This document shows positions 1-64,000 of a stretch of DNA of 64,000 nucleotides, piece after piece. Location: positions 1,102,599-1,166,598 of the forward strand of contig OY969571.1 of assembly GCA_963701165.1 (NCBI GenBank), given 5' to 3'. This DNA comes from an uncultured Actinomycetes bacterium (GTDB lineage: Bacteria > Actinomycetota > Thermoleophilia > Solirubrobacterales > 70-9). Under the pieces are notes generated by a model. That model was not told where the DNA came from. It was given only the letters and a program-made list of their open reading frames with translations, and did no database searches. The position numbers and the translations under genes are program-made. The first letter of the stretch is position 1, and each line of letters opens with the position of its first letter.

Positions 1-497
1 CGGCTGAGCTGGGCGAGGATGCCGGCGACCCGGCTCGGCACCGTCTGGAAGGACTGGCGGGAGAGGCGGACGTTGGCGGCGCGCAGGCGGCGAACCAGCC
101 CGGCGACCAGCTTGAGTGAGATCTCCGGATGGCGGGCGAGCAGGGCACGGACGTCATTGGCCGGGAGGGCGAGGAGCTCGCCCTCGCTCAGCGCCTCGGC
201 GCTGGCCGAGCGTTTGTCGCCGTCGAGCATCGCCAGCTCGCCGAAGATCTCTCCCGGGCCGAGGGTCGCGAGGGTGATCGCGCGGCCGTCGGAGTGTTCG
301 CGGGTGACCCGGAAGCTGCCCTCCTTGACGATGTAGCAGGCGTCGGAGTCGTCGCCCTCGTGGAAGACCCGGGTGCCGGCGGGGAAGGTGCGCGGAACCG
401 CGACCTGGGAGAAGCGCTGCAGCTCCCCCTCCTCCAGGTCGGCGAAGAGCGTCACGCTCTTCAGCAGCTCGACCGCGGTCTGATCTGCCTCAGGCAC
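1..497 (-). CDS. Crp/Fnr-family cyclic-nucleotide-binding transcriptional regulator, N-terminal part only (gene runs off the left edge)
   Basis: Absent from the ORF track because there is no stop codon inside the window. Own translation of the minus strand from GTG at 497 gives VPEADQTAVELLKSVTLFADLEEGELQRF...GEIFGELAMLDGDKRSASAEAL. This is a cNMP-binding beta-barrel with the FGE and R-[ST]-A motifs. Confidence 0.7.
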   Translation of the reverse strand, partial: MPEADQTAVELLKSVTLFADLEEGELQRFSQVAVPRTFPAGTRVFHEGDDSDACYIVKEGSFRVTREHSDGRAITLATLGPGEIFGELAMLDGDKRSASAEALSEGELLALPANDVRALLARHPEISLKLVAGLVRRLRAANVRLSRQSFQTVPSRVAGILAQLS

Positions 498-544
498 CAG
501 GGCGATTATGTCAGTGGCCTGGCCAGGCAGCCGAATCGGCCTGG

Positions 545-1648
545 CTAGCGACGACGAAGCCACTCGGCGAGGAGCGGATCGAGGAGATAGGGCCTACCGT
601 TGGCGTCGCGCTGGACGTGACGCTCGTCGGCGACCAACCGATCGAGCGCCTCCTGCAGGGTCGATCGCGGAATGCGATGCTCGCCGGCAACGATGCTCCC
701 AGTTGGAGCCTGGCCATCGCTGAGCGCCATCAGGACCACTCGCTCGTTTCTGTCAAAGCTGTCCCACAGTGCTTGCAGGGCGTCCGCCGTATCTCTCAAG
801 GCCAAGTCCACGGCCGCCGCCGCGAGATGCTCCGGATCCTCGCCTCGGTCGAGCAACTCATACAAGTGATGAGCGAGCAGAATCGATCGCTGTGGGTGTC
901 CGCCCGTGAAGGCGAGAAGCTCGTCGACGGCACCGTCGACTTCCAGACCATCCGCCCCTAGCAGAGCTTCGATGTCGTTGGCCGCTTCGTCGAGCGGCAG
1001 AGTGGATAGTTGGAGCGGTCGAGCTTGACCATAAAAAGGCCGCTCGTACTCGGAGAACAAGGCTCGCATCAGCGATGGCTGGCTTCCTGCAAATACATAG
1101 GCAGCGGCCTCGCCGTGGTGTTGAATCACCGAGCGAAACAGTCCGTCGAGAGCATCGTCCGCGACCAGGAGGTCTTGGAACTCGTCGAAGCAGACCACCG
1201 TCAGTTCGCCGTCGCCTTCGTGTATTGCGCGTGGCGCGTCGAGTAGTGCGAGGAGGGCGGCGCGAGCCTGATCGGCCGCCGGACGCGGCGTTTGCGGCGT
1301 CACGGCAAGCCCCACCCCAGCAGCCGAAGCGGTCACACCCAAGCGGCTCGCCCAGCGGCTGACGCTGCGACCTGGCTCGGCCGGCAACTCGCGGTACGCG
1401 CGAGCGACACGAACCGCCACATCTCCCACGGTCGAGACTTTGGAGAAATCGACCCGCACCGCACGATGGCCCGCAGATCGCATGGCGGCGACGTGAGCTT
1501 CGAGCAGGCTGCTCTTGCCAAATCGGCGCGGTGCGGCGAGTCGAACGGCCACGCGGTTTGCCGCCGCCCTCTGGAGCTCGTCCAGCTCGGCCCCGCGGTC
1601 GATAAGACGTGCCGGCGTTATCGGGCCTTGAAAGTTGAACGGATTCAC
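545..1648 (-). CDS. Archaeal-type AAA ATPase (Arch_ATPase/DUF234-like) with a C-terminal winged-helix-like tail
   Basis: 367-aa ORF with a GTG start. Walker A is APRRFGKSSLL and Walker B is VVCFDEFQ. The C-terminal segment STLQEALDRLVADERHVQRD looks like a wHTH. GC is visibly lower than in the neighbours. Confidence 0.6.
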   Translation of the reverse strand: MNPFNFQGPITPARLIDRGAELDELQRAAANRVAVRLAAPRRFGKSSLLEAHVAAMRSAGHRAVRVDFSKVSTVGDVAVRVARAYRELPAEPGRSVSRWASRLGVTASAAGVGLAVTPQTPRPAADQARAALLALLDAPRAIHEGDGELTVVCFDEFQDLLVADDALDGLFRSVIQHHGEAAAYVFAGSQPSLMRALFSEYERPFYGQARPLQLSTLPLDEAANDIEALLGADGLEVDGAVDELLAFTGGHPQRSILLAHHLYELLDRGEDPEHLAAAAVDLALRDTADALQALWDSFDRNERVVLMALSDGQAPTGSIVAGEHRIPRSTLQEALDRLVADERHVQRDANGRPYLLDPLLAEWLRRR

Positions 1649-1658
1649 CGTACTGATT

Positions 1659-1698
1659 GTACGGGACTTCCGTACATGATTGTACGGAAGTCCCGTAC
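1659..1698. promoter_or_regulatory. Perfect 18-bp inverted repeat with a 4-nt loop, lying between the lhr stop and the ATPase start; either a terminator hairpin or an operator
   Basis: GTACGGGACTTCCGTACA (1659..1676), TGAT, TGTACGGAAGTCCCGTAC (1681..1698). All 18 pairs were checked base by base. It is also embedded in an imperfect direct repeat of CCGTAC(A)TGATTGTACGG. Confidence 0.6.
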
Positions 1699-1705
1699 TT
1701 GATCC

Positions 1706-4700
1706 TCAGGCCGAGGCGGTGAGTTTGCGGGGGCCGCGGCTGAAGCCGGCACCGACCAGCGCCTCCTCGTGGCCGGAGCCGATTATCGCCTCGCCGTCCA
1801 GTTTCTCGACCGCGAGTTTCGGGAGCTGGCCGGCGGCGACGGCGTCGGCGAGGGCGCGCATCGCCTCCTCCAGGTCCTTGTCCTGAAGCGGAACGAGGCG
1901 GAGCAGGCCGCGGCCGCCGCGCTCGACGAAGACGAGCGGCTCGCCGTCGCGCAGCAGCAGGTGGGCGCCGGGGGTGCGGCCGGGGCGGCGACCGCCCTCC
2001 AGCTTCGGCCAGGGCAGCGAGGCGCCGTAGGGGTTGGCCGGGTCGGTAGCGGCGAGGACGAGGTAGGAGCCGTCGGCTTGCGGCAGCGAGCGAAGGCGCT
2101 CGACTGCGCCGGGGAGGGCGAACTGGGCGCCGCCAAGGCCCTCGACGAAGTAGCCGCGGCGGGCGGTGCCGAGCAGCTCGAGGTTGCCGAGCTCCCCATA
2201 GAGGGTCGAGAAGCCGCCGGGGATCCCCTCGGCGAGGACGGTCTCGCGGGTGACGATCCCGTAGCGCTCGAGCATCAGCTCGGCCTGTGCACGGAGCTTG
2301 GCGCCGGGCCCGGGGGCGTTGGCGAACAGCGGCTCGGTCAGGGACCAGCGGCCCTGGACGGCGGCGCCGGTGGTCGAGCGGCGGCGGCCGAAGCGGCGGC
2401 CCGGGCGTTCCGAGGGGGGGACGGCGCGCAGGCGCGGGGCGCGCAGTGGCGCGAAGGCGTCATTGGTCACCGCTCCCGTCCAGGCCAGGTCCCAGAGGGC
2501 GTTGTGGATGTCCTCGGCGGGATGGTCGAGGTCGAAGGCAAGGTCGAGCCAGAAGGAGGGCCCGGCGGCGAGCCGCTCGCGTATCGCATCGTGGACCTCT
2601 CCCTGCGGCGTCTCCAGCTTCGCGTTGGCCGGCGGCGGGCCGGCGAGGTGGACGTCCTCGCGGAAGTAGAGGGCAACGCGGCCGTCGTTGCGGCCGAGGG
2701 CGCCGGCTCCGACCCAGACCAGCTCGCCGCTGGTGCAGAGCTCGTCGAGCCAGCTCTGCGAGTAGGCGCCGAGGCGGCGCGGCAGCACGTCCCCCTCCCA
2801 GACTTTCGGCGTCAGCGCCACCCCTTGCAGCGGTACAAGCGCCTCGCGCAGGCGGTCGATCCCGGCGCCGGTCCGCCGGAAGGCGTCGACGTTCTGCCAG
2901 CTCGGCAGGAAGCGGGCCAGCTCGCGAGTGTCGGCGGCCTCGACCTCCTTGCGCAGGCGGGCGAGGCTGGAGCGGCGGACCCGGCGCAGGACTTCGGCGT
3001 CGCACCACTCGCGCTCGGTCCCGCCCGGCAACAGCTCGCCGCGGACCATCGCCCCTTCGGACTCCAGCTCGCGCAGCGGAGGCAGCGGATCGACCCCGTA
3101 GCGCGCGGTCAGCTGCTGGGTCGGGAAGGGACCGTGGGTGCGGGCGTAGCGGCGGACCAAGGCCCGCATCGCATCGGGGTGCTCCTCGAGGAAGGTCTCC
3201 GGCAGCCCGGGCGGCTCGGGGACGCCGAGCGCGTCGCGGTAGAGGCCGGCGTCCTCGGCGGCGATGTAGCGCTCCTCGCCGACGACCCGGACCTTGGCGA
3301 CGCGCCGCTCGGCGACCAGTTTCTCCAGCATCGACTTCGCCGAGTAGCCCTCGGCGACGCGCTCCTCGCACTCCTCCGCGGTGAGGTCGCCGAGGTTCCG
3401 CAGCAGTTGCTGAAGGGCGTCGCGGTCGCCGGCGCGGCCGGCCTCGGTGCGGTTCTGCAGCTGCGCCTCGACCTCTTCCAGCGCCTCGGGGTCGATCAGC
3501 TCGCGCAGCTCCTCCTGGCCGAGCAGCTCGCGCAGCAGGTCGCGGTCGAGAGCCAGCGCCGCCGCCCGCCGCTCGGCGTTCGGCGTGTCCCCCTCGTACA
3601 TGTAGGTGGCGACGTAGTCGAACAGCAGCGAGGAGGCGAAAGGCGAGGCGGTCGGCGTCTCCACCTCGACCAGGGAGAGCGCCCGCGAGTGCAGCTTGCC
3701 GAGCAGGTCGCGCAACGAGGGGAGGTCGAGGACATCCTGCAGGCACTCGCGGTAGGTCTCGAGGATGACCGGGAAGCGGGGAAAGTCCCGCGCCACTTCG
3801 AGCAGGCTCTGCGACTTCAGCCGCTGCTGCCAGAGGGGGGTGCGTTTGCCCGGGTAGGCGCGGGGGATCAGCAGCGAGCGCGAGGCGTTCTCGCGGAAGC
3901 GGGCGCCGAACAGGGCGCTGCCGGAGAGCTCGGAGACGATCAGGTCCTCGATTTCGCCGGGATCGATCAAGACCATGTCGGCCGAGGGCGGCTCGTCGGC
4001 GTCGGGGAGGTGGATGACGATCCCGTCGTCGGACCAGATCGCGTCGGCCTCGAGGTCGCGCTCGGCGCGGATCTTGGCGGCCAGCGCCAGACCCCAGGCG
4101 GAGTGAACGCGGCCACCGTAGGGCGAGAGGATGCAGAGCCGCCAGTCGCCGATCTCGTCGCGGAAGCGCTCGACCACGATCGTCTCGTCGGAGGGGACGA
4201 CGCGGGTCGCCTGCTGCTGCTCGCGCAGGTAGCTGACCAGGTTGTTGGCGGCGCGCTCGTCGAGGTCGTACTCCTTGGCCAGCTCGGCTGGCTCGCGGTT
4301 GACCGCCTCGCGGGCGAAGGCGCCGATCGCCCGGCCCAGCTCGGCAGGGCGGCCGATCCCGTCGCCCTTCCAGAAGGGGACGGCGCCCGGCGCGCCCGGG
4401 GCTGGGGTGACGATCACCCGGTCGCGGGTGATTTCCTCGATCCGCCAGGTGCTGGAGCCGAGCAGGAAGGTCTGGCCAGCGCGGGCCTCGTAGACCATCT
4501 CCTCGTCGAGCTCGCCGACCCGGCGGCCATCGGGCAGGTGGACCCCGAAGAGGCCGCGGTCGGGGATCGTGCCGGCGTTGGTGACGACCAGCTGGCGGGC
4601 GCCTTTGCGGCCGTGGATCGTGCCCTCGGTGCGATCCCAGACGATTCGCGGCCGCAGCTCGGCGAAGCGGTCGGAGGGGTAGCGGCCGTCGAGCATGTCG

Positions 4701-6247
4701 AGCACGTTCTCCAGCTGTTCGCGGGAGAGATCATGGAAAGGCTGGGTGGCAGTCACAAGCCGCTCGACCTCGCCGACCTCCCACTCGTCCAGCGCCGCCA
4801 TCGAGACCAGGTGCTGGGCGAGGACGTCGAGCGGGTTCTGCGGGATCGTCGTCTCCTCGATTTCGGCCTCGCGCATGCGGCGGGCGACGACTGCGCACTC
4901 GAGCAGGTCGCCGCGGTATTTGGGGAAGATCCGGCCCTTGGAGACTTCGCCCATGCGGTGGCCGGCGCGGCCGATCCGCTGCAGGCCGCGGGTCACCGAC
5001 TTCGGCGACTCGACCTGGATCACGAGGTCGACGGCCCCCATGTCGATCCCCAGCTCCAGCGAGGAGGTGGCGACCAGGCAGGGGAGTTCGCCGGACTTGA
5101 GCATCTCCTCGACCACGGTTCGCTCCTCGTGGGAGAGGGAGCCATGGTGGGCGCGGGCGATCTCGACGTAGGCATCCGGGCCGGCGGGTCCTGTCCCCGA
5201 TTTGGAACCACCATCCCTATCGGGATGGTCCCCCAAATCGGCGCCACCCCCCGGCAGGGGCGCATGACCGAGCTGCTCCGTTGCCGGAAGCTCAGATTCC
5301 CCTTCGCCGTTAGCGAGCTCGTTCATTCTCTTCGCTAGCCGCTCCGCCGCTCGGCGGTTGTTGACGAAGATCATCGTCGAGGTGTGTTCCTGGACCAGCT
5401 CCAGAAGCTTGGGGTAGATCGCCGGCCAGATCGAGCGCACGTGGGCGCTGGGCTCGATTTCGGTAGGCGGCGGCCCGTCCTCACTGGGATACGCCGGCGC
5501 CCCCGGATCGGCCATGTCCTCGACCGGCACCACGATCTCCAGGTCCAGAGCCTTCTTCTGCCCGGCATTGACGATCCGGCACTGCTTCTTCGACCCGACG
5601 AGGAACTGGCCTATCCGCTCCAGCGGCCGCTGGGTCGCCGAGAGACCTATCCGCTGGATCTCTTCCCCACCCGCGTTCTTCACGTGGTGGCCGAGTCGCT
5701 CCAGGGTCAAGGCGAGATGGCTGCCCCGCTTGGACTGGGCGACGGCGTGGATCTCATCCACGATCACTGCCTCAACGCCGGTGAGGATGTCGCGGACGCT
5801 GGAGGAGAGCATCAGGTAGAGCGACTCGGGCGTGGTGATGAGGATGTCCGGCGGCGTTTTCGCCATCGCCCGCCGTTCTTTCTGCGAGGTGTCGCCGGTG
5901 CGCAGACCGACGGCGATCTCGGCGCCGATCCCGCGCAGCGGCGCCCGCAGGTTGCGCTCGATGTCGTAGGAGAGCGCTTTCAGCGGCGAGATGTAGACGA
6001 GCTTGACCCCGGTCCCGAGCGAATCCGACCGCGCCAGCTTGTCGATCCCCCAGAGGAAGCTGGCCAGCGTCTTCCCCGACCCGGTCGGGGCGCAGATCAG
6101 CGCGTGCTCGCCGCTGGAGATCGCCTCCCAGCCGCCGGCCTGAGCGGGGGTCGGGCCTTCGAAGGAAGCCTCGAACCAGCGTCGCGTCGCGTCGCTGAAC
6201 GGCGCCAGCGGATCAGATTCCACACTCGTTTTCGCCTTGGAAGCCAA
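1706..6247 (-). CDS. lhr: ATP-dependent DNA helicase Lhr (large helicase-related protein, superfamily 2)
   Basis: 1513 aa, typical Lhr size. Motif I is CAPTGSGKT, motif II is VDEIH, motif III is LSAT and motif VI is QRIGRAGH. A long C-terminal extension is present. The apparent start is TTG at 6247. Confidence 0.9.
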   Translation of the reverse strand: MASKAKTSVESDPLAPFSDATRRWFEASFEGPTPAQAGGWEAISSGEHALICAPTGSGKTLASFLWGIDKLARSDSLGTGVKLVYISPLKALSYDIERNLRAPLRGIGAEIAVGLRTGDTSQKERRAMAKTPPDILITTPESLYLMLSSSVRDILTGVEAVIVDEIHAVAQSKRGSHLALTLERLGHHVKNAGGEEIQRIGLSATQRPLERIGQFLVGSKKQCRIVNAGQKKALDLEIVVPVEDMADPGAPAYPSEDGPPPTEIEPSAHVRSIWPAIYPKLLELVQEHTSTMIFVNNRRAAERLAKRMNELANGEGESELPATEQLGHAPLPGGGADLGDHPDRDGGSKSGTGPAGPDAYVEIARAHHGSLSHEERTVVEEMLKSGELPCLVATSSLELGIDMGAVDLVIQVESPKSVTRGLQRIGRAGHRMGEVSKGRIFPKYRGDLLECAVVARRMREAEIEETTIPQNPLDVLAQHLVSMAALDEWEVGEVERLVTATQPFHDLSREQLENVLDMLDGRYPSDRFAELRPRIVWDRTEGTIHGRKGARQLVVTNAGTIPDRGLFGVHLPDGRRVGELDEEMVYEARAGQTFLLGSSTWRIEEITRDRVIVTPAPGAPGAVPFWKGDGIGRPAELGRAIGAFAREAVNREPAELAKEYDLDERAANNLVSYLREQQQATRVVPSDETIVVERFRDEIGDWRLCILSPYGGRVHSAWGLALAAKIRAERDLEADAIWSDDGIVIHLPDADEPPSADMVLIDPGEIEDLIVSELSGSALFGARFRENASRSLLIPRAYPGKRTPLWQQRLKSQSLLEVARDFPRFPVILETYRECLQDVLDLPSLRDLLGKLHSRALSLVEVETPTASPFASSLLFDYVATYMYEGDTPNAERRAAALALDRDLLRELLGQEELRELIDPEALEEVEAQLQNRTEAGRAGDRDALQQLLRNLGDLTAEECEERVAEGYSAKSMLEKLVAERRVAKVRVVGEERYIAAEDAGLYRDALGVPEPPGLPETFLEEHPDAMRALVRRYARTHGPFPTQQLTARYGVDPLPPLRELESEGAMVRGELLPGGTEREWCDAEVLRRVRRSSLARLRKEVEAADTRELARFLPSWQNVDAFRRTGAGIDRLREALVPLQGVALTPKVWEGDVLPRRLGAYSQSWLDELCTSGELVWVGAGALGRNDGRVALYFREDVHLAGPPPANAKLETPQGEVHDAIRERLAAGPSFWLDLAFDLDHPAEDIHNALWDLAWTGAVTNDAFAPLRAPRLRAVPPSERPGRRFGRRRSTTGAAVQGRWSLTEPLFANAPGPGAKLRAQAELMLERYGIVTRETVLAEGIPGGFSTLYGELGNLELLGTARRGYFVEGLGGAQFALPGAVERLRSLPQADGSYLVLAATDPANPYGASLPWPKLEGGRRPGRTPGAHLLLRDGEPLVFVERGGRGLLRLVPLQDKDLEEAMRALADAVAAGQLPKLAVEKLDGEAIIGSGHEEALVGAGFSRGPRKLTASA

Positions 6248-6348
6248 CCCACCGATCTTACGCAGGTCGGTACGTCGCCCAACCGACGATTGATGAGTTG
6301 ACCACGCTATAGGCGGGTTAACTCATCAATCGCGGCTCAAATATGGGG

Positions 6349-7494
6349 CTAGGGCGTGCCGTCGGTGAGCTTGACGAATTCGAACCAGGACTTGCGGGGC
6401 ACGAAGCCGGGGGCGAAGAGGCCCGAGTGGCTGCAGAAGTTGCAGGCGCCGGGGGCGTCGTCGACCGAGAACCAGAAGACGCTCTTCACCTTCCATTTCA
6501 CCTGCTTGTTGCGGAACGTAGTCAGCGAGGTCTTCAGTTCGCGCGCCTGACCGGCGGGGCCCTTGGCGAAGAGGTTGCCGCTGCTCTTCGGACCGGCGCT
6601 CCAGCCGAGCTCGGTGATCCAGAGCGGCTTGCCGCCGTCTTTGTTCTCGGCCAGGACGTTGCGGAATTCTTCGGTGACTTCCGGCAGTTCCCGGGCGTTG
6701 ATCGTGTACGGGTGCAGAGCGGCGCCGCTGTACCTGGTCTTCAGCCCCGGAGTCGTCTTGTACATCTGCTCGAGGAAGTCGCTCGCGTACCAGTTGAGGC
6801 TTTTGTGTTTGCCGGCGGCGTTGCGGGCGCCTTTCGGCCGGGCGAAGAGGCCGGCGAGGACGACCTGCGCCCCCGGGTCGGCCGCCTTCAGCGCCGTGTA
6901 GGAGATCTTCACCAGCTTTCCGTACTCGGCCGGGTTGGGCTTGGCGATGAAGTACTTGAAGTTCGGCTCGTTCCAGATCTGCCAGGACCGGATCGGTCGT
7001 TGCGGGATGCCGGGGTGCTCGGACCAGAAACTGCCGCTGGGCCCGTAGCGAGCAACGGCGGCGGTCATGAAGGCCGCCCAACCGGTGCGCGCGGCGCCGC
7101 TGACCGGCAGATACGCCGGGGTGAGCAGCCCGCCCGCTCCCGAAACCTTCTTGGTGGGGACGGCCCATTCCGGGGCGCCGGAGAGGAAGGGGAGCACTTT
7201 GATGCCCGCTTTCGCGGCCTCTTCCACCTGGCTGTCGAAGCTTCTCCAGTCGAAGGCGCCGCCCTTGACCGTCTGCACCGAGCCCCAGCCGACCGGGATG
7301 CGGATGCTTTCGGCGCCACCGTTGCCGAGACGCTGATACTGCTCGGCGCTGAGGTTGCTCTGCGGCACGACGCCCCAGAAGCCGGCCGGCAACGCCTGCG
7401 CGGCCGAGGCGAAGATCGTGAAAACCGCGGCGAGGGCTCCAAGGGCCGTCCAGGCGCGCACCATTCTCGTCAATTTCCCGCTCGCTTTCGGCAT
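6349..7494 (-). CDS. Secreted clan GH-A-like (beta/alpha)8 glycoside hydrolase, paralog 1 of 3
   Basis: Signal peptide ...AAVFTIFASAAQA. WQIWNEPNF matches the NEP acid/base motif and WITELGW matches the nucleophile Glu motif. Paralogs lie at 56111..57231 and 58361..59434. Confidence 0.6.
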   Translation of the reverse strand: MPKASGKLTRMVRAWTALGALAAVFTIFASAAQALPAGFWGVVPQSNLSAEQYQRLGNGGAESIRIPVGWGSVQTVKGGAFDWRSFDSQVEEAAKAGIKVLPFLSGAPEWAVPTKKVSGAGGLLTPAYLPVSGAARTGWAAFMTAAVARYGPSGSFWSEHPGIPQRPIRSWQIWNEPNFKYFIAKPNPAEYGKLVKISYTALKAADPGAQVVLAGLFARPKGARNAAGKHKSLNWYASDFLEQMYKTTPGLKTRYSGAALHPYTINARELPEVTEEFRNVLAENKDGGKPLWITELGWSAGPKSSGNLFAKGPAGQARELKTSLTTFRNKQVKWKVKSVFWFSVDDAPGACNFCSHSGLFAPGFVPRKSWFEFVKLTDGTP

Positions 7495-7497
7495 CGG

Positions 7498-8073
7498 TCA
7501 GCCCGCCTTCGGCGAGGAGACGGTGGAACCGGGGTCCTGGCGACGCTGGCGGTAGTAGAAGTAGCCGATCGAGATCGCCGCGAGTACGGCCACCGCGATC
7601 AGAATCGGCACCAGCGGCGAGGAGCCGCCGTCCGACGAGTCGCCGGCGGAGTCCGCCGTGGTTGGCAGCGGCTGCGCGGCATTGATGCTCCCGTCGCCTG
7701 CATTCTGGGAGCCATTGCCGGCCTTCTGGCCGCCGCCGCCCCCGGCTTGGTTACTCTGGCCGCTCGGGGGGCCACCGCCTCCGCCGGAATTGTCGCTCCC
7801 GCCGGGAACAGCAGCGCCCGGCGTATCCGACTTCGAAGCTTCGGATTCGGATTCCGACGGAGCATCGGTACCGCCGGACTTGTGTTTCGACGGAATATTG
7901 GAACCTTGGTCATTGGGCACGGCCGGTACGTCAGTTTCGTACTGGATTCCGCTGTTTTCTTCAGCTTGAGCCAGACCCGGAAAGCAAGCAATTGCCAGCA
8001 CAGCAAGCACTGACAGAAGCGCGAAAACAGGTCGGGCCGAGCTACGGTCGCGGGGGAGGCGGGTCCGAGGCAT
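7498..8073 (-). CDS. Secreted Ser/Gly/Asp-rich low-complexity protein with a C-terminal membrane anchor
   Basis: Signal peptide MPRTRLPRDRSSARPVFALLSVLAVLAIACFPGLAQA. A long S/G-rich middle is followed by the TM helix LVPILIAVAVLAAISIGYFYY and a basic tail. The stop is 3 nt upstream of the GH start. The start is uncertain (8073 or 8097; the ORF extends to 8304). Confidence 0.45.
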   Translation of the reverse strand: MPRTRLPRDRSSARPVFALLSVLAVLAIACFPGLAQAEENSGIQYETDVPAVPNDQGSNIPSKHKSGGTDAPSESESEASKSDTPGAAVPGGSDNSGGGGGPPSGQSNQAGGGGGQKAGNGSQNAGDGSINAAQPLPTTADSAGDSSDGGSSPLVPILIAVAVLAAISIGYFYYRQRRQDPGSTVSSPKAG

Positions 8074-8102
8074 GGCGCGCAAGATTAGAGGAATCATCGG
8101 CG

Positions 8103-10009
8103 TTGATAAGTCCGATCGCCCTGCTGCTCGGCCTGGGACTGGCCGGAGGCGGCTTTGTACTGGGCCAGCGTCACATCGCCGGGCTCGCGGTTTGGCTGGT
8201 TTTAGTGGCGCTCCTGGCGCTCGGCGCGGCTGGGCGAGCGAGGCTCGGCCGCCCCTTCTACTGGGCCACGGGGTTGATCGGAGGACTGGCGCTTTTTTCG
8301 GCATTCTCTTCTCTCTGGTCCGGGTCGATTGAGCTAAGCGTCACCGAAGCTGACCGAGTACTGGTCTATCTCGGCTTCTTCCTTGCCGCATTCCTGATCG
8401 CCCAAACCGAGCAAAGGGGCCAACGTTTCGCTGAAGGGATCGGAATTTCCCTGATCGCGTTCGCGCTTTTCGCCCTCTCTACGCGACTTTTGCCCGATCT
8501 GGTCCCATTTGGGCCCGATCCGGGCGGCAACGCCCGCCTCGGCTACCCGCTCGGCTATTGGAACGCGAACGGCTTTGTTTTTGGAGTAGCGGCGGCACAG
8601 GCGCTCTGGATGAGCAGGCATTCGCTGAACGCGGCCCTGCGCTGGCTCTCGGTGGCAGCGCTGCCGGTGGTCCTGCTGGCCCTCTACTTCACCTACTCGC
8701 GCGGCGGCCTGCTGGCGCTGCTGGTCGCCTGCGGCTGCCTGATCGCCCTCTCCCACGACCGGCTCTGGTTGCTGGCAACTCTGGCGATCGGCGTCCTCGC
8801 GGCGCTGCCGGCGATCCTGGCGACGCAGGGGCGACGGCCCTGGCCGACAACATCGCCGGCCAGGCCGCGATCGACCAGGGGGTGACGGTGCTGCTGATCC
8901 TCGTCGCCGGCTGCCTGCTGGCGGTGGGCCTGTTCTGGCTCATGCGCCGGCTCGAGCGGGGCGAGGGCGTGGCGACCGGGCGGGCGCTGGCGATGTCCCG
9001 CAACCCAACCGTGCTGAAGGGGGTGGCGGTGGCGCTCGCGGTGCTGGCGATCGGCGCCGTGGTCGCGGTCGGGGGCCGCGCCTGGGACCAGTTCTCGAGC
9101 CCGGACGTGCAGTTCACCAGCTATCCCGAGCACCACTTCAACGACCTCTCCGGCACCGGCCGCAGCGAAATGTGGCGGGTGGCGATCGACGCCTTCGGCG
9201 AAGACCCGGTGGCCGGGCACGGCGCCGGCACCTACCGCTTCTCCTGGAACGAGCTGCGCGAGATCGACTTAAAGCTGCTCGACGCCCACTCGCTCTACCT
9301 CGAGGCCTTCGCCGAGCTGGGCCTGATCGGCGGCCTGCTGGTCCTCGGTCTGATCGGGACCATCCTCTGGACCGGGTTCGCTGCCTGGCGAGCCTCCAGC
9401 GGGGCACAGCGGGAGCTATACGCGGCGCTGCTGGCCATCTGTCTCGCCTTCGCCGTCGGGGCCGGGATCGACTGGTTCTGGGAGATCGCCGTCGTCGGCG
9501 CCGTCTTCTTCCTCGCCGCCGGCGCCCTCGTCGCCGCCCGCTGCGGCCAGCTCGCCCGCGCCCGGGCCGAGGCGAACGGCGAGGGCGAGCAGCGTCGCTT
9601 CGGGTTCGCGGTCGCCGGCCTGGCGCTGGCCTGGATCGCCGCCCTGGCGCTGATCGGCCCGCTGCTGGTGGACCGCGAGATCGACGCCAGCAACGCGGCT
9701 GCCGCCGAGGGCAACATCGCCTCCGCGGTCGACCACGCCGACACCGCCCGCTCGATCGAGCCCTGGGCGGCCACCCCCTACGTCCAGCTCGGGCTGCTGG
9801 CGGAGTCCCAGGGCGACTACGCGACCGCCGCCGAGCGCCTCTCCCAGGCGATCGACCGCGAGGAAGGCAACTGGCAGCTCTATTACCTGCGGGCGCGGGT
9901 CGAGCGTGAGGCCGGCGACGACGCGGCCGCCGGCGCCGACCTCGCCGAAGCGCGCCGGCTGAACCCCAGAGAAGCCTGCCTGCAGGAAGGGTTCGAGGGA
10001 TGCGGATGA
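8103..10009 (+). CDS. O-antigen-ligase-like (Wzy_C) polytopic membrane protein with C-terminal TPR repeats; reading frame broken by one apparently missing base at 8828..8831
   Basis: The frame-0 ORF (7992..8885) carries the TM helices and YFTYSRGG. The frame-2 ORF (8558..10009) continues with GHGAGTY, AHSLYLEAFAELG, more TM helices and a TPR-like tail. The two join as ...AILATQG|ATALADNIAGQ if the GGGG run is GGGGG. A TTG start at 8103 follows GAGGA. Confidence 0.65.
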
Positions 10010-11478
10010 GCCACGTACCGGACACCAGGCCCGAGGCGCCGGCGGCGGAGAAGCCGTCCCCGCCCCCCACCCGGGGTCAGCCCGAGGGCCCTGGCGCGAT
10101 CGAGTCGCGGCGGCGCGGGGCGCTGCTGCGGCGCCTGCTCGCGCTCGGCGACTGGGGGGCGATGCTCGCCTCCCTCAGCGTCGTCACTGCCGCCACCTCA
10201 AGTACTGATACCGGCACCTTCTTCTGGGCGGTCCTCGTCAGCCCGTCCTGGGTGCTGGTGGTGAAGCTCCACGGCCTCTACGACAACGACCACCGGCGGA
10301 TCCGCCACAGCACCCTCGACGAGCTGCCCTCGCTGGTCTCGGCCAGCGTTCTCGGCACGCTCGTCCTCGACGGGTTACTGGCGATCAGCCCCGCCGGACC
10401 GCTCTCCCCCGCCAGCGCGATCGGCGTCGGCGTCGGCGTTCTGCTTGCCAGTTTCGTCGCCCGCGGCGTCCTCCGCTTCGGCTTCCACCACCTGATGCCG
10501 CAGGCGCTCGGCCTGGCGATCGGTCCGCCGAGGGCGGTCGACATGGTCGCCCGCCGCGTCTCCACCCATCCGGAGACCCGCCTGGCGCTGGTCGGCTATC
10601 TCTCCAGCGAGAGCGAGGAGACGGCAACCGAGCTACCCCGCCTCGGCTCCCCCGCCGATATCTCCCGGGTGGCACGGGAGCTGATGATCGAGCGGGTGGT
10701 CGTGACCGAACTGGAGACGGGCAAGATCGACGCCGAGCAGCTGATCGGGGAGTGCAAGGCCGAGGGCCTGGCGCTGACCTTCCTGCCCCAGCACTACGGC
10801 CTGCTCGGGCCGGGGATCGAGCTCAACCGCCTCGCCGAGCTGCCGGTCCTCGACTTCCGCTTCAGCGACCCGCCGCGCTCGACGATCGCGATGAAGCGGG
10901 CGATGGACATCGCCGTCTCCGCCCTGCTGCTGGTCCTGCTCTCGCCGCTGCTGATCGGGATCGCGCTCTGGATCCTGCTCGACGACGGGCGGCCGGTCCT
11001 CTTCCGCCAGCGCCGCGCCGGCAAGGACGGCGAGCCGTTCACGATGGTCAAGTTCCGGACCATGGTCAACGACGCCGAGCAGCGGCTGCCTGAGCTGGTC
11101 GACATCGAGAACCTCGACCAACCCGCCTTCAAGATCCAGGACGATCCCCGCGTCACCCGCAGCGGGCGCTGGCTGCGGCGCACCAGCTTCGACGAGCTGC
11201 CGCAGCTGCTCAACGTGCTGCGCGGGCAGATGTCGCTGGTCGGGCCGCGTCCCGAGGAGGAGAGCGTGGTCGCCCTCTATGACGAGCGCCAGCGCAGCCG
11301 CCTGGCGATCAAGCCAGGGATGACCGGGCCGATGCAGGTCTACGGCCGCAGCGACCTCACCTTCGAGGAGCGGCTGGCGATGGAGCGCGACTACCTCGAC
11401 AACCTCTCGCTGCTGACCGACCTGGAGATCCTCTTGCGGACGCCGCGGGCGATGGTCGGCGGCGAGGGCGCCTACTAG
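10000..11478 (+). CDS. Polyprenyl-phosphate glycosyl-1-phosphate transferase (WbaP-like bacterial sugar transferase; initiating enzyme)
   Basis: N-terminal TM helices. The C-terminal catalytic domain reads MKRAMDIAVSALLLVLLSPLL...RPVLFRQRRAGKDGEPFTMVKFRTM...DELPQLLNVLRGQMSLVGPRP. Confidence 0.85.
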   Translation: MRMSHVPDTRPEAPAAEKPSPPPTRGQPEGPGAIESRRRGALLRRLLALGDWGAMLASLSVVTAATSSTDTGTFFWAVLVSPSWVLVVKLHGLYDNDHRRIRHSTLDELPSLVSASVLGTLVLDGLLAISPAGPLSPASAIGVGVGVLLASFVARGVLRFGFHHLMPQALGLAIGPPRAVDMVARRVSTHPETRLALVGYLSSESEETATELPRLGSPADISRVARELMIERVVVTELETGKIDAEQLIGECKAEGLALTFLPQHYGLLGPGIELNRLAELPVLDFRFSDPPRSTIAMKRAMDIAVSALLLVLLSPLLIGIALWILLDDGRPVLFRQRRAGKDGEPFTMVKFRTMVNDAEQRLPELVDIENLDQPAFKIQDDPRVTRSGRWLRRTSFDELPQLLNVLRGQMSLVGPRPEEESVVALYDERQRSRLAIKPGMTGPMQVYGRSDLTFEERLAMERDYLDNLSLLTDLEILLRTPRAMVGGEGAY

Positions 11479-11488
11479 CGTCTCCGCG

Positions 11489-12361
11489 ATGCCCGAGCTC
11501 GAGGTCGTGATCGTCAGCCACGGCGCCGAAGCGCTGCTGCGGCGCTGCCTGCGTTCGCTGCAGGAGCACCCGATCACCGAGGGCGAGATGCGGGTCACCG
11601 TCGTCGACAGCGGCAGCCCCGACGGGACGCCGGACATGGTCGCGCGCGAGTTCCCCCAGGTGCGGCTGCTGCGGCGGGACAACATCGGCTTCTCCGCCGC
11701 CAACAACGTTGTCCTGCGCGAGGACGAGGCGGGCGCGGTGCTACTGCTCAATCCCGACACCGAGGTCTATGCGGGAACCCTCGACGCGGCGCTGGCGCGA
11801 CTGCGCTCGGACCCCACGATCGGGATGGTCGGGGTGAAGCTGGTGACCGAAAACGGTGAGCTCGACCACGCCTGCAAGCGCTCCTTCCCCACCCCGCTCT
11901 CGGCCCTGGCCCACTTCACCGGGATCGGTCGCGGCGAAGGTGCCGGCGAGGCGCTGAGCCAGTACCGCGCCACCCAGTTGGGCGACGACGAGCCGGGCGA
12001 GGTCGACGCGGTCAACGGCGCCTTCATGCTCTGCCGCGCCGCGGCGGTTCAGGACGTCGGCCTGCTCGACGAGGGCTACTGGCTCTACATGGAGGACCTC
12101 GACTGGTGCCACCGCTTCTGGGACGCCGGCTGGAAGGTCTTCTACGAGCCGGCCGGGGTGGCGCTGCACGTCAAGGGCGGCTCCAGCGCCTCGCGCCGGG
12201 GCCTCAAACAGGAGATCGCTTTTCACCGCGGCATGGGGCGCTTCTACCGCCGCTTCGACGCGCCGCAGAGCAACCCGCTGCTGAACGCAGCGGTCTACGC
12301 CGGGATCGGGGCCAAGCTCGGGGTCAGCCTGGCGATCACGGCCTACAAGCGAACGAGGTAG
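11489..12361 (+). CDS. Family 2 glycosyltransferase (rhamnosyltransferase-like)
   Basis: LEVVIVSHGAEALLRRCL...VVDSGSPDGT...NIGFSAANN...GAFMLCR...LYMEDLDWCHR, the typical GT2 (GT-A) core. Confidence 0.8.
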   Translation: MPELEVVIVSHGAEALLRRCLRSLQEHPITEGEMRVTVVDSGSPDGTPDMVAREFPQVRLLRRDNIGFSAANNVVLREDEAGAVLLLNPDTEVYAGTLDAALARLRSDPTIGMVGVKLVTENGELDHACKRSFPTPLSALAHFTGIGRGEGAGEALSQYRATQLGDDEPGEVDAVNGAFMLCRAAAVQDVGLLDEGYWLYMEDLDWCHRFWDAGWKVFYEPAGVALHVKGGSSASRRGLKQEIAFHRGMGRFYRRFDAPQSNPLLNAAVYAGIGAKLGVSLAITAYKRTR

Positions 12362-13149
12362 GCGTCCTGGAGGACGACCTGGCTCGGCGAGCCGAGGTCG
12401 AAGCGGCGCACCTCGGAGAAGGAAGCGAGCAGCTCCTCTTCGACGTAGGGGCGCGGGTGATAGACGGTGCAGAGGTTGCGACCCGCCATCCGCGGCCGCT
12501 GCACGACCATCTCACCGCAGTCGAAGCGCTGCTGCTCATCGAGGCTGAGCCGGTGGCGCATGCGCTCGCCGAGGACGCTCAGTACCAGCAGCCCGCCGGG
12601 GCGCAGCAGGCGCCGGAACTCGGCCAGCCAGCCCCGCTGCAAGACCTCGTCGAGATGGCTGAACACGGAGAGGGCGTAGACGAGGTCGAAGCTGCCGGTG
12701 ACGTACGGGGTCGGCGGGGCCAACTGGTTGCGGGTCGCCCGAAGGTTCGGCAGGTTGGCGACGCACCAGGCGACGAGGTCGGGGTTGTAGTCGCAACCGT
12801 AGATCTCCAGCCCCTCAACCGCCGCCCAATGACGGGCGACCCGGCCGCAACCGCAGCCGAAGTCGAGGATCGCCCGCATCCGCTCGACCGGGGCCCCAGC
12901 CGCCGCAGCCCCCGCCTGGATCGAGTCGCACATCTGCGCCCCGAGCCGGAGGAAGGCCTCGGCATCGCCGGTACGGCCGTCGACCAGCAGGCGCAGGCGT
13001 GGCGGCGGCACCGGTAACCCGTCGGCGCCAAGGGCCTCCCGCTCATGGGCGCGGTGGGCGAGCCATCCCTCGCGCAGCCGCTCGGCGGGCAAGAGCAGCC
13101 TGGTCCGGTCGAGCCTGTCGGCAATCTGACTCCGCGTCTGCTGGCGCAT
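12343..13149 (-). CDS. Class I SAM-dependent methyltransferase
   Basis: Motif I is ILDFGCGCGRVARHW, with later LVYALSVFSHL and LLRPGGLLVLSV. An ATG at 13149 is preferred over the ORF-track GTG at 13200. The 3' end overlaps the convergent GT2 gene by 19 nt. Confidence 0.7.
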   Translation of the reverse strand: MRQQTRSQIADRLDRTRLLLPAERLREGWLAHRAHEREALGADGLPVPPPRLRLLVDGRTGDAEAFLRLGAQMCDSIQAGAAAAGAPVERMRAILDFGCGCGRVARHWAAVEGLEIYGCDYNPDLVAWCVANLPNLRATRNQLAPPTPYVTGSFDLVYALSVFSHLDEVLQRGWLAEFRRLLRPGGLLVLSVLGERMRHRLSLDEQQRFDCGEMVVQRPRMAGRNLCTVYHPRPYVEEELLASFSEVRRFDLGSPSQVVLQDAYLVRL

Positions 13150-13197
13150 CCCATCGGTTTCAACCTCTTTAGAGGGGGAAAGTCGCGGCACTGCAGT

Positions 13198-13292
13198 CAC
13201 CGCTTTGGGGACGCCGGCTGGGAGATCTTCTACACCGTGATCGGGGCGAAGCTCGGGTCAGCCTGGCGATTACCGCGCTTCGCGGCCGCTAG
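13198..13292 (+). pseudogene. Decayed remnant of a GT2 gene 3' end (paralogous to 12110..12361)
   Basis: CACCGCTTTGGGGACGCCGGCTGGGAGATCTTCTAC... and ...GATCGGGGCGAAGCTCGGGTCAGCCTGGCGATTACC align to CACCGCTTCTGGGACGCCGGCTGGAAGGTCTTCTAC and GATCGGGGCCAAGCTCGGGGTCAGCCTGGCGATCAC of the intact gene. The remnant has an internal deletion and a 1-nt indel. Confidence 0.55.
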
Positions 13293-13534
13293 GCCACAGC
13301 GCGGCGGCTCCAAAGCGCGCCGCGAACCTTCTTCAACTCGACGACCTTGCCGAGGTCGTTCTTGATCCGAACCTCGCCGCCGCCCTCCCTGCGCACCATT
13401 GCCCGAGCCTTCTTCACGGCTCCTGATCGCGTTTCGTCGAACTCGGATGCGCGCCTACTACCGGCTCTTACGATCTCCCAACCGCCGAGACGCTTACTTG
13501 GCTGCACGCTGCGATCTGCGGTTCGAGTCTCCAT
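13289..13534 (-). CDS. Small DUF2188-like protein
   Basis: 81 aa from the ATG at 13534. GGWEIVRAGSRRASEFDETRSGAVKKARAMVRREGGGEVRIKNDLGKVVE has the DUF2188 pattern as I recall it. Lies in a lower-GC stretch. Confidence 0.5.
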   Translation of the reverse strand: METRTADRSVQPSKRLGGWEIVRAGSRRASEFDETRSGAVKKARAMVRREGGGEVRIKNDLGKVVELKKVRGALWSRRAVA

Positions 13535-13583
13535 TGCGACGAAGATAGCCGGCTCTCCGGCGGATCCCACCTTCACCGGTTCC

Positions 13584-14582
13584 TCAGCCCCCACATGCCA
13601 GCGGATGCGTCGAGGAGTCGAAGAAGAACAAGGGCGCGTCCAGACCGGCGCGAATGGTCGCCTTGGCCGCACGGATGTCGTTCTCGCTTTTTCCCTCACG
13701 CCGAATCGAAACGGCGACCGCCCGCGAGGGGTTGCGATTCAGCGCGTCTACGAGGTGCTGGTCCTGCTCACCCAGGTCGCTCCCGAAGACCACCATCGGG
13801 AGATCGCACTTGCCCAGCTGGTCAAGCGCGTGGGAAAGATAGTCGTTGCCCTCGATTCCCTGCAGCTTGTGCTGCGCCGAGCCCTCGGTGATCAGAAGCG
13901 GCCGGACCTGCTCGTCGCCGTCCAACGGCTTGCCGAACTGATCGAGCAGCGTCCTGAGGTTCTGGTGCACGAGCTTGCGGGTCGCGCCAGACCCCATAAC
14001 CACCAGGTGGAGCGCTCCGTGGAGGAAGTAGACCGGAGTTCGATGCGCGGGGACGTCGCACTCTGCGGGGTCGAAGGAGCTCTTCTCACACCAGAAGCAA
14101 TCGCATAGGCCCTTGAAACCCACGGCGTGCATCGCCCAGTAGACGATGAGGTCGTAGTTGGTGGAGAACACGTACTCCTGCTCCTGCAGGGTCCGGCCAA
14201 TTGTCTCGAGCGTGTCGCCCGAAACACTCGAGTGCTTGACATGCACGGCCTGGACAGCCTTGCCAAGGGCCAGCTGAACGCTCTTGTAGCGGTCCAGGTA
14301 GGGGCCGGAGTCCTTGCCGAGAGCCTCCGCCATGCGAATGGCGGAGGCAAGCTCTCCCAATACTCGCTCGAAGTTCTTGGTGCCCAGCTCTTCGAAGAGG
14401 TTTCGGTCGGGGGTCGTGAGAGCGCCGGCCTTGTCGAACAGCGAGGGGTAGCCGAAGCCCTCCCACACATTCCTGCTCAGACCATTGCCCAGCAGAAGAG
14501 CAGACCAGTCGTCGCGTTCGGCGGTCACCTCCTCCCAGCGGGCGAGGCTCCCGTCGATCGGATGCCCATCTGCGACCGTCAC
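13584..14582 (-). CDS. SIR2-like (DUF4917/SIR2_2-type) protein, candidate NAD-utilising enzyme
   Basis: LLLGNGLS sits at the Rossmann-loop position. FSTNYD supplies the Asn and YFLHGALHLV supplies the His. A GTG start at 14582 follows GAGGG, 8 nt after the rmlC stop. Lower GC than the rml genes. Confidence 0.55.
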   Translation of the reverse strand: MTVADGHPIDGSLARWEEVTAERDDWSALLLGNGLSRNVWEGFGYPSLFDKAGALTTPDRNLFEELGTKNFERVLGELASAIRMAEALGKDSGPYLDRYKSVQLALGKAVQAVHVKHSSVSGDTLETIGRTLQEQEYVFSTNYDLIVYWAMHAVGFKGLCDCFWCEKSSFDPAECDVPAHRTPVYFLHGALHLVVMGSGATRKLVHQNLRTLLDQFGKPLDGDEQVRPLLITEGSAQHKLQGIEGNDYLSHALDQLGKCDLPMVVFGSDLGEQDQHLVDALNRNPSRAVAVSIRREGKSENDIRAAKATIRAGLDAPLFFFDSSTHPLACGG

Positions 14583-14589
14583 GAAGCCC

Positions 14590-15138
14590 TCAGAAGGGCA
14601 GCGAGTCGGCGGCTTCGGCCAATCGCGGCGCAACCTTGTCGCGCTCGCTCAGCAGCGGGTCGCTGACCTGCCACTCGATGCCGATCTCGGGGTCGTCCCA
14701 GGCGATCCCGGACTCGGTCGCCGGGTCGTAGTAGCTGGACACCTGGTAGGCGACGTCGGCCGTCTCGCTGAGGACGGCGAAGCCGTGGCCGAAGCCGACC
14801 GGGACGAAGAGCTGGCGGTGCTTGACGTCGTCGAGCAGGTGCGCCTCCCACTGCCCGTAGGTGGGCGAGCCGCGACGCAGGTCGACGGCGACGTCGAGGA
14901 TCTCGCCGCGGGCGCAGCGGATCAGCTTCGCCTGCCCAGGCTCGGTCTGGAAGTGGATCCCGCGCAGCGTCCCCTTCGAGGAGCGCGAGTGGTTGTGCTG
15001 GACGAACTCGACCTCGACCCCGAGCTGGCGCCAGGCGTCGCGGCTGTAGGACTCGAGCATGAAGCCACGCTCGTCGCCGTGGACGACCGGCTCGACCAGG
15101 ACCACCCCTTCGAGCTTCGTCTCCAGCCGCTCCGCCAC
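14590..15138 (-). CDS. rmlC: dTDP-4-dehydrorhamnose 3,5-epimerase
   Basis: LEGVVLVEPVVHGDERGFMLESY...GTLRGIHFQ...KLIRCARGEILDVAVDLR...YYDP, the typical RmlC cupin. Confidence 0.9.
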   Translation of the reverse strand: MAERLETKLEGVVLVEPVVHGDERGFMLESYSRDAWRQLGVEVEFVQHNHSRSSKGTLRGIHFQTEPGQAKLIRCARGEILDVAVDLRRGSPTYGQWEAHLLDDVKHRQLFVPVGFGHGFAVLSETADVAYQVSSYYDPATESGIAWDDPEIGIEWQVSDPLLSERDKVAPRLAEAADSLPF

Positions 15139-15141
15139 TAG

Positions 15142-16125
15142 CTAGCCCAGTGCCTTCCCGTACTGCTTTTCGTAGTACTCGCGGTACTCGCCGGAGCGGA
15201 TCGGGCCCCACCAGTCCTCGTTGTCGCGATACCACTGGACGGTTCGCTCGAGGCCCTCGGCGAAGTGGACCTGGGCCTCCCAGCCGAGCTCCTCCTTCAG
15301 CTTCGCCGAGGAGAGCGAGTAGCGGCGATCGTGGCCTGGGCGGTCTTTGACGTATTCGATCAGCGACTCGTCGCCGCCGGTCAGCTCGATCACCCGCTTG
15401 ACGACCTCGATGTTCTCGCACTCGTCGGGACCGCCGACGTTGTAGGCCTCGCCCGCCACGCCCTTGGTCAGCACCGTGTGGATGCCGCTGCAGAAGTCCT
15501 CGACGAAGAGCCAGTTGCGGACCTGCTTGCCGTCGCCGTAGACCGGCAGCGAGTCGCCGTGGACTGCGTTGAGGACCATCAGCGGGATCAGCTTCTCGGG
15601 ATATTGGCGCGGGCCGTAGTTGTTGGAGCCGCGGACGATCGAGGCGTCGATCCCGTAGGTGTGGAAGTGGGCGGAGACGAGCAGGTCGCCGGCGGTCTTG
15701 GTCGCCGAGTAGGGCGAGGAGGGGTCGAGCGGCGAGGTCTCGGTGAAGGAGCCGGAGTCGATCGAGCCGTAGACCTCGTCGGTGGAAACCTGCAGGTAGC
15801 GCTCGACCCCGAGCTCGCGGGCGGCGTCGAGCAGGGTGCCGGTGCCGATCACGTGGGTGCGGGCGAAGGCGTCCTGGTCGTCGATCGAGCGATCGACGTG
15901 ACTCTCGGCGGCGAAGTTGACGACCGCGTCGACGCCCTGCATCGCCTCGCGGACGACGGCGGGATCCTCGATCGCTCCCTCGATCAGGTTCGTCCCCTCG
16001 GGCAGGTTCTCGCGCCGGCCGGCGTAGGTGAGCTTGTCGAGGACGACGACGTCGTGCTCGTCGCCGACCAGTCGCACATAGGTGGAGCCGATGAAGCCGG
16101 CGGCGCCGGTGACCAGGAGTTTCAT
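15142..16125 (-). CDS. rmlB: dTDP-glucose 4,6-dehydratase
   Basis: MKLLVTGAAGFIGS...STDEVYG...PYSATKTAGDLL...DRPGHDRRY. The ATG at 16125 overlaps the rmlD stop (ATGA). Confidence 0.92.
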   Translation of the reverse strand: MKLLVTGAAGFIGSTYVRLVGDEHDVVVLDKLTYAGRRENLPEGTNLIEGAIEDPAVVREAMQGVDAVVNFAAESHVDRSIDDQDAFARTHVIGTGTLLDAARELGVERYLQVSTDEVYGSIDSGSFTETSPLDPSSPYSATKTAGDLLVSAHFHTYGIDASIVRGSNNYGPRQYPEKLIPLMVLNAVHGDSLPVYGDGKQVRNWLFVEDFCSGIHTVLTKGVAGEAYNVGGPDECENIEVVKRVIELTGGDESLIEYVKDRPGHDRRYSLSSAKLKEELGWEAQVHFAEGLERTVQWYRDNEDWWGPIRSGEYREYYEKQYGKALG

Positions 16126-16973
16126 TCGCTTGCTGCCTCCGCTTTTCGTTGGGCGAGATAGCCTGCCAGGCCGTCCTGCCAGGTGGGGAGCCGGATCGCG
16201 TGCTCGCGCTGGCTGACCAGGGCCGAGAAGGCGGGCCGGGGAGCGGGCCGGCCGAGCATCTCGGTCGTGCTCGAGAGGACTTTGCACTCGACCTCGGCCT
16301 GCTCGAAGATCTCGCGGGCGAACTCGTACCAGGAGCAGTGGCCGCCCGCCGCCATGTGGTGGATGCCGTACTCCATGCCGTCGATCAGGCGGACGATCCC
16401 GTAGGCGAGGTGCCAGGTGTAGGTCGGCGAGGTGGACTGGTCGCGGACGACGAGGACCTCGTTCCGGGTCTCGGCCAGCTGCAGCATCGTCTCGACGAAG
16501 TTGCGGCCGCCGAGCCCGAAGAGGCCGGCCGAGCGGACGATGAAGTGGCGCTTGTTGGCAGCGGCGACCGCCTCCTCCCCGGCCAGCTTGGTGCGGCCGT
16601 AGGCCGACTGCGGCGCCACCTGGTCGCTCTCCACGTAGGGCGCGCCCTTGCTGCCGTCGAAGACGTAGTCGGTGGAGACGTGGAGGATCCGCGCTTCGAT
16701 CTCGGCCGCAGCCGCGGCGACGTTGCCGGCGCCCGAGCCGTTGACGGCGAAGGCCGCCTCCTCGGACTCCTCGGCGCCGTCGACGTCGGTCCAGGCGGCG
16801 CAGTTGATGACCACGTCGGGCCGCTCGAGGTCGAGCTTGCGGCGGACCGCGGCGGGGTCGGAGACGTCGAACTCGGCGCGGCCGTAGCCGATCACGTCGT
16901 GGCCGGCGTTGCCGGCGGCGAGGAGGACGTCGCGGCCCAGCATCCCGGCGGCCCCGGTGACGAGCAACTTCAT
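16122..16973 (-). CDS. rmlD: dTDP-4-dehydrorhamnose reductase
   Basis: MKLLVTGAAGMLGRDV...VINCAAWTDVDGAE...STDYVFDG...YGRTKLAGE. Confidence 0.9.
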   Translation of the reverse strand: MKLLVTGAAGMLGRDVLLAAGNAGHDVIGYGRAEFDVSDPAAVRRKLDLERPDVVINCAAWTDVDGAEESEEAAFAVNGSGAGNVAAAAAEIEARILHVSTDYVFDGSKGAPYVESDQVAPQSAYGRTKLAGEEAVAAANKRHFIVRSAGLFGLGGRNFVETMLQLAETRNEVLVVRDQSTSPTYTWHLAYGIVRLIDGMEYGIHHMAAGGHCSWYEFAREIFEQAEVECKVLSSTTEMLGRPAPRPAFSALVSQREHAIRLPTWQDGLAGYLAQRKAEAASE

Positions 16974-17075
16974 TTGGTGCAGGGTGGCGTTTGCACGGGC
17001 AGCAGGCTAGCTATCCGAGGGGGCCGAGGGAGCAAAGCACCAACGACGACGGCGATACGGCACTCCAACTTCCGA

Positions 17076-17750
17076 CTAAGCGGATGACTGCGACTTCACC
17101 AATGAGACCGCCGCGCTGACGAAAAGCAAGACAGCGCCCACGAAGCAGACGAGTGCCGCGGTTCCGATACCCGCAATCAAAAGGATGACCCCGATCATCA
17201 ATGCCGCCAAGGCGAACACGCCATGCCGAAACGCTCTCCGAGCGCGGCGGCCGCTCTCTCCTATCGCTCGCCTCGTAAGCCCGGCGGTCTGCTCGGCAAG
17301 GTCGGTTGCCGTTTTCGCTGCAGCGACTCGGCTCGCAGTCGACAAACCGTGGAAGGCCCCGTCGATTTCGCTGCGCGTCCGCGCGGCGCTGACCTGATCC
17401 TTTGCCGCTGCGCACTCATGCGCTTCCAACCGCCCTTCGGCATACGCCTTCTCGAGCAGGCCGATTGCCTCTGCGCGATCCGGCGCAGAAACCCGGCGCT
17501 CGGTTGATGGAGAGCGGGCGGGGAGCGTGGGGAGACCCGCGATGGCAAAGACCTCCCCGATTTGATTTGGCGTCGCGGCCGCCTCCACGGCCGCGTAGAG
17601 CCCCGGAAGCTCGTCCTGATCAAGATGCCCCATTGATCGATGCGCCTCGAGGCGGCGAAAGGCGTCCTCGCGATCGGCGTTTGATGCGCGGAATTCCCCG
17701 CGTTGAAGCTTGCGACCCTTGACCCGCATCAATCCGATTCGGTCGAGCAT
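17076..17750 (-). CDS. DUF1707 (SHOCT-like) domain membrane protein
   Basis: Two R-x-S/A-x-x-DRE-type modules are present (RASNADREDAFRRLEAHRSMGHLDQDEL and RVSAPDRAEAIGLLEKAYAEGRLEAHE), followed by two C-terminal TM helices. Lower GC. It sits between rmlA and rmlD. Confidence 0.55.
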   Translation of the reverse strand: MLDRIGLMRVKGRKLQRGEFRASNADREDAFRRLEAHRSMGHLDQDELPGLYAAVEAAATPNQIGEVFAIAGLPTLPARSPSTERRVSAPDRAEAIGLLEKAYAEGRLEAHECAAAKDQVSAARTRSEIDGAFHGLSTASRVAAAKTATDLAEQTAGLTRRAIGESGRRARRAFRHGVFALAALMIGVILLIAGIGTAALVCFVGAVLLFVSAAVSLVKSQSSA

Positions 17751-17760
17751 CGGCTCGTAC

Positions 17761-17780
17761 CCTATAGAGACCTATAGAGA
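17761..17780. repeat. Exact tandem duplication 2 x CCTATAGAGA (two palindromic CTATAG hexamers 10 bp apart), 11 nt upstream of the DUF1707 start
   Basis: Read directly from the sequence: cctatagaga cctatagaga at 17761..17780. Confidence 0.7.
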
Positions 17781-17831
17781 GGCGACTGGCAGGCCCCAGC
17801 CCGCCCGCCCGTCGCACGGCGCTGTGGAGGC

Positions 17832-18911
17832 TTAGACGAGTTTGATCTCGGATTTGTCGCCGACCAGCAGCCGCAGGGTCTTCGGCATTCCCTCGCTGCG
17901 GGTCAGCTTCACTTCCTTGCCGAGCAGGCTCGCCTCCATCCGCGTGCCGAGGTCCTCGACCACGGAGCCGGAGAGGACGATCGAGTTCTCGACTTCGGAT
18001 CGGCGGACGTGGACGTCGTCGCCGATCGAGGTGTAGGGGCCGATGTAGGCGTCCTCGATGTGGGCGCCGGCGCCGATCACGGCGGGGCCGCGGACGACGG
18101 CGCGCTCGAGCCGGGCGCCGGGGCCGATCACGACCCGGCCCTCGACCTTGGAGGCCTCGTCGACCTCGCCCTCGATCTCGGTCACCAGCTCCTCCAGCAC
18201 GAGGCGGTTGGCCTCGAGCATGTCGGCGAGCTGGCCGGTGTCCTTCCACCAGCCGCGCACCACCTCGGAGCGGACGGTGCGGCCGTCGTCGATCAGCTTG
18301 TCGATCGCCTCGGTGATCTCCAGCTCGCCGCGCCAGGAGGGCTCCAGGGAGCGGGCGGCGTCGAAGATCGAGTTGCTGAAGAGGTAGACGCCGACCAGGG
18401 CGAGGTTCGAGGGCGGGTCCTTGGGCTTCTCGATCAGGCGCACGATGTGGCCGTCGTCGTCGAGCTCGGCGACGCCGTAGGACTGCGGGTCGTCGACCGG
18501 GGTGAGGAGGATCAGCGCCTCGGGCTGGTGCTCGCTGAAGGTGGAGACGAGGCCGCGGAGGCCGTCGCGGAGGAGGTTGTCGCCGAGATACATGACGAAC
18601 GGCGAGGTGCCGATGAACTCCTCGGCGGTCAGCACCGCGTGGGCGAGGCCGGCCGGTTTGTCCTGGACGATGTAGGTGATCTCGGCGCCGAACTGCGAAC
18701 CATCGCCGGCCGCTTCGCGGATCTCGTCCCCGGTCTCGGGGGCGATGATGATCCCGATCTCCTTGACCCCGGCGTCGACCAGCGCCTCGATCCCGTAAAA
18801 GAGCACGGGCTTGTTGGCGACGGGCACCAGTTGCTTCGCCGAGGTGTGGGTGATCGGGCGCAGGCGCGTGCCGGCACCACCCGAGAGAATCAGTCCCTTC
18901 AAGGGCTCCAT
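17832..18911 (-). CDS. rmlA: Glucose-1-phosphate thymidylyltransferase (long form, about 359 aa)
   Basis: MEPLKGLILSGGAGTRLRPITHTSAKQLVPVANKPVLFY from the ATG at 18911, with a C-terminal left-handed beta-helix region. The 108 codons upstream in the ORF track are Arg/Pro-rich and non-coding in appearance. Confidence 0.9.
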   Translation of the reverse strand: MEPLKGLILSGGAGTRLRPITHTSAKQLVPVANKPVLFYGIEALVDAGVKEIGIIIAPETGDEIREAAGDGSQFGAEITYIVQDKPAGLAHAVLTAEEFIGTSPFVMYLGDNLLRDGLRGLVSTFSEHQPEALILLTPVDDPQSYGVAELDDDGHIVRLIEKPKDPPSNLALVGVYLFSNSIFDAARSLEPSWRGELEITEAIDKLIDDGRTVRSEVVRGWWKDTGQLADMLEANRLVLEELVTEIEGEVDEASKVEGRVVIGPGARLERAVVRGPAVIGAGAHIEDAYIGPYTSIGDDVHVRRSEVENSIVLSGSVVEDLGTRMEASLLGKEVKLTRSEGMPKTLRLLVGDKSEIKLV

Positions 18912-19006
18912 GCGGGAGGGAACCCTACTGACAGTCGATAAGAGCGGCTGTTGCAGCAATGTTGCCGCACCTGGACTCGATCCGGCGAATCCGCGACCAT
19001 GGAGCC

Positions 19007-19477
19007 ATGAGCAAGGTGGACGAGCGCGCATTCGTGCCCGAGATCGACGCGGACGCCCGGCACCGGCTGAGCGTGGCGCTGGACAAGGAGGGCGTCGTCG
19101 CCGCGATGCTGATCGGGTCGCAGGCGCGGGGAGAAGCGGGACCTCTTTCGGACGTGGACGTCGCGGTCTGGCACGAGCCCGCCCTCGACTCGGATCAACG
19201 CTGGACTCTCCACCTGTCTCTGATAGGTGCCGCAACTCAGGCCCTGAAGACGGATGAGGTCGATGTCGTCATGCTGAATCACGCTCCCCCGTTGCTCAAG
19301 CATCGGGCTATCCGGGACGCGGTGCTGCTGGTAGAGCATGACCACGCCCAGCGGGTGAGCTTCGAGACGAGGGCGATCCTCGACTACCTCGACACTGCAC
19401 CCCTTCGGGTGGCGCGGAGAGAAAGTCTCGAGCGGCAATTCAAGGATGGAACTTTTGGTCGACGCCGATCGGGTTGA
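19007..19477 (+). CDS. mntA: MNT-type nucleotidyltransferase antitoxin (type VII TA)
   Basis: GSQARGEAGPLSDVDVAV matches GS-x(n)-DxD. An ATG at 19007 is preferred; the ORF opens at 18959. Confidence 0.75.
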   Translation: MSKVDERAFVPEIDADARHRLSVALDKEGVVAAMLIGSQARGEAGPLSDVDVAVWHEPALDSDQRWTLHLSLIGAATQALKTDEVDVVMLNHAPPLLKHRAIRDAVLLVEHDHAQRVSFETRAILDYLDTAPLRVARRESLERQFKDGTFGRRRSG

Positions 19478-19868
19478 GCTACGCCTCGAACGGCTGGGCC
19501 AGCTGATCGATCAGCTGGACAACGTCCAAGCTGGAGGGGAAAAGGCCTACCTGGACAACCCGGAACTCCGGGCTGCCGCCGAACGATGGCTGGAGCTTGC
19601 GATCCAGATTTGCATCGACCTGGGAACCCAGCTTGCGGTTCAACGGGGAGGCCCGATACCGGAAAGCTATGCCGAGGTCTTCACCATCCTGCAGAAGCAG
19701 GGACTAGTACCCGACCACTTGGCGTTGTCTTTGGCTGCTGCGGCAGGTCAGCGAAATCTCCTCGCCCACCTCTACCTGGAGATCGACGACAAGAAGGTCT
19801 TCGAGTCCCTCTCCAACCTCGACCGTCTACGCCAGTTTGGCGCGCTCGTCGAGAACCAGCTCGACTGA
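19446..19868 (+). CDS. hepT: HepT (DUF86) RNase toxin
   Basis: QRNLLAHLY matches R-x4-H-x-Y. The protein is 140 aa and helical, and overlaps mntA by 32 nt. Confidence 0.8.
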   Translation: MELLVDADRVELRLERLGQLIDQLDNVQAGGEKAYLDNPELRAAAERWLELAIQICIDLGTQLAVQRGGPIPESYAEVFTILQKQGLVPDHLALSLAAAAGQRNLLAHLYLEIDDKKVFESLSNLDRLRQFGALVENQLD

Positions 19869-20794
19869 GACCCGCGGTTTACATCCCAAATTTCAACGGG
19901 TCCGCCCAGCTTGGCCGGACCCTGCGCGGGCTCGCCGAGCAGACGCGGCCGGCGGACGTGGTGCTGGTCGACAACGGCTCCAGCGACGACTCGGTCGAGC
20001 TGGCGCGACGCGAGCTGCCGGAGGTGAAAGTGCTGGAGCTGGGCGAGAACCTCGGCTTCGGGCCGGCGCTGAACCGGGCGGTTGCCGCGCACCCGGCCGA
20101 CGGGGTGATTCTGCTCAACAACGACGCCGAGCCGGAGCCGCGCTTCGTCGAGGCGCTGCTGGAGGGGCTCGGCGCGGGGGTCGACGCGGTCGCCGGGGTG
20201 CTGCTGCAGGAACGGGCGCCGGAGCTGATCGACTCCGCCGGGGTCGTCGCCGACGCGACCCTGATGGGCTTCGACTACCTGCACGGCGAGCCGGCCGAGG
20301 TTGCCGTGGGGGCGGCGGACCCGCTGGGGCCGACCGGGGGCGCGGCGCTCTACCGGCGCGCCGCCTTCGAGGCGGCCGGCGGCTTCGACGAGCGGATCTT
20401 CCTCTACTACGAGGACCTCGACCTGGCGCTGCGGATGGCGGCCGGGGGCGGGCGCTGCCGGCTGGCGCCGGAGGCGCGGGCCCTGCACGCCTACTCGGCC
20501 AGCCTCGGCGCCGCCAGCGCCGCCAAGTACGCGCGGACCGGGTGGAGCCGCGGCTACATGCTGCGTCGCTACGGCGTGATGCGGAGCCCGGGCCTGGCGC
20601 TGCGCGCCCTCGCCTGCGAGGGCGCGCTTTGCGCCGGGCAGATGCTGAAAGACCGCACCGCCAGCGGCCTCAAGGGCCGCTGGCGCGGCTGGCGCGACGC
20701 CGGCGGCCTCGAGCAACGGAGCGGCAAGGGTGCGGCGCTGCTCGACCTCAGCGCCCGCGAGGCGCTGGCGCTGCGCCGGCGCCGGCGCAGCTGA
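19865..20794 (+). CDS. Family 2 glycosyltransferase; start codon unresolved (CTG at 19865 overlapping the hepT TGA, or ATG at 19586 inside hepT)
   Basis: RPAVYIPNFNGSAQLGRTL...VLVDNGSSDDS...NLGFGPALN...LLNNDAEPEP...LYYEDLDLALR. I found no ATG/GTG/TTG in frame between 19586 and the first beta-strand. Confidence 0.7.
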   Translation: MRPAVYIPNFNGSAQLGRTLRGLAEQTRPADVVLVDNGSSDDSVELARRELPEVKVLELGENLGFGPALNRAVAAHPADGVILLNNDAEPEPRFVEALLEGLGAGVDAVAGVLLQERAPELIDSAGVVADATLMGFDYLHGEPAEVAVGAADPLGPTGGAALYRRAAFEAAGGFDERIFLYYEDLDLALRMAAGGGRCRLAPEARALHAYSASLGAASAAKYARTGWSRGYMLRRYGVMRSPGLALRALACEGALCAGQMLKDRTASGLKGRWRGWRDAGGLEQRSGKGAALLDLSAREALALRRRRRS

Positions 20795-20809
20795 GCCCTG
20801 CGACCTCGT

Positions 20810-21145
20810 TCAGTCGCGGTTCAGAAACTTTCCGCGCGCCCGGCGCAGGAAGCCGAAGAGGCCGGTGCTGAGGCGGACGATCTCGATCGCCATCTCCTGG
20901 TTCTGCCGCTCCAGGCCGGCCCGGTCGGCTCGCACGTCCTCCAGCTCCGAGCGGGTTGCCTCCAACTCGGCCTGCAGCCCGTCGCGTTCCTCGAGCAGGC
21001 GACCGAGCCGGCGGGTGGTGGGCATCCCCGCCGGCCGAGGGGCGTCGGCGTAGCCAAGCGTCAGGTTGCGCACCTCGGCCGCGAGCTCCGCGTTTACGCG
21101 CAGTAGCTCCTCCACCCGCGGGTCCTCCGACCGCCGCTCACTCAT
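20810..21145 (-). CDS. Small coiled-coil protein, translationally coupled to the upstream GT4-GT2 gene
   Basis: 111 aa. Heptad-like LLEERDGLQAELEATRSELEDVRADRAGLERQNQEMAIEIVRL is followed by the amphipathic basic tail GLFGFLRRARGKF. The start overlaps the stop of 21142..23082. Confidence 0.45.
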   Translation of the reverse strand: MSERRSEDPRVEELLRVNAELAAEVRNLTLGYADAPRPAGMPTTRRLGRLLEERDGLQAELEATRSELEDVRADRAGLERQNQEMAIEIVRLSTGLFGFLRRARGKFLNRD

Positions 21146-23082
21146 CCGGGTACCTCGGCGGTCCAGCGGACGCCGTGCAGACCAATCCGTTCCTCCGATT
21201 CACTCCAGCTGCGGTCCTGCAGCTCCTGGCTGTAGCCGCGCATCAGCGAGTCGGGGAGCACCCGGTAGCGTGCCAGCCGCTCGGGGATCACGGCGCCGAA
21301 GCAGCCGCGGGAGCGCATCCACCGGTAGAGCTCCCAGTCGGAGTGCATCGACCCTTCGCGGTGGTACTCGAAGCCGAGCTCGGTAAATACGCGCCGCGGC
21401 AACATCGCCAGCGTGTCCCCGTCCCAGTTCTCCTCGTAGCCGCCGAGTACCGAGTTGCCGAGCGGAGCGAAGTTGGGATGGAGGTCGGTGTCCTCGTTGT
21501 CGGCCCCGACCATCCGCAGCCAGCAGGTGGCGTAGGCGAGCTTTGGGTCGGCGACCAGGACGGCGAGGGCGCGCTCGACGAAACTCGGCTCGAGCAGGTT
21601 GTCGGAGTCGAGCATCACCACGTACTCGCCGCGGGCAATCCTGGCCCCGAAGGTGCGGGCCGGCCCCTCGCCGGCATTGGGCTTGGTCACCACGGTCACG
21701 CGGGGATCGTCGTCGAACTCGGCCAGGACCGCGTCGTCGGGGGCGAAGGAGCCGTCGTTGACGACCAGCACCTCGACCTCCGGGTAGGTCTGGGCGAGCA
21801 GGGAGCCGACCGCTTCGCGCACGTACTCGTGGGCGCGGAAGTAGGGCACGACCCCGGTCACCAGCGGCCCTCCGGCGGCGACCGGCCTCAGCGGCACCGG
21901 CTGTGAGCGGCTGCCGAGCAGCTCGTCGTAGGCAGCGAGGATCGGCGCGGGATCGGTCAGCGCCCGCGCCCGCTCGGCCGGGCCACCGGAGTCGCGCACC
22001 CGCACCAGCTCGCCCCGGTCGGCCTCGAGCCGGCGCAGCGCCCGGCCCAGCGCGACCGGCCCGGTGCCCTCCGCGTGCCAGCCGCTGACCCCGTCCTCGA
22101 CCACCTCGACGAGGTCGCCGACCGGGCAGGCGAGCACCGGCACCCCGGCGGCAAGCGCTGTCAGCGCCACGCCCGCGGTGGCCTCGAGACGGGAGGGGGC
22201 GACGAGGAGGCCGGCGGCGGCCAGGTGGTCGCGGAGCGCCGCCGCGTCGGGGGCGGGTGCGAACTCGATCCGCCGGTCTTCGCCGCCGAAGACCTCGATC
22301 GTCTCGCGGATCGACTGGCCCATGCCTGCCGTCGTCGTGTCCTCCCCGGCCAAGGTCAGGTGCCAGCTCTCCGGCGGCAGCGACCAGCAGGCTTCGGCCA
22401 GGTCGACTACGCCCCGCGAGCGGCGCAGGTCGCCGACGAAGAGGAGCCGCAAGGGCCCGCCCGGCTCACCAGCGGCGGCGTGCTCCGGCGGCGACAGCTC
22501 GACCGCCGGCCGGATCCGCGCCCCCGGCGGCAGCGCCTCGGCGCCGTAGAAGCGGTGGTAGAGATCGAGGGAGTCGCCACCCGACCAGACCAGCCGGTCG
22601 GAGAGGCGCAACTGCTCCCGCTCGATCTCCGCCAGGCGCCTGTTGCCGGGCTGGTTCAGCGTCCCGTCCTGGAGATTGAGCAGCTCGGTGCTGGGCGAGA
22701 CGCGACTCGCGATCGTGGTCCCGGCAAGCAGCGGCTCACCGCCGCGTCGCGCCTGCAGGGGGACCAGGCCGTGGGCGCGGAAGTCCGGGGCCTCGATGTA
22801 GTCGGGGCCTTCGTCGCCGTAGAGCGACCGGATCGTCTCCATCGCCGCCGCCGAGTGGCGGTGATCCTCGCAGGCGAACTTCAGCCGCGCCAGCTCCTCG
22901 GGCAGCTCGGCGTAGACCTCGCGGAAGCCAGAGGCCGGCGGCAGCTGCGGCCACTCTTCCCCCCAGCCGCTGTGGATCAGCGTCACCTCGTGGCGTGCCG
23001 AGAGCAACGCCGCCAGGGCGCGGGGCGAGTGAGCGGTAGCCCCCGCCCGATTCGGGGCCGGGGCGATCAAGCAGACCCTCAT
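21142..23082 (-). CDS. Bifunctional glycosyltransferase (N-terminal GT4/GT-B domain, C-terminal GT2 domain)
   Basis: MRVCLIAPAP... through ...VAPSRLEATAGVALTALAAGVPVLACPVGDLVEVVEDGVSGW is GT-B with the E-x7-E region. VTGVVPYFRAHEYVREAVGSLLAQTYPEVEVLVVNDGS...MLDSDN is GT2. The ATG is at 23082. Confidence 0.8.
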   Translation of the reverse strand: MRVCLIAPAPNRAGATAHSPRALAALLSARHEVTLIHSGWGEEWPQLPPASGFREVYAELPEELARLKFACEDHRHSAAAMETIRSLYGDEGPDYIEAPDFRAHGLVPLQARRGGEPLLAGTTIASRVSPSTELLNLQDGTLNQPGNRRLAEIEREQLRLSDRLVWSGGDSLDLYHRFYGAEALPPGARIRPAVELSPPEHAAAGEPGGPLRLLFVGDLRRSRGVVDLAEACWSLPPESWHLTLAGEDTTTAGMGQSIRETIEVFGGEDRRIEFAPAPDAAALRDHLAAAGLLVAPSRLEATAGVALTALAAGVPVLACPVGDLVEVVEDGVSGWHAEGTGPVALGRALRRLEADRGELVRVRDSGGPAERARALTDPAPILAAYDELLGSRSQPVPLRPVAAGGPLVTGVVPYFRAHEYVREAVGSLLAQTYPEVEVLVVNDGSFAPDDAVLAEFDDDPRVTVVTKPNAGEGPARTFGARIARGEYVVMLDSDNLLEPSFVERALAVLVADPKLAYATCWLRMVGADNEDTDLHPNFAPLGNSVLGGYEENWDGDTLAMLPRRVFTELGFEYHREGSMHSDWELYRWMRSRGCFGAVIPERLARYRVLPDSLMRGYSQELQDRSWSESEERIGLHGVRWTAEVPG

Positions 23083-23087
23083 TGGGC

Positions 23088-24047
23088 CTACCCTCTCATC
23101 CCGAGCCAGCGCTGGGCCAGGCCGAGGTCCCCTTCGCGGCGCAGCCGCCGCCGCTCGCGCAGCAGCTCCGGCAGCCAGCGTAGGGCGGCGAGCTTGCCGC
23201 TCAGGGTCGCCCACAGCCGCCGCTGCCCCGCCGCCCGCGCCAGCGCCCCGGCCTCGACCGCGGCGATCCGCGGCAGCGCCTGCGGCGGCACGAACTTGGC
23301 CTGGGTGGCGAGGCGATTGCGGGCGACGAGCCTGGCGTTCCAGGCGCTGGGGCTAGGCGCCTCCGCCGACCAGGAGGCGTTGCCGACGTGCCAGACGACC
23401 GCCTCGGGGACGTAGGCGAAGCGCCAGCCGGCGATCCGCGCCCTGACGTTGAGGTCGACGTCCTCGTAGAAGGCGAAGTAGCGCTCGTCGTAGCCGCCGA
23501 GAGCATCGAAGAGCTGCCGCCGCAGCAGGCAGGCGGCGCCGCAGACGCCGAAGATCTCCCCCGCGGCGGCGCTGCGCGAGTCCTGCGCCTCCCCAGCCCC
23601 TTCCTCGAAGGCGCGCCCGTCGGCGCTCAGCGCCATCCCACGGCTGTAGAGGCGGGCCGTGCTGACGTCGCGCTCGCTAGCGTCCTCGAGCTGGAGGATC
23701 CGCGGCTGCACGCCGCCTAGACCGTTATCGGCGGCGAGGGACTCGGCGAGCTGGCCGACGCAGCCCGGCTCCAGGGCGGTGTCGGCGTTCAGCGCCAGCA
23801 CCGCCGGTGCTTCGGTGCGGGCGGCGCCGAGGTTGACGGCGGCGGCAAAGCCGACGTTCCGCGGCAGCGAGACGTGCGGCACCCCGCGCTCGCGCAGCAG
23901 CTCCAAGCTGGCGTCGGAGGAGCCGTTGTCGACCACCATCAGCTCCAGCTCGGCGCCCTGATCGGCGAGCGAGTCGAGGCAGCGCGGCAGCAGCCCGGCC
24001 GAGTTCCAGCTCGGGATCACAACGGCCACGCTCATCTCACTCGCCAC
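23088..24047 (-). CDS. Family 2 glycosyltransferase
   Basis: VAVVIPSWNSAGLLPRCLDSL...MVVDNGSSDAS...NVGFAAAVN...LNADT...FYEDVDLNVR. Confidence 0.8.
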   Translation of the reverse strand: MASEMSVAVVIPSWNSAGLLPRCLDSLADQGAELELMVVDNGSSDASLELLRERGVPHVSLPRNVGFAAAVNLGAARTEAPAVLALNADTALEPGCVGQLAESLAADNGLGGVQPRILQLEDASERDVSTARLYSRGMALSADGRAFEEGAGEAQDSRSAAAGEIFGVCGAACLLRRQLFDALGGYDERYFAFYEDVDLNVRARIAGWRFAYVPEAVVWHVGNASWSAEAPSPSAWNARLVARNRLATQAKFVPPQALPRIAAVEAGALARAAGQRRLWATLSGKLAALRWLPELLRERRRLRREGDLGLAQRWLGMRG

Positions 24048-24086
24048 AGATGCGCAAGCCTAGAGCGCCGATATCGTCCGCCGCCG

Positions 24087-25436
24087 ATGCGGCAAACGAT
24101 CCGGCGCTCCCTCTTCCTCGCGCCGCCAGAAGATGGACACCGCCCCAGCCCCGGCAAGCTGGCGCTGCTCGCCGGCGCCGCGATCGCCCTCGCCGTCGTC
24201 CTGCAGTTGGCCCGCCTCGGCTTCGGCGACGCGCTCGGCTCGCTCTGGGCCGAGGACGGGACGATCCTCCTCCAGGGGTCCTTCGCGGACGGCTTTCTCG
24301 AAGCTCTGTTCTCCCCCTACGCCGGCTACCTGATCCTGATCCCGCGGCTGATCGGCGAGATCGGCGACGCGGTGCCGCTGCGCGACGCCGCTGCGGCCGT
24401 CGCGATCGCCTCCGCCCTGGTCGTCGCCCTCAGCGGCCTCGTCGTCTGGATTGCCGCCGCCGGCCACATCCGCAACCCCTACCTGCGCGGCGCCCTGGTC
24501 GCCCTCACGGTGCTCTCGCCGGTCGCCTCGCTGGAGTCGGTCGCCGCCGGCTCCTACGTCCTCTGGTACATGCTCTTCGCCAGCTTCTGGGTGCTGCTCT
24601 GGACCCCGCGGACGACGGCCGGCGCGGTGCTCGGCGGCCTCTTCGTCCTCCTCACCGGCCTCAGCACGCCGGGCCTCTGGTTCTTCGCACCGCTGGCGGC
24701 GCTGCGGCTGCTCGCCGCCGTCGACCGCCGCGACACCGCGATCCTCGCCAGCTACGCGCTCGGCGCCGCCGCCCAAGTCCCGGTCCTGGCGAGCAACAAC
24801 GAGTCGGCGGTCGACCCGAGGTGGACCGCCGACATCTGGACCGGCTACCTGCAGCGCGTCCTCGATGGCGGCCTCTTCGGCGAAGCCGTCGGCGGCGTCG
24901 CCTGGGAGCAGTTCGGCTGGGTGCTGCTGGTCGCCCTGCTTGCCGCCGCGCTCGCCGCGCTCATCTACGTCGGCTGGCGCTCCTCGCCGCCGGTGCGGAT
25001 CTTCACCGCGGTCGCGGTCGGGACCTCGCTGCTGATGTATGCCGCCTCCGCCTACCAGCGGGGGGTCGGGATGGAGCTGATGTGGCCGCCGGACCGGCAC
25101 TTCGGCCACGCCGGCCGCTACGCGATCGTGCCGGCGCTGCTGCTGGCGAGCGCCGTCCTGGTCGCAATCGACCGCTGGCCGCGGCCGCTGCCGGGACCCC
25201 GGCGGCTGCCCTGGGTGGGGTGCATCGCCGTGGCCGTGATCGCGGGGGCGATCGTCAGCTCCTTCTGGGTGGGCGATGCCGATGTCCGCGGCACCCCGCG
25301 CTGGCCCGACGCGATCGACACCGCCGCGGCGAGCTGCCAGCGCCAATCCCTCGACTACGCCCCGATCCCGACCTCGCCGCCTGGTTACGCGGTGTTCGCC
25401 GACTGCCAGAGCCTCTCCGACGCCAGCCAGCGGTAG
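24087..25436 (+). CDS. Polytopic membrane protein of unknown function (about 449 aa, at least 9 TM helices; possibly GT-C-like)
   Basis: The ATG at 24087 was verified. Hydrophobic helices run throughout and the C-terminal soluble tail contains Cys. It lies immediately upstream of wzt/wzm. Confidence 0.5.
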   Translation: MRQTIRRSLFLAPPEDGHRPSPGKLALLAGAAIALAVVLQLARLGFGDALGSLWAEDGTILLQGSFADGFLEALFSPYAGYLILIPRLIGEIGDAVPLRDAAAAVAIASALVVALSGLVVWIAAAGHIRNPYLRGALVALTVLSPVASLESVAAGSYVLWYMLFASFWVLLWTPRTTAGAVLGGLFVLLTGLSTPGLWFFAPLAALRLLAAVDRRDTAILASYALGAAAQVPVLASNNESAVDPRWTADIWTGYLQRVLDGGLFGEAVGGVAWEQFGWVLLVALLAAALAALIYVGWRSSPPVRIFTAVAVGTSLLMYAASAYQRGVGMELMWPPDRHFGHAGRYAIVPALLLASAVLVAIDRWPRPLPGPRRLPWVGCIAVAVIAGAIVSSFWVGDADVRGTPRWPDAIDTAAASCQRQSLDYAPIPTSPPGYAVFADCQSLSDASQR

Positions 25437-25487
25437 CGTTCCCCCTTTCCTGGGTTTACGCCCTGAGGCAACCGCGCCGAACCCCTT

Positions 25488-26747
25488 ATGTCTTCCGATC
25501 CCCTCACCGCATCCCCAGCCGGGCCGACGCCGGCCCCCAGTCCCGCCACGGGGGCACCGCCGGCGATCCAGGTCGAAGGCCTGCAGAAGTCCTTCCGCAT
25601 TCCCACCCACCGGGTCGACTCGCTCAAAGAGCGCGTCGTCCACCCCTTCGCCGGGCGCGAGTTCCGCGACCTGCGGGCGCTGCGCGGGGTCTCCTTCGAG
25701 ATCAGCCAGGGGGAGTTCTTCGGGATCGTCGGTCGCAACGGGTCCGGCAAGAGCACCCTGCTGAAGCTGCTGGCGAGCATCTACCGGGCCGACGCCGGCA
25801 CGATCCGGATCGCCGGGCGGCTGGCGCCCTTCATCGAGCTCGGGGTCGGCTTCAACATGGACCTCACCGCGCGCGAAAACGTCGTCCTCAACGGGGTGAT
25901 GATGGGGCTCACCCCGCGCGAGATGCGCCGCCGCCTCGACGCGATCATCGAGTTCGCCGAGCTCGAAGACTTCGTCGACCTGAAGCTGAAGAACTACTCC
26001 TCGGGGATGCTGGTGCGGCTCGCCTTCGCGGTGATGATGGAGGCCGACGCCGACGTGCTGCTGATCGACGAGGTGCTGGCGGTCGGCGACGCCGCCTTCC
26101 AGCAGAAGTGCGCCGACGCCTTTCACCAGATGAAAGCCGAGGGCAAGACGATCATCCTCGTCACCCACGAGATGGCGACGGTCGAGGACTACTGCCACCG
26201 GGCGATGCTGATCGCCGACGGCGAGATCCAGCACATCGGCGACCCCGGCGAGGTCGGGCGCGAGTACCTGCGGCTCAACTTCGAGGGCGGCGCGGACGAG
26301 GGCGCGACCGAGGGCGAGGAGGTGCGGCTGGTCGAGGCGCGGCTCGAGGGCGCCGACGGCGAGCCGACCGCCAACGTCGAGCACGGCGAGGAGATCCGGC
26401 TGCGGCTGGAACTCGAGGTCAAGCGCGACCTGCCCGGCCTCGACGTCGGCTTCCTTGTCGCCAACGCCGACGGCCTCGGCGTCTTCAACTTCGGGATCCC
26501 GGTCGGCGAGCGCGAGGAGGCGCGGGAGCTGAGCGCCGGCCAGCGGGTGGTGGTCACCGCCGCCGTCGACAACCAGCTCGTCGCCGGCCGCTACTTCGTC
26601 CACTGCGGCATCAACCGCGCCTACGAGGGCGGCATCGCGCTGTACGTGCCGAATGCGATCGACTTCGTAGTCTTCGGCGGCCCGCAAACTCGCGGCCTCG
26701 TCTACCCGGAGCTGAAGATCGACGCCGCGATCGAGGGCGGCGGATGA
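25488..26747 (+). CDS. wzt: Polysaccharide ABC exporter ATP-binding protein with a C-terminal Wzt_C-like carbohydrate-binding domain
   Basis: Walker A is GRNGSGKSTLLK, the signature is YSSGMLVRLAF, and Walker B is LLIDEVLAVGD. An extra beta-rich segment of about 150 aa (RLVEARLEG...IRLRLELEV...FLVANADG...RYFVHCGI) follows. Confidence 0.88.
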   Translation: MSSDPLTASPAGPTPAPSPATGAPPAIQVEGLQKSFRIPTHRVDSLKERVVHPFAGREFRDLRALRGVSFEISQGEFFGIVGRNGSGKSTLLKLLASIYRADAGTIRIAGRLAPFIELGVGFNMDLTARENVVLNGVMMGLTPREMRRRLDAIIEFAELEDFVDLKLKNYSSGMLVRLAFAVMMEADADVLLIDEVLAVGDAAFQQKCADAFHQMKAEGKTIILVTHEMATVEDYCHRAMLIADGEIQHIGDPGEVGREYLRLNFEGGADEGATEGEEVRLVEARLEGADGEPTANVEHGEEIRLRLELEVKRDLPGLDVGFLVANADGLGVFNFGIPVGEREEARELSAGQRVVVTAAVDNQLVAGRYFVHCGINRAYEGGIALYVPNAIDFVVFGGPQTRGLVYPELKIDAAIEGGG

Positions 26748-27601
26748 GCGCCCAACCGACCACCCCGGCACCGCTGCGCGAGGTGCGCGGCCCCTCCGCC
26801 CTCGGCGGCGGCTCGCGCCGCTTCTTCGACCTGCTCTGGCTGATGTCGGTGACCGAGTTCAAGCGCGTCTACTTCGGCACCGTGTTCGGCTACGTCTGGT
26901 CGCTGGTGCGGCCACTGGCTCTGTTCGGCGTCCTCCTCTTCGTCTTCACCCAGGTCTTCAAAATCGGCAGCGATACCGCCGAGCACTACCCGGTCCTGCT
27001 GCTGATGGGGATCGTGATGTTCACCTTTTTCCAGGAATCGACGACCAACGGGGTCACCTCGGTGGTCGCCCAGGAGGGGATCGTCCGCAAGACCCAGTTC
27101 CCGCGCCTGGTGATCCCGCTGGCGACGGTGGTGACCGGCGCCTTCAACTTCGGGCTGAACCTGATCGTGGTCCTCGGCTTCGTCCTCGCCTTCGGCGTCA
27201 CCCCGGCCTGGACCTGGCTCCTGTTCCCGCTCGTCGTCGCCGTCCTTTTCGTCTTCACCGCGGCGGTGAGCATGCTGCTCTCGGTCCTCTACGTCCGCTT
27301 CCGCGACGTGGCGATCATCTGGATGGTCTTCGCCCAGGCCCTCTTCTACGCAACCCCGATCCTCTATCCGGTCGAAGCGTTCGAAAACGAGACCTACGAA
27401 CACCTGCTGATGCTGAACCCGCTGGCGGTGATCTTCGAGCAGGCCCGCGTCTGGGTCCTCGAACCAAACGCGCCAACCGCGGTCGAGGCGGCCGGCGGAG
27501 CAGCCGGTCTGATCCCGGCGGCGGCGATCTTCGTCGGCGTCTGCGCGCTCGGCGTCTGGACCTTCAGCCGCCAGGCCCCACGAATCGCCGAGGACCTCTA
27601 G
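26744..27601 (+). CDS. wzm: ABC-2 type polysaccharide exporter permease
   Basis: The ATG at 26744 overlaps the wzt stop (ATGA). LLWLMSVTEFKRVYFGTVFGYVWSLVRPL... is followed by six TM helices. This gene is the C-terminal part of the artefactual 1183-aa track ORF. Confidence 0.85.
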   Translation: MSAQPTTPAPLREVRGPSALGGGSRRFFDLLWLMSVTEFKRVYFGTVFGYVWSLVRPLALFGVLLFVFTQVFKIGSDTAEHYPVLLLMGIVMFTFFQESTTNGVTSVVAQEGIVRKTQFPRLVIPLATVVTGAFNFGLNLIVVLGFVLAFGVTPAWTWLLFPLVVAVLFVFTAAVSMLLSVLYVRFRDVAIIWMVFAQALFYATPILYPVEAFENETYEHLLMLNPLAVIFEQARVWVLEPNAPTAVEAAGGAAGLIPAAAIFVGVCALGVWTFSRQAPRIAEDL

Positions 27602-29246
27602 GCCGGGCAGACGCGGACCGGCTGGGCGGCTTCCACCGCGAGGAACCACGGCTGGGTGGAGTTGTCCTGGGGGATCGTCAGCTTGACCACGGCGCCGCCG
27701 TCGGCGCCTTCGGTCTTGACTGGGTGTTCGCCGTCGGCGAAGCGGCGGAGGGAGAAGTCGGCATGGGGGCCGGGGGCGACTTCGATCCGGGTCGTGCCCG
27801 GTCCGAGCTCGATCTCCTCCCCGGCGGCAGCATCGAGGCAGCCAGGCGCGCCTCCCTCTTCCCGATAGGCACCGGGCGTGACCTCGGTCGATAGCGGCAG
27901 GGCCTGCCCGAGGACGATGTCCGCCTGGCGACGGCCGGACAGCGGCGCGGAAAGGAGCTCGGCCGTCGTGTAGGCGGGCGAGCCATGCTCACGCACTGCA
28001 TCGAGGTAGCTCCCCGCTTCGATTGCGATCAGCGAACCGGTCCCCGCGATCTCCGGGGTCAGCCTGAACTCGTCGGGGACGGTGCGCTCGGCGATCTCGA
28101 TTGCGGCGGTGTCGGCGCGGGTCAGGACCGAGAGGTCTTCCAGCCAGACCTTGCCGTCGCGCAGGGTGGCCAGGTTGGAGGCGACGGCGAGGACCGTGAC
28201 CGCGCCCCCGATCAGCAGCGCGTTGCGGCTGAAGCGCACCCCCCGCAGCAGCTCGGCGGCGACCAGGAGGACGAAGACGGCGCCGGCGTAGCCGTAGCGA
28301 CCGGCGACCGGCGGCCGGCCGGCGAAGAAGTTGAAGCCGGCGAGCAGCCAGTAGCTCGCCGCGGCGGCGGCCACCGGCCAGAGCCGCGGCGAGAACCCGC
28401 GCTTCTTCGTCTGGCCCCAGATAACGAGCCCGATCGCGGCAAGCAGCAGCGGCCGCCCCCATGCCGGCTCGCCGACGTCGTTTACGTCGACGGTGCTCAG
28501 TCCCAGAAGCGAGTCGATCGAGGAAGCGAAGCCTTCGAGCAGGTAGACGGGCGAGTGGAGGACGTTGTTGAGGGTGAGGTAGTTCTCCGCCTCGTGGCCC
28601 CATCCCAGGTACCAGGCCACGTAGATGAGCAGCGGCACGACCGCGATGTAGGCGCGGCCGAAGAGCCCGCGCTCGCGGCGCCGGACAAGCACGTCAACCG
28701 CGGCGCCGAGGGCGAAGGAGACCCCGATCGCCGAGAAGAGGACGGAGAGGGCGAGCAGCACGCAGGCCCAGGCGTCGCCGGCGCGGTCGTTGCGGTCGAG
28801 CAGCAGCAGCGCCGCGACGCCGGTGAGGACCGAGCCGACGATCACGGTCTGGAACGGCCACATCAGCACCATCCAGGAGGGTCCGAGGAAGCTGATCAGC
28901 GCCGCCGCGATCACCGCCGGCCAGGGCCGACCCGCCTGCGCACGTAGACGAAGACCAGGGCCGCCGTCGCCAGCAGCATCGCGGTGAGGACGACCCGTTC
29001 CGGCAGCGCCGAGGTCATCCCGAAGGCGGAGACGAGGAGCTTCTCGATCGCCACCGGGATGACGACGATGTGCTCGTTGTGGGGCTGGACGAAGGTGTCC
29101 AGGGAGCTTCCCTGCCGTTCGAGCAGGAAGTTCCAGGTGTCCTGGATGAAGGTGAAGTTCCTGCCCAGGTAGAGGAGCACCACCGCCGAGGCGAAGAGGA
29201 CGCCGGCAAGAGCGGCCGTCGGGGCGTTCCGCCTCTGCCAAGCCAT
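27598..29246 (-). CDS. Polytopic membrane protein, family A (paralog of 54484..56130); frame broken by one apparently missing base at 28924..28926
   Basis: The N-terminal 108 aa (MAWQRRN...FIQDTWNFLLERQ...PHNEHIVVIPV...VYVRRRVG) lie in the frame of track ORF 28911..31136. The rest (PWPAVIAAALISFLGPSW...) lies in ORF 27598..29241. The intact paralog reads straight across the junction (QRRLGPWPALIAAVLLLFLGPAW). Confidence 0.65.
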
Positions 29247-30913
29247 CAGGCGCGCGAGTCTAGTGCGAGGGCGGCGAAGCCACCGAGGCCGAGCGCGGCG
29301 AGGAGGCCGGCGAGGACCGAGTAGGAGGTGTCCGGCGGTGGCAGCTGCGCCGGCACGTAGAGGACGAGGCTGATCAGGATCCAGCAGCCCACCCAGCCGA
29401 CGGCAAAGCGCGGGAAGCTCGCCCGCAGACCGGCCACCGCCCCCGCCATCCCCAGGACCGGCAGCAGGTAGCTGCCGACGTGGAGCACCGTCCGCAGCGC
29501 TTCGCTGCCAAAGACGAGCAGCCCCCAGGCGACGGCGCCGATGGCGACCGCGGCGAAGCAGACGAGCGCGAAGCGCCACTCCTCGGCTGGTGGGCCGCGG
29601 CGGCGGGCGAAGAACATCGCGAAGGGAGCCAGGAGCAACAGCCCCAGCGAGGGGAAGAGGTTGAAGAAGACGATCGCCTTCCCGGCGCCGATCATGTCGG
29701 CTGCCTTGCCGCTGTCGAGGGCGCTTTCCACCGTCTCGACCATCGGCCCGCCGCCGAACATCGTCACGAAGTTCTGGCCCTTGTTGTGGAGGGTGCCGCC
29801 GAAGCCGGCTTCCTCGTAGGAATCGACGATCGTCTCGCTGACGCCGCGGTCGTCGATTTCGACCACCCCCGCCAGCGTCCACTTCACGAGGCGGTTGCCG
29901 GGCGGGTCGGCGTACTTCTGGTAGGCCGACCAGGGCGCCATCAGGGCGATCCCGACGAGGGCCGCGACGCTGATCCAGCGCCAGCTCGGCAGCCCGCGGA
30001 AGGCCGCGACTCCGACCAAGGGGATGATCCCGAAGACGCTGCCGCCGTGGGCGAGCATGGCGAGCGCGCAGAGCGCGGCCACCAGACCAGCCCCCCAGAG
30101 ACTGCGGCGCAGCTCGTCCCAGAGCGGCGTCAGCACCAGCGCCGCGACGGCGAGCAGGAGCGCGGCAGGCAGCATCTTCGGCCAGACGTAGAAGCCGTTG
30201 ACGATCGCCAGCCCGCTGACCAGCACCGTCACCATCGTCAGCGCCCGCGTCACCCGGCCCACCCGGGCGGCCAGCAGCAGCGCCCAGAGACCGACGATCC
30301 AGAGCTGCTGCAGGACCACCGCCAGCACCTGGTAGTTGAGCTTGTCCTCGTCCCAGCCGAAGGGGTACTGGGCGAGGGCGTAGCCGACCTGCAGCGGCGG
30401 CCGGTCGCTGGAGAGCCATTCGCCGGGGAACACCGGCGGCGTGCCGTCGTGCCCATGGCTGTAGAACCATTCGGCGAAGAAGGCGGGGATGTCGTTGTCG
30501 GCCGGCAGCGGCCCGATGAAGCGAGTGGCTGCGGTGCTCAGCGGGGCATCGGTGCCGCCGTGGAGGAAACCGAGGAAGACGAGAAAGAGCGAGCCCAGCG
30601 CCCAAAGCCCCAACGGGACGGCCAGCTGCCGCAACAGCTCCCCCGGCAACCGCCTCTCGTAAAGCAGCCAGCCGATCAGCGCCACCGGGCCGATCAGCGC
30701 CAAATAGGAGAGCGATTCGCCGACCACCGGATCGGCGTAGTAGGTCCAGAAGGCGAGCATCGCGGCGGCCGCGGTGGCCACGATCCCAATCGCCAGCAGG
30801 ACCGGGACGCCGCGGACCCCAAGCCGCGCCGCGAGCAGCGTCGCCGCAACCCCCGGCAGCGCCGTCAGGACCAGGTGCAGGAGGAGGATGAGGAAGAGCT
30901 CGGGGTTGCTCAC
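29246..30913 (-). CDS. Polytopic membrane protein of unknown function (555 aa; possibly GT-C-like)
   Basis: At least 12 TM helices with a conserved-looking loop EWLSSDRPPLQVGYAL. The stop overlaps the downstream start and the start overlaps the upstream stop, so it looks operonic. Confidence 0.5.
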   Translation of the reverse strand: MSNPELFLILLLHLVLTALPGVAATLLAARLGVRGVPVLLAIGIVATAAAAMLAFWTYYADPVVGESLSYLALIGPVALIGWLLYERRLPGELLRQLAVPLGLWALGSLFLVFLGFLHGGTDAPLSTAATRFIGPLPADNDIPAFFAEWFYSHGHDGTPPVFPGEWLSSDRPPLQVGYALAQYPFGWDEDKLNYQVLAVVLQQLWIVGLWALLLAARVGRVTRALTMVTVLVSGLAIVNGFYVWPKMLPAALLLAVAALVLTPLWDELRRSLWGAGLVAALCALAMLAHGGSVFGIIPLVGVAAFRGLPSWRWISVAALVGIALMAPWSAYQKYADPPGNRLVKWTLAGVVEIDDRGVSETIVDSYEEAGFGGTLHNKGQNFVTMFGGGPMVETVESALDSGKAADMIGAGKAIVFFNLFPSLGLLLLAPFAMFFARRRGPPAEEWRFALVCFAAVAIGAVAWGLLVFGSEALRTVLHVGSYLLPVLGMAGAVAGLRASFPRFAVGWVGCWILISLVLYVPAQLPPPDTSYSVLAGLLAALGLGGFAALALDSRA

Positions 30914-32133
30914 GCGGCTGGACCCCCGGCGACGGCCTCAGCCGGCCGCGGCGCGGCGTCCGCTTCCGGGCGACCCCACACCACCCGGAACATCGTCCAT
31001 GAGGCATCGGCCGTGGCGAAGAGCAGAACGAGGTCGCGGACCACGGCCTTGCCGGGAGATATCCCGAGCGCGCCGCTGAGCAGCATCGCGACGAGGACCA
31101 GCCAGGCCGGTCGCTCCAATCGCGTCGATCGCGCACAGAGCACGACGGCGGCCAGCCCCACCATCCAGACCATGAACTGGGGACTGAGGACGCGGCTGGT
31201 CACCAGGAACAGGAGCACGATGGTGAAGACGAAATCGCGGGCCAGCACCTCGTCGGCGAGGTCGGTACGCCCGCTGCGGATCGCCCGGTCGCGCATCCAC
31301 CACCACCAGGCGGCGGCGAGGAGGACGAGGATCGCGGCAACCCCGAGCAGCGCCGAAACGGCGTCAGCGGTCGAACCGGCGATCTCGCTGGTGCCGTAAC
31401 GCTGAGCAACTGGCAGCGGCTCGCCGGTGATGACCTCCCGCAACTGCCACGGAGACGCAGCGACAGCTTCGATCTGCAGGCCGCGGTCGTTCTGGTTCGT
31501 GAAGAAGGCGGTCTGGTCTCCAAAGGCGATCCAGGCGACCACGAAAACCGCCACCATCGTGGCGGCCGCGACGGCGACCGAACGCAGCAGCCGCCGACGG
31601 TCCCACTCCCCGAACAGCACGAACGCCGGCCAGACCTTGACCGTGGCGCCGAGCCCGGCCAAAGCCCCGAACCAGGTCGGCCGGCGATGGATGACGACCA
31701 GCGCGGCGATCGCGATCACCGTCGGCACGATGTCGAAGCGCAGCAGCGGCATCGCCCCCAGCACCGGCATCGCCAGCAACCAGATCCAGACGCCGGTGTC
31801 GCGGCGCTCACGGTCGGCCAGCAGCATCACCAGCAGAAACCCGATCAGGTCGAAGACCAGCATCAGAATCACAAAGGTGAGCTTGAAGTCCAGCGGACCG
31901 AGGCGGGGAATCAGGAACAGGAAGGCCGCCCCCGGCGGGTACTGCCAGGTTTCTTCCTGCGGCATCAGACCGGTCGAGGCGATCCAGTTCGACCAGCCTT
32001 CGTAGGTGTTGACGTCCTGGTATTCGGAGCCGTTGACGTGATCCCAAAGCCCAATCTGCGCCAGCATGTAGCTACGGGAAACCAGCCAGGCGAATATCCA
32101 GGCCGGAATCTTGAGTCTGGGATCCAGTCGCAT
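30910..32133 (-). CDS. GT87/DUF2029-like polyprenol-phosphate-sugar-dependent glycosyltransferase, tandem paralog 1
   Basis: The ATG at 32133 was verified. QDVNTY matches the D-x-x-x-Y loop, and WQYPPGAAFLFLIP and RVLSPQFMVW are present, with about 10 TM helices. Confidence 0.6.
   Translation of the reverse strand: MRLDPRLKIPAWIFAWLVSRSYMLAQIGLWDHVNGSEYQDVNTYEGWSNWIASTGLMPQEETWQYPPGAAFLFLIPRLGPLDFKLTFVILMLVFDLIGFLLVMLLADRERRDTGVWIWLLAMPVLGAMPLLRFDIVPTVIAIAALVVIHRRPTWFGALAGLGATVKVWPAFVLFGEWDRRRLLRSVAVAAATMVAVFVVAWIAFGDQTAFFTNQNDRGLQIEAVAASPWQLREVITGEPLPVAQRYGTSEIAGSTADAVSALLGVAAILVLLAAAWWWWMRDRAIRSGRTDLADEVLARDFVFTIVLLFLVTSRVLSPQFMVWMVGLAAVVLCARSTRLERPAWLVLVAMLLSGALGISPGKAVVRDLVLLFATADASWTMFRVVWGRPEADAAPRPAEAVAGGPAA
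31923..32027. repeat. 105-bp tract identical to 33152..33256 (inside GT87 paralog 1)
   Basis: Compared base by base. The offset is a constant 1229 nt, with mismatches immediately outside both ends. Confidence 0.85.
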
Positions 32134-32138
32134 CCCGG

Positions 32139-33359
32139 CTAGGAAGTGTCGACCGCGGCGGCGGTCCGGACGGGAGCAGGGGCCTCCTCCCGGTCCGGCT
32201 CGTCTCGCACAGCCCGGTAAAGCGTCCAGCAGGCGTCGACCGCGGCGAAGACCAGGGCGAGGTTGCGGATTACGGCATTTGCAGACGATTGGTAGAGGCC
32301 GGCAGTCAGAATGACCGAACCGACGACGATCCACGCGGGCCGCGCCAGTCTGGTGCCCCCAGTGGCCAGGATCACACCCGACAGGCCGACCATCCAGATC
32401 ATGAACTGGGGGCTGAGGACGCGACTCGTCACCAGGAACAGGAGCATCACGGTGAAGATGAAGTCACGGGCCAACGCCTCGTCGGCGAGGTCCTTGCGGC
32501 CGCGGCGGATCGCCCGGTCGCGAAACCACCACCACCAGGCGGCGGCAAGCAGAACCAGGAACGCAGCGGCGCTGAGTGCCTTACCGACCGCGTCGGCGAG
32601 GTCGGAGCCGATCTCGAGCGTCCCGAACCGCCCCACCAGGGGCGCGGGAGTTTCGGTGATCAGAGTTCGGAGCTGCCACGGCGTGGCGGCCACGGACTCG
32701 ATTTGAAGACCGCGGTCTTTCTGGTTGTCGATGAAGGCGGTCTGATCGCCGAAGGCGATCTGAGAAACAGCGAAAATCGCTGCCACGACCGCGACTGCCG
32801 CCGCCACCGAGCGCAGTAATCGTCGCCGATCCCACTCGGCGAAGAGGACGAAGGCGGGCCATACCTTGATCATCGCGCCGAGGCCGACCAAAGCCCCGAA
32901 CCAGGCCGGACGACGATGAACGACCAGCAAGGCGGCAATCGCGATCACGGTGGGCACCAGATCGAAGCGGAGGAGGGGAAAGGCAAAAAGAAGGGGCATC
33001 CCGAGCAGCCAGATCCAGACGCCGGCGTCCCGATGTTCCCGACGCGCCAACACGGTCATCAGCCAGAACCCGATCAGGTCGACGATCAGCATCAGAACGG
33101 CGAAGGACGGCTTGTACTCCAGCGGCCCCAATCGGGGGATGAGGAACAAGTAGGCCGCCCCCGGCGGGTACTGCCAGGTTTCTTCCTGCGGCATCAGACC
33201 GGTCGAGGCGATCCAGTTCGACCAGCCTTCGTAGGTGTTGACGTCCTGGTATTCGGCCCCAGCCTCTTTCCAGAAGCCGATCTGGACGGCCATGAAGGCA
33301 CGGGTGACGACCCAGACCGCAATCCAGATCGGAATTTTGAACCTGGTGGCGAAGCGCAT
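32139..33359 (-). CDS. GT87/DUF2029-like glycosyltransferase, tandem paralog 2
   Basis: Same motifs (QDVNTYEGWSNWIASTGLMPQEETWQYPPGAAYLFLIP, SPQFMIW). Collinear with paralog 1. Confidence 0.6.
   Translation of the reverse strand: MRFATRFKIPIWIAVWVVTRAFMAVQIGFWKEAGAEYQDVNTYEGWSNWIASTGLMPQEETWQYPPGAAYLFLIPRLGPLEYKPSFAVLMLIVDLIGFWLMTVLARREHRDAGVWIWLLGMPLLFAFPLLRFDLVPTVIAIAALLVVHRRPAWFGALVGLGAMIKVWPAFVLFAEWDRRRLLRSVAAAVAVVAAIFAVSQIAFGDQTAFIDNQKDRGLQIESVAATPWQLRTLITETPAPLVGRFGTLEIGSDLADAVGKALSAAAFLVLLAAAWWWWFRDRAIRRGRKDLADEALARDFIFTVMLLFLVTSRVLSPQFMIWMVGLSGVILATGGTRLARPAWIVVGSVILTAGLYQSSANAVIRNLALVFAAVDACWTLYRAVRDEPDREEAPAPVRTAAAVDTS
33152..33256. repeat. 105-bp tract identical to 31923..32027 (inside GT87 paralog 2)
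   Basis: Same comparison as for 31923..32027. The tract encodes ...YQDVNTYEGWSNWIASTGLMPQEETWQYPPGAA. Confidence 0.85.
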
Positions 33360-33419
33360 CCCGAACGCGGCACACTTACATATCCGGTCCGACGGGCTAT
33401 CGGTAGGCGCCTGCCCGGC

Positions 33420-34673
33420 CTAAGCGATGTCGGCCACCGGCCGCCGACGATCCTGCTCCTGTGAAGGCACTTGCCCTCCGCTCTTCTCGGGAACTCTGAG
33501 CAAGACCGTCGATAAGACGACCGCCGCATCGATGGCCGCATAAAGGAGCACCAGGTTCCTCGTCACGATGGTAATCGCGGTGGCCTGGACGACTCCAGCG
33601 GTGAGCACAGCCGCAACGACGGTCAGCCAGGCGGCGCGGGCGATGCGGGTGCGGCGGGAGGAAAGCACGACAGCACTGAGGCCGACCAGCCAGATCATGT
33701 ACTGGGGGCTGAGGACCCGGCTGACGATCACGAACAGGAGGGTCACGGTGAAAACGAAGTCGCGACTCAGCGCGACGTCCTTCAGGTCCTCGCGGCCAGC
33801 GCGGATACCTCGATCCCGCAGTCGCCACCAGACCGCCGCGCCGGCGAGGACGAGGAAGGCGGCGACGTCGAGGGCTTTCGCGACGGCATCGCCCAAGCCG
33901 GAAGCGATCTCGTTCGAGCCGTAGCGGGCAATCAGGAACTGCCCTTCCCCGGTGACGACCTCGCGCAGTTTCCAGGGGAGCGCCCCGACCGATTCCACCT
34001 GCAGGCCCCGCTCTCCCTGATGGCCGAGGAATCCGAACGGATCGCTGAGGAGGATCGCAACGACGGCGAAGATCGCAGCGATGCTCGCGGCGGCGGCGCC
34101 CGCCGAGCGCAGCAGCCGTTCTCGATCCCACTCGCCGAAGAGTAGGAAGATCGGCCAGACCTTGATCGCCGCGCCGACGCCCGCCAGGACCCCGAACCAG
34201 CCGGGCCGGCGGTGAATCACGAGCAGTCCGGCCATCGCCAGCACGGTCGGAACTAGGTCGAAGCGCAGCAGCGGCATCCCGCCCCACGACTGGATGCCGG
34301 CAAGCAGGGGCATCGCCAGCAGCCAGATCCAGACCCCGGCGTCGCGCCGTCCCTCCTTCGCGAACCTGGTCATCAGCCAGAAGCCGACGAGGTCGATCAC
34401 CAGCATCATGACCATGAAGGAGAGGTCGAACTCCGCCCAGCTGAGCCGGGGCGCCAACATCACGAAGGCCGCCCCCGGGGGGTACTGCCAAAGCTCTTCG
34501 TTCGGCAGCCCTCCGGTTTCGACCATGAACTGCGACCACTCGTGGTAGAGGACGACGTCCTGGTACTGCGGACCGCTGGGAAGCCAGAACCCGACCTGCA
34601 CGATCATCAGGGCGCGGGTCAGGACCCAGACGGCAATCCAGATCGGAAGTTTGAACCTGGTCGCGAAGGGCAT
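33420..34673 (-). CDS. GT87/DUF2029-like glycosyltransferase, tandem paralog 3 (more diverged)
   Basis: The ATG at 34673 gives MPFATRFKLPIW. QDVVLY, WQYPPGAAFVMLAP and SPQYMIW are present. Confidence 0.6.
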   Translation of the reverse strand: MPFATRFKLPIWIAVWVLTRALMIVQVGFWLPSGPQYQDVVLYHEWSQFMVETGGLPNEELWQYPPGAAFVMLAPRLSWAEFDLSFMVMMLVIDLVGFWLMTRFAKEGRRDAGVWIWLLAMPLLAGIQSWGGMPLLRFDLVPTVLAMAGLLVIHRRPGWFGVLAGVGAAIKVWPIFLLFGEWDRERLLRSAGAAAASIAAIFAVVAILLSDPFGFLGHQGERGLQVESVGALPWKLREVVTGEGQFLIARYGSNEIASGLGDAVAKALDVAAFLVLAGAAVWWRLRDRGIRAGREDLKDVALSRDFVFTVTLLFVIVSRVLSPQYMIWLVGLSAVVLSSRRTRIARAAWLTVVAAVLTAGVVQATAITIVTRNLVLLYAAIDAAVVLSTVLLRVPEKSGGQVPSQEQDRRRPVADIA

Positions 34674-34738
34674 CCCGAAGGCGGCAGATTGGCAGATTTG
34701 CGCAGACACGTGGGCGATCCCCGGGCTGGGCGCGCGAC

Positions 34739-34795
34739 AATATATAGATTGATATCCCTCTTATTAATTAGTCAAACACAATTAGGCGAACTGTC
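34739..34795. promoter_or_regulatory. AT-rich island in the divergent intergenic region between GT87 paralog 3 and the matrixin gene; probable divergent promoter/regulatory region
   Basis: aatatatagattgatatccctcttattaattagtcaaacacaattagg stands out sharply against the GC-rich flanks. AAGGAG (34806..34811) and a TTG start at 34821 follow. Confidence 0.4.
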
Positions 34796-34820
34796 GCCAC
34801 TCGCAAAGGAGAGAAGAGAC

Positions 34821-36148
34821 TTGGAAAATGCCAAGCGAGTAACCCGCTACTGCGCCGGGCTGGGTGCCTTGGTGTGCCTTTTGCTGCCAGCAACCGCAGC
34901 GGCCGCCCCAAAGAAGGTGCCTTATGACGATCTGCCGCTACCGATTCAGCCGAGCTTCGTCGGCGTTTCAAAATGGAACCACCTTGATGTGACTTACGGG
35001 TTCGTAAATGGGACGGCTGACATTGCCGGGGATGGTGAGCGCCAAGCCGTCAAAGAAGCGTTTGCCCTATGGAGCGCGAGCTCACCGTTGTCCTTCGCGG
35101 AAACCAGCCCCGTCAGCGCCGACATAGAAATCAGCTGGGGCACGGGTGAACACGGGGACGGCTTTCCATTCGACGGAACCGGCGGCATACTCGCTCACGC
35201 GTTTTATCCATCAGACGGTCGAATCCACTTCGATGATGCGGAGACCTGGACTACGGCCACTCGCAGCAACTCCGCCGATCCGCGTGATCTGGTCACGGTC
35301 GCCGCTCACGAGATCGGGCACGCGATTGGCCTGGGCCACTCGGTCGACTCCTCAGCCTTGATGTACGAATTTTATTCGGGCAGCCATCGCTTCCTGGCTA
35401 ACGACGACATCGAAGGAATCGCCTCTCTATACCCCACTCGATGGCGCCTGAGAAACACTGCCAGCTCCGGATCGGTGGATGTAGAATTCGATTTTGGCGA
35501 GAGCGGGAACAAGTTCGTCTCCGGTGACTGGGACGGCAACGGCACGCGCACGCTCGGCACCTACAACCCGTCCTCGGGGGTTTGGAAGCTGCGCAATACC
35601 AACAGCGGGGGAACGCCGGACATCACCTTCCAGTTCGGCGGTGGGCCTGGAACCGCGCCATCGCCGGCGACTGGAATGGCGACGGGATCGACACCATCGG
35701 CGTCTTTGACCCGACCAACGGCAACTGGAACCTCCGCGACTCGAACAGCGCCGGCGGGGCCAACCACGCCTTCCAGTATGGGGGCAGCCCGTGGACGAGC
35801 GCGGTGGTCGGAGACTGGAACGGCGACGGGACGGACACCATCGGCGTCTACGACCCCAGCGCTGGCAACTGGAATCTGCGCGACTCGAACAGTGCCGGCG
35901 GAGCAAATCACGCGTTCCAGTACGGAGGGGGACCCTGGACCACTCCTATTGTCGGCGATTGGGACGGCAATGGGACCGACACCATCGGAGTGTACGACCC
36001 GAGTGCAGGCAACTGGAATCTGCGTGATGCTAACAGCGGCGGCAGTCCGAAATATTCGTTCCAGTACGGCGGAGGTGTATGGAACCGAGCCGTGACCGGC
36101 GACTGGGATGGCAACGGGACCGACACCATCGGAGTGGTGCGCGACTGA
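34821..36148 (+). CDS. Secreted matrixin-family (M10) zinc metalloprotease fused to five FG-GAP/VCBS-like 48-aa repeats; frame broken by one apparently missing base at 35646..35647
   Basis: TTG start after AAGGAG. Signal peptide ...LVCLLLPATAAAA. HEIGHAIGLGHS is the zinc site and ALMY is the Met-turn. The repeats GDW[DN]G[DN]GxDTIGVYDPSxGNWNLRDSNSAGG...FQYGG.PW continue in frame 2 (track ORF 35582..36148). The junction FQFGGG|PWNRAIAGDW is restored if CC is CCC. Confidence 0.75.
35523..36145 (+). repeat. Tandem coding repeat, 4.3 units of 144 bp (48 aa)
   Basis: Unit starts were verified at 35523, 35666 (143 bp after the first, i.e. one base short), 35810, 35954 and 36098. Each begins GG(N)GA(Y)TGG. 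Confidence 0.85.
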
Positions 36149-36156
36149 GAAGGAAA

Positions 36157-36190
36157 CGGCTCCGCGAGATCTCACGGGCTCGCGGAGCCG
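36157..36190 (+). terminator. GC-rich hairpin (12-bp stem, 10-nt loop) 9 nt after the matrixin stop; candidate intrinsic terminator without a U-tract
   Basis: CGGCTCCGCGAG (36157..36168) pairs perfectly with CTCGCGGAGCCG (36179..36190). Confidence 0.5.
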
Positions 36191-36230
36191 GCAATCCTCG
36201 GCGGCGGGCCGCCCCACTAGACTCGCCGCG

Positions 36231-36470
36231 ATGGATGATGGCTCCGACCTGCGGCGCGAGCTTGCCGAGCGCGACGCTGAGATCGAACGCCTGCGCGAGC
36301 TGCTGGTCGCCAAAGACGTGGAGATCGGCGAAGAACGGGGGCGGCGGCTGGAGCTGGAAAGCTACGCGCTGCGGGCGATCTCCTATGCCCGGCTGGCGAA
36401 GCTGGCGGTGACCCGTCCGGGGTACGTCCTGCGCCGGGTGCGCGAGCGCCGGAGCGGCGAGCGTGGCTGA
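36231..36470 (+). CDS. Small coiled-coil protein, overlapping the start of the downstream GT2 gene
   Basis: The ATG at 36231 gives MDDGSDLRRELAERDAEIERLRELLVAKDVEIGEERGRRLELESYALRAISYARLAKLAV... (79 aa). It overlaps 36463..38124 by 8 nt. Confidence 0.4.
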   Translation: MDDGSDLRRELAERDAEIERLRELLVAKDVEIGEERGRRLELESYALRAISYARLAKLAVTRPGYVLRRVRERRSGERG

Positions 36471-38124
36471 TGCGCCCCGCTTCTCGGTCATAACGCCGGT
36501 CTACGACACGCCGGTTGACGTCTTCTGGGCGATGGTCGGCTCGGTCCTCGCCCAGGGTTTCGGAGACTGGGAGCTGTGCCTGGTCGACGATCGCTCCCCC
36601 TCCCATCACGTGGCGGCGCTGCTGGACGAAGTCGAAGGGCTGGACCCGCGGATCCGGGTCTCCCGCCGGGCCGAAAACGGCGGCATCGTCGCCGCCTCCA
36701 ACGACGCCTTGGCGATGGCGCGGGGCGAATTCCTCGTCCTCCTCGACCACGACGACGAGCTGCACCCCGACGCGCTGCTGCACGTGGAGCGGGCGTTGCG
36801 GGCGGAACCGGAGGCCGACTACGCCTACACCGACGAGGACAAGATCGACCGCGCCGGCCGCCACTCCGGGCCGTTCTTCAAGCCCGACTGGTCGCCGGAG
36901 CGGATGCGGACCCAGATGTACTCCTGCCACCTCAGCGTCTTTCGCCGCTCGCTGGTCGAAGAGGTCGGCGGCTTCGATCCCGAGTTCGAAGGCTCCCAGG
37001 ACTGGGACCTGGTCCTGAAGGCGACCGAGCGGGCGGGCGCCGTCGTCCACGTCCCCCGCGTCCTCTACCACTGGCGGATGCTGGAGGGCTCGACCGCGGG
37101 CTCCGACGAGGCGGCGAAGCCGTGGGCCTTCGACGCGGGCACGCGCGCGGTCCAGGCCCACCTCGACCGGATCGGGATGCCCGCCCGCTGCACCCACGAC
37201 CCCGACGACCGCGGCGTCTACCACCTCGACCCGGAGCTGAGCAGCGAACCGCTGGTCAGCATCGTCATCCCCACCGCCGGCCAGGTGCGGGAAGTCCGCT
37301 ACGAGCCGGTCGTGCTCGTCAGCCACTGCCTGCGCAGCATCGTCGCGACCTCGACCTATGAGAACTACGAGCTGGTGGTCGTCGTCGACACCCCGGCTGA
37401 GGAGGCGCTGCTGGATGAGCTGCGGGAGATCGGCGGCGAGCGGCTGCGGCTGGTCTCCTACGACAAGCCCTTCAGCTACTCGGACAAGGTCAACGTCGGC
37501 GCCGCCGCCGCCCGCGGCGAATACCTGCTGCTGCTGAACGACGACATCGAGGTGGCGACGCCGAACTGGATCGAGCGCATGGTCATGTACTCGGGGATGG
37601 AGGAGATCGGCGCCGTCGGCGGCCGGCTCCTGCTCCAGGACGAGCGCCTGCAGCACGTCGGCGTCCGCTTCGAGGGCGGCCTGCCGGGCCACCACTACTG
37701 GGGCTTCCGCGGCGACTTCCGCGGCTACGCCAACACGGTGCGCACCGCGCAGAACTGCCTCGCCGTCACCGCCGCCTGCCTGATGACCCGGCGCCAGCTG
37801 TTCGAGCAGCTCGGCGGCCTCAGCGACGACTTCCCGGTCAACTACAACGACGTCGACTACTGCCTGCGGCTGCGGCAGCTGGACAAGCGGACCGTTTACG
37901 ACCCCGACTTGAAGATGTTCCACTTCGAGTCTTCGAGCCGCTCTTCGGCCGTCGAGGACTGGGAGAAGCGACTGTTCAGGGAAAGGTGGCTACCGTTAAC
38001 CGCCGTCGACCCCTACTCGAATCCGCAACTGCGCCACGAACTGCCGCGGCTCAGCTCCAAATTCAGCTGGATGCCCCGCCGCCCCCGGCTCCGGCGCCGC
38101 CTCCCGAAAGGACAACCTGCCTGA
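36463..38124 (+). CDS. Two-domain family 2 glycosyltransferase
   Basis: The first GT2 is FSVITPVYDTPVDVFWAMVGSVLAQ...CLVDDRS...LLDHDDEL. The second GT2 is VSIVIPTAGQ...LLLNDDIEV...NYNDVDYCLR. Confidence 0.8.
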   Translation: MADAPRFSVITPVYDTPVDVFWAMVGSVLAQGFGDWELCLVDDRSPSHHVAALLDEVEGLDPRIRVSRRAENGGIVAASNDALAMARGEFLVLLDHDDELHPDALLHVERALRAEPEADYAYTDEDKIDRAGRHSGPFFKPDWSPERMRTQMYSCHLSVFRRSLVEEVGGFDPEFEGSQDWDLVLKATERAGAVVHVPRVLYHWRMLEGSTAGSDEAAKPWAFDAGTRAVQAHLDRIGMPARCTHDPDDRGVYHLDPELSSEPLVSIVIPTAGQVREVRYEPVVLVSHCLRSIVATSTYENYELVVVVDTPAEEALLDELREIGGERLRLVSYDKPFSYSDKVNVGAAAARGEYLLLLNDDIEVATPNWIERMVMYSGMEEIGAVGGRLLLQDERLQHVGVRFEGGLPGHHYWGFRGDFRGYANTVRTAQNCLAVTAACLMTRRQLFEQLGGLSDDFPVNYNDVDYCLRLRQLDKRTVYDPDLKMFHFESSSRSSAVEDWEKRLFRERWLPLTAVDPYSNPQLRHELPRLSSKFSWMPRRPRLRRRLPKGQPA

Positions 38125-38125
38125 C

Positions 38126-38770
38126 GTGAACTACGAGCGCCTGTACAGCTTCCGCTTCCGCGACATCGACCAGGACGGCCGGATCGCTGTCTGGCAGCAG
38201 ATCAGCCCCCACGTCCACGGCCTGATGGGCAGCCCGCAGAAGGTGCTCGACCCGGCCGCCGGCCGCGGCGAGTTCATCGGCGCGATCCCCGCCAAGGAGA
38301 CCTGGGCCGTCGACGCCGTCAGCTACGACGAGGCCGCCCACAAGCCGGACACGAAAGTGATCACCGCGATGATCATGGACGCCGAGCTCCCTGCCGACCA
38401 CTTCGACGGCGTCTTCGTCTCCAACTTCCTCGAGCACCTCTACGACCAGGAGGCGATCGCCGCCTTCCTGGAAAAAATGAACAGCTCGATGGAGGGGGGC
38501 GGGCGGATCGCGATCATGGGGCCCAACTACCGCTACTGCTCCGACGAGTACTGGGACTGCGCCGACCACTACGTCGCCCTCACCCACGTGGCGATCGAAG
38601 AGCACCTCTACGCCGCCGGGTTCGAGATCGAGCGGGTAATCCCCCGCTACCTGCCCTACTCCTTCCGCGGGATCCTGCCGCCCTCGCCGGCGCTGACCCG
38701 TCTCTACCTGAAGACGCCGCTCGCCTGGCGGCTTCTCGGCAAGCAGTTCCTGGTGATCGGGCGCAAGTAG
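38126..38770 (+). CDS. Class I SAM-dependent methyltransferase (candidate glycan methyltransferase)
   Basis: VLDPAAGRGEFIG is motif I, followed by FDGVFVSNFLEHL and GGRIAIMGPN. It begins 1 nt after the GT2 stop. Confidence 0.7.
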   Translation: MNYERLYSFRFRDIDQDGRIAVWQQISPHVHGLMGSPQKVLDPAAGRGEFIGAIPAKETWAVDAVSYDEAAHKPDTKVITAMIMDAELPADHFDGVFVSNFLEHLYDQEAIAAFLEKMNSSMEGGGRIAIMGPNYRYCSDEYWDCADHYVALTHVAIEEHLYAAGFEIERVIPRYLPYSFRGILPPSPALTRLYLKTPLAWRLLGKQFLVIGRK

Positions 38771-39702
38771 TGCAGGGCCGGATCCTCGTCATCGGCTGCG
38801 GCTTCATCGGGTCCAACATCGTCGAGGAGCTCGTCGCCAGCGGCCGGCCGCCGGCCGTGCTCACCCGCTCGGCGCCGGTGGCGGACGTGGCAGCGCAGAT
38901 CGGCGCCGGCAACCTGATCGTCGGCGACGCCACCGACCCGGAGACCGTGGAGCGGGCGCTGGACGGGGTCGGGCACGTGATCTTCAGCGCCGGCGGCCTG
39001 CTGCCGGCGGCCTCCGAGCAGGACCCCGAGCTCGACGCGCGGCTGACGCTGGGGCCGGTGCGGACGGTGCTGGAGCGACTGCGGGAGCGGCCCGGAGTCG
39101 GCCTCACCTACCTCTCCTCCGGCGGCACCGTCTATGGCGAGCCGGAGACGATCCCCGTCCCCGAGGACGCCCCAACCGAGGCCTTCGGCGCCTACGGCCG
39201 CCTTCACCTCCAGTGCGAGTCCGAAGTGCTGGCGGCGAGCCGCGAGCACGGGCTGCCGGCGCGGATCCTGCGCTGCGCGACGGTCTACGGCGAGCACCAG
39301 CACCCCGACCGCGGCCAGGGCGCCGTCGTCACCTTCCTGCACCGGATCGAACGCGGCGAGCAGATCGACCTCTACGGGGGCGGCGCCAGCATCCGCGACT
39401 ACGTCTACGTCGGCGACGTCGCCAGGGCGGCGATCGCCCTGGTCGAGGCGGGCGGGCCGGCGGTGCTCAACGCCGGCAGCGGCGAGGGCACTTCCCTGCT
39501 GGACTTGCTGCGGGCGGTCGAGCGGGAGGTCGGCCGCGAGGCCCGGGTCCACCAGCACGAGCCGCGCGACTTCGAAGTCCACCAAATCGTTCTCGACACG
39601 ACGCTGTTGCATCAGACCGTGGAGCTCGAGACCACCGACCTTGCCGCGGGCATCGCCCGCACCCACCACTGGCTGGTCACGGGGCGACCGGAGCGGGTTT
39701 GA
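38770..39702 (+). CDS. NAD-dependent epimerase/dehydratase (extended SDR)
   Basis: ILVIGCGFIGSNIVEEL, SSGGTVYG and YGRLHLQCE (YxxxK-like region). The GTG start overlaps the preceding TAG. Confidence 0.75.
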   Translation: MQGRILVIGCGFIGSNIVEELVASGRPPAVLTRSAPVADVAAQIGAGNLIVGDATDPETVERALDGVGHVIFSAGGLLPAASEQDPELDARLTLGPVRTVLERLRERPGVGLTYLSSGGTVYGEPETIPVPEDAPTEAFGAYGRLHLQCESEVLAASREHGLPARILRCATVYGEHQHPDRGQGAVVTFLHRIERGEQIDLYGGGASIRDYVYVGDVARAAIALVEAGGPAVLNAGSGEGTSLLDLLRAVEREVGREARVHQHEPRDFEVHQIVLDTTLLHQTVELETTDLAAGIARTHHWLVTGRPERV

Positions 39703-41381
39703 GCGAGAGCGCCGAAAGGCTCAACGGCCTGCGCTGGCGGCTGCGCGCGACCCGCGCCCTCTGGCGCCGGGGCGCGACGCCCGAGGTCGTCGTCGGCGCG
39801 GTCGGCGGCCGCAAGCGAACCGAACCGGTCGCCCAGCTCGACGAGCCGACCGGCGGCGACCTGGTCGGGATGGACGCGATCTCCGTGCGCGGCTGGCTCT
39901 TCTTTCCGGAGGCGCCGACGGCGCGGGTCGAGGTCTTCCTCGGCGGTCGCTCGCTTGGCCCGGCCCGGATCGGCGCCCCGCGACTCGACGTCGCCGAAGT
40001 CTGGGAGGACCCCCACGCCACCGCGGCCGGCTTCGAACTGGACGCCGACCTCACCGCCTGGGACGGCGGCGAGGGTGAGCACGATCTGCTCGTCGTCGCC
40101 ACCAGCCTCAGCGGCCGGCGCCACGAGCTGGAGCCGGTGCGGGTCAAGGTCGGCACGCCCCCCGAGAAGCCCGGCAAGTTGGCGCCGCCACCGGCGCGGA
40201 CCGCGACCCCGGCCTCGGACCGGCGGCCTCATGTCCTCGTCGTCACCCACCAGCTCACCCTCGGGGGCGCCCAGCTGTACCTGCTCGACCTGCTGCGCCA
40301 GCTGGTCCGCACCGGGACCGCGACCTTCACCATGGTCAGCTCGATCGACGGGCCGCTGCGCGCCGTGGTCGAGGCGCTGGGGATCCCGGTCCACATCAGC
40401 AGCCTCACCCCCTACGACGACACCAGCTCCCACATCGGCCGGGTCGAGGAGCTGGCCAGCTGGTCGCAGGGCCGCGGCTTCGACGCCGCCCTGCTCAACA
40501 CCGCCACCGCCTGGACGGTGCCCGGCGCCGAGGCGGCGGCCGAGCTCGGGATCCCGGTCGTCTGGGCGATCCACGAGAGCTTTGCGCCGAGCGTGTTGCT
40601 CGCCGACTTCTCGCCCGAGGTGCGAGACCGCACCGAACGGGCGCTGGCCGGCGCCTCCACCCTCGTCTTCGAGGCCGAGGCGACCAAGCGCCTGTATGAG
40701 CCGGTGGCCGGCGTCGAGCGCTGCGCGATGCACCCCTACGGGCTCAATCTGGAGCCGATCGACGCTCACCGAGCGGCCTTCGACGGCGCGGCCGCGCGGC
40801 GCCAAGCCGGGATCCCGGCCGAAGCCGAGCTGGTCGTCTGCGTCGGCACGGTCGAGCCGCGCAAGGCGCAGGTGATGCTGGCGCAGGCCTTCGACCTCGT
40901 CGCCGAGCGCCACCCGAGCGCTTGGGTCGCCTTCGTCGGAGGCCGTGACGACGACAACACCGGGGCGCTGCGCCGCTACGTCGAGGCCTCCCCATACGGT
41001 GACCGCATGCAGGTGATCCCGATCACCCCCGAAGTCGAAACTTGGTACGGAATGGCGGACGTGCTGGTCTGCGCCTCCGACATCGAGTCGACCCCGCGCA
41101 CGGTGCTCGAGGCGATGGCCTGGGAGACGCCGGTGCTGGGGACGCGGGTCTTCGGCCTGCCGGAGTTGATCACCGATGGCGAGACCGGCTGGCTCTGCGA
41201 GCCGCGCGACCTGCCGGCCCTGGCCGCGGGCCTCGACCGGGTGCTGTCGCTGCCGGCCGAGGAGCGGCGGCGGGTCGGCGCCGCGGGCCGGCCGCTGGTC
41301 GAGGAGCGCCACTCGCTGGAGCGCTACGGGCGCGAGATCGCCGCCCTGCTGGAGCAGGCGGTCGCCGGGGCGACGCGATGA
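39699..41381 (+). CDS. GT4 (GT-B) glycosyltransferase with a roughly 190-aa N-terminal beta-rich extra domain
   Basis: TTG at 39699 overlaps the epimerase TGA. HVLVVTHQLTLGGAQLYLLDL... through ...ESTPRTVLEAMAWETPVLGTRVFGLPELITDGETGWL carries the E-x7-E region. Confidence 0.75.
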   Translation: MSESAERLNGLRWRLRATRALWRRGATPEVVVGAVGGRKRTEPVAQLDEPTGGDLVGMDAISVRGWLFFPEAPTARVEVFLGGRSLGPARIGAPRLDVAEVWEDPHATAAGFELDADLTAWDGGEGEHDLLVVATSLSGRRHELEPVRVKVGTPPEKPGKLAPPPARTATPASDRRPHVLVVTHQLTLGGAQLYLLDLLRQLVRTGTATFTMVSSIDGPLRAVVEALGIPVHISSLTPYDDTSSHIGRVEELASWSQGRGFDAALLNTATAWTVPGAEAAAELGIPVVWAIHESFAPSVLLADFSPEVRDRTERALAGASTLVFEAEATKRLYEPVAGVERCAMHPYGLNLEPIDAHRAAFDGAAARRQAGIPAEAELVVCVGTVEPRKAQVMLAQAFDLVAERHPSAWVAFVGGRDDDNTGALRRYVEASPYGDRMQVIPITPEVETWYGMADVLVCASDIESTPRTVLEAMAWETPVLGTRVFGLPELITDGETGWLCEPRDLPALAAGLDRVLSLPAEERRRVGAAGRPLVEERHSLERYGREIAALLEQAVAGATR

Positions 41382-43171
41382 AGGCCCGGATCCAGAACCT
41401 CAGCCCGTCCTGGCGCTGGGCGCTGATCGTCGCCATCGGCTGCGTCGTGATGGCCGCGATCAACGTTTTGTGGGTCGCCGTCTACCGCCACGGCTACCCG
41501 ATGGACGTCGACGAGAACGGCTACACGATGATCGGCATCATCGACTTCTTCGGCTGGGAAAACGGGGGCTTCAGCGGCTGGTGGGAAGCGGTCCAGAACC
41601 AGACGCCGAACGCGCCGCTGCTGCCGGCGCTGACCTCGATCGTCCTCATCTTCAACCCCGGGGTGCTGCAGGGCTTCGGCGTCCTGATCGCCTTCGCAGC
41701 GCTGCTGACTCTGGCCACCTACGGGATCGGCGAGCGCCTCGCCGGGCCGCGCCTGGGGGCTCTGGCGGCGCTCGCGGTCGGCACCAGCCAGGGAATCTTC
41801 GTCTTCACCCATGAGTACATCTTCGCCCTCCCAACCGCCGCCTTTCTCTCCTGCACGGTCTATGCGCTGATCCGCAGCGAAGGGATGCTGAGGTGGCGCT
41901 GGGCGGTCGCCTGCGGCGCGGCCATCGGCCTGATGATGCTCTCGCGGACGATGGCGGTCGCCTTCCTGCCGGGGATCGGGGTCGCCGCCCTGCTGCCGAT
42001 CGCCGTCAACTATCGCGACGAGCTGAAGAAACGGCTGCTCAACCTCGGCCTCCTCGTCGTCAGCGCCGTCCTCGTCGCCTCCACCTGGTACTGGAACAAC
42101 TTCGGCCCGGTCTATGACTACCTGACCGAATTCGGCTACGGCTCGCAGGCGAAAAACTTCGGCGAGTCGAGCTCGACCCTCTCCTGGGACCGCTTCAAGA
42201 CGGTCGCCGAGAAGATCATCCAGGGAGACCTGCTGGTGCCGATGTCGGTCCTCGTCGTCATCGGCCTGGTCGCCTGCGGGGTCGCCGTCGCGCAGCGACT
42301 GCGGGCCGCCGAGGACCGCCGCGCCGAGGCCCTGCGCATCCTCGGCAGCAACGCGATGGCGCTCTTCATCGTCGCCGGCGCCGGCTTCGGCGCACTGATG
42401 AGTTCGCAGAACGGCGGCTTCGGCTTCACCTTCCCGGTCGCGATGCTGCTGCCGCCGCTGGCGGTGGTGGCGCTGCGGTTCTACCGCGCCGCGATCGTCC
42501 CGGCTGCGGTGTTGGTGGTGGCGATCGCCGCGGTCAACCTGCTGGCCAACTCCAACATCTCCGACGACATCTCCGAACCGCGCCTGGTCGAGGTGCCGGC
42601 CTTCGGCGAACTGCCGTGGATCAGCGGCGAACCGGCCGCAGTCGGCAACGTGCGACAGCAGGCGCCGGGGCCGCGCACCCGGTTCATCTCCGAGGACGAG
42701 GGCTACGTCGCGACCGACCTGGAGCTGGCCCAGACCCTGCTCGAACCGATCGCCCCCGAAGGCGAGCCCCGCCTCGTCGCCTTCGCCTCCCGCCATCGCG
42801 TCGTCAGCACCAACAGCGTCGGCCTCGCCGGCCTGATCAACTATCGCCGCGGCATCCCCTTCACCCAGCTGCTTGCCGAACCCGACTCGGTCGCCCACTA
42901 CGAAGAACAGATCACCGGGCCGGAATTGGGCGAACCGACGGCGATCGTCACCACCAGCACCGAAGCGGGCGACTTCGAACCGCTGGTCACTCAGGCAAAG
43001 GTCGAGACCGCCCTCGAGAACCTCAACTTCCGCCTCGTCCGCCAGGTGCCGATGCCCGGCGGGCGGAGGCTGCGGGTCTGGGTCTGGAGCGGGAAATACG
43101 GGTCCGCCGCTAACGCGACGAGCCGGCCTTCTGCTGGTCGGGCTTCCGCACCTGGTAATCGCCCCGGCTGA
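41378..43171 (+). CDS. GT-C fold membrane glycosyltransferase (ArnT/PMT_2-like, GT39/GT83-type)
   Basis: The ATG at 41378 overlaps the previous stop (ATGA). The first-loop acidic motif is YPMDVDENGYTMIG, followed by at least 11 TM helices and a soluble C-terminal domain. Confidence 0.6.
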   Translation: MKARIQNLSPSWRWALIVAIGCVVMAAINVLWVAVYRHGYPMDVDENGYTMIGIIDFFGWENGGFSGWWEAVQNQTPNAPLLPALTSIVLIFNPGVLQGFGVLIAFAALLTLATYGIGERLAGPRLGALAALAVGTSQGIFVFTHEYIFALPTAAFLSCTVYALIRSEGMLRWRWAVACGAAIGLMMLSRTMAVAFLPGIGVAALLPIAVNYRDELKKRLLNLGLLVVSAVLVASTWYWNNFGPVYDYLTEFGYGSQAKNFGESSSTLSWDRFKTVAEKIIQGDLLVPMSVLVVIGLVACGVAVAQRLRAAEDRRAEALRILGSNAMALFIVAGAGFGALMSSQNGGFGFTFPVAMLLPPLAVVALRFYRAAIVPAAVLVVAIAAVNLLANSNISDDISEPRLVEVPAFGELPWISGEPAAVGNVRQQAPGPRTRFISEDEGYVATDLELAQTLLEPIAPEGEPRLVAFASRHRVVSTNSVGLAGLINYRRGIPFTQLLAEPDSVAHYEEQITGPELGEPTAIVTTSTEAGDFEPLVTQAKVETALENLNFRLVRQVPMPGGRRLRVWVWSGKYGSAANATSRPSAGRASAPGNRPG

Positions 43172-43886
43172 GGGTCATCTCCAGCCACACATAGAGGGTG
43201 ATGAAGAGGTAGCGGCTGCCCATCTCTTTCATCGCCAGCTTCGCCTCGCCGGTGGTGCGGTTGGTCCAGGAGGTGGGGACGACGGCGTAGGAGTGGCCGC
43301 GGACGATCGCCTTCAGGGGCATCTCGACGGTGAGGTTGAAGTGCTTGGAGAGGAGCGGCTGGATCGTTTCGACGACCTCGCGCCGATAGGCCTTGAAGGC
43401 GTTGGTGGTGTCGTTGTAGCGGTGGCGGAAGAGGATGCGGATGAACTGGTTGGCGAGGCGGTTGACCACGTACTTGAGCCGCGGGTAGTCGTAGACCTCG
43501 GCCCCGGCGACGAAGCGGGAGCCGAAGGCGCAGTCGTAGCCCTCCTCGAGCAGCTGGTGGTAGCGGATCAGGTCGTCGGGGTCGTCGGAGGCATCGGCCA
43601 TGACGATCGCCACCGCGTCGCCCGCGAAGACGTCGAGCCCGGCCCGGATCGCGTTGCCGAAGCCGCGTTCGTTGTGGGAGCGGTGGACGCGGACGCGGGG
43701 GTTGCGCTCGCCGATCGCGGCGACCACCGCTTCGGTCGAGTCGGTCGAGTCGTCGTTGACGACGATCACCTCGTAGTCGACGCCCTCGCGCTCGAGCGCG
43801 GCGACCACGCCTTCGACCGTGGCCCCGACCGAGCCCTCCTCGTTCTGGGCCGGCATCACCACCGAGAGCTTGATCCCCTCTGCCAT
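43110..43886 (-). CDS. Polyprenyl-phosphate sugar synthase (GtrB/ArnC/DPM1-like GT2)
   Basis: LSVVMPAQNEEGSVGATV...IVVNDDSTDST...ERGFGNAIRAGL...VMADASDDP, plus a C-terminal TM segment LFITLYVWLEM. Confidence 0.8.
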   Translation of the reverse strand: MAEGIKLSVVMPAQNEEGSVGATVEGVVAALEREGVDYEVIVVNDDSTDSTEAVVAAIGERNPRVRVHRSHNERGFGNAIRAGLDVFAGDAVAIVMADASDDPDDLIRYHQLLEEGYDCAFGSRFVAGAEVYDYPRLKYVVNRLANQFIRILFRHRYNDTTNAFKAYRREVVETIQPLLSKHFNLTVEMPLKAIVRGHSYAVVPTSWTNRTTGEAKLAMKEMGSRYLFITLYVWLEMTLSRGDYQVRKPDQQKAGSSR

Positions 43887-43998
43887 GAGGCGGCGACGCT
43901 ACCGGATGTCACAAAAATGCTGCGAAGTCGCGAGAGAGATTTTCCTTTCTGCGCGCAACACGTCGCAGCCAAAACATTACGCTAGGATCGTGGCGGTG

Positions 43999-44283
43999 AT
44001 GGTGCCGAGAGAGAAGTGGACCGACGAGCGTCTCGACGACCTCAACAAGAAGGTCGACGACGGCTTCGCGGAGACGAAAGCCGAGATGCGGGAAGGCTTC
44101 GCTCGGGTGAATGGCGAGATCAAGGAACTGCGGCGCGAGATGAACGCCCGGTTCGGAAAAGTGGACGCTCGGTTCGAAAACTTCGAAGACTCGATGAACG
44201 CACGTTTTGAAGCACTGAACCGGACCCTGATCGGCGGCCTCTTCGTGGTGGTTGCCGCGATCATCGGCAGCAACGCCTTTTGA
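43999..44283 (+). CDS. Small coiled-coil protein with a C-terminal TM anchor (function unknown)
   Basis: The ATG at 43999 was verified. DDLNKKVDDGFAETKAEMREGFARVNGEIKELRREMNARFGKVDARFENFEDSMNARFEALNR is followed by LIGGLFVVVAAIIGSNAF. Lower GC. Confidence 0.4.
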   Translation: MVPREKWTDERLDDLNKKVDDGFAETKAEMREGFARVNGEIKELRREMNARFGKVDARFENFEDSMNARFEALNRTLIGGLFVVVAAIIGSNAF

Positions 44284-44286
44284 CGC

Positions 44287-45360
44287 TCAGGCCGCAGCGC
44301 CGACCCAGCGCTCGACGTTCTGCTCGTACATCTCGCGCAGAATCTCCTCGATCCCGTAGCGCAGGTCCCAGTCGGGGTAGTCGGCCTTGAAGGGCTCGAG
44401 GTCGGAGATCCACCAGCGGTGGTCGCCGATCCGCGGCTCCTCGCCCATCTCCCGCTGCAGCTCGCGGCCGGCGATCCGCTCGCAGGCGTCGATCGCCTCC
44501 AGCATCGAGCAGTTGGAGAAGCGGCCGCCACCGATGTTGTAGACGGCGGCCGGGCGCGGCGCCTTGCGGTAGGCGTCGAAGGCGGCGATCAGGTCGGCGG
44601 AGTGGATGTTGTCGCGGACCTGCTTGCCCTCGTAGCCGAAGACGGTGTAGGGCGTACCGGTGGCGGTGCACTTCATTAGGTAGGCGAGGAAGCCGTGCAG
44701 CTTGGCGCCGGCGTGCTGGGCGCCGGTCAGGCAGCCACCGCGGAAGGCGACGGTGGGCATATCGAAATAGCGGCCGTACTCCTGGACGAGGAGGTCGGCG
44801 GCGCACTTGGAGACGCCGAACAGCGAGTGGGTCGAGGAGTCGATCGACATGCTGGTGTCGATCCCCTTGAAGTACTCGTGGTCCTCGGGCAACTCCAGCC
44901 GCTTCTCCAGATCCTGCAGCGGCAACCGGTTCGGCCTGTCGCCGTAGACCTTGTTGGTCGAGCAGAAGACGAAGGGCGCGCCGGGGCAGTGGGCGCGGGC
45001 GGCCTCGAGCAGGTTGAGGGTGCCGTTGGCGTTGACGCCGAAGTCGGTCTGCGGCTCGCTCGCGGCCCAGTCGTGGGAGGGCTGGGCGGCGGTGTGGACC
45101 ACCAGCTCGACCGCGCCGGCCTCGCGGAAGATGCGGTCGACCGCGTCGGCGTCGCGGATGTCGGCGTTCTCCCAGCGGAAGGCCGAGGGATAGGCCTCGA
45201 CCAGGCGCGTGGTGACGTGCGAGGTCGAGGACTCGGGACCGAAGAACCGCGCCCGCATGTCGTTCTCGATCCCTACGACGTCGAAGCCCTCGGAGACGAA
45301 GTGGTCGACGGCCTCGGAGCCGATCAATCCTCCCGAGCCCGTGATGATCGCTACCGGCAT
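44287..45360 (-). CDS. Extended-SDR NAD-dependent sugar epimerase (CDP-paratose 2-epimerase-like)
   Basis: [36 protein letters not shown] and [13 protein letters not shown]. Confidence 0.75.
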
Positions 45361-45367
45361 CGTCTCG

Positions 45368-46459
45368 TTACTCCCTTCCCCCCGCGGGGGTCTCGATGTT
45401 CAGCGCCTGGGCGATCCGCTCCTCGTCGGCGGCGATCCACTCGTGGATGTCGGCCAGCACCTGCTCGGCGCTGCGCCGCGGCCGCCACTCGTCCAGGCCG
45501 AAAAGCCTCGTGCAGTCGGAGAGGTATATCGGCACGTCCCCCTGGCGCGTCTCCTGCACCGGCGTCATCGGCACCTCATTGCCGGTCAGCTCCTGACAGA
45601 TCGCGGTCGTCTCACGCAGCGAGAGGCTGCACTCCCGGCCGCCGCCGACGTTCACCGTGCGGCCGTCCCAGGCGCCGGGATCGAGCAGCTGGCGCTCGAC
45701 CAAGTCGACCAGGTCCTCGACGTGGAGGAGGTCCCGTACCTGCTTGCCATGCCCCCCGAAACCGATGTAGCTGAGCGGGTTGCGGAAGTGATGGGCGAGC
45801 ATCCAGTGGGTGAATACCCCCTGATCGACCTTTCCCATCTGCCAGGGGCCGGCGATCACCCCGCAGCGGTCGATCACCGCCGGCACCCCGAGCCCCTCGC
45901 GGTACTCCTCGATCAGCATCTCGGCGGCCAGCTTGGTGGCGCCATAGAGGGTGCGGGCGCCCTCCAGCGGGAAGTCCTCGGCGATCCCCCGCGGCGAGAC
46001 CCCGCGCACCGCCTGCTCGGCGGCGATCTCGAAACGAGTCTCGGCCTCGTCCAGCGCCAGCTCCACCTGCGGCGCCACCGGGTAGACGCGGCTGGTCGAG
46101 AGGAAGACGAGGAAGGCGCCGTCGCGGCGTGCCAGCTCGAGGCAGTTGTAGGCGCCGGTCAGGTTGGTGTGGACGAGGTAACCGGTGTCGCCGTTGACCC
46201 CGCTCATCACCGAGGGCTCGGCCGAGCACTCGATCAGCGCCTTCAGCTCTCCCACCGCGGCGAGGTCACCGGGCTCGCGCACGTCTCCCTGGACGAACTC
46301 GACCCCCGCCTCCTCCAGCCGCGGCAGGTTCAGCTGCGACCCCTGGCGGTAGAGGTTGTCGAAGGCGACGAGCTCCCAGTCTGGGTGCCGGGCGGCCAGC
46401 GAGACGGCGAGGTTGGAGCCGACGAAGCCAGCGCCGCCGGTAATCAGGACCCGGCTCAT
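45368..46459 (-). CDS. Extended-SDR NAD-dependent sugar epimerase/dehydratase
   Basis: The ATG at 46459 overlaps the upstream stop. [31 protein letters not shown] and [13 protein letters not shown]. Confidence 0.75.
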
Positions 46460-47196
46460 CCGCGGGTCGAGCTCCGGCTCCCGAACCGCATCTGCGGTAC
46501 ACGGTAGGCAGCCTCGGCGACGATCGAGCGGCTCATCTTCGAGGCGCCGGCGCGGCGCTCGTGGAAGCGGATCGGCACCTCGGCGACGCTGAACCCCAGC
46601 TGCACCGCGCGGTAGGTCATCTCGACCTGGAAGGCGTAGCCACGGGAGGAGATCTCCTCCAGGTCGATCGCCTCCAGCACCTCGCGGCGGAAGCACTTGA
46701 AGCCGCCGGTGAGGTCGCGGATCGGCAGCCCCAGCACCACACGGGCGTAGGCGCTGCCGCCGCGGCTGATCGCCTGGCGCAGCTTGCTCCAGTTCTCGAC
46801 CCCGCCGCCGGGGACGTAGCGGGAGCCGATCGCGAGGTCGGCCCCCTCGGTCGCAGCGAGCAGGCGGGGGAGGTCGGCGGGGTCGTGGGAGAAATCGGAG
46901 TCCATCTCCAGGATCCGGCCAGCGCCGGCATCGAGCGCCTGTTGGAACCCCCCCACGTAGGCGGGGCCGAGCCCTTCCTTGTGCGGGCGATGCAGGACCT
47001 CGATCCGGGTCTCGGCGGCTTTGAGGCCGTCCGCAAGCTTTCCGGTTCCGTCCGGCGAGTTGTCGTCGACGACCAGGACCCGAGCCGAAGCGGGCAGGTT
47101 CGAAAGCGCCGCGGTGACCAGCGGCTCGAGGTTTTCGGCCTCGTTGTAGGTGGGCAGCACCAGCCAGGCAGGTCCCGCCCCTCGACTCTCAGGCAT
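46456..47196 (-). CDS. Polyprenol monophosphomannose synthase-like GT2 (Ppm1/DPM1-type)
   Basis: WLVLPTYNEAENLEPL...VVDDNSPDGTG...MDSDFSHDP...GSRYVPGG. Confidence 0.8.
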   Translation of the reverse strand: MPESRGAGPAWLVLPTYNEAENLEPLVTAALSNLPASARVLVVDDNSPDGTGKLADGLKAAETRIEVLHRPHKEGLGPAYVGGFQQALDAGAGRILEMDSDFSHDPADLPRLLAATEGADLAIGSRYVPGGGVENWSKLRQAISRGGSAYARVVLGLPIRDLTGGFKCFRREVLEAIDLEEISSRGYAFQVEMTYRAVQLGFSVAEVPIRFHERRAGASKMSRSIVAEAAYRVPQMRFGSRSSTRG

Positions 47197-47207
47197 AACC
47201 GGATGCT

Positions 47208-47729
47208 ATGCCTAAGATCCGCCGGTTGGAGTTCCTCCCCGCACCCGACCGGCTCGAAGCGCCCGAGGACGAGGTGCAGGTCTGGCGCGTGAACCTCGAC
47301 ACAGTCGCTTCGCGGCGGGCGCTGCGCGAGATCCTCAGCCGCTACCTGGGCCCGCCGGCGAGCGAGCTGCGGTTCGAGACGGGCCGGTATGGCAAGCCGC
47401 GCCTGGCGAGCCCCTCAGGCGAGCTGGCCTTCAACCTCAGCCACTCCGGCTCCCTCGCCCTGGTCGCGGTTGCCCGTCGCGAGGTCGGCGTCGACGTCGA
47501 GCGGATCCGGACCAAACGGCCGGTCGACTTCTACCGCCGCTGGGCGGACCGCGAGGCGCGGGTCAAGTGCCTCGGCACGGGCCTCACGGGTCCCGTCCCC
47601 GCGGATGCCATTGAGCCGGCCATCCACCGCCTGGACGTCGGAGCCGGCTACGCGGCTTCGGTCGCCGTCCTCGGACCGGCGAAGCTGCGCGGCTGGACGT
47701 TTGGCCCACACCGCTCCGATAAGTCGTGA
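47208..47729 (+). CDS. Sfp-type 4'-phosphopantetheinyl transferase
   Basis: FNLSHSGSLALVAV, GVDVERI and WADREARVKCLGTG. Confidence 0.75.
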   Translation: MPKIRRLEFLPAPDRLEAPEDEVQVWRVNLDTVASRRALREILSRYLGPPASELRFETGRYGKPRLASPSGELAFNLSHSGSLALVAVARREVGVDVERIRTKRPVDFYRRWADREARVKCLGTGLTGPVPADAIEPAIHRLDVGAGYAASVAVLGPAKLRGWTFGPHRSDKS

Positions 47730-47744
47730 TCGGCGTTAGCTAAC

Positions 47745-49262
47745 TTGATGACCTTGAGTCGGCGGGCTGGAATATTCGTGCTTGCCCTGGGATTGCTGAT
47801 CGCGCTTGCGGGCGGCAGTGCCCAGGCGGCAAGCCTGCAGACGGTCGGGACCGGCTTCGACGAACCGATCTTCGTCACCTCCGCCCCGGACAACCCGGAC
47901 CGGCTGTTCGTCGTCGAGCGCAAGGGCAGGGTGATCGAAGTCCTCCCCGGCGCCCGCTCGGTCTTCGCCGACCTGCGGCCGGCGGCCGGCTGCGAAGGCG
48001 ACTGCAGCGGCGAGCGGGGGCTGCTCTCAATCGCGCTCGCACCCGACTTCGCCACCAGCGGCCGCTTCTTCGTCTTTTACGGCGAAGACCAGGGAGAAGG
48101 AGACATCCACGTCGCCGAAATGCAGGCGAACGGCAGCTTCGCCCCGATCGGCACCCTCCGCAACCTGCTGACGATCCCCCACCCCACCAGAAGCAACCAC
48201 TACGGCGGACAACTCCAGTTCGGCCCCGAAGGCAACCTCTTCATCTCCACCGGCGACGGTGGCGGCAGCAACGATCCAGATCACAACGCCCAGGACCTGA
48301 CCAGCCTCCTGGGCAAGATCCTCCGCATCGACCCCGATCCCAGCGGCCTCCTCCAATACACCGTGCCCGCCGGCAACCCGTTCGGCGACGAGATCTGGTC
48401 CTACGGGCTGCGCAACCCCTTCCGCTTCTCCTTCGACCGGGGCGGCAGCGGCCTCTGGATCGGCGACGTCGGTCAGGGGCAACGCGAGGAGGTCGACTGG
48501 GGACCGGCTCCGGGCCTCGGTGGCGGCTTCAACTTCGGCTGGAGCTGCTTCGAGGGCACGGCCCTGGGGGCGGCACCCGACCCGGCGTGCGCCGGGCAAC
48601 CCGCCGAGGCTTTCGTCGCACCGATCTTCGACTACCCGCACATCCCACCCGAAGGCGGCTGCCCCAACGGCTTCGCGATCATCGGCGGCTATGTCTCCCG
48701 CGATCCCGGCATCAGTGGACTCTTCGGCCGCTACCTCTACGGCGACCTCTGCGATGGCAGGATCCGCTCCTTCGCTATCGGTCCAGGCCAGGCATACGCC
48801 AGCGATCGCCCCGAGGGCATGCAGGCCTTCGGGCTCAACTCCTTCGGCGAGGACTCCTGCGGCCGCCTCTACGCGGTCTCCGGCGCCGGCGCGGTCTATC
48901 GGATCGTTGGCGGCGAACCGACGAACTGCACGGGCGCGGCGCCCACGCCCGTACCGGTGCTCAACCCCTCCTTCGTCGGCATCAAGCCCCTCTCGCGCCG
49001 GGTGCTGCGCAACCGCCGCGCCCTGATCACCGCCTGGGTCTCGCCCTGCAAAGGCCGCGTCGGCGATCCGGTCACCCTTTGGCGCGGCCGCCAACGCCTC
49101 GGCACCAGGCACTTCGACCGCGTCTGCACGGCCCGCTTCCGTCCCAAGATCAGCCGCCGCCTCAACTTCCGGGCGACGGTCAAAGCCGACGACACCTACG
49201 TCGCGGCGATCTCCCGCAAGCTGACGCTGAAGCCGAAGAAGCGCCCCCGGCGCCACCGCTGA
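47745..49262 (+). CDS. Secreted PQQ-dependent sugar (glucose/sorbosone) dehydrogenase-like beta-propeller with a basic C-terminal extension
   Basis: Signal peptide ...LIALAGGSAQA. ERGLLSIALAPDF, HYGGQLQFGPEGNLFISTGDGG and GLRNPFRFSFD are present. Confidence 0.75.
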   Translation: MMTLSRRAGIFVLALGLLIALAGGSAQAASLQTVGTGFDEPIFVTSAPDNPDRLFVVERKGRVIEVLPGARSVFADLRPAAGCEGDCSGERGLLSIALAPDFATSGRFFVFYGEDQGEGDIHVAEMQANGSFAPIGTLRNLLTIPHPTRSNHYGGQLQFGPEGNLFISTGDGGGSNDPDHNAQDLTSLLGKILRIDPDPSGLLQYTVPAGNPFGDEIWSYGLRNPFRFSFDRGGSGLWIGDVGQGQREEVDWGPAPGLGGGFNFGWSCFEGTALGAAPDPACAGQPAEAFVAPIFDYPHIPPEGGCPNGFAIIGGYVSRDPGISGLFGRYLYGDLCDGRIRSFAIGPGQAYASDRPEGMQAFGLNSFGEDSCGRLYAVSGAGAVYRIVGGEPTNCTGAAPTPVPVLNPSFVGIKPLSRRVLRNRRALITAWVSPCKGRVGDPVTLWRGRQRLGTRHFDRVCTARFRPKISRRLNFRATVKADDTYVAAISRKLTLKPKKRPRRHR

Positions 49263-49311
49263 GCGGGCGGTGAACCGCAACGCTCCGCGCTCCGTAGGCT
49301 GACAAACGCCT

Positions 49312-51930
49312 TTGACGTCCACCCGGCAAAACGAGATCGCGAATTTCGAGATCGGCCCAGGCGAGCTCGCCTTCGACGCGAGGATCGGCGAGATCGAGAA
49401 GCGGGTCTGGTTCCGCTCCGAGACCGCCGTCACGCCCTACCCCGAGGCCGCCCTCGTCACCTGCCTGCTGCCGGCGATGGGCCGCGGCGGGACGCTGAGG
49501 ATGAGTGAGCCGATCAGCCCCCGGGTCCTGCGCACCCAGCGCGAGTACCAGGCGGTCCAGCGGGCCTGGTCGCTTTCCTGGCCCTTCGGCGACCCACCGC
49601 TGGAGGAGGTCGAGGTGGTCGCCCCGGTTCGCCCGGCAGAGGTCCGGCAGCCGGTGGGGCGGGTCGCTGCCTTCTTCAGCGGCGGCGTCGACTCCTGGTC
49701 GACCGTGCTCGAGAACCCCGACATCACCGACCTGATCTTCATCCGCGGGTTCGACATCCTGCCCCGCCTCGCCCACCAGGAGGGGCTCGCGGACCGGGTC
49801 GAGGCGCGGCTGCGGGCCGCGGCAGACGAGCTCGGGCTCCATCTGCACACGGTGGAGACCAACCTCCGCGAGCTCTCCGAAGCGACCGGGCCCGAGCAGC
49901 CGCTCTCCCGCTGGGAGTCCTACTACGGCTGCGCGGTCACCGCGGTCGCCCACTTCCTCGGCCCGCTCTTCGACCGGGTGCTGATCGCCGGCGACTCCGA
50001 CTACGAGGTGATGGACACGCGCGGGGCGGCCTGGATGGTCGACCAGTTGTGGAGCAACGAGAACTTGGAGATCGTCGACGACGGCGGCCGCTTCAGCCGG
50101 GCCGAGCGGACGGTGCGGATCGCCTCTCACCCGATCGTGCGGAAGAGCCTGCGGGTCTGCTGGGAGAACCCGGACGGCGCCTACAACTGCGGGCGCTGTC
50201 GCAAGTGCCTGATGACGATGGCGACCCTGGAGACCGCGGACGCGCTGGGGCAGGTCGAGACCTTCCCCGACGAGATCGACCTCGACGCGGTGGCCGAGCT
50301 GACGCTGCCGGTGACGGTCCTGCTGACGCTGTGGGAAGACATCCTCGACGCCGCGCGCCGGGCCGGTAAGCCCGAGCTCGAGCGCGCCGTCGCCACGGCG
50401 GTCTCCCGCAGCCGACAGCTGCTCGAGTTGCCGCCGGGATACCGGCGCCGGAACCTGCCGGGGCCAGCGCCGACGGGCGGAGACGAGACCGCCGCCGACG
50501 GCACACTGCTGGCCACGCCGGAGACCGCTGCCCTCCTCACCGCAGGCGCGCCGCTCGCGCTCCTGGTCGGCAGCTACGACGGCTCCGGCAACTACGGCGA
50601 CATCGCCCAGCTCGACGGGGCTCTCGGCCTGCTCGAGCGCCTCGATTCCGACCTCCTCGTCCTGCCCGTGGTCGAGCGGCGGTTCGCGGGAACCCATAAG
50701 ACGATGGCGACGGAGTTGGTCCACCACCCCCGGCACGTCCTCTATTTCTACGGCGGCAGCGGTCCCCGAGACGAGGGACTCGTGCCCGTCGAGCCACCGC
50801 AGGGGGTCCCGCTGGCGATCTCCTACCTCTACGGAGGCGGCTTCCTCAACCCCTCCTGGGGCAGGCGCAAGCTGGCGATGCTGAGCGCCGTCGAGGACTT
50901 CGTCGCCGACGCCGGCAGGGTGGTCCGGCTCGCCTCCGGGCAGCAGGTGGACGCGGGCTGGATTGCCGGCCTCGACCCCGCCGAGGCCGAGCTGCTGCGC
51001 CGGTTCGAGCTCTGGGGCGCACGCGACGACGCCTCCGCCGAGACCCTGGCCGAGTTGGGGGCAAGCGGGCCCGCGTTCAACGGCGGCGACGACTCGGTCG
51101 GCATCCTGACGGCAATCGGAGCCGGATCCGGGCCCGAGCAGTCCGGCTCCCCGCTCGTCGTCAACGTCCACTTCGCCGAGCACGAGTGGGTCACCGACCA
51201 GCCCGACTCGGTCCGAGAGTTCGACGTCCGGCTCCTGGCCGAGCTCGCCCGTCTCGCCGGCCGGCCGCTGCAGGTGCGACCGCTGCTTGCCTACCTCGAC
51301 CCCAGGATCGACGAGCGTCCCGGCCTCGAGCGCTTCGCCGCAGCCTGCGCCGAGCGCGAGATCGAGCTGATGAGCGAGCCGTGCGTCCTGCGCCCCGCCG
51401 GCGTCGGAGACCTGGCCGGCGAGCTGGGCGACGCGGCGCTCACCGTCAGCTCCTCCTACCACGTCGCCCTCACCTCGCTGCTGATGGCGATCCCGACCGC
51501 GCTCCTCCGCGACAACGACTACTACGCGCAGAAGGCGCAGGGCCTGCTCTCCGACTTCGGCCTGCCACCGGATTTCTCACCCCGCTCCTCCGACGACCCC
51601 GAGGCCGCGGCAGCGGCGATCGCCCCCCACCTCCTCGATCCGGAGCAGCGGAGGCGGACGCGGCACCGGCTCGCGGACGCGGCGAGCCGAGTGCAGCGGC
51701 GGCGGGTCGAGACCGAGGCGAGGCTCTTGGCCCTGATCGCCGGGGGCGCGCTGGCCGCGACCGGGACGGCGGCGGGTCCCGCCCCCACCTCCGCCCCGGA
51801 CGACGGGCGAGCGGCGGCGGCCGAGCGGCGAGCCGCCGAGGCGGAGTCGAGCCTCCGAGAGCTCTACGGCTCCCGCTCCTGGGCACTCACCGCACCGTTG
51901 CGACGCCTGGCCAACTACCGTCGCAGCTGA
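49312..51930 (+). CDS. Uncharacterised QueC-like PP-loop ATPase domain fused to a polysaccharide pyruvyl-transferase (CsaB/WcaK-like) domain, with a coiled-coil SRSW..PLRR tail
   Basis: TTG start. AAFFSGGVDSWST lies at aa 119..131 and CWENPDGAYNCGRCRKC at aa 283..299. From about aa 414 the sequence reads LLVGSYDGSGNYGDIAQ, YLYGGGFLN, WGARDDASAETL and VSSSYHVALTSLLMAIPTALL. The tail is GSRSWALTAPLRRL. Confidence 0.65.
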   Translation: MTSTRQNEIANFEIGPGELAFDARIGEIEKRVWFRSETAVTPYPEAALVTCLLPAMGRGGTLRMSEPISPRVLRTQREYQAVQRAWSLSWPFGDPPLEEVEVVAPVRPAEVRQPVGRVAAFFSGGVDSWSTVLENPDITDLIFIRGFDILPRLAHQEGLADRVEARLRAAADELGLHLHTVETNLRELSEATGPEQPLSRWESYYGCAVTAVAHFLGPLFDRVLIAGDSDYEVMDTRGAAWMVDQLWSNENLEIVDDGGRFSRAERTVRIASHPIVRKSLRVCWENPDGAYNCGRCRKCLMTMATLETADALGQVETFPDEIDLDAVAELTLPVTVLLTLWEDILDAARRAGKPELERAVATAVSRSRQLLELPPGYRRRNLPGPAPTGGDETAADGTLLATPETAALLTAGAPLALLVGSYDGSGNYGDIAQLDGALGLLERLDSDLLVLPVVERRFAGTHKTMATELVHHPRHVLYFYGGSGPRDEGLVPVEPPQGVPLAISYLYGGGFLNPSWGRRKLAMLSAVEDFVADAGRVVRLASGQQVDAGWIAGLDPAEAELLRRFELWGARDDASAETLAELGASGPAFNGGDDSVGILTAIGAGSGPEQSGSPLVVNVHFAEHEWVTDQPDSVREFDVRLLAELARLAGRPLQVRPLLAYLDPRIDERPGLERFAAACAEREIELMSEPCVLRPAGVGDLAGELGDAALTVSSSYHVALTSLLMAIPTALLRDNDYYAQKAQGLLSDFGLPPDFSPRSSDDPEAAAAAIAPHLLDPEQRRRTRHRLADAASRVQRRRVETEARLLALIAGGALAATGTAAGPAPTSAPDDGRAAAAERRAAEAESSLRELYGSRSWALTAPLRRLANYRRS

Positions 51931-51931
51931 C

Positions 51932-53188
51932 GTGCCCAGTGACCCACGACACGAGATCGCGAGCATCTCCTCGGGTCCTGGCGAGCTGACCTTCGAGGCG
52001 CGGCTGCAGGGACGGGAGCCGCAGCGGATCTGGCTGCGCTCCGACACCGAGGTGGAGCCCTACCCGGAAGCCGCCCTGGCGGCGATGCTAATGCCGGCGA
52101 TGCGAACCGGCGGGACGCTGGCCATGAGCGAGCCGATCAGCCCGCGGGTCCTGCGCATGCAGCGCGAGTTCCAGGCGATCCAGCGGGCCTGGTCGCGGGA
52201 GTGGGTGTTCGACGACCCCCCGCTGGAGGAAGTTGAGGTGAGCGCCCCGGTCCGCCCGGTGCAGCGGCGCGACCCGACCGGCCGCGTGGCGGTCTTCTTC
52301 AGCGGCGGCGTCGACTCCTGGTCCACGATCCTCGGCGAGCCGGAGGTGACGGACCTGATCTTCGTCCGCGGCCTCGACATCCTGCCCGGTTTCAGTCACC
52401 AGGAGGGGCTCGCGGACCGGGTCGAAGCGCGCCTCCGGGAGGCGGCAGACGACCTCGGCCTGCGCCTGCACTCCGTCGAGACCAACGCCCGCGACCTCTC
52501 AGAGCCGAACGGTCCGGGCTATCCCGAGATCCGCTGGGAGTCCTATTACAACTCGCTGTTGTCGGCGGTCGCGCTCTTCCTCGGGCCGCTCTTCGACCGG
52601 GTGCTGATCTCGACCGGTCTGGCCTACTTCAACCAGTCGCAGATCGGCGCCAGCTGGATGGTCGACCAGCTCTGGGGCAACGAGAACCTCGAAATCGCCG
52701 ACGCGGGAGGGCTGCTCGGCCGGGTTGCGCGGGTCGAACGGATCGCCGCCCACCCGACCGTGCAGAAGAGCCTGCGGGTCTGCTGGCACAACCCCGACGG
52801 CGCCTACAACTGCGGCCGCTGCCGCAAGTGCCTGGTGACGATGGCGAACCTGGAAGCGCTCGGCCGGCTGGCGGAGTTCGAGACCTTCCCCTCCGAGCTC
52901 GGCCCCGAACATCTCGAGCTACTCGCCGCCCAGGAGGTCCAGGAACCGCTCCACCTCGACCTCTGCGAAGAAGCCCTGGAGGCGATGCGGGAGAGCGGCA
53001 AGCCGGAGCTGGAGCGGGCCTTCGAGCAGCTCGTCGCCAGAGGCAGGCGGACGCTGGGGCGCGACGGCGGCCCCGTCGAGGAGGCAGAGCGCCGCGCCGC
53101 CGAGGCGGAGGCGAAGCTCGACGAGGTTCTGGGTTCACGCTCCTGGAAGGTCACGGCGCCGCTGCGGCGTCGGCGCGGCAGCGCATAA
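51932..53188 (+). CDS. Uncharacterised QueC-like PP-loop ATPase, paralog 2
   Basis: The GTG start is 1 nt after the previous stop. AVFFSGGVDSWST, HQEGLADRVEARLR, CWHNPDGAYNCGRCRKC and the tail GSRSWKVTAPLRRR are present. Confidence 0.65.
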   Translation: MPSDPRHEIASISSGPGELTFEARLQGREPQRIWLRSDTEVEPYPEAALAAMLMPAMRTGGTLAMSEPISPRVLRMQREFQAIQRAWSREWVFDDPPLEEVEVSAPVRPVQRRDPTGRVAVFFSGGVDSWSTILGEPEVTDLIFVRGLDILPGFSHQEGLADRVEARLREAADDLGLRLHSVETNARDLSEPNGPGYPEIRWESYYNSLLSAVALFLGPLFDRVLISTGLAYFNQSQIGASWMVDQLWGNENLEIADAGGLLGRVARVERIAAHPTVQKSLRVCWHNPDGAYNCGRCRKCLVTMANLEALGRLAEFETFPSELGPEHLELLAAQEVQEPLHLDLCEEALEAMRESGKPELERAFEQLVARGRRTLGRDGGPVEEAERRAAEAEAKLDEVLGSRSWKVTAPLRRRRGSA

Positions 53189-53189
53189 A

Positions 53190-54476
53190 TTGAGCGACGT
53201 GCCCGAGCCCCCCGCCCAGCGCATCACCGACCTGCGGCGGGAGCCGGGAGAGCTCTCCTTCGAGGCGCAGCTCGGCGGCGGCGAGCCGCGGCGGATCTGG
53301 TTCCACAGCGAGACCGAGGTGACGCCGAGCGCCGACGCGGCGCTGGCGGCCTGTCTGATGCCGGCGATGCGAACCGGCGGCAGGCTGGAGATCGACGAGC
53401 CGGTCAGCCCGCAGCTGCTGAGCAACCAGCGCGAATACCAGGCGATCCAGCGGGTCTGGTCCTTCGCCTGGAAGTACGACGAGGCCCCACTTGAGGAAGT
53501 CGAGGTGATCGCCCCGGTCCGCCCGGTGGAGCGCCGGCAACCGACTGGTCGCGTCGCTGCCTTCTTCAGCGGCGGCGTCGACTCGTTCGCGACGATCCTC
53601 GACAACCCGGAGGTCACCGACCTGATCTTCATCCGCGGCGTCGACATCCTGCCTCGCCTCGCCCACCAGGAGGGGCTCGCGGACCGGGTCGAGGCGCGCC
53701 TACGCGAGGCGGCCGAGGAACTGGACATGCCGCTGCACGTGGTCGAGACCAACGTGCGCGATCTCTCCGATCCCCTGATCCGCTGGGAGTGCTACTTCTC
53801 CAACCCGCTGCTCGCCGTCTCCCACTTCTTCGCCCCGCTCTTCGACCGGGTGCTGATCACCGGCGACACCGACCACGAGACCCAGCCAGCGATTGGCACT
53901 TCGCTCCTGATCGACCACCTCTGGAGCAGCGAGGACCTTGAGGTCATCGACTTCGGCGGCCGCCTTAACCGCGAGCAGCGAATTCAGCTGATCGCCGAGC
54001 ACCCGGTCGTGCGCCGCACCCTGCGCACTTGCTGGGAAAACCCCGACGGCGCCTACAACTGCGGCCGCTGCCGCAAGTGCCTGCTGACGATGATCTCGCT
54101 GGAGGCGATCGGAGCCCGCCAGGGGGTGGAGACCTTCCCGGCTGAGCTCGACGTCGGTCGTCTGGCCGAGCTGGAGCTGAACCAGCGGATCTCCCTCGCC
54201 CTCTGCGAAGACCTGCTCGCCACCGTCCGCGAACGGGGAAGAGCGGACATGGAGCCCGCCGTCGCGGCGTTCGTCGAAAAAGGAAGGCGGTCCCAGGGCC
54301 TGGCGAAGACCTACCGCTCGCGGCCGAGCCGGGACGGCGTCCCCGAGACGCTGTCCGGGGCCGAACAGGAAGCCCTCGAAGCGGAGCTGACAACGGTGCT
54401 GGAGTCCCGCTCTTGGCAACTGACGAAGCCGCTGCGCCGGCTCGGCGACAGGCTGCGGGCGCGGCGCGGCGCCTGA
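53190..54476 (+). CDS. Uncharacterised QueC-like PP-loop ATPase, paralog 3
   Basis: The TTG start is 1 nt after the previous stop. AAFFSGGVDSFAT, HQEGLADRVEARLR, CWENPDGAYNCGRCRKC and the tail ESRSWQLTKPLRRL are present. Confidence 0.65.
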   Translation: MSDVPEPPAQRITDLRREPGELSFEAQLGGGEPRRIWFHSETEVTPSADAALAACLMPAMRTGGRLEIDEPVSPQLLSNQREYQAIQRVWSFAWKYDEAPLEEVEVIAPVRPVERRQPTGRVAAFFSGGVDSFATILDNPEVTDLIFIRGVDILPRLAHQEGLADRVEARLREAAEELDMPLHVVETNVRDLSDPLIRWECYFSNPLLAVSHFFAPLFDRVLITGDTDHETQPAIGTSLLIDHLWSSEDLEVIDFGGRLNREQRIQLIAEHPVVRRTLRTCWENPDGAYNCGRCRKCLLTMISLEAIGARQGVETFPAELDVGRLAELELNQRISLALCEDLLATVRERGRADMEPAVAAFVEKGRRSQGLAKTYRSRPSRDGVPETLSGAEQEALEAELTTVLESRSWQLTKPLRRLGDRLRARRGA

Positions 54477-54483
54477 GCGACGC

Positions 54484-56130
54484 TCAGGCGCCGCAGACGA
54501 GCGCGCCCTGGTCGGCGTCGACGAGCAGTTGCCAGGGCCGCGCGAGGTTGTCGCGAGGGATGTAGAGGCGGGTCGTCGAACCGGCCGCGAGTCCGGTCCG
54601 CAGCGGGTATTCATGCTGCGCGAAACGCCGCAGCCGCAGGGTGCCTTCGCCGCCCGCACCGAACTCGATCGTCGTCACCCCCGGGCGCAGCGCCAGCGGC
54701 GCGGCGGCGGCCCTGACGCACTCGCGCTCTCCCCGCGCCCCGGCGGGCGCTTCTTCGATCCCCAGCGGCAGGGCGTTGGCGAGCACCAGGTCCGCCTGCG
54801 CGCGGCCTTGTTCGGGCGCCGCGGCAAGCTCGGCCGGCGAGTAGGCGGGTGAGCCGTACTCCCCGGCCGCTTCCAGGTACTCCCCGGCTTCGACTTCGCC
54901 CAGGTAGACGGTGCCGGCGACTTCAGGGGAGAGCCGGAACGCCGGTTCGATGGTGCGATCGGCGATCTCGATCGCCGCCAGGCCGGCCCGGGTCAGCACC
55001 GTCTGCTTCTCGAAGAAGTCCCGGCCTTCGCGCAGCGGCACCAGGTTGAAGCCGGCGATGACGGCGGTGAGGGCCGCACCGGCGACGAGCGCCCCGCGCT
55101 TGAACCGCACCCCCTGCAGCAGGTTGACCGCGATCAGCAGGGCGAAGAGGCCGCCGACGTAGAGGTAGCGGCTGGAGTAGGGCTCGCGACCGGGCCCCTC
55201 GTTGAACGCGGCCAGGAACCAGAAGGTCGCCGCGGCGGCGAGCACGGGCCAGAGTCCGGCGAAGAACCCGCGCCGGCGATAGCCGCCGTAGGCAGCCAGG
55301 GCCAGCAGCGCGATCAGCAGCGGCGCGCCCCATTTCGAGCGACCGACGACTTCGTCGGAGATCGTCCCCAGAGCGAGGACCGAGTCCAGCGAAGCGGTCA
55401 GCCCCTCCGAGACGTAGCCGGGCGAGACAAGGACGTTGTGGGCGCTGAGGTTGTTCTGGGCGTCATGCCCCCAGCCGAGGTACCAGCCCGCGTAGAGAAG
55501 CAGCGGCAGGCAAAAGACGTAGGCGCGCCGCAAGCCGCGCTCACGCCGGCGCTGGAGGACGTCTACCGCGGCGGCGACCGCGAAGGCGATCCCGAGGCTG
55601 GAGAAGGCGACCGAGACCACCAGGAAGGCGCAGGCAGCGCGGTCCCAGCGCTCGTCATCGTTCTCGAGCGCCAGCAGCGTCGCGATCCCGAACAGGGACG
55701 CGCCGACGAAGCCAATCTGGAAGGGCCAAAGCAGGTCCTGCCAGGCCGGGCCGAGGAAGAGCAGCAGGACCGCCGCGATCAGCGCCGGCCAGGGACCGAG
55801 GCGGCGCTGGGCGTAGACGAACAAGAGTCCGGCGACAATCAGCTGCAGCACCACCAGGAACACCAGTTCGGGCGTCATCGAGTCCATCCCGAAGAGGCGC
55901 AGGGAGGCCTGCATGATCAGCACCGGGAGCAGGACGATGTGCTCGTTATGGGGGTCGAGCAGGGTGGCGGCGGAGGGGTCCCGCCGCTGCATCAGGAACT
56001 CCCAGGAGTCCTGGAAGAAGGTGAGGTGGGCGCCGTAGCTGAGGATCACCGCCGCGGCGGCGGCCATCGCGACGGCGAGCAGGACGAGGGCGGCGTTCCT
56101 GCTCAGCCGCTCACGGTCTCGCGCGGCCAC
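54484..56130 (-). CDS. Polytopic membrane protein, family A (intact paralog of 27598..29246)
   Basis: 548 aa. FFQDSWEFLMQRRD...PHNEHIVLLPV...GPWPALIAAVLLLFLGPAW...YLGWGH... are present. The C-terminal roughly 170-aa soluble domain ends in VCGA. Confidence 0.6.
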   Translation of the reverse strand: MAARDRERLSRNAALVLLAVAMAAAAAVILSYGAHLTFFQDSWEFLMQRRDPSAATLLDPHNEHIVLLPVLIMQASLRLFGMDSMTPELVFLVVLQLIVAGLLFVYAQRRLGPWPALIAAVLLLFLGPAWQDLLWPFQIGFVGASLFGIATLLALENDDERWDRAACAFLVVSVAFSSLGIAFAVAAAVDVLQRRRERGLRRAYVFCLPLLLYAGWYLGWGHDAQNNLSAHNVLVSPGYVSEGLTASLDSVLALGTISDEVVGRSKWGAPLLIALLALAAYGGYRRRGFFAGLWPVLAAAATFWFLAAFNEGPGREPYSSRYLYVGGLFALLIAVNLLQGVRFKRGALVAGAALTAVIAGFNLVPLREGRDFFEKQTVLTRAGLAAIEIADRTIEPAFRLSPEVAGTVYLGEVEAGEYLEAAGEYGSPAYSPAELAAAPEQGRAQADLVLANALPLGIEEAPAGARGERECVRAAAAPLALRPGVTTIEFGAGGEGTLRLRRFAQHEYPLRTGLAAGSTTRLYIPRDNLARPWQLLVDADQGALVCGA

Positions 56131-57231
56131 CGGTGAGCGCGACGAAGGCGTGCCAGGAGGGCTTGGCCCGGAACTTCGGCCCGGCGCGGAAGAGCCCGAC
56201 CGAGTCGCAGAAGGTGCAGGATTCGGGCAGGTCCTTCCAGGAGAACCAGTAGGCGCTCTTGAGGTTGAGCCGCCGCGCGTTTTCGAGCAGGTACCCGTAG
56301 GAGGCCCGCAGCTGTTTCACCTGACCGCGGATCCCCTGCTCGAAGGCGACCTGCTGGAAGTTGTTCTCCGACCCCCAGCCGAGCTCGGTCAGGTAGAGCG
56401 CCGGGCGGTCGCGGTTTTCCCGCGCCACCTCGGTGAATTCCTCGATCATCCGTTCGAGGTCTTCGCTGTCGACCGCGTAGGGGTGGAGGTCGATCCCGTC
56501 GAAGCGGTTTTTGAAGCCCGGGATCGCGTAGAGACGTTCGAGGTAGGTCGTCGCCGGCAACCCTTTCCGGCCCTTCGCGGTCGGCTCGGCGAAGAGGCCG
56601 GCGAGGACCACTTTCGCCTTCGGGTCGACCGATTTGATCGCCTGGCTGGAGATCGTCACCAGCTTCGAGTAGGTCGAGGTCGAGACCGGGTAGGCGAAGT
56701 AGAAGAAGTTGGGCTCATTCCAGATCTGCCACTCGCGGATCGGGATCGGGTTGGCGATCGCCGGTTCGTAGTTGCGCCGATGCCGCCGGTCTGATCCCAG
56801 AACTCGCCCCCCGGGCCGTAGCGGGCGACGGCGGCGCTGAGGAAGTCGGCCCAGCCTTTGCGCTGCCTGGCGGTCGCCACCGGCATCGTCGTTTCCTTGC
56901 GGGTCGCCCAGCGCGGCGGCGAGCCGATCGCGGGCAGGACACGCAGCCCAGCGCGGGTGGCCAGTTCGAGCGCGGCGTCGAAGCCGCCCCAGTTGTAGGG
57001 GGAGTTCCGCGTTGGCTGAACCCCGGCCCAGGGCAGGGTGAGGCGGATGCTTTCGATCCCGCCGGCTTTCATGTAGCGGAAGTCTTCCGGGCCCAGCGGA
57101 GTCTGCGGGACGATCCCGAAGAACCCCCGCGGCGGCTGCGGGATCGGTTTCGCGGCACCGGTCTGGGTGCCGAGCACCAGGGCGAGGAGAAGGGCGGCGA
57201 GCAGGGGAAGAGCGAGGAGGCGTCTTTTCAT
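56111..57231 (-). CDS. Secreted clan GH-A-like hydrolase, paralog 2; frame broken by one apparently missing base around 56770..56800
   Basis: Track ORF 56656..57231 gives the signal peptide and N-terminal half up to GGEFWDQTGGIG. The other frame continues RNYEPAIANPIPIREWQIWNEPNFFYF...YLTELGWGS (track ORF 56111..56659 plus upstream codons). The whole gene is collinear with paralogs 1 and 3. Confidence 0.6.
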
Positions 57232-57259
57232 CGAGTCGGGAAGGTAGCGGTCGGGGTCG

Positions 57260-57736
57260 TCAGTAAGTGCCGCCGAGCTTACGGTGGTCCCAGGTCGCCA
57301 CTCGCAGCGGCTCGAAGCTGATGGCCACCCGCTTCGGCGCCTGCGCTTCGAGCGCCGCCCTGGCGTCCCCCTCGACGGAGGAGATCCCCTCGGCGTAACG
57401 CACGGTCAGCTCCTCCGCGAACCCGAGAACGGTCTCGAAGTCGCGGTGGATCACGGCCTCGGCCTCGATCATCGCCCCCCGCAGCTCGCCATACTCGTGT
57501 CCGGTCTCCAGCAGCACCGTCGCCCGCGGGTCGCGTTCGAGGTTGCGGACCTTCTGCGACTTCGCGTAGGTCCAGATCCAGACGACGCCCTCGCGGGGGA
57601 CGAACCAGAGCGGCATCGAGTGCGGCCAGCCGCGCGGCCCGAAGCTGGAGACGATCGCCACCCGCTCGGCCTCCATCAGCCCCCGCAGCTCGGCGTCGCT
57701 GAGCTTGATCTGGTCCCGCCGGCTCACCGCGAGCAC
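57260..57736 (-). CDS. PPOX-class (pyridoxamine 5'-phosphate oxidase family) probable F420-dependent oxidoreductase
   Basis: GPRGWPHSMPLWFVPREGVVWIWTYAKSQKVRNLERDPRATVLLE is typical of the split-barrel PPOX family. Confidence 0.7.
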   Translation of the reverse strand: MLAVSRRDQIKLSDAELRGLMEAERVAIVSSFGPRGWPHSMPLWFVPREGVVWIWTYAKSQKVRNLERDPRATVLLETGHEYGELRGAMIEAEAVIHRDFETVLGFAEELTVRYAEGISSVEGDARAALEAQAPKRVAISFEPLRVATWDHRKLGGTY

Positions 57737-57750
57737 TCTACGATCATGGG

Positions 57751-58377
57751 ATGAAGATCGCGATCCTCGTTTTCGACGGCATCACCGCGCTCGACGCGAT
57801 CGGGCCCTACGAGGTCCTGCGTTCGGTCCCGGGCTGGGAGGTCCAGTTCGTCGGCAAGGAGCGCGGTGAGGTGCGGACCGACAGCGGCGCCCTCGGCCTC
57901 AGCGCCGACCACGCCCTCGCCGACGTCGACGCCGCCGACATCGTCCTCGTCCCCGGCGGCCAGGGCAACCGGGCGCTGCTGGACGACGAGGAAGTGCTCG
58001 GCTGGCTGCGGCGGCTCGACGAGGGGACGAAGTGGACCACCTCGGTCTGCACCGGATCGATGGTGCTCGGCGCCGCCGGCCTCTTGGACGGGAAGCGGGC
58101 GACCTGCCACTGGGCCTTCCTCGACGACCTGAGCGAGTACGGAGTCGAGCCGGTCCAGGGTCGCTACGTCGAGGACGGGAAGGTCCTCACCGCAGCCGGG
58201 GTCTCAGCCGGGATCGACATGGCGCTCCACCTGGTCGGGCGCGAGGTGGGACCCGAGGTCGCCCAGGCGGTGCAACTGGGGATCGAGTACGACCCGCAGC
58301 CCCCCTTCGACGCCGGCTCCCCCGACAAGGCGCCGGCGCCGATCGTCGAGCTGGTCACCCCTATCGCGCGAAGCTGA
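57751..58377 (+). CDS. DJ-1/PfpI family protein (class I glutamine-amidotransferase-like)
   Basis: MKIAILVFDGITALDAIGPYEVL. The nucleophile elbow is SVCTGSMVLGAAGLL, followed by GKRATCHW. Confidence 0.85.
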   Translation: MKIAILVFDGITALDAIGPYEVLRSVPGWEVQFVGKERGEVRTDSGALGLSADHALADVDAADIVLVPGGQGNRALLDDEEVLGWLRRLDEGTKWTTSVCTGSMVLGAAGLLDGKRATCHWAFLDDLSEYGVEPVQGRYVEDGKVLTAAGVSAGIDMALHLVGREVGPEVAQAVQLGIEYDPQPPFDAGSPDKAPAPIVELVTPIARS

Positions 58378-59434
58378 CGAAGGCGCGCCAGGCGGGCTTC
58401 GGCCGGAACTTGGCGCCGGCGCGGAAGAGCCCGCTGGAGTCGCAGAAGCTGCAGGCTCCCGGCACGTCCTTCCAGGTGAACCAGTCGACCTGGCGCAGCC
58501 GGAGGCGGCCCCGGTTGGCGATCAGGTAGCGGTAGGCGGCGCGCAGTTCGCGGGCCTGGCCCTGCAGTCCCACCTCGAACGCCACGGTGCGGGGGTTGTA
58601 GTCGGATCCCCACCCCATCTCGGTGATGTAGAGCGCCGAGCGGCGGTCCCCGTGGCGCGCCATCGTCGCCCGCACCGCCTCGACCTGGCGGCGCAGCTCC
58701 GCCACATCAGCCGCGTAGGGGTGGAGCGCGACGGCATCGAAGTTGGCCTTGACGCCCCGCTCGCGGTAGAGCTGGCCGAGGAAGTCGACCGCGTCCAGCG
58801 CCCGCGGCATGCCCTGCTTGGGCGCGCCGAAGAGGCCGCCGAGGACGATTTCCGCCCGCGGGTCGGCGCGGCGGATCGCCGGCCTGGTGATCGACAGCAG
58901 GCGGGCGAAGCGACCCGGTGAGACCGGCTTGACGAAGTAGAAGAAGTTCTCCTCGTTCCAGATCTGCCAGGCGCGGATCGGCATCGGCGGCAGCGGCTCC
59001 TCGGTGCCGGGACCGTGCTCTGCCCAGAACTCACCGCCGGGGCCGTAGCGCTCGACCGCGGCGCGGACGAATTCGGCCCAGCCGCGCCGCGCGCGCCCGC
59101 CGTCGACCGGCATCCGCCGCCAGTTCCCGGTCGCCCACTTCGGCGAAGTCCCCAGCACCGGCAGGATCCCGATGCCGCGCTGCGCCGCGTCGGTCATCGC
59201 GGCGTCGAGGCCACCCCAGTCGTAGTCGCTGCGGGGCGAGCGCTGGGTCGCCGCCCAGGAGACCGGAACCCGAATCGTTTCGACACCGCCCGCCTCCATC
59301 CGCGCGAAATCGTCATCGCCGAGCGGGGTCTGAGGCGCGATTCCGAAGAAGCCGCGGGGCACGGCCTGGGCGCTGGCGGGCACCAGGCAGAGAATGAACA
59401 GGGACAGGAGGGCTGCGAGCTTGAGTCGTGGCAT
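58361..59434 (-). CDS. Secreted clan GH-A-like hydrolase, paralog 3
   Basis: The ATG at 59434 was verified and gives MPRLKLAALLSLFILCLVPASAQA. WQIWNEENFFYF and YITEMGWGS are present. The 130 upstream codons in the track ORF are Arg/Pro-rich. Confidence 0.65.
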   Translation of the reverse strand: MPRLKLAALLSLFILCLVPASAQAVPRGFFGIAPQTPLGDDDFARMEAGGVETIRVPVSWAATQRSPRSDYDWGGLDAAMTDAAQRGIGILPVLGTSPKWATGNWRRMPVDGGRARRGWAEFVRAAVERYGPGGEFWAEHGPGTEEPLPPMPIRAWQIWNEENFFYFVKPVSPGRFARLLSITRPAIRRADPRAEIVLGGLFGAPKQGMPRALDAVDFLGQLYRERGVKANFDAVALHPYAADVAELRRQVEAVRATMARHGDRRSALYITEMGWGSDYNPRTVAFEVGLQGQARELRAAYRYLIANRGRLRLRQVDWFTWKDVPGACSFCDSSGLFRAGAKFRPKPAWRAFVSFAR

Positions 59435-59484
59435 CGCTGGAGAAACCCGGCCGGGCCACGCAAGTCGCGGCGAGGGAGCGCCCC

Positions 59485-59904
59485 TCAAAGGGTTCCAGCC
59501 TCGGCGAGCCAGACGCTCTCGAAGCGCAGTCGGGTGTGCTCGAGGATCAGGTCGTAGTCGCGGTCGTAGTGGAGGACTCCCCCGCCCGCCAGATGAGCGC
59601 AGGCGGCGATCACCAGGTCCGTCGGCGCCAGCCGGTGGTGTCCAACCGCGGCGAGCTCGTACTGCGCGTCCAGGGCGGCGCGTTCGACCGCTCCGTCGAC
59701 GGGCAGGCGCGGCAGTTGCTCGAGACGATGCAGCAGCTCGCCATGGTCCGCAGCCGACCGAGCCGAGTAGCCCGCCTCGAGCAGAAAGGGTAGGCAGACG
59801 GCGAGCCGCTGCTCGCCGAGCCACTTGGCGACCGTCTCGCGCCTCTCCTGCGGAACCTTCCCGCCGAGCAGACGCGACCAGGCCGAATTATCGAGAAGCA
59901 GCAA
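59485..59904 (-). CDS. vapC: PIN-domain toxin (VapC-like)
   Basis: TTG at 59904, 1 nt after the antitoxin stop, gives MLLLDNSAW. The acidic residues are in DNS, LLEAGY, PTDLVIAA and HYDRDYD. Confidence 0.7.
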   Translation of the reverse strand: MLLLDNSAWSRLLGGKVPQERRETVAKWLGEQRLAVCLPFLLEAGYSARSAADHGELLHRLEQLPRLPVDGAVERAALDAQYELAAVGHHRLAPTDLVIAACAHLAGGGVLHYDRDYDLILEHTRLRFESVWLAEAGTL

Positions 59905-59905
59905 C

Positions 59906-60190
59906 CTACTCGTCGTAGTTTGCGACCAGACCGAGGTGCTTGACCTCGTCGGCAGCCGCGACGTCGACCGCGGGTCCAGTGCCGCTGAGAAGCCAGTCGG
60001 CGATCTCCTTGCGGCCCTCGCGTACCGACTCACTTTCAGCCTTCAGTTCCCGGAGCTTGTCTTTGGCGCCACGAATGACCAAGTCGGGAAGCTCGACCTT
60101 CTCTCCCCCCTGGGCTAGCCGAAGCTCGTCGAGGGCCGCCTTGACGGGATCGGTCTCGGTGATCATGTGGCGCGGTCGGGTAGTCGGCAC
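59906..60190 (-). CDS. Putative antitoxin of the VapBC pair
   Basis: 94-aa ORF (GTG start) immediately upstream of the PIN gene. It is small and charged (DPVKAALDELRLAQGGEKVELPDLVIRGAKDKLRELK). I could not assign a domain by eye. Confidence 0.5.
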   Translation of the reverse strand: MPTTRPRHMITETDPVKAALDELRLAQGGEKVELPDLVIRGAKDKLRELKAESESVREGRKEIADWLLSGTGPAVDVAAADEVKHLGLVANYDE

Positions 60191-60238
60191 CCCCTCAGTG
60201 TAGCACCGTGCAACACCACCACATTCCCAGCTCGCGGA

Positions 60239-62659
60239 TCAGGCCGGCACGAGGTCCAGCTCCGACCATGGTCCCTCGCCGCGCATCGGCTGGGTGCGGC
60301 CATCGAGCCAGTCGACCTGGAGGTCGTCGTAGTGGGGGCTGGCGTGGTGACCGGACTGGCCGGTGAACATCTGCCAGCGGGAACGGTCCGGGTCGGTGGG
60401 GTCGGCGAGCATCCGCCAGCTTGGCGCCCAGACCGCGTTGTAAGGATCGTTCGGGTCGTAGGCGATCTGGCTGACCGTCTCCTGGGCGCCGCCGGCACGC
60501 AGGCGGCGGTTGAGCAGGCGGTCGAAGAGCGGGTTGGCGTCGCCCAGCGGGTGCGGGAACTTCAGCTCGTGGACCTTGCCCCAGCGCCAAGCCTCCGGCT
60601 CGGGACCGAAGCGGTCCGTGAGGTCGTCGAGCGCCCCGGCCAGGGTTTCCAGCACGAGCCCGTCCCAGGGCCGGCCGATCAGCTCCTCGTCGCCTTCGGC
60701 CCAGAGCGCCATCAGGTGCGAGTGCCAGCGCCAGGGAGAGGTCACGTGGGGCAGAAAGCCGTTGTCGGCGCGGTCGAGCCAGCGCTCGCAGAGGTCGCGG
60801 TCGCCGATCGCGGCCCGCGCCACCTCGCGCGCCAGCCGCAGCAGGAACGCCTGGTAGATCGTGCCGGCGATCGTGTCCGGGCCCAGGTTGCCGTCCCAGC
60901 TGCGCAGCCGCTCCAGCGCGCTGCGCTCGCGCTGGCCGCTGGGATGCAGGCGACTGAGCCGCGCCACCGCCTCGGCCCCGGGCAGCGAGTAGTTGTCGTT
61001 CTGGATCGCCTCGAAGCTCTCGAGGTCGTGCTTCTCGGTCGCCTTCAGCATTTCCTCGATCCGCTTGGCGCGGAAACCGTCGAGCCAGTCGCTGGTGATG
61101 TGGTGCGGGTAATCGTCGCCGACGATCCGGTTGTTGGCGGTGATCAGGTACCCGCACTCGGGGTCGATGACCTCGGGGAGCTCGCCGTAGGGCACCGTCC
61201 CCTCCCACTCGAACTCACCGCTCCAGCCCGGCTTCGGCAGGTCGGGACAGCCACCGCGGCGGCGGGGCAGACGGCCGATCAACTTGTAGCCGATCGAGCC
61301 GTGGGAGTCGGCCCAGACCATGTTCGAGGCGGGCGAGGTATGGCCCTCGAGCTTCTCCACCAACTCGGGCCCGGAGGTGATGTCGAGCAGCTCGAAGATG
61401 GCTTCGAAGGCGGTTGATTCATGCAGCGTCTGGAAGGCCAGCGCCAGCGGCTCGCCCTGGTCGGCGCCGAGTGCCTCGTTGACGATCGGACCGTGGTGGG
61501 TCGAGCGCACCTCCAGCGCCACCGGCTCGGAGCGGCCTTTGACGACGATCTCCTCGCGCTCGATCTCCAGTGGCCGCCACTCGTCTTCGAACAGGTATTG
61601 GTCGCCCTCGATCCGCTCGACGAAGAGGTCCTGGACGTCGGCCATGACGTTGGTGATCGTCCAGCAGACGTCGTTGTTCTGCCCCATGTAGATGCCCGGC
61701 ATCCCCGGCAGCGAGGCGCCGCGGACGAAGCGCTCGCCGTGACGCAGCTCGACCTCGTACCAGATTCCCGGCATGCTCGGGGAGAGGTGCGGGTCGCCGG
61801 CGATCAGCGGCGTGCCGGCCTTCGAGCGCTCGGCGCTGACGGCCCAGTTGTTGGACCCCGACGCCTCGGCGGCCAGCCCGAGCGAGCCGCGCACGCGGTC
61901 GATCTGCTCGACCAGCGGCATCCCTTCCCCGGTCCAGGCTTCCAGCGATTCGGCGACGACCGGGTTGTCGGCGGGATAGACGGGGTCGAGCCGAGCCGCC
62001 AGCTCGGGACCGAGCTCACGCACCATGTCGGCGCGCAGCAGCTCCCGCTCCCAGTTGGTCGAGAGGCCGAAGGCAAGCAGCTTGCCGAGGCTGAGGATGT
62101 CGACCGGGCGCCACGGCGTCCATTCCTGGCGCAGGATCTGCATCTCGAAGGGCAGTGCCCGCGCGTCGCGGGCGGCGGCGTTGACGCCGGCGCAGAAGCG
62201 CTCGAGGTTGGCGCGCAGGCTCGGCTCGAGCGTCGCCACCTCCGCTTCGGAGATCCGCCGGATCCCCAGCGTCCGCATCAGCTTGTCGACCGGCAAGCCC
62301 TCCTCACCGGCCATCTCCGCGATCCGGCCCTCGACGACCCGCCGGTAGAAGTTCAGCTGCCAGAGCCGGTCCTGGCCGTGGCAGTAGCCCTGGGCGAAGA
62401 AGAGGTCCTCGCGGTCGTCGGCCTCGATGTGGGGAACGCCCCAGCGATCACGCCGCACCTGAACCCTGGCGCGCAGCTCGGGAACCTCGATCGTCCCCTT
62501 GACCTGCGGCAGCGGCCGGCGCGCGAGGCGGTGCCAGAGGACGGCGGCGGCAGACGCGACCAGACCGGTGCTCACCGCACCCGCCAGAACTCCAACCCGC
62601 GCCGCCCGCTTCATTCGGCCAGGGTACTGGCTGGTCAGCCAGTTTGCCATTTCGGTCAA
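60239..62659 (-). CDS. Penicillin acylase family Ntn-hydrolase (peptidase S45; penicillin/AHL acylase-like)
   Basis: 806 aa with an N-terminal TM/signal segment. RDRWGVPHI and QGYCHGQDRLWQ are present. The autoprocessing site GSNNWAVS is followed by PLIAGDPHL. Confidence 0.85.
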   Translation of the reverse strand: MTEMANWLTSQYPGRMKRAARVGVLAGAVSTGLVASAAAVLWHRLARRPLPQVKGTIEVPELRARVQVRRDRWGVPHIEADDREDLFFAQGYCHGQDRLWQLNFYRRVVEGRIAEMAGEEGLPVDKLMRTLGIRRISEAEVATLEPSLRANLERFCAGVNAAARDARALPFEMQILRQEWTPWRPVDILSLGKLLAFGLSTNWERELLRADMVRELGPELAARLDPVYPADNPVVAESLEAWTGEGMPLVEQIDRVRGSLGLAAEASGSNNWAVSAERSKAGTPLIAGDPHLSPSMPGIWYEVELRHGERFVRGASLPGMPGIYMGQNNDVCWTITNVMADVQDLFVERIEGDQYLFEDEWRPLEIEREEIVVKGRSEPVALEVRSTHHGPIVNEALGADQGEPLALAFQTLHESTAFEAIFELLDITSGPELVEKLEGHTSPASNMVWADSHGSIGYKLIGRLPRRRGGCPDLPKPGWSGEFEWEGTVPYGELPEVIDPECGYLITANNRIVGDDYPHHITSDWLDGFRAKRIEEMLKATEKHDLESFEAIQNDNYSLPGAEAVARLSRLHPSGQRERSALERLRSWDGNLGPDTIAGTIYQAFLLRLAREVARAAIGDRDLCERWLDRADNGFLPHVTSPWRWHSHLMALWAEGDEELIGRPWDGLVLETLAGALDDLTDRFGPEPEAWRWGKVHELKFPHPLGDANPLFDRLLNRRLRAGGAQETVSQIAYDPNDPYNAVWAPSWRMLADPTDPDRSRWQMFTGQSGHHASPHYDDLQVDWLDGRTQPMRGEGPWSELDLVPA

Positions 62660-62671
62660 GTGACCGAAATT

Positions 62672-63364
62672 TCAGGCAGATAGGTCTTCCGGCAGCCGGC
62701 CCTCGCCCTCGAGCTTTTCGAGGTGGGCCTCCATCGCCATCGCCGCCATCGGCAGCAGCTCGATCGGGATGTCGTCCCAGACCGTGGCGAGGAGCTCGGC
62801 GCGGGAGCGCTCCCCGGCCTCCAGCGCAGCGAGGAGCCGGCGCTCGCGCATCTGCCGGTGCTCGACGTACTCCGCCAGCTTCGCGGCGGGCTCGGTGACC
62901 CAGGGTCCGTGGCCGGGGGCGATCAGCTCGATCTCCTGCGCCTGCAGCAGCGCCAGCGAGTCCATGAAGGCGGCGAGCGATTCACCGCCTGGCGGGACGA
63001 TCGTCGAACCGAGGCCGAGGACCAGGTCGCCGCTGAAGCAGACGCCGGTTTCGGTGAGGAAGCAGACGTGGTCCTCAGCGTGGCCAGGAGTGGCGAGGAC
63101 GCTGAGCGCGAAGTGCTCCTCGCCGCCGGCGGGCAGGACGACCTCGGCGTCGAGCTGATCCGCCCCGGCGGTGTGGTCGCCGTGGGAATGAGTGAGGAGG
63201 ACGAGGCCGATGCCTCCCCGCTCGGCAGCGGCGGCGCGGATCGCTTCGAGGTGACCAGGGTCATCCGATCCCGGGTCGATCACCACACAGGGATCGGCGC
63301 CGAAGAGGTAGGTGTTGGTTCCTTCCAGCGTCATCGGCCCTGGATTGGGGGCGACGATCTTCAA
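62672..63364 (-). CDS. MBL-fold metallo-hydrolase
   Basis: NPGPMTLEGTNTYLF and LLTHSHGDHTAG (HxHxDH). A TTG at 63364 is the preferred start because the track ORF upstream overlaps the WYL gene. Confidence 0.8.
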   Translation of the reverse strand: MKIVAPNPGPMTLEGTNTYLFGADPCVVIDPGSDDPGHLEAIRAAAAERGGIGLVLLTHSHGDHTAGADQLDAEVVLPAGGEEHFALSVLATPGHAEDHVCFLTETGVCFSGDLVLGLGSTIVPPGGESLAAFMDSLALLQAQEIELIAPGHGPWVTEPAAKLAEYVEHRQMRERRLLAALEAGERSRAELLATVWDDIPIELLPMAAMAMEAHLEKLEGEGRLPEDLSA

Positions 63365-63407
63365 GACCTCGGGATGACCGGGCGCCTCGTTCAGTTGAAG
63401 CTTGCCT

Positions 63408-64000
63408 TTATTTGTCGGTGACTTCTTTGGCGATCGCCTCGCGCGCGTCGGGCGGCTCGAGCACGACCAGGTCGCCGGCGCCGCGGAGGATCTCCCGCAC
63501 CAGCCATGGCTTGCCCGCGTAGGGCAGCTCGACGACGACGGCACCGTCGGCCAGCTCCTCGACCACGGTCCGCTCCTCGCGCAGCCAGCGCGCCCGCTCC
63601 GGCGAAACCCAGACCCGGGCGACCTCGGCGGTCGGCACCTCGCCGTGGGTCATCCAGCCCTCGACCCCGGCGAACTCCTCGACTTCGGGCCGCGGCTCGA
63701 ACTTCTCGTCGGAGAGGTTCGCCTCCTTGACCCGGTCGAGCTTGAAGTGGCGAACGCCCTCTTTGGTCAGGTCGTATACCTCGACGTACCAGCCCTCTTT
63801 GCCGTTCTCCAGCCGGTAGGGCTCGACCCGCCGCTCGGTGAACTGGTCCTCGTTCTCCTTGTAGTAGCTGAGCTCGAGCACGCGGCTCTCGGCGATCGCC
63901 TTGTTGACGAGGCGGGCGACCTCAGCATCGCCCCCGCCGGCCGAGGCGATCTCCAGGCCCTCCTCGGAGGGGTCGTGACCGAGCGCCTTGACGATTTTGG
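63408..64000 (-). CDS. WYL-domain transcriptional regulator (PafB/PafC-like), C-terminal part only (gene runs off the right edge)
   Basis: Own translation continues the track ORF upstream with no start: ...KIVKALGHDPSEEGLEIASAGGGDAEVARLVNKAIAESRVLELSYYKENEDQFTERRVEPYRLENGKEGWYVEVYDLTKEGVRHFKLDRV. This is the WYL pattern. A C-terminal WCX-like domain follows. Confidence 0.75.
   Translation of the reverse strand, partial: KIVKALGHDPSEEGLEIASAGGGDAEVARLVNKAIAESRVLELSYYKENEDQFTERRVEPYRLENGKEGWYVEVYDLTKEGVRHFKLDRVKEANLSDEKFEPRPEVEEFAGVEGWMTHGEVPTAEVARVWVSPERARWLREERTVVEELADGAVVVELPYAGKPWLVREILRGAGDLVVLEPPDAREAIAKEVTDK

Follow-up and report, generated by a model that had tools for sequence, protein, structure and literature searches.

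The stretch of DNA analysed here (the window, 64,000 nucleotides of contig OY969571.1 from an uncultured member of the Solirubrobacterales) contains an rml operon that is directly followed, on the same strand, by a gene encoding a DUF4917 protein and a gene encoding a DUF2188 protein. The features of this region are:

11489–12361, plus strand: intact convergent family-2 glycosyltransferase (GT2) gene, Pfam PF00535
12343–13200, minus strand: class I SAM-dependent methyltransferase gene, Pfam Methyltransf_12/25/11
13198–13292, plus strand: decayed copy of the GT2 3' end, recognised from translations against the GT2 C-termini of loci L001, L003 and L005
13289–13534, minus strand: DUF2188 gene, encoding an 81-aa basic protein, pI 11.5
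13535–13583, minus strand: 49-nt spacer separating the stop of DUF4917 from the ATG of DUF2188, read from the sequence
13584–14582, minus strand: DUF4917 gene, 332 aa, GTG start, pI 5.4
14583–14592, minus strand: rmlC-DUF4917 junction, with the rmlC stop TGA, GAGGG, a 7-nt gap and GTG
14590–15138, minus strand: rmlC (dTDP-4-dehydrorhamnose 3,5-epimerase), Pfam PF00908, E 4e-69
15142–16125, minus strand: rmlB (dTDP-glucose 4,6-dehydratase), from ORF and translation, with Pfam on orthologues
16122–16973, minus strand: rmlD (dTDP-4-dehydrorhamnose reductase), from the ORF, with Pfam RmlD_sub_bind on orthologues

Both genes of the pair are found where an earlier, sequence-only reading of this DNA had placed them, on the minus strand and encoding 332 and 81 amino acids. 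That reading had also described an 8-nt gap after rmlC. The same-strand adjacency and the GAGGG-GTG arrangement are as described, but the gap is 7 nt long: the rmlC stop TGA at 14590–14592 is followed by GGGCTTC and then by the GTG of the DUF4917 gene. The GAGGG is a Shine-Dalgarno-like motif overlapping the rmlC stop codon, and the corresponding gap in relatives is roughly 10–20 nt. The GTG start matches the N-termini of homologues. The first Met of DUF2188 is invariant in 21 homologues, among which in-frame upstream extensions show no conservation. Further upstream the rmlB ATG overlaps the rmlD stop (ATGA); rmlB is 87–94% identical across syntenic loci, and rmlD also has syntenic homologues. 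The native rml operon ends with rmlC, which forms the upstream border of a variable slot, whose downstream border in relatives is the GT2 gene, 82–87% identical and convergent in L001–L007, L045 and L048.

The rmlC-DUF4917 junction leaves no room for a promoter or terminator, and neither a sigma-70-like promoter nor a terminator was found on the gene strand; no Rfam families were found at the cassette. With no promoter room at the junction, it is a fair inference that the cassette lacks a promoter of its own and would be transcribed by read-through from the rml operon, as the sequence-only reading had proposed. The sequence turned up only in soil DNA metagenomes.

The pair is less GC-rich than the rml genes, as noted earlier. 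The GC content is 0.635 for the DUF4917 gene and 0.634 for the DUF2188 gene, compared to 0.67–0.71 for the rml genes, and the corresponding GC3 values are 0.82 and 0.72, compared to 0.94–0.96. The interval covering the two genes is within the lowest 3% of 1-kb windows by GC. A recent horizontal arrival could be read from such low GC, but this was rejected since the same deficit is present in every syntenic relative, down to 65% identity, with GC3 of 0.70–0.88 for the pair versus 0.86–0.98 for the rml genes.

The GT2 remnant, which reads HRFGDAGWEIFY...VSLAITALRGR followed by a stop, carries an internal deletion and a frameshift. It repeats the 3' end of the intact GT2 gene in direct orientation, with about 90% identity and the two copies spaced by 934–935 nt, and is detected as direct repeats D3 and D7 (12294–12342 versus 13229–13276, 90–91% identical). 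Its stop shares a CTAG tetranucleotide with the DUF2188 stop, as does that of the intact GT2 gene in relatives. The remnant had been taken as a border of a low-GC islet and is real; what it brackets, however, is the methyltransferase gene at 12343–13200 and not the DUF4917 cassette. No repeats flanking the cassette were found, and the remnant was rejected as a mark of cassette insertion. The methyltransferase gene has been inserted between DUF2188 and GT2 and is flanked by the duplicated GT2 3' end. It follows the pair in L005 and L204 and is found without the pair in L196 and L198; it probably belongs to the glycan cluster and lies outside the pair.

Comparison with relatives revealed a DUF2188 gene just downstream of DUF4917 (about 30–140 bp) in 50 out of 58 related genome loci and in 26 metagenome loci, so that the co-occurrence check asked of the pair came out positive and the alternative that the two genes never co-occur elsewhere was rejected. 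The ORF caller was crude for high-GC loci and mis-called some neighbours; statements on neighbouring genes therefore refer to Pfam-confirmed genes only. All paired copies form one monophyletic Solirubrobacterales clade, and the pairwise distances of DUF4917 and DUF2188 correlate (r = 0.90, Mantel p = 0.001). The partner is either co-directional or convergent, the latter in 27 of the 50 paired genome loci (a large subclade), and the pairing survives at least one inversion of the partner as well as several genomic contexts. The main convergent clade has a syntenic position among carboxyltransferase, HMG-CoA lyase and acetoacetyl-CoA synthetase genes. The pair is a real, conserved and co-inherited two-gene unit. 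An independent second case of the association is the order hsdS-DUF2188-DUF4917-hsdR, found in a distant lineage at 27% identity (L189/L191). Most DUF4917 proteins, including those of sister lineages in the same order, are without DUF2188, as are a few relatives within the clade.

The suggestion that the pair is an accessory appended to the rml operon holds, as six close relatives have an empty slot or other cargo. In L195, L199 and L200 the same rml operon is present with an empty site, where rmlC is directly followed by the convergent GT2 gene, and in L196/197, L198 and L201 the slot is occupied by other cargo; RmlC of these relatives is 87–88% identical. IS elements interrupt the DUF4917 gene of L045 and of L052, and DUF2188 is intact where DUF4917 is broken (L045, L048, L052). 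The pair is an optional, decay-prone cassette of deviant codon composition located in a variable slot after rmlC. Sugar-nucleotide genes directly precede DUF4917 in three separate settings, namely rmlC in clade A, DegT-type aminotransferases inside polysaccharide clusters in L008/L010 (= L205/L204), and DegT in L022/L036.

The family assignment proposed earlier for the larger protein is confirmed by Pfam PF16263 (135.8 bits, cut-off 28; E 2.9e-39), with a match spanning residues 29–325 and profile positions 1–307 of 311, and the protein matches PADLOC PDC-S21 over its full length (E 5.1e-86). There is no NCBIfam family for either protein, and PDB sequence searches returned no significant hit for the DUF4917 protein, for its profile or for DUF2188. 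The SIR2 kinship of DUF4917 is thus not visible by sequence search of the PDB, and only fold comparison revealed it. Foldseek of the single-domain AF2 model (pLDDT 82.7) gave 46 PDB matches at E <= 1e-3, and all among the matches listed are SIR2-domain proteins. The best is the SIR2 of SIR2-HerA (8sub; E 8e-11, TM 0.5–0.58); further matches include DSR2, KomC, ThsA and classical Sir2, and the closest structures are immune SIR2s rather than deacylase sirtuins. The kinship claimed from motifs is thereby established, by the fold match together with the invariant GNGxS, YD and HG motifs.

The LLLGNGLS, STNYD and FLHGALH motifs pointed out earlier are all present. The motif residues are G32-N33-G34-L-S36, N142-Y143-D144 and H188-G189, plus E233, K239, D274 and H276, and across 249 family members there is little or no variation at G32, N33, G34, S36, Y143, D144, H188 and G189. 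GNGLS (residues 32–36) takes the place of the glycine-rich NAD-phosphate loop, GAGxS in sirtuins, and H188-G189, invariant in the 249 members, is the HG motif of the catalytic His. In a profile alignment TT[SN]YD and LHG fall on the FTTNYD and LHG of the solved SIR2 chain 8w9l; the E of 1.3 is not significant, but the placement agrees with the fold match. The Asn of the T-x-N-x-D motif is catalytic or essential in ThsA (N112) and DSR2 (N133). The catalytic Asn assigned to STNYD is present in the window protein (N142), but position 142 is Ser in 65 of 69 members of its own clade and is divided about 50:50 between Asn and Ser family-wide. Position 142 co-varies with position 246, and in about 96% of sequences one or the other is occupied by Asn; this hints that the paired clade may have moved the essential Asn from 142 to 246, with altered active-site chemistry. 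The Cys4 zinc module of classical deacylase sirtuins appears to be absent, as it is in immune SIR2s: none of the six Cys positions shows family-wide conservation. The window protein is a putative NADase. The only characterised member of the family, Campylobacter jejuni SliP (Cjj81176_0779), consumes NAD+ in vitro, is reported to deacetylate acetyl-lysine peptides with NAD+, needs its G-N-G motif for activity, and has been described as a histone deacetylase that is secreted through the flagellum and acts on neutrophils (PMC10421069).

The assignment of the smaller protein to DUF2188 was likewise correct (Pfam PF09954, 42.4 bits, cut-off 22; E 7.6e-11, residues 10–64), and it matches PADLOC PDC-S16 (E 4.4e-8). 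Homologues have the signature R.V...GW...G..RA...GGGE...GK, and the window protein is rich in Lys and Arg, 21 of its 81 residues being basic. The AF2 model (pLDDT 83.4) predicts three strands, a helix and two strands. It gave no significant match to PDB folds (best E 0.2) and matched only unnamed phage proteins in BFVD; therefore no function is readable from the fold. The domain also has TIR proteins, nucleotide cyclases and a BrnT-like toxin among its neighbours, and it has been linked to defence operons in the literature, where Burroughs and Aravind 2020 is cited for the link.

Both families are already in PADLOC as two unrelated single-gene defence candidates that are not validated; PDC-S21 and PDC-S16 were matched as separate candidates. 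These matches mean that genomic context had earlier pointed to an association of the families with defence. In the literature searched we found no published work naming PDC-S21 or PDC-S16, no paper on the DUF4917-DUF2188 pair and no experiment on phage defence by any DUF4917 or DUF2188 protein. The earlier statement that the pair is uncharacterised thus stands for the pair, but not for its parts, both being PADLOC candidates and SliP having been characterised. What is new is the two-gene pairing; the families were known as defence candidates. DUF4917 is found in prophages, on 36 plasmids and on 51 IMG/VR contigs, on 12 of the latter beside a P2-type gpS, and is absent from the INPHARED phage genomes. 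Of 5,426 E. coli genomes 36 carry it as well; there it lies in an island with retron Eco8 on one side and an ABC-3C system plus a restriction enzyme on the other, and IS1 breaks it in some of them. GmrSD is located upstream in three paired loci.

Our best explanation, to which we give about even confidence, is that the pair is an NAD-consuming conflict module regulated by DUF2188. DUF4917 would be a single-domain SIR2-fold enzyme that binds and consumes NAD+, with DUF2188 as its dedicated partner, and would be kept in check during normal growth. Upon phage infection or a similar insult the enzyme would deplete or divert NAD+ or ADP-ribosylate a target, and either event would lead to growth arrest of the infected cell. 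DUF2188 may be the switch, either an inhibitor released on infection or a sensor binding a trigger or ligand. We infer the physical interaction of the two proteins, the role of the partner and the direction of regulation. The evidence for a defence or toxin function is circumstantial. The explanation draws on the SIR2 fold and the invariant NAD-site motifs, on the NAD+ consumption of SliP, on the co-inheritance of the pair, on the optional, decay-prone and compositionally deviant cassette, and on the settings of the wider family in mobile elements and a defence island. Several observations argue against a conflict module: SliP is described as a secreted deacetylase and not as an immune NADase, the main convergent clade, to which many paired loci belong, is located among ordinary metabolic genes and not in defence islands, most members of the paired clade have Ser in place of the Asn that ThsA and DSR2 require, and a convergent DUF2188 partner is incapable of co-transcription with DUF4917. 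Since most DUF4917 proteins and a few clade relatives are without DUF2188, the latter is no obligatory antitoxin.

The deacetylation reported for SliP, the metabolic neighbourhood of the main convergent clade, the vertical retention of the pair over long divergence and the Lys/Arg-rich composition of DUF2188 would also fit an enzyme of ordinary physiology with DUF2188 as its substrate or modulator. Such an enzyme would be an NAD-dependent deacylase or ADP-ribosyltransferase of sirtuin type, and its modification of DUF2188 or of other cellular proteins would serve in regulation or under stress as a switch. Sirtuin operons in which a small carrier protein encoded next door is modified (SirTM with GcvH-L) provide a precedent for such an enzyme-substrate pair. 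We consider this unlikely, given that the pair is missing from close relatives with the same operon and knocked out by IS elements, that its GC3 is persistently deviant, that the wider family is found on plasmids, in prophages, in a type I R-M operon and in a defence island, that the closest structures are immune SIR2s and not deacylase sirtuins, and that the family has no conserved Cys4 zinc module. Less probable still is a selfish addiction cassette of toxin-antitoxin type, in which DUF2188 would neutralise a toxic enzyme and the pair would persist by post-segregational killing or linkage with no anti-phage benefit. Linkage is tight whatever the gene orientation, as expected if co-inheritance and not co-transcription is under selection, and DUF2188 stays intact where DUF4917 is broken. 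Furthermore, in M. abscessus prophages a protein with a DUF2188 domain carries the annotation of antitoxin to a BrnT-like toxin, and an MNT-HepT pair is located 4.4 kb away within the same operon region. The antitoxin label, however, derives from position only and the toxin has no Pfam match, and the absence of DUF2188 from most of the DUF4917 family argues that the enzyme is not intrinsically lethal without this partner. This explanation also overlaps with the conflict module, as many toxin-antitoxin systems act in defence too.

That the pair helps to make a surface glycan or to control its synthesis, be it through an NAD-linked step or by regulating a rhamnose-containing polymer, appears very unlikely. 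It would explain the attachment to sugar-nucleotide operons, seen directly upstream in the three settings above, and the methyltransferase gene that is often next (the window, L005, L204). Against it, L195, L199 and L200 lack the pair although their rml and glycosyltransferase genes are the same, glycan genes are missing from the surroundings of most paired loci, distant family members are found in prophages, plasmids and R-M operons, and the methyltransferase is also known from loci that lack the pair. Glycan loci are, moreover, hot spots for accessory DNA.

A more specific form of the conflict module, which we offer tentatively and hold to be possible rather than probable, is that DUF4917 and DUF2188 constitute an unrecognised two-component SIR2 immune system, where DUF2188 would be a portable switch gating the enzyme through a phage trigger or a NAD- or nucleotide-derived signal. 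The sensor differs from one known SIR2 system to the next, being SLOG with TIR, HerA, Argonaute or a large C-terminal domain. If true, no such arrangement would be smaller than this 332-aa SIR2 and its 81-aa partner; the pair would be a tractable model for enzyme switching and would provide a first function for DUF2188, a widespread orphan domain recurring in defence-like operons. It would also give an entry into the defence biology of the Solirubrobacterales, abundant soil Actinomycetota in which, to our knowledge, no immune system has been studied. Should the pair instead be a protein-modifying enzyme and its substrate, it would represent a new bacterial sirtuin pathway.

Among known systems, SIR2-HerA (Nezha) resembles the window protein in that its SIR2 is about as large, has a single domain and depends on a partner protein; the TTNYD and LHG motifs can also be aligned. 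It differs in that the partner here is an 81-aa DUF2188 protein, and the sequence identity is 15–17%; a HerA-type helicase gene was found neither beside the pair in the window nor, in the related loci that were scanned, directly next to it. ThsA, DSR1/DSR2, Kongming KomC and SPARSA, which are NAD-consuming immune effectors, have the SIR2 fold in common with the window protein. ThsA (Thoeris) has a SLOG domain and a TIR partner, ThsB, and the window protein is without both; the sole signal of the ThsB profile is at chance level (0.038) and inside the SIR2-like protein itself. DSR1/DSR2 are about 1,000 aa long, with SIR2 at the N-terminus and a large sensor at the C-terminus (a region of roughly 700 aa in DSR2) that the 332-aa window protein lacks, and DSR2 chains align to the DUF4917 model over the SIR2 part only (TMt 0.17–0.19). 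The KomA/B and Argonaute genes of Kongming and SPARSA are not found with the window pair.

SliP belongs to the same Pfam family as the window protein and shares its G-N-G motif, and its gene adjoins a type I hsdR gene, as in L189 and L191, but the two proteins are very distantly related and no DUF2188 partner has been reported for SliP. The order hsdS-DUF2188-DUF4917-hsdR in those two loci resembles that of prrC-type effector genes, which are kept inside type I R-M loci, whereas the window copy is located outside any R-M locus. Toxin-antitoxin pairs likewise consist of an enzyme and a small linked partner; here, the partner gene is convergent in some loci and is missing from most of the family. 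Finally, PADLOC lists PDC-S21 and PDC-S16 as unrelated single genes, whereas the two window proteins that match them are encoded by one co-inherited unit.

The pair follows rmlC in a window of high GC content (0.694), whose nearest relatives are Solirubrobacterales metagenome-assembled genomes. The features considered here are:

17832-18908 (-), rmlA
17076-17750 (-), gene for a DUF1707 (SHOCT-like) and DUF3040 protein, between rmlA and rmlD
16122-16973 (-), rmlD
15142-16125 (-), rmlB
14590-15138 (-), rmlC, with the pair next
13584-14582 (-), DUF4917 gene, 332 aa, a full-length match to Pfam DUF4917 (E 2.9e-39)
14157-14159, codon of residue 142 of the DUF4917 protein
13845-13847, codon of residue 246 of the DUF4917 protein
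13289-13534 (-), DUF2188 gene, 81 aa, Pfam DUF2188 (E 7.6e-11)
12343-13200, methyltransferase gene between two copies of the 3' end of GT2, a convergent family-2 glycosyltransferase gene

The coordinates, motifs and family guesses that the sequence-only reading gave for the pair were all correct. The DUF4917 gene has a GTG start 7 nt past the rmlC stop, which its GAGGG overlaps, and the start Met of DUF2188 is invariant across homologues. The lower GC of both genes relative to the rml genes was also borne out: GC is 0.635 for DUF4917 and 0.634 for DUF2188, GC3 is 0.82 and 0.72 respectively against 0.94-0.96 for the rml genes, and the pair interval is among the lowest 3% of the window's 1-kb GC windows. 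As a sign of recent arrival, low GC was rejected, since the GC3 deficit occurs in every syntenic relative (0.70-0.88 in cassette genes vs. 0.86-0.98 in rml genes) and is thus a standing property of the cassette genes. The lowest-GC stretch of the window is 34000-35250 (0.58-0.63 in 1-kb windows).

A GT2 remnant had been described as bordering the pair. The remnant is real: at 13198-13292 (+) the 3' end of GT2 occurs a second time in decayed form, and the duplication is visible as a direct repeat of 90-91% (12294-12342 vs. 13229-13276). However, because the methyltransferase gene lies between the two copies, the remnant records the insertion of that gene, and it was rejected as a mark of the pair's arrival. 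The DUF1707 gene (GC3 0.71) occupies another variable slot of the rml operon, as rmlA abuts rmlD in the related loci L002 and L195-L199. Head-to-head with rmlA lies an MNT-HepT toxin-antitoxin pair (18959-19868, +): the genes for a nucleotidyltransferase (Polbeta/NTP_transf_2, E 4e-14) and a HepT-like HEPN RNase (E 1.5e-22) overlap, and their GC3 is low (0.76 and 0.72, respectively).

The order rml genes, DUF4917, DUF2188 and convergent GT2 is common to eight genome loci (L001-L003, L005-L007, L045 and L048) and the metagenome loci L064-L066, and the intact DUF4917 proteins of syntenic loci are 65-84% identical to that of the window. The pair is nevertheless an optional cassette and not a core rml gene: six close relatives have the same operon and an equally similar RmlC (87-88%) but lack the pair. 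Among pair-less relatives the site is either empty or otherwise filled, and the slot is therefore variable. In L195, L199 and L200 rmlC is followed directly by the convergent GT2, across a 46-90 bp spacer with a hairpin; L196/L197 hold DUF559, a GH42-like gene and a methyltransferase, L198 a methyltransferase and a glycosyltransferase, and the content of L201 differs again. The empty site of L199 carries a perfect inverted repeat of ~24 bp (4550-4612), probably a bidirectional terminator, and this hairpin-type spacer is missing where the cassette occupies the site.

At occupied sites DUF4917 starts roughly 7-20 nt past rmlC, and the stops of DUF2188 and GT2 share CTAG. Such tight packing suggests that the cassette would be transcribed from the rml operon. 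The window sequence was found in DNA metagenomes only. Two IS elements break up DUF4917 in L045 (6009-8001; DDE_Tnp_1 and IS1595-type), an IS3-type one does so in L052 (6403-8001; HTH_Tnp_1 and rve), and the gene is truncated in L048, L050 and L055; despite this damage, DUF2188 is intact in L045, L048 and L052. Two diverged copies are possible per genome (L001 and L044).

Co-occurrence of the two genes was found well beyond the rml operon. With one genome scanned per species, 58 loci were obtained, nearly all from Solirubrobacterales, and in 50 of these a DUF2188 gene lies ~30-140 bp downstream of DUF4917; a metagenome scan, for which a broader search pattern was used, added 26 paired loci. 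In a neighbour-joining tree the paired genes form one clade, whereas its sister lineages, also Solirubrobacterales, and ~95 more distant DUF4917 loci have no DUF2188 partner, in agreement with Pfam scans of immediate neighbours. Of the paired genome loci, 23 have a co-directional and 27 a convergent partner. Since most convergent copies belong to a single subclade, at least one inversion of the partner took place with the pairing left unbroken. In support of co-inheritance, pairwise protein distances of DUF4917 and DUF2188 are correlated (r = 0.90, Mantel p = 0.001). An independent association occurs on two distant viral-collection contigs (L189 and L191, 27% identity; 4473-10232), where hsdS, DUF2188 (76 aa), DUF4917 and hsdR stand in a row. 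Here the order is reversed, with the partner upstream, and a type I restriction-modification operon encloses the SIR2-like gene pair.

PDB sequence searches with the DUF4917 protein gave no significant match. Its AlphaFold model (24 homologues as input; pLDDT 82.7, pTM 0.83), by contrast, resembles immune sirtuins, with the SIR2 subunit of SIR2-HerA/Nezha as best fold match (E 8e-11, TM 0.5-0.58), followed by DSR2, KomC, ThsA and classical Sir2. Among 249 family members G32, N33, G34, S36, Y143, D144, H188, G189, E233, K239, D274 and H276 are invariant or nearly so, and in a profile alignment of weak E-value TT[SN]YD and LHG align with FTTNYD and LHG of one solved SIR2. No Cys4 zinc module is conserved. 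One DUF4917 protein that has been studied, SliP of C. jejuni, shares the G-N-G motif, and in vitro it both uses up NAD+ and acts as a peptide deacetylase (PMC10421069). The proposed catalytic Asn, N142, is present in the window protein, but the clade to which this protein belongs has Ser there in 65 of its 69 members. Residues 142 and 246 co-vary across the 249 members (S/N 114, N/S 92, N/N 24, S/S 7), a pattern inflated by shared ancestry. As only 7 sequences are S/S, Asn is nearly always supplied by one of the two sites. The clade paired with DUF2188 combines S142 with N246, and in the window protein both residues are Asn; judged from these alignments, the shift from 142 to 246 could be a migrated catalytic residue, or may partly reflect phylogenetic inflation.

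The DUF2188 protein is strongly basic (pI 11.5) and the DUF4917 enzyme acidic (pI 5.4). The confident predicted model of DUF2188, in which a helix is preceded by three strands and followed by two, matched no PDB structure significantly. DUF2188 has been named in the literature as defence-linked in CapH/CapP-controlled operons, and as a putative Thoeris-associated effector domain. In Mycobacterium phage prophiT48-1 (L202, 3291-4225) a 197-aa 'antitoxin' with a C-terminal DUF2188 domain (E 5.5e-20) adjoins an annotated 'BrnT-like toxin', which has no Pfam match.

Paired loci occur in glycan clusters behind sugar-nucleotide genes (rmlC in the window's clade, DegT in L008/L010 and L022/L036), and the main convergent clade has a syntenic site among leucine-catabolism-type genes; others adjoin a PemK-type toxin gene and integrase, or GmrSD. 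In the wider DUF4917 family, mobility and an association with defence are clear. The family occurs on 36 plasmids, accompanied by restriction and toxin-antitoxin genes, and on 51 IMG/VR contigs (L144-L194), in 12 of them beside the P2-type tail-completion gene gpS; a PHROG family exists for it. One such P2-like prophage contig is L163 (5433-6951). A DUF6232 gene directly precedes DUF4917 in ten IMG/VR loci and may be another partner that recurs, and four loci have gpV-type baseplate/spike genes upstream. Only 36 of 5,426 complete E. coli genomes encode DUF4917, some copies being split by IS1. In E. coli NZ_CP025950.3 (1939479-1954404) it lies between retron Eco8 (reverse transcriptase and effector) and an ABC-three-component (ABC-3C) system with a restriction endonuclease, on a mobile element with ArdC and MobC.

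The sequence-only observation itself thus stands, and its interpretation as a defence or toxin-like module is partly supported. The data establish the fold and motifs, the joint inheritance of the two genes, the optional character of the cassette and the setting of the wider family. The best-supported reading, to which we assign about an even chance, takes the pair for a conflict module that consumes NAD, with DUF2188 as regulator of the SIR2-like enzyme. The window protein would then be an NADase, the pair would confer defence and the two proteins may interact physically; DUF2188 would inhibit or sense, a direction that we infer. A rather unlikely alternative is a sirtuin that modifies proteins, encoded together with its substrate or a modulator. 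It is quite improbable that the pair is a purely selfish toxin-antitoxin system: most DUF4917 family members have no DUF2188, which therefore cannot be an obligatory antitoxin. For a glycan-related role the recurrent sugar-operon setting is the single argument, and we consider it very improbable.

In PADLOC the two families are already present as 'phage defence candidates', each a single-gene entry of its own: PDC-S21 (E 5.1e-86 for DUF4917) and PDC-S16 (E 4.4e-8 for DUF2188). In the literature searched, no paper names these models, and none mentions DUF4917 and DUF2188 together. The two families are known candidates, but the conserved pairing, its confinement to one clade and the shift of the Asn have apparently not been described before. 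Among characterised proteins SliP adjoins hsdR, and the hsdR neighbour of the viral-collection pairs recalls this arrangement.

What the first reader, a model, noticed from the sequence alone, without database searches (positions are those of the whole stretch)
49312..54476. Three tandem, translationally coupled paralogs of an uncharacterised QueC-like PP-loop ATPase family
All three proteins share a distinctive roughly 105-aa N-terminal domain (GPGEL(A/T/S)FEA...PYPEAAL...LPAMR.GG.L...EP(I/V)SP). A PP-loop motif follows at the same position (A(A/V)FFSGGVDS(W/F)). Conserved blocks are DLIF(I/V)RG.DILP, HQEGLADRVEARLR and PLFDRVLI, with a four-Cys cluster C-W-x-NPDGAYN-C-GR-C-RK-C (C-x10-C-x2-C-x2-C). 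The combination of SGGxDS and a C-terminal CxxCxxC zinc-type site is what I recall for QueC, which adenylates a carboxylate and converts it via an amide to a nitrile. Known glycan PP-loop amidotransferases of the WbpG/LfnA type have, from memory, a different layout. The genes use TTG/GTG/TTG starts and are separated by single nucleotides (stops end at 51930 and 53188; starts at 51932 and 53190), so they are made together. Triplication suggests a heteromer or three successive or alternative substrates. I know of no characterised system with this architecture, and it is my best candidate for a novel glycan-modification machine in this window.
Basis: partly seen in the sequence, partly recalled or inferred. 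Interest (0 to 1): 0.85.

Follow-up and report, generated by a model that had tools for sequence, protein, structure and literature searches.

The report
Uncharacterised PP-loop enzymes beside pyruvyl transferase
Three back-to-back copies of an unnamed, very widespread family of ATP-using "PP-loop" enzymes sit in a cell-surface sugar-polymer gene cluster of a soil actinobacterium, one fused to a pyruvate-adding enzyme, which suggests an undescribed chemical modification of bacterial surface sugars.

Summary
Three + strand genes (49312-51930, 51932-53188, 53190-54476) lie 1 nt apart. Their products are 56-61% identical and share an N-terminal domain, an SGGVDS PP-loop and a Cys4 site. The Cys4 spacing is C-x9-C-x2-C-x2-C, not x10.

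No Pfam, NCBIfam, PADLOC or PDB family claims them, and every database name is "hypothetical protein". AlphaFold models are confident (pLDDT 88-90). The SGGVDS lies on a strand-loop-helix. The core domain matches only PP-loop ATP pyrophosphatases (NcsA, GMP synthase, LarE, MnmA).

Similarity to QueC is real but confined to the PP-loop and the Cys4 zinc-type site. QueC's substrate motifs are absent. The WbpG/NASAT type has a different layout. QatC has the most similar gross layout.

The family is large (2,165 50%-identity clusters at E<=1e-30) and spans many phyla.

That domain is the family's commonest fusion partner, in both orders, and its commonest neighbour across phyla, including Parafrankia. 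Core-core fusions and tandem arrays also recur.

Best reading: ATP-dependent adenylating enzymes that modify a glycan together with a pyruvyl transferase, possibly amidating the pyruvate carboxylate. The chemistry is inferred and untested.

The parts
49312..51930 (+). Gene A, 872 aa: PP-loop core, then pyruvyl transferase domain, then coiled coil and tail
   Evidence: ORF; GC3 0.93; domain map core 13-369, pyr 416-745
49312..50451 (+). A core module (N-domain, PP-loop Rossmann domain, Cys4, helical region)
   Evidence: Alignment with B and C; tblastn self-hit 49312-50451
49678..49695 (+). A PP-loop SGGVDS (aa 123-128)
50158..50208 (+). A Cys4 cluster CWENPDGAYNCGRCRKC (aa 283-299)
   Evidence: aligns with the QueC zinc site in family members
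50590..51507 (+). A polysaccharide pyruvyl transferase domain (PF04230, aa 427-732)
   Evidence: Pfam E 8.1e-9, 36.2 bits against cut-off 25.3, profile positions 1-276 of 280
51871..51906 (+). A C-terminal tail SRSWALTAPLRR, preceded by a coiled coil
51928..51934 (+). A/B junction: TGA stop, 1 nt, GTG start
   Evidence: Sequence read
51932..53188 (+). Gene B, 418 aa, core module only; the protein that was modelled
   Evidence: ORF; AlphaFold pLDDT 90.2, pTM 0.85
52301..52318 (+). B PP-loop SGGVDS (aa 124-129), between strand 119-122 and helix 127-135
52781..52831 (+). B Cys4 cluster (C284, C294, C297, C300); all four invariant in 89 diverse members
53135..53170 (+). B tail SRSWKVTAPLRR
53186..53192 (+). 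B/C junction: TAA stop, 1 nt, TTG start
   Evidence: Sequence read
53190..54476 (+). Gene C, 428 aa, core module only
   Evidence: ORF; alignment
53568..53585 (+). C PP-loop SGGVDS (aa 127-132)
54030..54080 (+). C Cys4 cluster (aa 281-297)
54405..54440 (+). C tail SRSWQLTKPLRR

Best explanation
A, B and C are co-transcribed and probably translationally coupled paralogues of a large, unnamed family within the PP-loop ATP pyrophosphatase superfamily.

Module layout: a family-specific N-terminal domain of about 100 aa, a Rossmann-type PP-loop domain that binds ATP through SGGVDS, a QueC/QatC-type Cys4 site (probably structural zinc), and a helical C-terminal region. In this lineage the module is followed by a coiled coil and a basic tail.

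Proposed role: the enzymes act in the cytoplasm on a cell-envelope glycan or its lipid-linked precursor, together with a PF04230 pyruvyl transferase. In A that transferase is fused to the module.

Proposed chemistry: by analogy with all characterised carboxylate-activating PP-loop enzymes (QueC, NAD synthetase, asparagine synthetase, QatC/Cap9), the module adenylates a carboxylate, releasing PPi, and ammonia or an amine then displaces the AMP to give an amide. The most economical candidate for the carboxylate is the one that the pyruvyl transferase installs, the pyruvate ketal.

Paralogues: they most likely assemble as hetero-oligomers (pseudo-dimers).

What is shown: the genes, the paralogy, the PP-loop fold and motif, the absence of any named family, and the fusion and neighbourhood link to PF04230 and to other copies of the module.

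What is inferred: ATP use, zinc binding, a carboxylate substrate, amide formation, and heteromer formation.

My probabilities: about 0.85 that it is a catalytically active PP-loop adenylating enzyme; about 0.65 that this trio modifies a glycan in concert with the pyruvyl transferase; about 0.25 that the target is specifically the pyruvate-ketal carboxylate and the product an amide.
For: Fold and motif:
- The AlphaFold model of B has pLDDT 90.2 and pTM 0.85, and SGGVDS sits on a strand-loop-helix.
- The domain-only model (pLDDT 88.4) has as its top PDB matches NcsA, GMP synthase, LarE and MnmA, prob 0.98-1.00, E 1.5e-3 to 3e-2.
- The whole-chain search gave MnmA at prob 0.98.

Conservation: G126, D128, S129, R264 and all four Cys are invariant in 89 members that are 27-41% identical to B.

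Superfamily signal:
- Pfam: 40 of 89 members hit QueC weakly (best E 4.3e-7), 42 hit DUF6395, 7 hit Asn_synthase and 3 hit Diphthami_syn_2.
- NCBIfam: asn_synth 39, QatC 16, QueC 8, LarE 8.
- The best PDB sequence hit of the diverse profile is QatC 9vlk, E 0.003, through the PP-loop and CGRCxxC patches.

Link to pyruvyl transferase:
- A carries PF04230.
- Of 46 long family members, 18 carry PF04230 and 6 carry GT2.
- Among the 47 long forms mapped (those 46 plus window protein A), the fusion occurs in both orders: 13 core-pyr and 6 pyr-core. This implies independent fusion events.
- Among 121 genes within two positions of the family gene in 33 distant loci from many phyla, PF04230 is the commonest family (9), followed by GT2 (7) and GT1/GT4 (4).
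- 22 of 28 close loci hold a pyruvyl transferase domain, 20 of them within 1.5 kb on the same strand.
- In Parafrankia sp. EAN1pec the family gene lies directly upstream of a PS_pyruv_trans gene in a Wzx/Wzy locus.

Association between copies:
- 12 core-core fusions, one core-pyr-core and one core-core-pyr.
- Tandem arrays of 2-5 copies occur in Chloroflexi, Cyanobacteria, Nitrospirae, Planctomycetes and other phyla.

Context: the window is a glycan locus with rhamnose synthesis genes, many glycosyltransferases, GT87, a GT-C enzyme and Wzt with its carbohydrate-binding domain. None of the ORFs I scanned carries a UDP-sugar dehydrogenase domain (same calls). The only carboxylate-installing enzyme seen in the window is therefore A's own pyruvyl transferase domain.

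Precedent: QueC-family enzymes can form amides with amines other than ammonia, as in protein deazaguanylation by Cap9 and QatC (PMC13279940, PMC13329287).
Against: - No biochemical data exist for any member of the family.
- All structural matches are weak (TM 0.3-0.43, no E below 1e-3). The fold assignment rests on concordance of several lines, not on one strong hit.
- The pyruvyl transferase link is frequent but not universal. Several distant members lie among housekeeping or unrelated genes: Sulfuricurvum and Aquisalinus, and the loci.
- No glutamine amidotransferase partner is consistently nearby. Asn_synthase and GATase_7 appear in only 2-3 of 121 neighbours.
- An amidated pyruvate ketal is not reported in the pyruvylation review I searched (PMC6801904). 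That leaves the idea without chemical precedent there.
- I could not measure Cys-Cys distances in the model.
- In some distant core-core fusions the second copy has a degenerate PP-loop. Not every copy in the family need be catalytic, although all three here are canonical.
Confidence: 0.5

Rival explanations
1. The proteins are acetamidino-forming N-acetyl sugar amidotransferases, functional analogues of WbpG/LfnA/PseA/WbuX. The PP-loop would adenylate the carbonyl of an N-acetyl group on an amino sugar, and ammonia would convert it to an acetamidine.
For: NASATs are PP-loop enzymes of 300-400 aa with a Cys4 zinc site, about 120 residues before the PP-loop, and a role in O-antigen synthesis (PMC10607449; PMC13329287). 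The trio lies in a glycan locus.
Against: No TIGR03573/WbuX hit at E<=1 for the three proteins or among the families listed for 89 diverse members. In NASAT the Cys4 site lies N-terminal to the PP-loop, whereas here it lies C-terminal as in QueC. 8WEX is absent from the top 50 Foldseek matches. No HisH/HisF-like ammonia-supplying partner was found among the window ORFs scanned. This reading does not explain the recurrent fusion to pyruvyl transferase.
Confidence: 0.12
2. The proteins are sulfur-inserting PP-loop enzymes of the NcsA/TtuA/LarE/MnmA type. The Cys cluster would hold an Fe-S cluster and the adenylated intermediate would be attacked by sulfide, giving a thiocarboxylate or thio-sugar derivative.
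For: The top structural matches are thiolases and LarE. CxxCxxC motifs can bind Fe-S clusters. LarE-family models give weak hits in 8 of 89 members.
Against: The Cys4 pattern and its position align with the zinc site of QueC and QatC (PMC13279940). Catalytic [4Fe-4S] sites in this superfamily use three Cys and leave one Fe free (PMC13329287), whereas this family has four invariant Cys. No cysteine desulfurase or sulfur-carrier family is among the 25 families listed for the neighbours.
Confidence: 0.08
3. The proteins are mainly non-catalytic: scaffolds or chain-length regulators of glycan assembly that use their coiled coils, with a relic nucleotide-binding fold.
For: All three end in a coiled coil and a basic tail. 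In some distant core-core fusions the second copy has a degenerate PP-loop. A Wzt with a carbohydrate-binding domain lies in the same window, a setting where coiled-coil terminators such as WbdD are known (my own knowledge).
Against: G, D and S of the PP-loop, R264 and all four Cys are invariant across 89 members at 27-41% identity, and all three window copies keep a canonical SGGVDS. The coiled coil and tail are restricted to certain lineages, whereas the catalytic-type core is universal.
Confidence: 0.07
4. The proteins are true 7-deazaguanine enzymes: QueC for preQ0 synthesis, or QatC/Cap9-like protein deazaguanylation in phage defence.
For: Weak hits to QueC and QatC models. The gross layout resembles QatC, with N- and C-terminal extensions around a Rossmann core and a Cys4 site (PMC13279940).
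Against: The scores are far below the family thresholds (12.6 bits against 22 for PF06508). The YxQxHxxE, VPxRN and YPDC motifs of QueC are absent (motifs from PMC13329287). No queD, queE, TGT, qatA, qatB, qatD or CD-NTase genes lie nearby. PADLOC gives no hit.
Confidence: 0.03

Closest known systems
QueC (7-cyano-7-deazaguanine synthase, PF06508/TIGR00364)
   Same: An SGGxDS PP-loop at the start of a five-stranded Rossmann-type domain. A Cys-x(8-9)-Cys-x2-Cys-x2-Cys site at the end of that domain, colinear and at similar spacing.
   Different: About 220 aa with no N- or C-terminal extensions. The substrate motifs YxQxHxxE, VPxRN and YPDC are not present here. hhalign gives only 38% probability over 54 columns. 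Pfam scores fall below threshold. The genomic context is different.
QatC (QueC-family protein of the QatABCD anti-phage system; PDB 9vlk, 9zee)
   Same: It is the best PDB sequence match of the diverse family profile (E 0.003). It has the same gross layout: an N-terminal extension, a Rossmann PP-loop domain, a Cys4 zinc site and a C-terminal helical extension (PMC13279940). It uses the activated carboxylate to form an amide with an amine other than ammonia.
   Different: The similarity is limited to two short patches. The NF041925 model does not hit the window proteins, and PADLOC gives no hit. No qatA, qatB or qatD neighbours are present. QatC's substrate is 7-carboxy-7-deazaguanine plus a protein N-terminus.
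N-acetyl sugar amidotransferases (WbpG/LfnA/PseA/WbuX, TIGR03573; LpNASAT, PDB 8WEX)
   Same: A PP-loop enzyme of similar size that works on glycans. Its PP-loop lies about 120 residues from the N-terminus, and it has a Cys4 zinc site.
   Different: The Cys4 site lies N-terminal to the PP-loop (Cys44/47/79/82, PMC10607449), not C-terminal. No HMM similarity was detected. No link to pyruvyl transferases is known to me.
Pfam DUF6395 (PF19932)
   Same: It is the most frequent weak Pfam hit among diverse members (42 of 89, best E 1.6e-3; 2 of 46 long forms at E 1.3e-4). It is probably the nearest catalogued sister family.
   Different: It is itself uncharacterised, and no paper in the library mentions it. 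The window proteins do not hit it at E<=1.
WbdD-type multidomain terminal-modification enzymes of ABC-transporter-dependent O-antigen assembly
   Same: Two modifying activities are fused in one protein (kinase plus methyltransferase in WbdD; here a PP-loop module plus a pyruvyl transferase). A coiled coil and a basic C-terminus are present. A Wzt with a carbohydrate-binding domain lies in the same region. Terminal pyruvylation of an O antigen is known in Klebsiella O1 (PMC10629545, title and abstract only).
   Different: There is no sequence relationship. The comparison rests on my own knowledge of WbdD. Wzt lies 23 kb away, and nothing shows that the trio acts at a chain terminus.

Membership tests
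PP-loop ATP pyrophosphatase superfamily (adenine nucleotide alpha-hydrolase-like) | SGGxD(S/T) motif located between the first beta-strand and the first helix of the domain | tested here: met
   SGGVDS is present in A, B and C. In the model of B, the strand is 119-122, the loop follows, and the helix is 127-135. G126, D128 and S129 are invariant in 89 diverse members.
PP-loop ATP pyrophosphatase superfamily (adenine nucleotide alpha-hydrolase-like) | Rossmann-type alpha/beta fold superposable on solved PP-loop enzymes | tested here: met
   Foldseek with the domain-only model gives NcsA, GMP synthase, LarE and MnmA among its top matches at prob 0.98-1.00, with NAD synthetase lower (prob 0.63-0.94). 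The scores are weak, however: E 1.5e-3 to 9e-2 and TM 0.3-0.43.
PP-loop ATP pyrophosphatase superfamily (adenine nucleotide alpha-hydrolase-like) | ATP is cleaved to AMP and PPi through an adenylated substrate | not testable with these tools
   This needs an enzyme assay.
QueC (PF06508 / TIGR00364) | The profile score reaches the curated threshold | tested here: not met
   Only protein C hits PF06508, at E 0.098 and 12.6 bits against a cut-off of 22. There is no NCBIfam hit.
QueC (PF06508 / TIGR00364) | C-terminal Cys-x8-Cys-x2-Cys-x2-Cys zinc site | tested here: met
   A C-x9-C-x2-C-x2-C cluster lies at the equivalent place and aligns with QueC profile positions of about 155-207. Metal binding itself was not tested.
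QueC (PF06508 / TIGR00364) | Substrate motifs YxQxHxxE, VPxRN and YPDC (PMC13329287) | tested here: not met
   These columns are invariant in my QueC alignment but are not aligned or conserved in the family.
QueC (PF06508 / TIGR00364) | Genomic linkage to queD, queE or other 7-deazaguanine genes | tested here: not met
   No such gene is among the window ORFs scanned or among the 25 families listed for neighbours of distant members.
N-acetyl sugar amidotransferase (TIGR03573, WbuX/WbpG/LfnA/PseA) | Match to the family model | tested here: not met
   There is no hit at E<=1 for A, B or C. The model is not among the families listed for the 89 diverse members.
N-acetyl sugar amidotransferase (TIGR03573, WbuX/WbpG/LfnA/PseA) | Cys4 zinc site N-terminal to the PP-loop (LpNASAT Cys44/47/79/82, PP-loop at 122-127) | tested here: not met
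   Here the four Cys lie about 155-175 residues after the PP-loop (against PMC10607449).
QatC (NF041925; QatABCD defence) | Match to the QatC model and neighbouring qatA, qatB and qatD genes | tested here: not met
   There is no NCBIfam or PADLOC hit for A, B or C. Only weak hits occur in 16 of 89 members. No Qat partners are in the window.
Polysaccharide pyruvyl transferase (PF04230), for the C-terminal half of A only | Profile match above the gathering threshold over the whole domain | tested here: met
   36.2 bits against 25.3, profile positions 1-276 of 280, aa 427-732. PEP-dependent activity was not tested.
DUF6395 (PF19932) | Match to the family model | tested here: not met
   A, B and C give no hit at E<=1. 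Among diverse members, 42 of 89 hit only weakly (best E 1.6e-3).

The most novel reading that the evidence does not exclude
The family carries out a glycan modification that has not been described. A hetero-oligomeric PP-loop machine would adenylate the carboxylate of a freshly installed pyruvate ketal and convert it to an amide. The product could be a primary amide, an amide-linked amine or amino acid, or, by a second QueC-like round, a nitrile. This would neutralise or re-functionalise the negative charge that pyruvylation normally confers. Because the family has more than 2,000 clusters at 50% identity across many phyla, such a modification would be widespread and so far overlooked.
Probability: 0.25. 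Interest if true: 0.8.

Novelty: new variant of a known kind. Interest (0 to 1): 0.6.

Why it matters
PP-loop enzymes perform a small set of ATP-driven reactions: amidation, thiolation and nitrile formation. Each newly characterised branch has revealed new biology, most recently protein deazaguanylation in phage defence.

This branch is large, with 7,460 representatives at 50% identity at E<=1e-3 and 2,165 at E<=1e-30. It is unnamed in Pfam, NCBIfam and the literature I could search.

It has a clear, testable genomic partner, the polysaccharide pyruvyl transferase. Pyruvate ketals are key charge-bearing epitopes, for example as ligands of S-layer-homology domains and as O-antigen caps. An enzyme that rewrites them would change how surface glycans are read.

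The finding also provides cultured entry points, namely Parafrankia sp. EAN1pec Franean1_0749 and Aquihabitans daechungensis DSM 27986, and a defined set of invariant residues for mutagenesis.

Tried and rejected
- Whole-chain Foldseek against the PDB gave no match at E<=1e-3. Apart from a local MnmA hit, the list was noise. The domain-only model was needed to see the PP-loop enzymes.
- Sequence and profile searches of the PDB with B alone or with the close-homologue profile found nothing related. Only the diverse profile reached QatC, weakly.
- hhalign against E. coli QueC alone gave 20% probability. Against a 9-sequence QueC alignment it gave 38%. This is too weak to claim QueC membership.
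- Literature searches for DUF6395, 'QueC-like' with polysaccharide, PP-loop with pyruvyltransferase, and pyruvyl with amidation and adenylation returned nothing relevant.
- My own jackhmmer profile of the pyruvyl transferase domain was too narrow. It missed the Pfam-annotated PF04230 gene next to the Parafrankia homologue. Its count for distant loci (6 of 48) is therefore an underestimate, and I rely on the Pfam count instead.
- Several encoding-contig look-ups landed on short or uninformative contigs.
- A search for a carrier-protein motif that might explain the conserved PPTase upstream found none in the window.
- A search for the SRSWxLTxPLRR tail on other enzymes of the window or of the related loci found it only on family members.
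- Cys-Cys distances could not be checked because model coordinates are not exposed.
- Defence-system membership was rejected.

Full report
**1. The observation**

The + strand carries three consecutive ORFs:
- A: 49312-51930, 872 aa, TTG start.
- B: 51932-53188, 418 aa, GTG start.
- C: 53190-54476, 428 aa, TTG start.

The sequence at the junctions reads TGA-C-GTG and TAA-A-TTG, so one nucleotide separates each stop from the next start. Third-position GC is 0.88-0.93 in these frames, against 0.70 for the region, as expected for real genes in a high-GC genome. No promoter-like or terminator-like site falls inside the array.

Identity to A is 61% for B and 56% for C, and B and C are 57% identical. 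All the quoted blocks are shared. The PP-loop SGGVDS lies at aa 123-128 (A), 124-129 (B) and 127-132 (C). The Cys cluster CW(E/H)NPDGAYNCGRCRKC is present in all three.

Two corrections are needed:
- The Cys spacing is C-x9-C-x2-C-x2-C, not x10.
- A is twice as long as B and C. It carries a PF04230 polysaccharide pyruvyl transferase domain at aa 427-732 (E 8e-9, above the Pfam cut-off). This domain lies between the shared core and a C-terminal coiled coil plus SRSWxxTxPLRR tail that all three proteins have.

**2. What the proteins are**

No curated library claims the core. Pfam gives only a faint QueC hit at the Cys cluster of C (E 0.098, 12.6 bits against a cut-off of 22). NCBIfam and PADLOC give nothing. 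Sequence and profile searches of the PDB with close homologues give nothing related.

Homologues are plentiful but anonymous. The 120 best-scoring of the 425 hits in the 90%-clustered collection are at least 50% identical; every name that sources give them is 'hypothetical protein', apart from one stray NUDIX label, and the named sources are Solirubrobacterales or Actinomycetota metagenome-assembled genomes.

An exhaustive profile search of 1.84 billion representatives at 50% identity returns 7,460 proteins at E<=1e-3 and 2,165 at E<=1e-30.

A scan of one genome per species finds the family in many phyla: Actinomycetota, Chloroflexi, Planctomycetota, Cyanobacteria, Campylobacterota, Desulfobacterota, Acidobacteriota, Omnitrophota, Nitrospirae and others. 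Cultured carriers include Aquihabitans daechungensis and Aquisalinus luteolus. Parafrankia sp. EAN1pec carries it as Franean1_0749, also annotated 'hypothetical protein'.

The nearest relatives of the window (87-90% protein identity) are Solirubrobacterales genomes.

**3. Fold**

An AlphaFold model of B built on 63 homologues is confident (pLDDT 90.2, pTM 0.85). It places SGGVDS between a strand (119-122) and a helix (127-135). After that come alternating strands and helices, and the Cys cluster lies just before and inside helix 298-309.

The whole chain finds no PDB match at E<=1e-3, apart from a local MnmA alignment at prob 0.98.

A model of residues 96-335 alone (pLDDT 88.4) gives a list headed by PP-loop ATP pyrophosphatases:
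- NcsA: prob 0.99-1.00, E 1.5e-3.
- GMP synthase: prob 1.00.
- LarE: prob 0.98-0.99.
- MnmA: prob 0.99.
- NAD synthetase, lower in the list.

TM-scores are only 0.3-0.43, so this is a divergent member of that fold.

Across 89 family members that are 27-41% identical to B, the invariant residues are G126, D128, S129, R264 and the four cysteines. This is the pattern expected of an active PP-loop enzyme with a metal site.

**4. Relationship to QueC and other PP-loop branches**

Scanned one by one against Pfam, the 89 diverse members give weak hits as follows:
- QueC: 40 members, best E 4.3e-7.
- DUF6395: 42 members, best E 1.6e-3.
- Asn_synthase: 7 members.
- Diphthamide synthase: 3 members.

In NCBIfam they touch asparagine synthase (39), QatC (16), QueC (8), LarE (8) and other ATP pyrophosphatase models, but never the WbuX/NASAT model.

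I built a QueC profile from E. coli QueC and eight viral homologues. It matches 88 of 89 family members in two colinear patches only:
- The PP-loop, at QueC positions 6-35.
- The zinc site, at QueC positions of about 155-207, where TCY..CGxCxxC aligns with VCW..CGRCxKC.

Profile-profile comparison gives 38% probability over the first 54 columns.

The QueC substrate motifs VPxRN and YPDC are invariant in my QueC alignment, and the motif YxQxHxxE is largely so (Y, Q, H and E are invariant); a 2026 survey of PF06508 defines all three (PMC13329287). They are not present here. 'QueC-like' is therefore right for the ATP site and the Cys4 site and wrong for the substrate pocket.

The diverse profile's best PDB sequence hit is QatC (9vlk, E 0.003), through the same two patches. 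QatC has the same gross layout: an N-terminal extension, a Rossmann domain at residues 145-377, a Cys4 zinc site (C334, C354, C357, C360) and a C-terminal extension (PMC13279940). The Qat partner genes and model hits are absent here.

In the LpNASAT crystal structure the zinc-binding Cys44/47/79/82 precede the PP-loop at 122-127 (PMC10607449).

**5. Context and partners**

The window is a long cell-envelope glycan region. It contains:
- Wzy_C and an initiating sugar transferase.
- dTDP-rhamnose synthesis genes: a nucleotidyltransferase (NTP_transferase), a 4,6-dehydratase-type enzyme, a dTDP-4-dehydrorhamnose 3,5-epimerase and RmlD.
- Many GT2 and GT4 genes, three GT87 genes and a PMT_2 GT-C enzyme.
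- Methyltransferases and epimerases.
- A Wzt ABC ATPase with its carbohydrate-binding Wzt_C domain.

Within Solirubrobacterales the local order is conserved: epimerase, GT2, PPTase, GSDH, the array, then a GH-like gene, PNPOx and DJ-1; a membrane protein lies just after the array here and in a few close loci.

The most informative signal reaches beyond this order and concerns the pyruvyl transferase:
- Of 46 long family members, 18 carry PF04230, 6 carry GT2, and single cases carry TylF, FemAB/GNAT or an epimerase domain.
- Among the 47 long forms mapped (those 46 plus window protein A), the PF04230 fusion occurs as core-pyr (13, including A) and as pyr-core (6). It therefore arose more than once.
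- I scanned the two genes on either side of the family gene in 33 distant loci from many phyla (121 genes). PF04230 is the most frequent family among them (9), followed by GT2 (7), GT1/GT4 (4), ABC_tran (4), Asn_synthase (3) and Wzx-type flippases (3). PF04230 genes are normally a very small fraction of a genome, so I take this as a large enrichment. That is an inference, because I ran no formal control.
- In 22 of 28 close loci a pyruvyl transferase domain is present, in 20 of them within 1.5 kb on the same strand.
- In Parafrankia sp. EAN1pec the family gene is directly followed by a PS_pyruv_trans gene, a GT1, Wzy, GT4, Wzx, GT4 and GT2.

The link is not universal. In Sulfuricurvum and Aquisalinus, and in some metagenomic contigs, the neighbours are housekeeping or redox genes. 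One core-core fusion lies beside a GT2, a sulfotransferase and two methyltransferases.

**6. Multiplicity**

The triplication is an instance of a property of the whole family:
- Twelve of the 47 long forms mapped are core-core fusions, one is core-pyr-core and one is core-core-pyr.
- Tandem arrays occur in unrelated phyla: five copies in a Ktedonobacterales genome, three in Okeania and in a Nitrospirae genome, and two in many others.
- Most Solirubrobacterales have an A-type copy fused to the transferase plus a C-type copy. The window and its closest relative L001 have a third copy.

By Rosetta-stone logic this points to physical association of paralogous cores, that is, pseudo-dimers. To my knowledge QueC and many other PP-loop enzymes are dimers, and LpNASAT crystallises as one (PMC10607449).

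In some distant core-core fusions the second copy has a degenerate PP-loop (FSGGVDA or FGGGxDG) but keeps the Cys4 site. This suggests a catalytic subunit paired with a non-catalytic one. All three copies in the window are canonical.

**7. How it most likely works**

Shown:
- Three co-oriented genes with 1-nt spacers.
- A PP-loop fold with an invariant ATP-pyrophosphate motif.
- A QueC/QatC-type Cys4 site.
- Fusion and adjacency to pyruvyl transferase and to further copies of the module.

Inferred:
- The enzymes bind ATP, adenylate an oxygen of their substrate and release PPi, and a nucleophile then displaces AMP.
- In the branches that give the most weak profile hits, namely QueC, QatC and asparagine synthase, the activated group is a carboxylate and the product is an amide.
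- None of the window ORFs I scanned has a UDP-sugar dehydrogenase domain, so no uronic acid pathway is visible there. A's own PF04230 domain would install a carboxylate, the pyruvate ketal.
- Two sequential modifications fused in one polypeptide are a known design. WbdD, a kinase plus methyltransferase, is the example I have in mind, from my own knowledge.

I therefore favour ATP-dependent amidation, or another substitution, of the pyruvate-ketal carboxylate on a lipid-linked or nascent glycan at the cytoplasmic face. B and C would be partner subunits. The coiled coil and basic tail would serve oligomerisation or membrane association; they are found only in Actinomycetota and Chloroflexi members.

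My estimates are:
- About 0.85 that these are active adenylating enzymes.
- About 0.65 that they modify a glycan in concert with the pyruvyl transferase.
- About 0.25 for the specific pyruvate-amide chemistry. I found no chemical precedent for it.

The rivals and the grounds against each:
- Acetamidino formation as in NASAT: different layout, no model hit, no HisH/HisF-like partner.
- Sulfur insertion through an Fe-S cluster: four Cys ligands at the zinc position and no sulfur-relay neighbours.
- A mainly structural role: contradicted by the invariant catalytic-type residues.
- True 7-deazaguanine chemistry: motifs and partner genes are absent.

**8. Novelty and verdict**

The superfamily and the general mechanism are known. 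This branch is not described in Pfam, NCBIfam, PADLOC, the PDB or the searchable literature. The same holds for its N-terminal domain, its habit of multiplying and fusing with itself, and its partnership with pyruvyl transferases.

I rate it a new variant of a known kind.
- The fused pyruvyl transferase domain is the key clue.
- QueC-likeness is confined to the ATP site and the Cys4 site.
- QatC is the closest solved relative by sequence profile, though only weakly (E 0.003), and it shares the gross layout.

Interest is moderate to high. The family is large and the hypothesis is concrete and testable, but the function is still only inferred.

Noticed in passing
window 56111-57231 (- strand): A glycoside-hydrolase-like gene (weak Glyco_hydro_42 hit) is split into two ORFs that overlap by 4 nt. 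The catalytic-type motif IREWQIWNEPN lies in a different frame, upstream of the second ORF's start. This points to a frameshift, so either a pseudogene or a sequencing error. Both halves are conserved next to the array in 22 related loci.
   Followed up: partly
window 51871-51906, 53135-53170, 54405-54440; also L001-L040 family ORFs: A short coiled coil followed by the basic tail S(R/T)SW(R)LTxPLRR ends every family member in Actinomycetota and Chloroflexi loci. It is found on no other ORF of those loci. In L022 9248-11236 the chain continues past the tail into a TylF-like methyltransferase. Its function is unknown; membrane association or oligomerisation are possibilities.
   Followed up: partly
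proteins P0160, P0169, P0170, P0185, P0205, P0246 (distant core-core fusions): The second core copy has a degenerate PP-loop (FSGGVDA, FSSGVDA or FGGGxDG) but keeps the Cys4 site. This suggests a catalytic subunit paired with a pseudo-enzyme in those lineages.
   Followed up: partly
window 47208-47729 (+): An Sfp-type 4'-phosphopantetheinyl transferase lies two genes upstream of the array. Its position is conserved in 10 related loci. No carrier-protein (GxDS) motif was found in any frame of the 64-kb window.
   Followed up: partly
window 47745-49262 (+): A glucose/sorbosone-dehydrogenase-type (GSDH) protein with a hydrophobic N-terminus, probably secreted, lies directly upstream of gene A. 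It is found in 17 related loci, upstream of the array in most of them. Whether it is functionally linked to the array is unknown.
   Followed up: no
window 25488-26747 (+) and 23874-25436 (+): A Wzt ABC-transporter ATPase carries the C-terminal carbohydrate-binding Wzt_C domain, which implies export gated by a terminal glycan modification. The ORF just upstream, where a Wzm permease would be expected, has no Pfam hit.
   Followed up: no
window about 32000-36100: This stretch has lower GC (0.63-0.65 against about 0.70). It holds GT87 genes and a matrixin-type metallopeptidase (Peptidase_M10, 34542-36095, E 2e-49), which is an unusual neighbour in a glycan locus.
   Followed up: no
window 54484-56130 (- strand): A 548-aa polytopic membrane protein with no Pfam or PADLOC hit is convergent with gene C. 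It is conserved in 5 close loci (58-81% identity). It could be an unrecognised glycan polymerase or GT-C-like enzyme.
   Followed up: no
window 13584-14633 (- strand) and 1706-6247 (- strand): A DUF4917 protein sits inside the glycan region. A 1,513-aa Lhr-type helicase lies at the left end of the window.
   Followed up: no

Follow-up and report, generated by a model that had tools for sequence, protein, structure and literature searches.

Pyruvate ketals rank among the chief sources of negative charge on bacterial glycans and also of epitopes for protein binding, be it in SLH-domain anchoring, at O-antigen termini, in capsules or in exopolysaccharides. In the case of the ketal pyruvyl transferase CsaB, phosphoenolpyruvate (PEP) is bound by R148, H308 and K328, all of which are critical by mutagenesis, and docking led to the proposal that the arginine of the R-x-H motif (R306 in CsaB, R337 in Pvg1p) contacts PEP as well (PMC10435577). 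In an ABC-transporter pathway, a polymer can be capped by terminal pyruvylation, as WbbZ shows (PMC10629545). The second enzyme group relevant here, the zinc-type QueC relatives, shares a single chemistry among its characterised members, each of which activates a carboxylate by adenylation so that nitrogen can attack it: QueC makes first an amide and then a nitrile from CDG, and in Cap9 and QatC the carboxylate is linked to the N-terminus of a protein (PMC13329287, PMC13279940). The hallmark of QueC is a C(x)8CxxCxxC motif (PMC13329287), and QatC is extended at both ends, its helical C-terminal extension serving to bind the substrate (PMC13279940). A pyruvate ketal offers just the type of carboxylate that QueC relatives use.

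Architecture of the fusion gene

The gene analysed here appears to unite both enzyme types in one polypeptide, in what is a soil actinobacterial cell-surface sugar locus. It occupies positions 49312..51930 (+) of the window, i.e., the whole 64,000-nucleotide stretch of DNA that was analysed, and its 872-aa open reading frame is a genuine gene (GC3 0.93). A long antisense ORF lying over it was rejected as a high-GC artefact. From the N-terminus, the protein comprises a QueC-like PP-loop module, a linker, a pyruvyl-transferase (PT) domain and a helical tail, and many of its 296 homologues, predominantly from Solirubrobacterales, share this architecture. The AF2 model of the entire fusion has a pLDDT of 88.2 and a pTM of 0.57, so that no confidence attaches to the interdomain geometry. 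The preliminary description had the protein change to a pyruvyl-transferase pattern from about aa 414; the change itself is borne out, but the exact point is not, the modelled linker lying at aa ~376-397 and the GT-B domain beginning at aa ~398. This Pro/Gly/Arg-rich linker (aa 376-397; 50437..50502, +) is variable in alignment A3 and lacks secondary structure, with pLDDT dipping to ~69-80. All four strings that had been quoted for the second half are present: GSYDGSGNYGDIAQ at aa 420-433, YGGGFLN at 507-513, RDDASAE at 571-577 and SSSYHVALTSLLMAIPTALLRDNDYYAQK at 713-741. The protein ends in long helices (aa 777-871; 51640..51924, +), modelled at 777-816, 832-852 and 857-871 with low confidence beyond aa 816, which are closed by the tail SRSWALTAPLRRL (nt 51871-51909, +). 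The tail motif SRSWxLTxPLRRL is found in all three paralogs of the locus and in 197/238 close homologues.

The QueC-like PP-loop half

The N-terminal extension (aa 1-114; 49312..49653, +) is modelled as a three-stranded sheet followed by helix, strand, helix and strand, mostly with pLDDT >90, and matches no family. It leads into the predicted QueC-like PP-loop catalytic core (aa 115-310; 49654..50241, +), which is supported by Foldseek, hhalign and a PDB sequence search. The pyrophosphate-binding (PP-loop) motif SGGVDS (aa 123-128; 49678..49695, +) is invariant in alignments A2 and A3 and sits between a strand (118-121) and a helix (126-134) of the AF2 model. Towards the end of the core, CWENPDGAYNCGRCRKC (aa 283-299; 50158..50208, +) forms a four-Cys motif, C(x)9CxxCxxC, which is presumed to be a QueC-type zinc site. 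The module is completed by a C-terminal helical extension (aa 311-375; 50242..50436, +) with modelled helices at 324-328, 335-351 and 354-370. In the multi-phylum alignment A7 (80 sequences), G125, D127 and S128 are invariant, as are C283, C293, C296 and C299. Across 388 PP-domain instances the PP-loop motif is retained in 378 and the four-Cys motif in 383, with x9 spacing in nearly all; in some proteins with two such modules (PP-PP), a few second copies have lost both motifs.

The structural model of the module (pLDDT 89.9) was compared with known structures, and the top Foldseek matches of its core, namely NcsA, a TtuA-like enzyme, MnmA, LarE and 3k32, are all PP-loop enzymes (6scy, 5ztb, 2deu, 8cp3 and 3k32; probability 0.85-0.99 for the top four, E 3e-3 to 0.2, TM ~0.3). 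By hhalign, the β1-SGGxDS-α1-β2 segment is in register with E. coli QueC, the alignment covering only 31 columns around the PP-loop. A profile built from the diverse family found QatC as its best PDB sequence match, at both motifs and with a marginal E of 0.004. The Pfam QueC model (PF06508) reaches at best 12.6 bits in the family against a threshold of 22, and its weak matches, seen in 14/42 members at E 0.04-10, are confined to profile positions 161-203, which is the Cys-motif stretch. Apart from this weak C-terminal stretch of QueC, no curated PP-loop HMM from Pfam or NCBIfam matched the N-terminal half at E<=1, and neither a Pfam match to Asn_synthase or NAD_synthase nor a fused glutaminase was found here. 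Some homologues carry the JGI annotation 'predicted PP-loop superfamily ATPase'. The earlier assignment of this half to the PP-loop enzymes is thus upheld by motif and predicted fold and finds no counterpart among curated HMMs. Together, these features identify the N-terminal module as a putative, very divergent QueC-type PP-loop ATP pyrophosphatase, with extensions predicted to flank the core as in QatC.

The pyruvyl-transferase half

The GT-B domain (50503..51636, +) is supported by its Pfam match, by Foldseek matches and by motif alignment with E. coli WcaK and with PTs associated with PP proteins in other phyla. Its proposed membership of PF04230 (PS_pyruv_trans) was confirmed with the family HMM, whose score of 36.2 bits (E 8.1e-9) exceeds the gathering cut-off of 25.3; the envelope, aa 427-732 (nt 50590-51507), takes in positions 1-276 of the 280 in the profile. 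Foldseek returned GT-B matches at E ~1e-7; there were 160 PDB matches at E<=1e-3, the best 50 of the 160 being all GT-B enzymes, and Pvg1p was not singled out among the GT-B matches. The residues expected to bind PEP are retained: R571 (51022..51024, +) is equivalent to the essential R148 of CsaB, H717 to H308, and K741 (51532..51534, +) to K328, a position occupied by lysine in every aligned PT (roles from PMC10435577). All three are invariant among the 65 homologues of alignment A3 and align with WcaK and the other PTs; S715 and Q740 are likewise invariant there.

The usual R-x-H motif is replaced by S715-Y716-H717 (51454..51462, +), in which the arginine is absent and S715, invariant across the fused clade, takes the position of CsaB R306 and Pvg1p R337; donor binding may consequently differ in this PT. 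The S-Y-H form is common to the fusion and the PTs of loci L035, L039 and L071, and that of L066 has T-Y-H, whereas R-x-H is retained in WcaK and in the PTs of L027, L038, L050, L056 and L069. Family match, modelled fold and aligned residues identify the C-terminal domain as a predicted PF04230 pyruvyl transferase with its PEP-binding Arg/His/Lys set intact.

Paralogs, family breadth and gene neighbourhoods

The fusion had been introduced as the first of several PP-loop paralogs, and indeed two more follow at 1-nt gaps, 55-60% identical to its N-terminal half. Paralog 2 (51932..53188, +), a standalone QueC-like PP protein of 418 aa with 60% identity, starts 1 nt past the stop of the fusion and has its SGGVDS motif at nt 52301-52318, its Cys motif at 52781-52831 and its tail at 53135-53167; its orthologues are 80-90% identical, which marks it as a distinct lineage. 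Paralog 3 (53190..54476, +), also standalone, has 428 aa and 55% identity, starts 1 nt past the stop of paralog 2, carries the same features at nt 53568-53585, 54030-54080 and 54405-54437, and shows a weak Pfam QueC match at aa 259-301. No glutaminase gene was found beside the operon among the scanned genes of the window. The same large glycan region encodes a Wzt-type ABC transporter ATPase with a C-terminal carbohydrate-binding domain (25467..26747, +; Pfam ABC_tran and Wzt_C), and the genes around it include GT2, GT87 and PMT_2 transferases, epimerases and a methyltransferase. The capping precedent of WbbZ is compatible with this locus.

The family of the N-terminal module comprises ~7,400 unannotated clusters at 50% identity from more than 10 phyla, for which neither Pfam nor NCBIfam holds a model. 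Fusions between PP and PT domains occur in the orders PP-PT, PT-PP, PP-PT-PP and PP-PP-PT and are still found at 33-38% identity. PP-GT2 and PP-PP-GT2 fusions also occur (P0078, P0147, P0214, P0232, P0233 and P0239), together with rare fusions to TylF methyltransferase, epimerase and GNAT/FemAB domains.

A survey of unfused PP homologues supported the suggestion that they co-occur with pyruvyl transferases: the association extends over many phyla and, where a PT is present, it is usually the adjacent gene. Among loci of close relatives, a PT lies within 3 kb in 23/29. The distant loci, 48 in number and drawn from more than 10 phyla, include 17 with a PT-like gene (18 with L076), which in 13 of the 17 lies <400 bp from the PP gene; in ~30/48 (~60%) a PT is absent within 10 kb, and part of this group lacks any glycan-locus character. 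PF04230 accounts for 17/211 neighbouring ORFs of the distant loci, being level with GT2 as the top family in 121 of them and among the top families in the further 90, and PT density at 0-3 kb is ~12 times that at 3-10 kb (binomial p = 2.8e-5). The PP neighbourhoods are made up predominantly of glycan genes and not of defence genes, and AsnB-like glutamine amidotransferase genes adjoin the PP or PT genes in L038, L041 and L076.

Proposed function and alternative explanations

The fusion probably couples, in function, a PT and an ATP-dependent QueC-like ligase module that act on one glycan. We propose a bifunctional cytoplasmic glycan-tailoring enzyme that would be partnered with both downstream paralogs. 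Its PT domain would use PEP to add a pyruvate ketal to a sugar of a lipid-linked envelope glycan, possibly at the non-reducing terminus of a polymer whose export uses a Wzm/Wzt-type transporter. The QueC-like module or modules would then adenylate the free carboxylate of the ketal with ATP, releasing PPi, and a nitrogen nucleophile (ammonia, or an amine, e.g., an amino acid) would displace AMP to give a neutral carboxamide, or a nitrile if a second QueC-like round followed. The three conserved paralog lineages may form a hetero-oligomer or serve different nucleophiles or sites; coupling of the PT to a QueC-like module does not by itself account for there being three or more paralogs.

The two-step logic of pyruvylation followed by amidation, already put forward in the preliminary description, is strengthened by the QueC-like character of the N-terminal domain, as its relatives adenylate carboxylates for nitrogen attack. 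That the pyruvate-ketal carboxylate is the substrate of this module is nevertheless a tentative assignment, to which we give somewhat less than an even chance: the GT2 fusions and the ~60% of distant loci without a PT make it one substrate reading among several. By analogy, we infer with similar caution that ATP-dependent amidation of this carboxylate is the best reading, one that fits QueC-family chemistry. It is possible, if rather doubtful, that the QueC-like ligases of this widespread clade work together with PTs to turn the anionic pyruvate ketal of envelope glycans into a nitrile or an amide, the latter either a plain carboxamide or one formed with an amino acid. The literature search agreed with the view that such chemistry is new, finding no paper on amidated pyruvate ketals or on a QueC-like/PT pairing.

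Among known glycan-tailoring enzymes, AsnB-like WbpS acts on a uronic-acid carboxylate, and WbpG turns an acetamido into an acetamidino group. The QueC-like modules might similarly amidate or activate another group of the same polymer (a uronic-acid carboxylate, or an acetamido group converted to acetamidino), and fusion or adjacency to a PT would then arise merely from the grouping of one pathway's tailoring enzymes. The GT2 fusions, the rare fusions to other domains, the many distant loci that lack a PT and the example of QueC-like WbpG, which works on sugar N-acetyl groups with this fold (PMC13329287), keep this explanation in play, but it is unlikely: the PT is specifically adjacent in 13-14 of 17-18 PT-containing distant loci despite the many glycosyltransferases there, PF04230 equals the far commoner GT2 family in neighbour frequency, and a uronic-acid-forming dehydrogenase was not noted among the top neighbour families. 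Moreover, the WbpG/WbuX model TIGR03573 found no match in the NCBIfam search, and the motif order is that of canonical QueC, against the reversed order of WbpG (PMC13329287).

The PP module may instead act before transfer, amidating the carboxylate of PEP or of a pyruvate derivative, or making an adenylated acid, with the GT-B domain transferring the altered donor and thus being no classical PEP-dependent ketal pyruvyl transferase. Such a sequence of events would be in keeping with the R-x-H motif having become S-Y-H in the fusion and in several of the PTs associated with PP proteins (in L066, T-Y-H), a change that costs a positive charge for which PEP contact has been proposed (PMC10435577), and the variable domain order sets no constraint on reaction order. 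Yet the fusion preserves R571, H717 and K741, whose counterparts in CsaB were shown to be critical for the use of PEP, and the PP-associated PTs of five loci keep R-x-H. We know of no precedent for PEP amidation, and regard this order of reactions as improbable.

Slightly less probable again is a macromolecular ligation of the QatC/Cap9 kind, in which a carboxylate, perhaps that of the ketal, would be joined to a protein or peptide amine, yielding a covalent glycan-peptide or nucleobase-protein link in place of a simple amide. QatC is the best PDB sequence match and has the same layout of N-terminal extension, QueC core, Cys4 site and C-terminal helical extension (PMC13279940), and the multiple paralogs and occasional degenerate second copies suggest hetero-complexes. 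However, the QatC match is marginal and confined to two generic motifs, the PADLOC QatC and Cap9 models are unmatched, no genes resembling QatA, QatB or QatD were found nearby, and the neighbourhoods are dominated by glycan rather than defence genes.

LarE, TtuA, NcsA and MnmA adenylate their substrates and then put sulfur in place of oxygen. The four best Foldseek matches being PP-loop sulfurtransferases, the PP modules could be imagined to adenylate a carboxylate or carbonyl and exchange its oxygen for sulfur, giving a thiocarboxylate or thio-sugar. This is very unlikely, given a four-Cys pattern of the QueC zinc type as opposed to the three-Cys [4Fe-4S] pattern of LarE and TtuA (PMC13329287), low Foldseek scores that mirror the common core fold, and the absence of sulfur-carrier and cysteine desulfurase genes from the top neighbour families. 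Least credible of all is a non-catalytic role for the modules, as scaffolds or as regulators of the PT or a glycosyltransferase. The few second copies that have lost both motifs, and a helical tail, common to all three paralogs, that could mediate assembly, might suggest such a role, but SGGxDS and Cys4 are retained across phyla in ~97-99% of instances, the three copies of this locus among them.

If amidation of the ketal takes place, it would alter charge, acid stability, recognition by antibodies and phages, and SLH-type binding, and would constitute a new class of glycan modification by which surface charge is switched or re-functionalised. Routine structural work would miss it, because acid and amide differ by only ~1 Da. 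In this locus, the modified ketal may serve as a terminal signal for the Wzt carbohydrate-binding domain. The fusion also provides a concrete substrate hypothesis for a very large QueC-like family which, lying outside PF06508, is not covered by the 2026 survey of QueC functional divergence. Once its chemistry is assigned, the known repurposing of the QueC scaffold would extend from nucleobase synthesis and protein deazaguanylation to glycan tailoring.

Comparison with known systems

With QueC (PF06508), the N-terminal module shares SGGxDS at β1-α1 and, towards the C-terminus, a four-Cys CxxCxxC motif; the two follow each other as in QueC and at a similar spacing, ~160-175 residues apart (PMC13329287). 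By analogy, the predicted reaction of the module is the adenylation of a carboxylate that nitrogen then attacks. It differs from QueC in its first Cys gap (x9 instead of x8), in a score below the Pfam threshold, in ~110 extra N-terminal and ~65 extra C-terminal residues, and in its glycan gene context. The CDG-pocket motifs YxQxHxxE, VPxRN and YPDC (PMC13329287) are absent from the PP-family consensus, and neither queD, queE nor folE was found among the Pfam-scanned genes of the window or the top 25 neighbour families of the distant loci.

QatC resembles the module in size (~420-465 aa) and in its succession of N-terminal β/α extension, QueC core, Cys4 site and C-terminal helical extension (PMC13279940), but its Cys motif reads C(x)19CGxCxx.. 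(PMC13329287) and not C(x)9CxxCxxC. The three paralogs and seven distant members gave no match to the PADLOC QatC or Cap9 models at E<=10, and in place of QatA/QatB/QatD or CBASS operon partners, of which none were found, the PP family has glycan-biosynthesis genes as neighbours. WbpG/WbuX (QueC-like cluster 5, TIGR03573) belong to the QueC-like PP-loop enzymes and tailor the sugars of O-antigens, and hence represent the glycan precedent of this fold (PMC13329287), yet their Cys pattern is CxxC(x)6CxC and their motif order is reversed. Neither TIGR03573 nor any other NCBIfam model matched the N-terminal half of the fusion at E<=1, and no HisH/HisF-like partners of the WbpG type were seen here.

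Like CsaB, WcaK, Pvg1p and WbbZ, the PT of the fusion falls into PF04230, has a predicted GT-B fold and retains the GxxNxGD, GGG, RDxxS, H and K motifs; it departs from them in having S-Y-H for R-x-H, an attached QueC-like module and a long helical tail with SRSWxLTxPLRRL. In the literature searched, no characterised ketal pyruvyl transferase was fused to or paired with a PP-loop protein. The AsnB-like glycan amidotransferases (e.g., WbpS) and the NH3-dependent PP-loop amidases NadE and Dph6 belong to PP-loop families other than that of the QueC-like module, and offer a parallel in their chemistry, in which a carboxylate is adenylated at the expense of ATP and then turned into an amide.

The fusion gene and its paralogs

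In the window, whose G+C content is about 70%, the open reading frame at 49312..51930 (+) encodes a protein of 872 aa and has a GC3 of 0.93, the codon-position signature of a real gene. An overlapping antisense frame of 760 aa (49180..51462) was rejected as a high-GC artefact. The preliminary description had proposed that this protein switches from a PP-loop module to a pyruvyl-transferase domain at about aa 414. The fusion is confirmed, and the four peptide strings quoted for it are all present (aa 420-433, 507-513, 571-577 and 713-741), but the transferase starts near aa 398, following a linker placed at about aa 376-397 by the AlphaFold2 model. In the model of the whole protein (mean pLDDT 88.2), each domain is predicted confidently, while their relative orientation is not (pTM 0.57).

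Two standalone PP-loop proteins follow on the same strand, each after a gap of 1 nt: paralog 2 (51932..53188, 418 aa) and paralog 3 (53190..54476, 428 aa), which are 60% and 55% identical to the N-terminal half of the fusion, respectively. Orthologues of paralog 2 share 80-90% identity and those of the fusion 70-78%, compared with 55-60% between the paralogs of the window. Judged from these identities, the three are separately conserved lineages, and because they are conserved separately they would not be redundant. All three end, after predicted helices, in a tail of the form S-R-S-W-x-[LV]-T-x-P-L-R-R (window positions 51871-51909, 53135-53167 and 54405-54437), which is kept in 197 of 238 close homologues and in 35 of 143 distant representatives. 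When sought as a shared docking signal among the other proteins of the window, the tail was found on none, being confined to the three paralogs. It may serve as an amphipathic segment that anchors them to the membrane, or as a docking peptide common to all three.

The C-terminal pyruvyl-transferase domain

Pyruvyl transferases belong to the GT-B fold class. The assignment of the C-terminal half to this family holds: residues 427-732 align to PF04230 (PS_pyruv_trans) along positions 1-276 of its 280, scoring 36.2 bits where the gathering cut-off is 25.3 (E = 8.1e-9). Foldseek comparison of the whole model with the PDB gave 160 matches at E<=1e-3, of which the best 50 are all GT-B proteins (OGT, UDP-GlcNAc 2-epimerases, VldE). 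Such generic matches would fit a glycosyltransferase or an epimerase as well as a pyruvyl transferase, so the identity of the domain rests on Pfam and on its motifs. Searches of PDB sequences with a profile of the domain and with E. coli WcaK returned nothing useful.

To compare active-site residues, the domain was aligned with E. coli WcaK and with PF04230-type genes adjoining PP-loop genes in other phyla. In CsaB, R148, H308 and K328 are critical for the use of PEP, and R306 has been proposed from docking (PMC10435577). The critical positions are occupied in the fusion by R571 (in ARDDAS), H717 and K741, all three invariant in 65 homologues of the same architecture. The position of CsaB R306 is taken by S715, giving S-Y-H instead of R-x-H. 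The S-Y-H form is common to the PP-associated transferases of loci L035 (Chloroflexales), L039 and L071 (both Ktedonobacterales), and that of L066 (Armatimonadota) has T-Y-H; R-x-H is kept in WcaK and in the PP-associated transferases of L027, L038, L050, L056 and L069. By sequence, the C-terminal domain is a genuine member of PF04230 and, despite this one active-site difference, probably uses PEP.

The N-terminal QueC-like PP-loop module

The N-terminal half has no match to Pfam or NCBIfam models at E<=1, and searches of PDB sequences with the whole protein and with a narrow 42-sequence N-domain profile gave nothing useful. Its motifs are nevertheless distinctive: in an 80-sequence alignment of relatives from many phyla, which are only 30-40% identical, both SGGVDS (aa 123-128) and the cysteines C283, C293, C296 and C299, spaced as C(x)9CxxCxxC, are invariant. 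Across 388 instances of the domain, SGGxDS is kept in 378 and the four cysteines in 383. In a confident AlphaFold2 model of aa 1-393 (pLDDT 89.9, pTM 0.89), SGGVDS lies where the first strand of a parallel α/β core leads into the first helix. The best Foldseek matches of this model are all PP-loop enzymes, namely NcsA (6scy), a TtuA-like protein (5ztb), MnmA (2deu), LarE (8cp3) and 3k32, with modest scores (E from 3e-3 upward, TM about 0.3).

The profile built from the 80-sequence alignment has QatC as its best PDB match (9vlk, E 0.004), located at the PP-loop and the CGRCxxC segment, and is alone among the profiles in reaching QatC. An hhalign comparison with the single sequence of E. coli QueC aligned the PP-loop segment only, with β1-SGGxDS-α1-β2 in register, a match too weak for membership of QueC. 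Weak Pfam QueC matches in 14 of the 42 members of the narrow profile fall exactly on the cysteine motif, and some homologues carry the JGI annotation 'predicted PP-loop superfamily ATPase'. On the strength of motifs, predicted structure, profile matches and independent annotation, the N-terminal half is identified as a PP-loop enzyme, predicted to be a very divergent one of QueC type that is neither QueC, QatC nor of the WbpG type.

An N-terminal extension (window 49312-49653, aa 1-114) has the order β-β-β-α-β-α-β. Foldseek matched it several times, each time weakly, to E. coli RNase HI over about 125-130 columns (probability 0.3-0.6), a resemblance that is probably only topological. Weak matches to DUF6395 (PF19932) were seen in 3 of 42 members (E about 0.07) and in 2 of 83 (1.3e-4); this family may be a sister group of the QueC-like family.

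Distribution of the family and its link to pyruvyl transferases

Searched exhaustively with the profile, 1.84 billion representatives yielded 7,411 clusters at E<=1e-3, of which 2,139 also reach E<=1e-30; the majority are standalone proteins of 360-430 aa. A genome scan yielded 77 loci in Solirubrobacterales and other Thermoleophilia, Acidimicrobiia, Chloroflexota, Cyanobacteria, Alpha-, Gamma- and Epsilonproteobacteria, Desulfobacterota, Planctomycetota, Lentisphaerota, Kiritimatiellota, Acidobacteriota, Armatimonadota, Nitrospirota, Omnitrophota, Bacteroidota and others. None of the annotation sources assigns the family a functional name.

Among close homologues of the fusion, the PP-loop (PP) and pyruvyl-transferase (PT) domains occur in the orders PP-PT, PT-PP, PP-PT-PP and PP-PP-PT, and PP-PT fusions extend down to 33-38% full-length identity. 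A transferase lies within 3 kb in 23 of 29 close-relative loci, 14 of these being fused. The preliminary description had expected unfused homologues to co-occur with pyruvyl transferases, and they do: none of 48 distant loci is fused, and a PT-like gene lies within 10 kb in 17, within 3 kb in 15 and less than 400 bp from the PP gene in 13, per-locus counts that are lower bounds, as the first, narrow PT model missed transferases found by Pfam (e.g., at L076, which Pfam adds as a further PT locus). An internal control within these loci compared distances: 15 such genes lie up to 3 kb from PP genes, a density of 0.57 per 10 kb, and 2 lie at 3-10 kb, a density of 0.046 per 10 kb (binomial p = 2.8e-5). 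When the three genes on either side of PP genes in distant loci were scanned with Pfam, PF04230 and GT2 tied as the commonest families in one batch (11 of 121 ORFs each), and in the other PF04230 ranked no lower than third (6 of 90). In about 30 of the 48 distant loci no transferase was seen within 10 kb, and some of these are not glycan loci, with cupin, GMC oxidoreductase, PAS kinase or FBPase genes as neighbours. The link is thus real and crosses phyla, and it is not universal.

Tandem paralogs are a trait of the family: 14 of the 48 distant loci carry 2-5 copies. A single PF04230 gene adjoins an array of three to five QueC-like genes in each of L071 (Ktedonobacterales, 411-11131, five copies), L038 (Okeania, 1767-10959, four copies) and L076 (Nitrospirae, 103-6680). 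AsnB-like glutamine amidotransferase genes stand beside the PP or PT genes in L038, L041 and L076; the last is split, and an apparent standalone glutaminase partner in that locus was rejected as most likely its N-terminal half. In some homologues with two PP copies (P0275, P0282, P0293 and P0360), the second copy (about aa 337-760) has lost both SGGxDS and the four cysteines. By analogy with Ctu1/Ctu2-type pairs, this suggests a catalytically dead partner subunit and hints at hetero-oligomers. A further homologue, P0086 (503 aa), has only the transferase; of the PP module, just the initial ~27 residues (MDSGDHHEIANFESGPGELSFDARISE) remain, directly before the linker. It appears to have lost the QueC-like module through a natural in-frame deletion and is, in effect, a natural 'unfused' control.

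The surrounding glycan region

The operon lies within a large envelope-glycan region. Glycosyltransferases of the window comprise two GT87, one PMT_2 GT-C and several GT2 proteins, including a double-GT2 protein and a small polyprenol-phosphate-sugar-synthase-like GT2, and are accompanied by a methyltransferase (38000-38770), two NAD-dependent epimerase/dehydratases, a secreted glucose/sorbosone dehydrogenase and a gene with weak similarity to phosphopantetheinyl transferases. About 23 kb upstream of the fusion, 25467..26747 encodes a Wzt-type ABC ATPase that ends in a carbohydrate-binding domain, Wzt_C. Polymers exported with the aid of such a domain bear a terminal cap, and its presence therefore implies cap-dependent export. 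Candidates for the cap are a (modified) pyruvate or, alternatively, a product of the methyltransferase. In a Wzt-type ABC export pathway of this kind, a Klebsiella O antigen is capped and terminated through terminal pyruvylation by WbbZ (PMC10629545). Both predicted chemistries draw on substrates found in the cytoplasm (PEP and ATP), in keeping with a polymer assembled before ABC export.

Convergent with the 3' end of the operon is a polytopic membrane protein of 548 aa (54484-56130, -), and two membrane-like proteins of about 555-565 aa are encoded at 27598-30937. None of the three matches a family (Pfam and NCBIfam for the first), and they might serve this glycan pathway as uncharacterised transferases of GT-C type or as polymerases. 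Further downstream, the product of 56656..57231 (-) begins with a signal-peptide-like segment and has a GH42-like match spanning profile positions 14-83 of 376. This frame overlaps by 4 nt with 56111..56659 (-), which has no Pfam match. Combined, the two are about as long as a single glycoside hydrolase; they may be one hydrolase gene that is split or frameshifted, or the result of faulty assembly.

Proposed chemistry and alternatives

The pathway put forward in the preliminary description would begin with installation of a pyruvate ketal by the transferase domain; one or more QueC-like modules would then adenylate the ketal carboxylate, yielding an amide or, should a second round follow, a nitrile. 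By analogy with QueC-type enzymes, this is the best-supported specific reading, and a tentative one. The weaker claim, that a transferase and a QueC-like ligase module are coupled and act on one glycan, is considerably more secure and can be regarded as probable.

Among the alternatives, the QueC-like module may target a different group on the same glycan, which we consider unlikely; the domain is also fused to GT2 and, rarely, to TylF methyltransferase, epimerase and GNAT/FemAB domains. Action of the module on the donor before transfer, a reading prompted by the S-Y-H variant of the transferase, is improbable. Ligation to a macromolecular amine, as in QatC, seems slightly less probable still; PADLOC models, QatC included, gave no match to the PP proteins, and a reading as a defence system was dropped for that reason. 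Sulfur insertion is very improbable: a sulfurtransferase reading, raised by the top Foldseek matches, was rejected on the cysteine pattern. Least credible is a non-catalytic scaffold, in a family that so widely keeps both motifs.

Amidation of the ketal carboxylate, as the preferred reading, would be new chemistry implied by the pairing. Also new are the very large QueC-like family recognised outside PF06508 and its cross-phylum pairing with pyruvyl transferases. Databases label the fusion proteins only 'polysaccharide pyruvyl transferase family protein' or 'hypothetical', and full-text literature searches returned no description of the family, of the pairing or of amidated pyruvate-ketal chemistry.

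Comparison with known PP-loop systems

A 2026 survey defines QueC by SGGxDS and C(x)8CxxCxxC, and gives YxQxHxxE, VPxRN and YPDC as motifs of its CDG pocket (PMC13329287). SGGxDS occurs in the present family, as does the cysteine motif in a form one residue longer; the three pocket motifs are missing. Like QatC, it has N-terminal β/α and C-terminal helical extensions around the QueC core (PMC13279940). Zinc-type relatives of QueC adenylate a carboxylate and pass it to nitrogen, which is that of ammonia in QueC and of a protein N-terminus in Cap9 and QatC (PMC13329287, PMC13279940). Both superfamilies are thus already known, as is the tailoring of sugars by a QueC-like enzyme, WbpG (PMC13329287).
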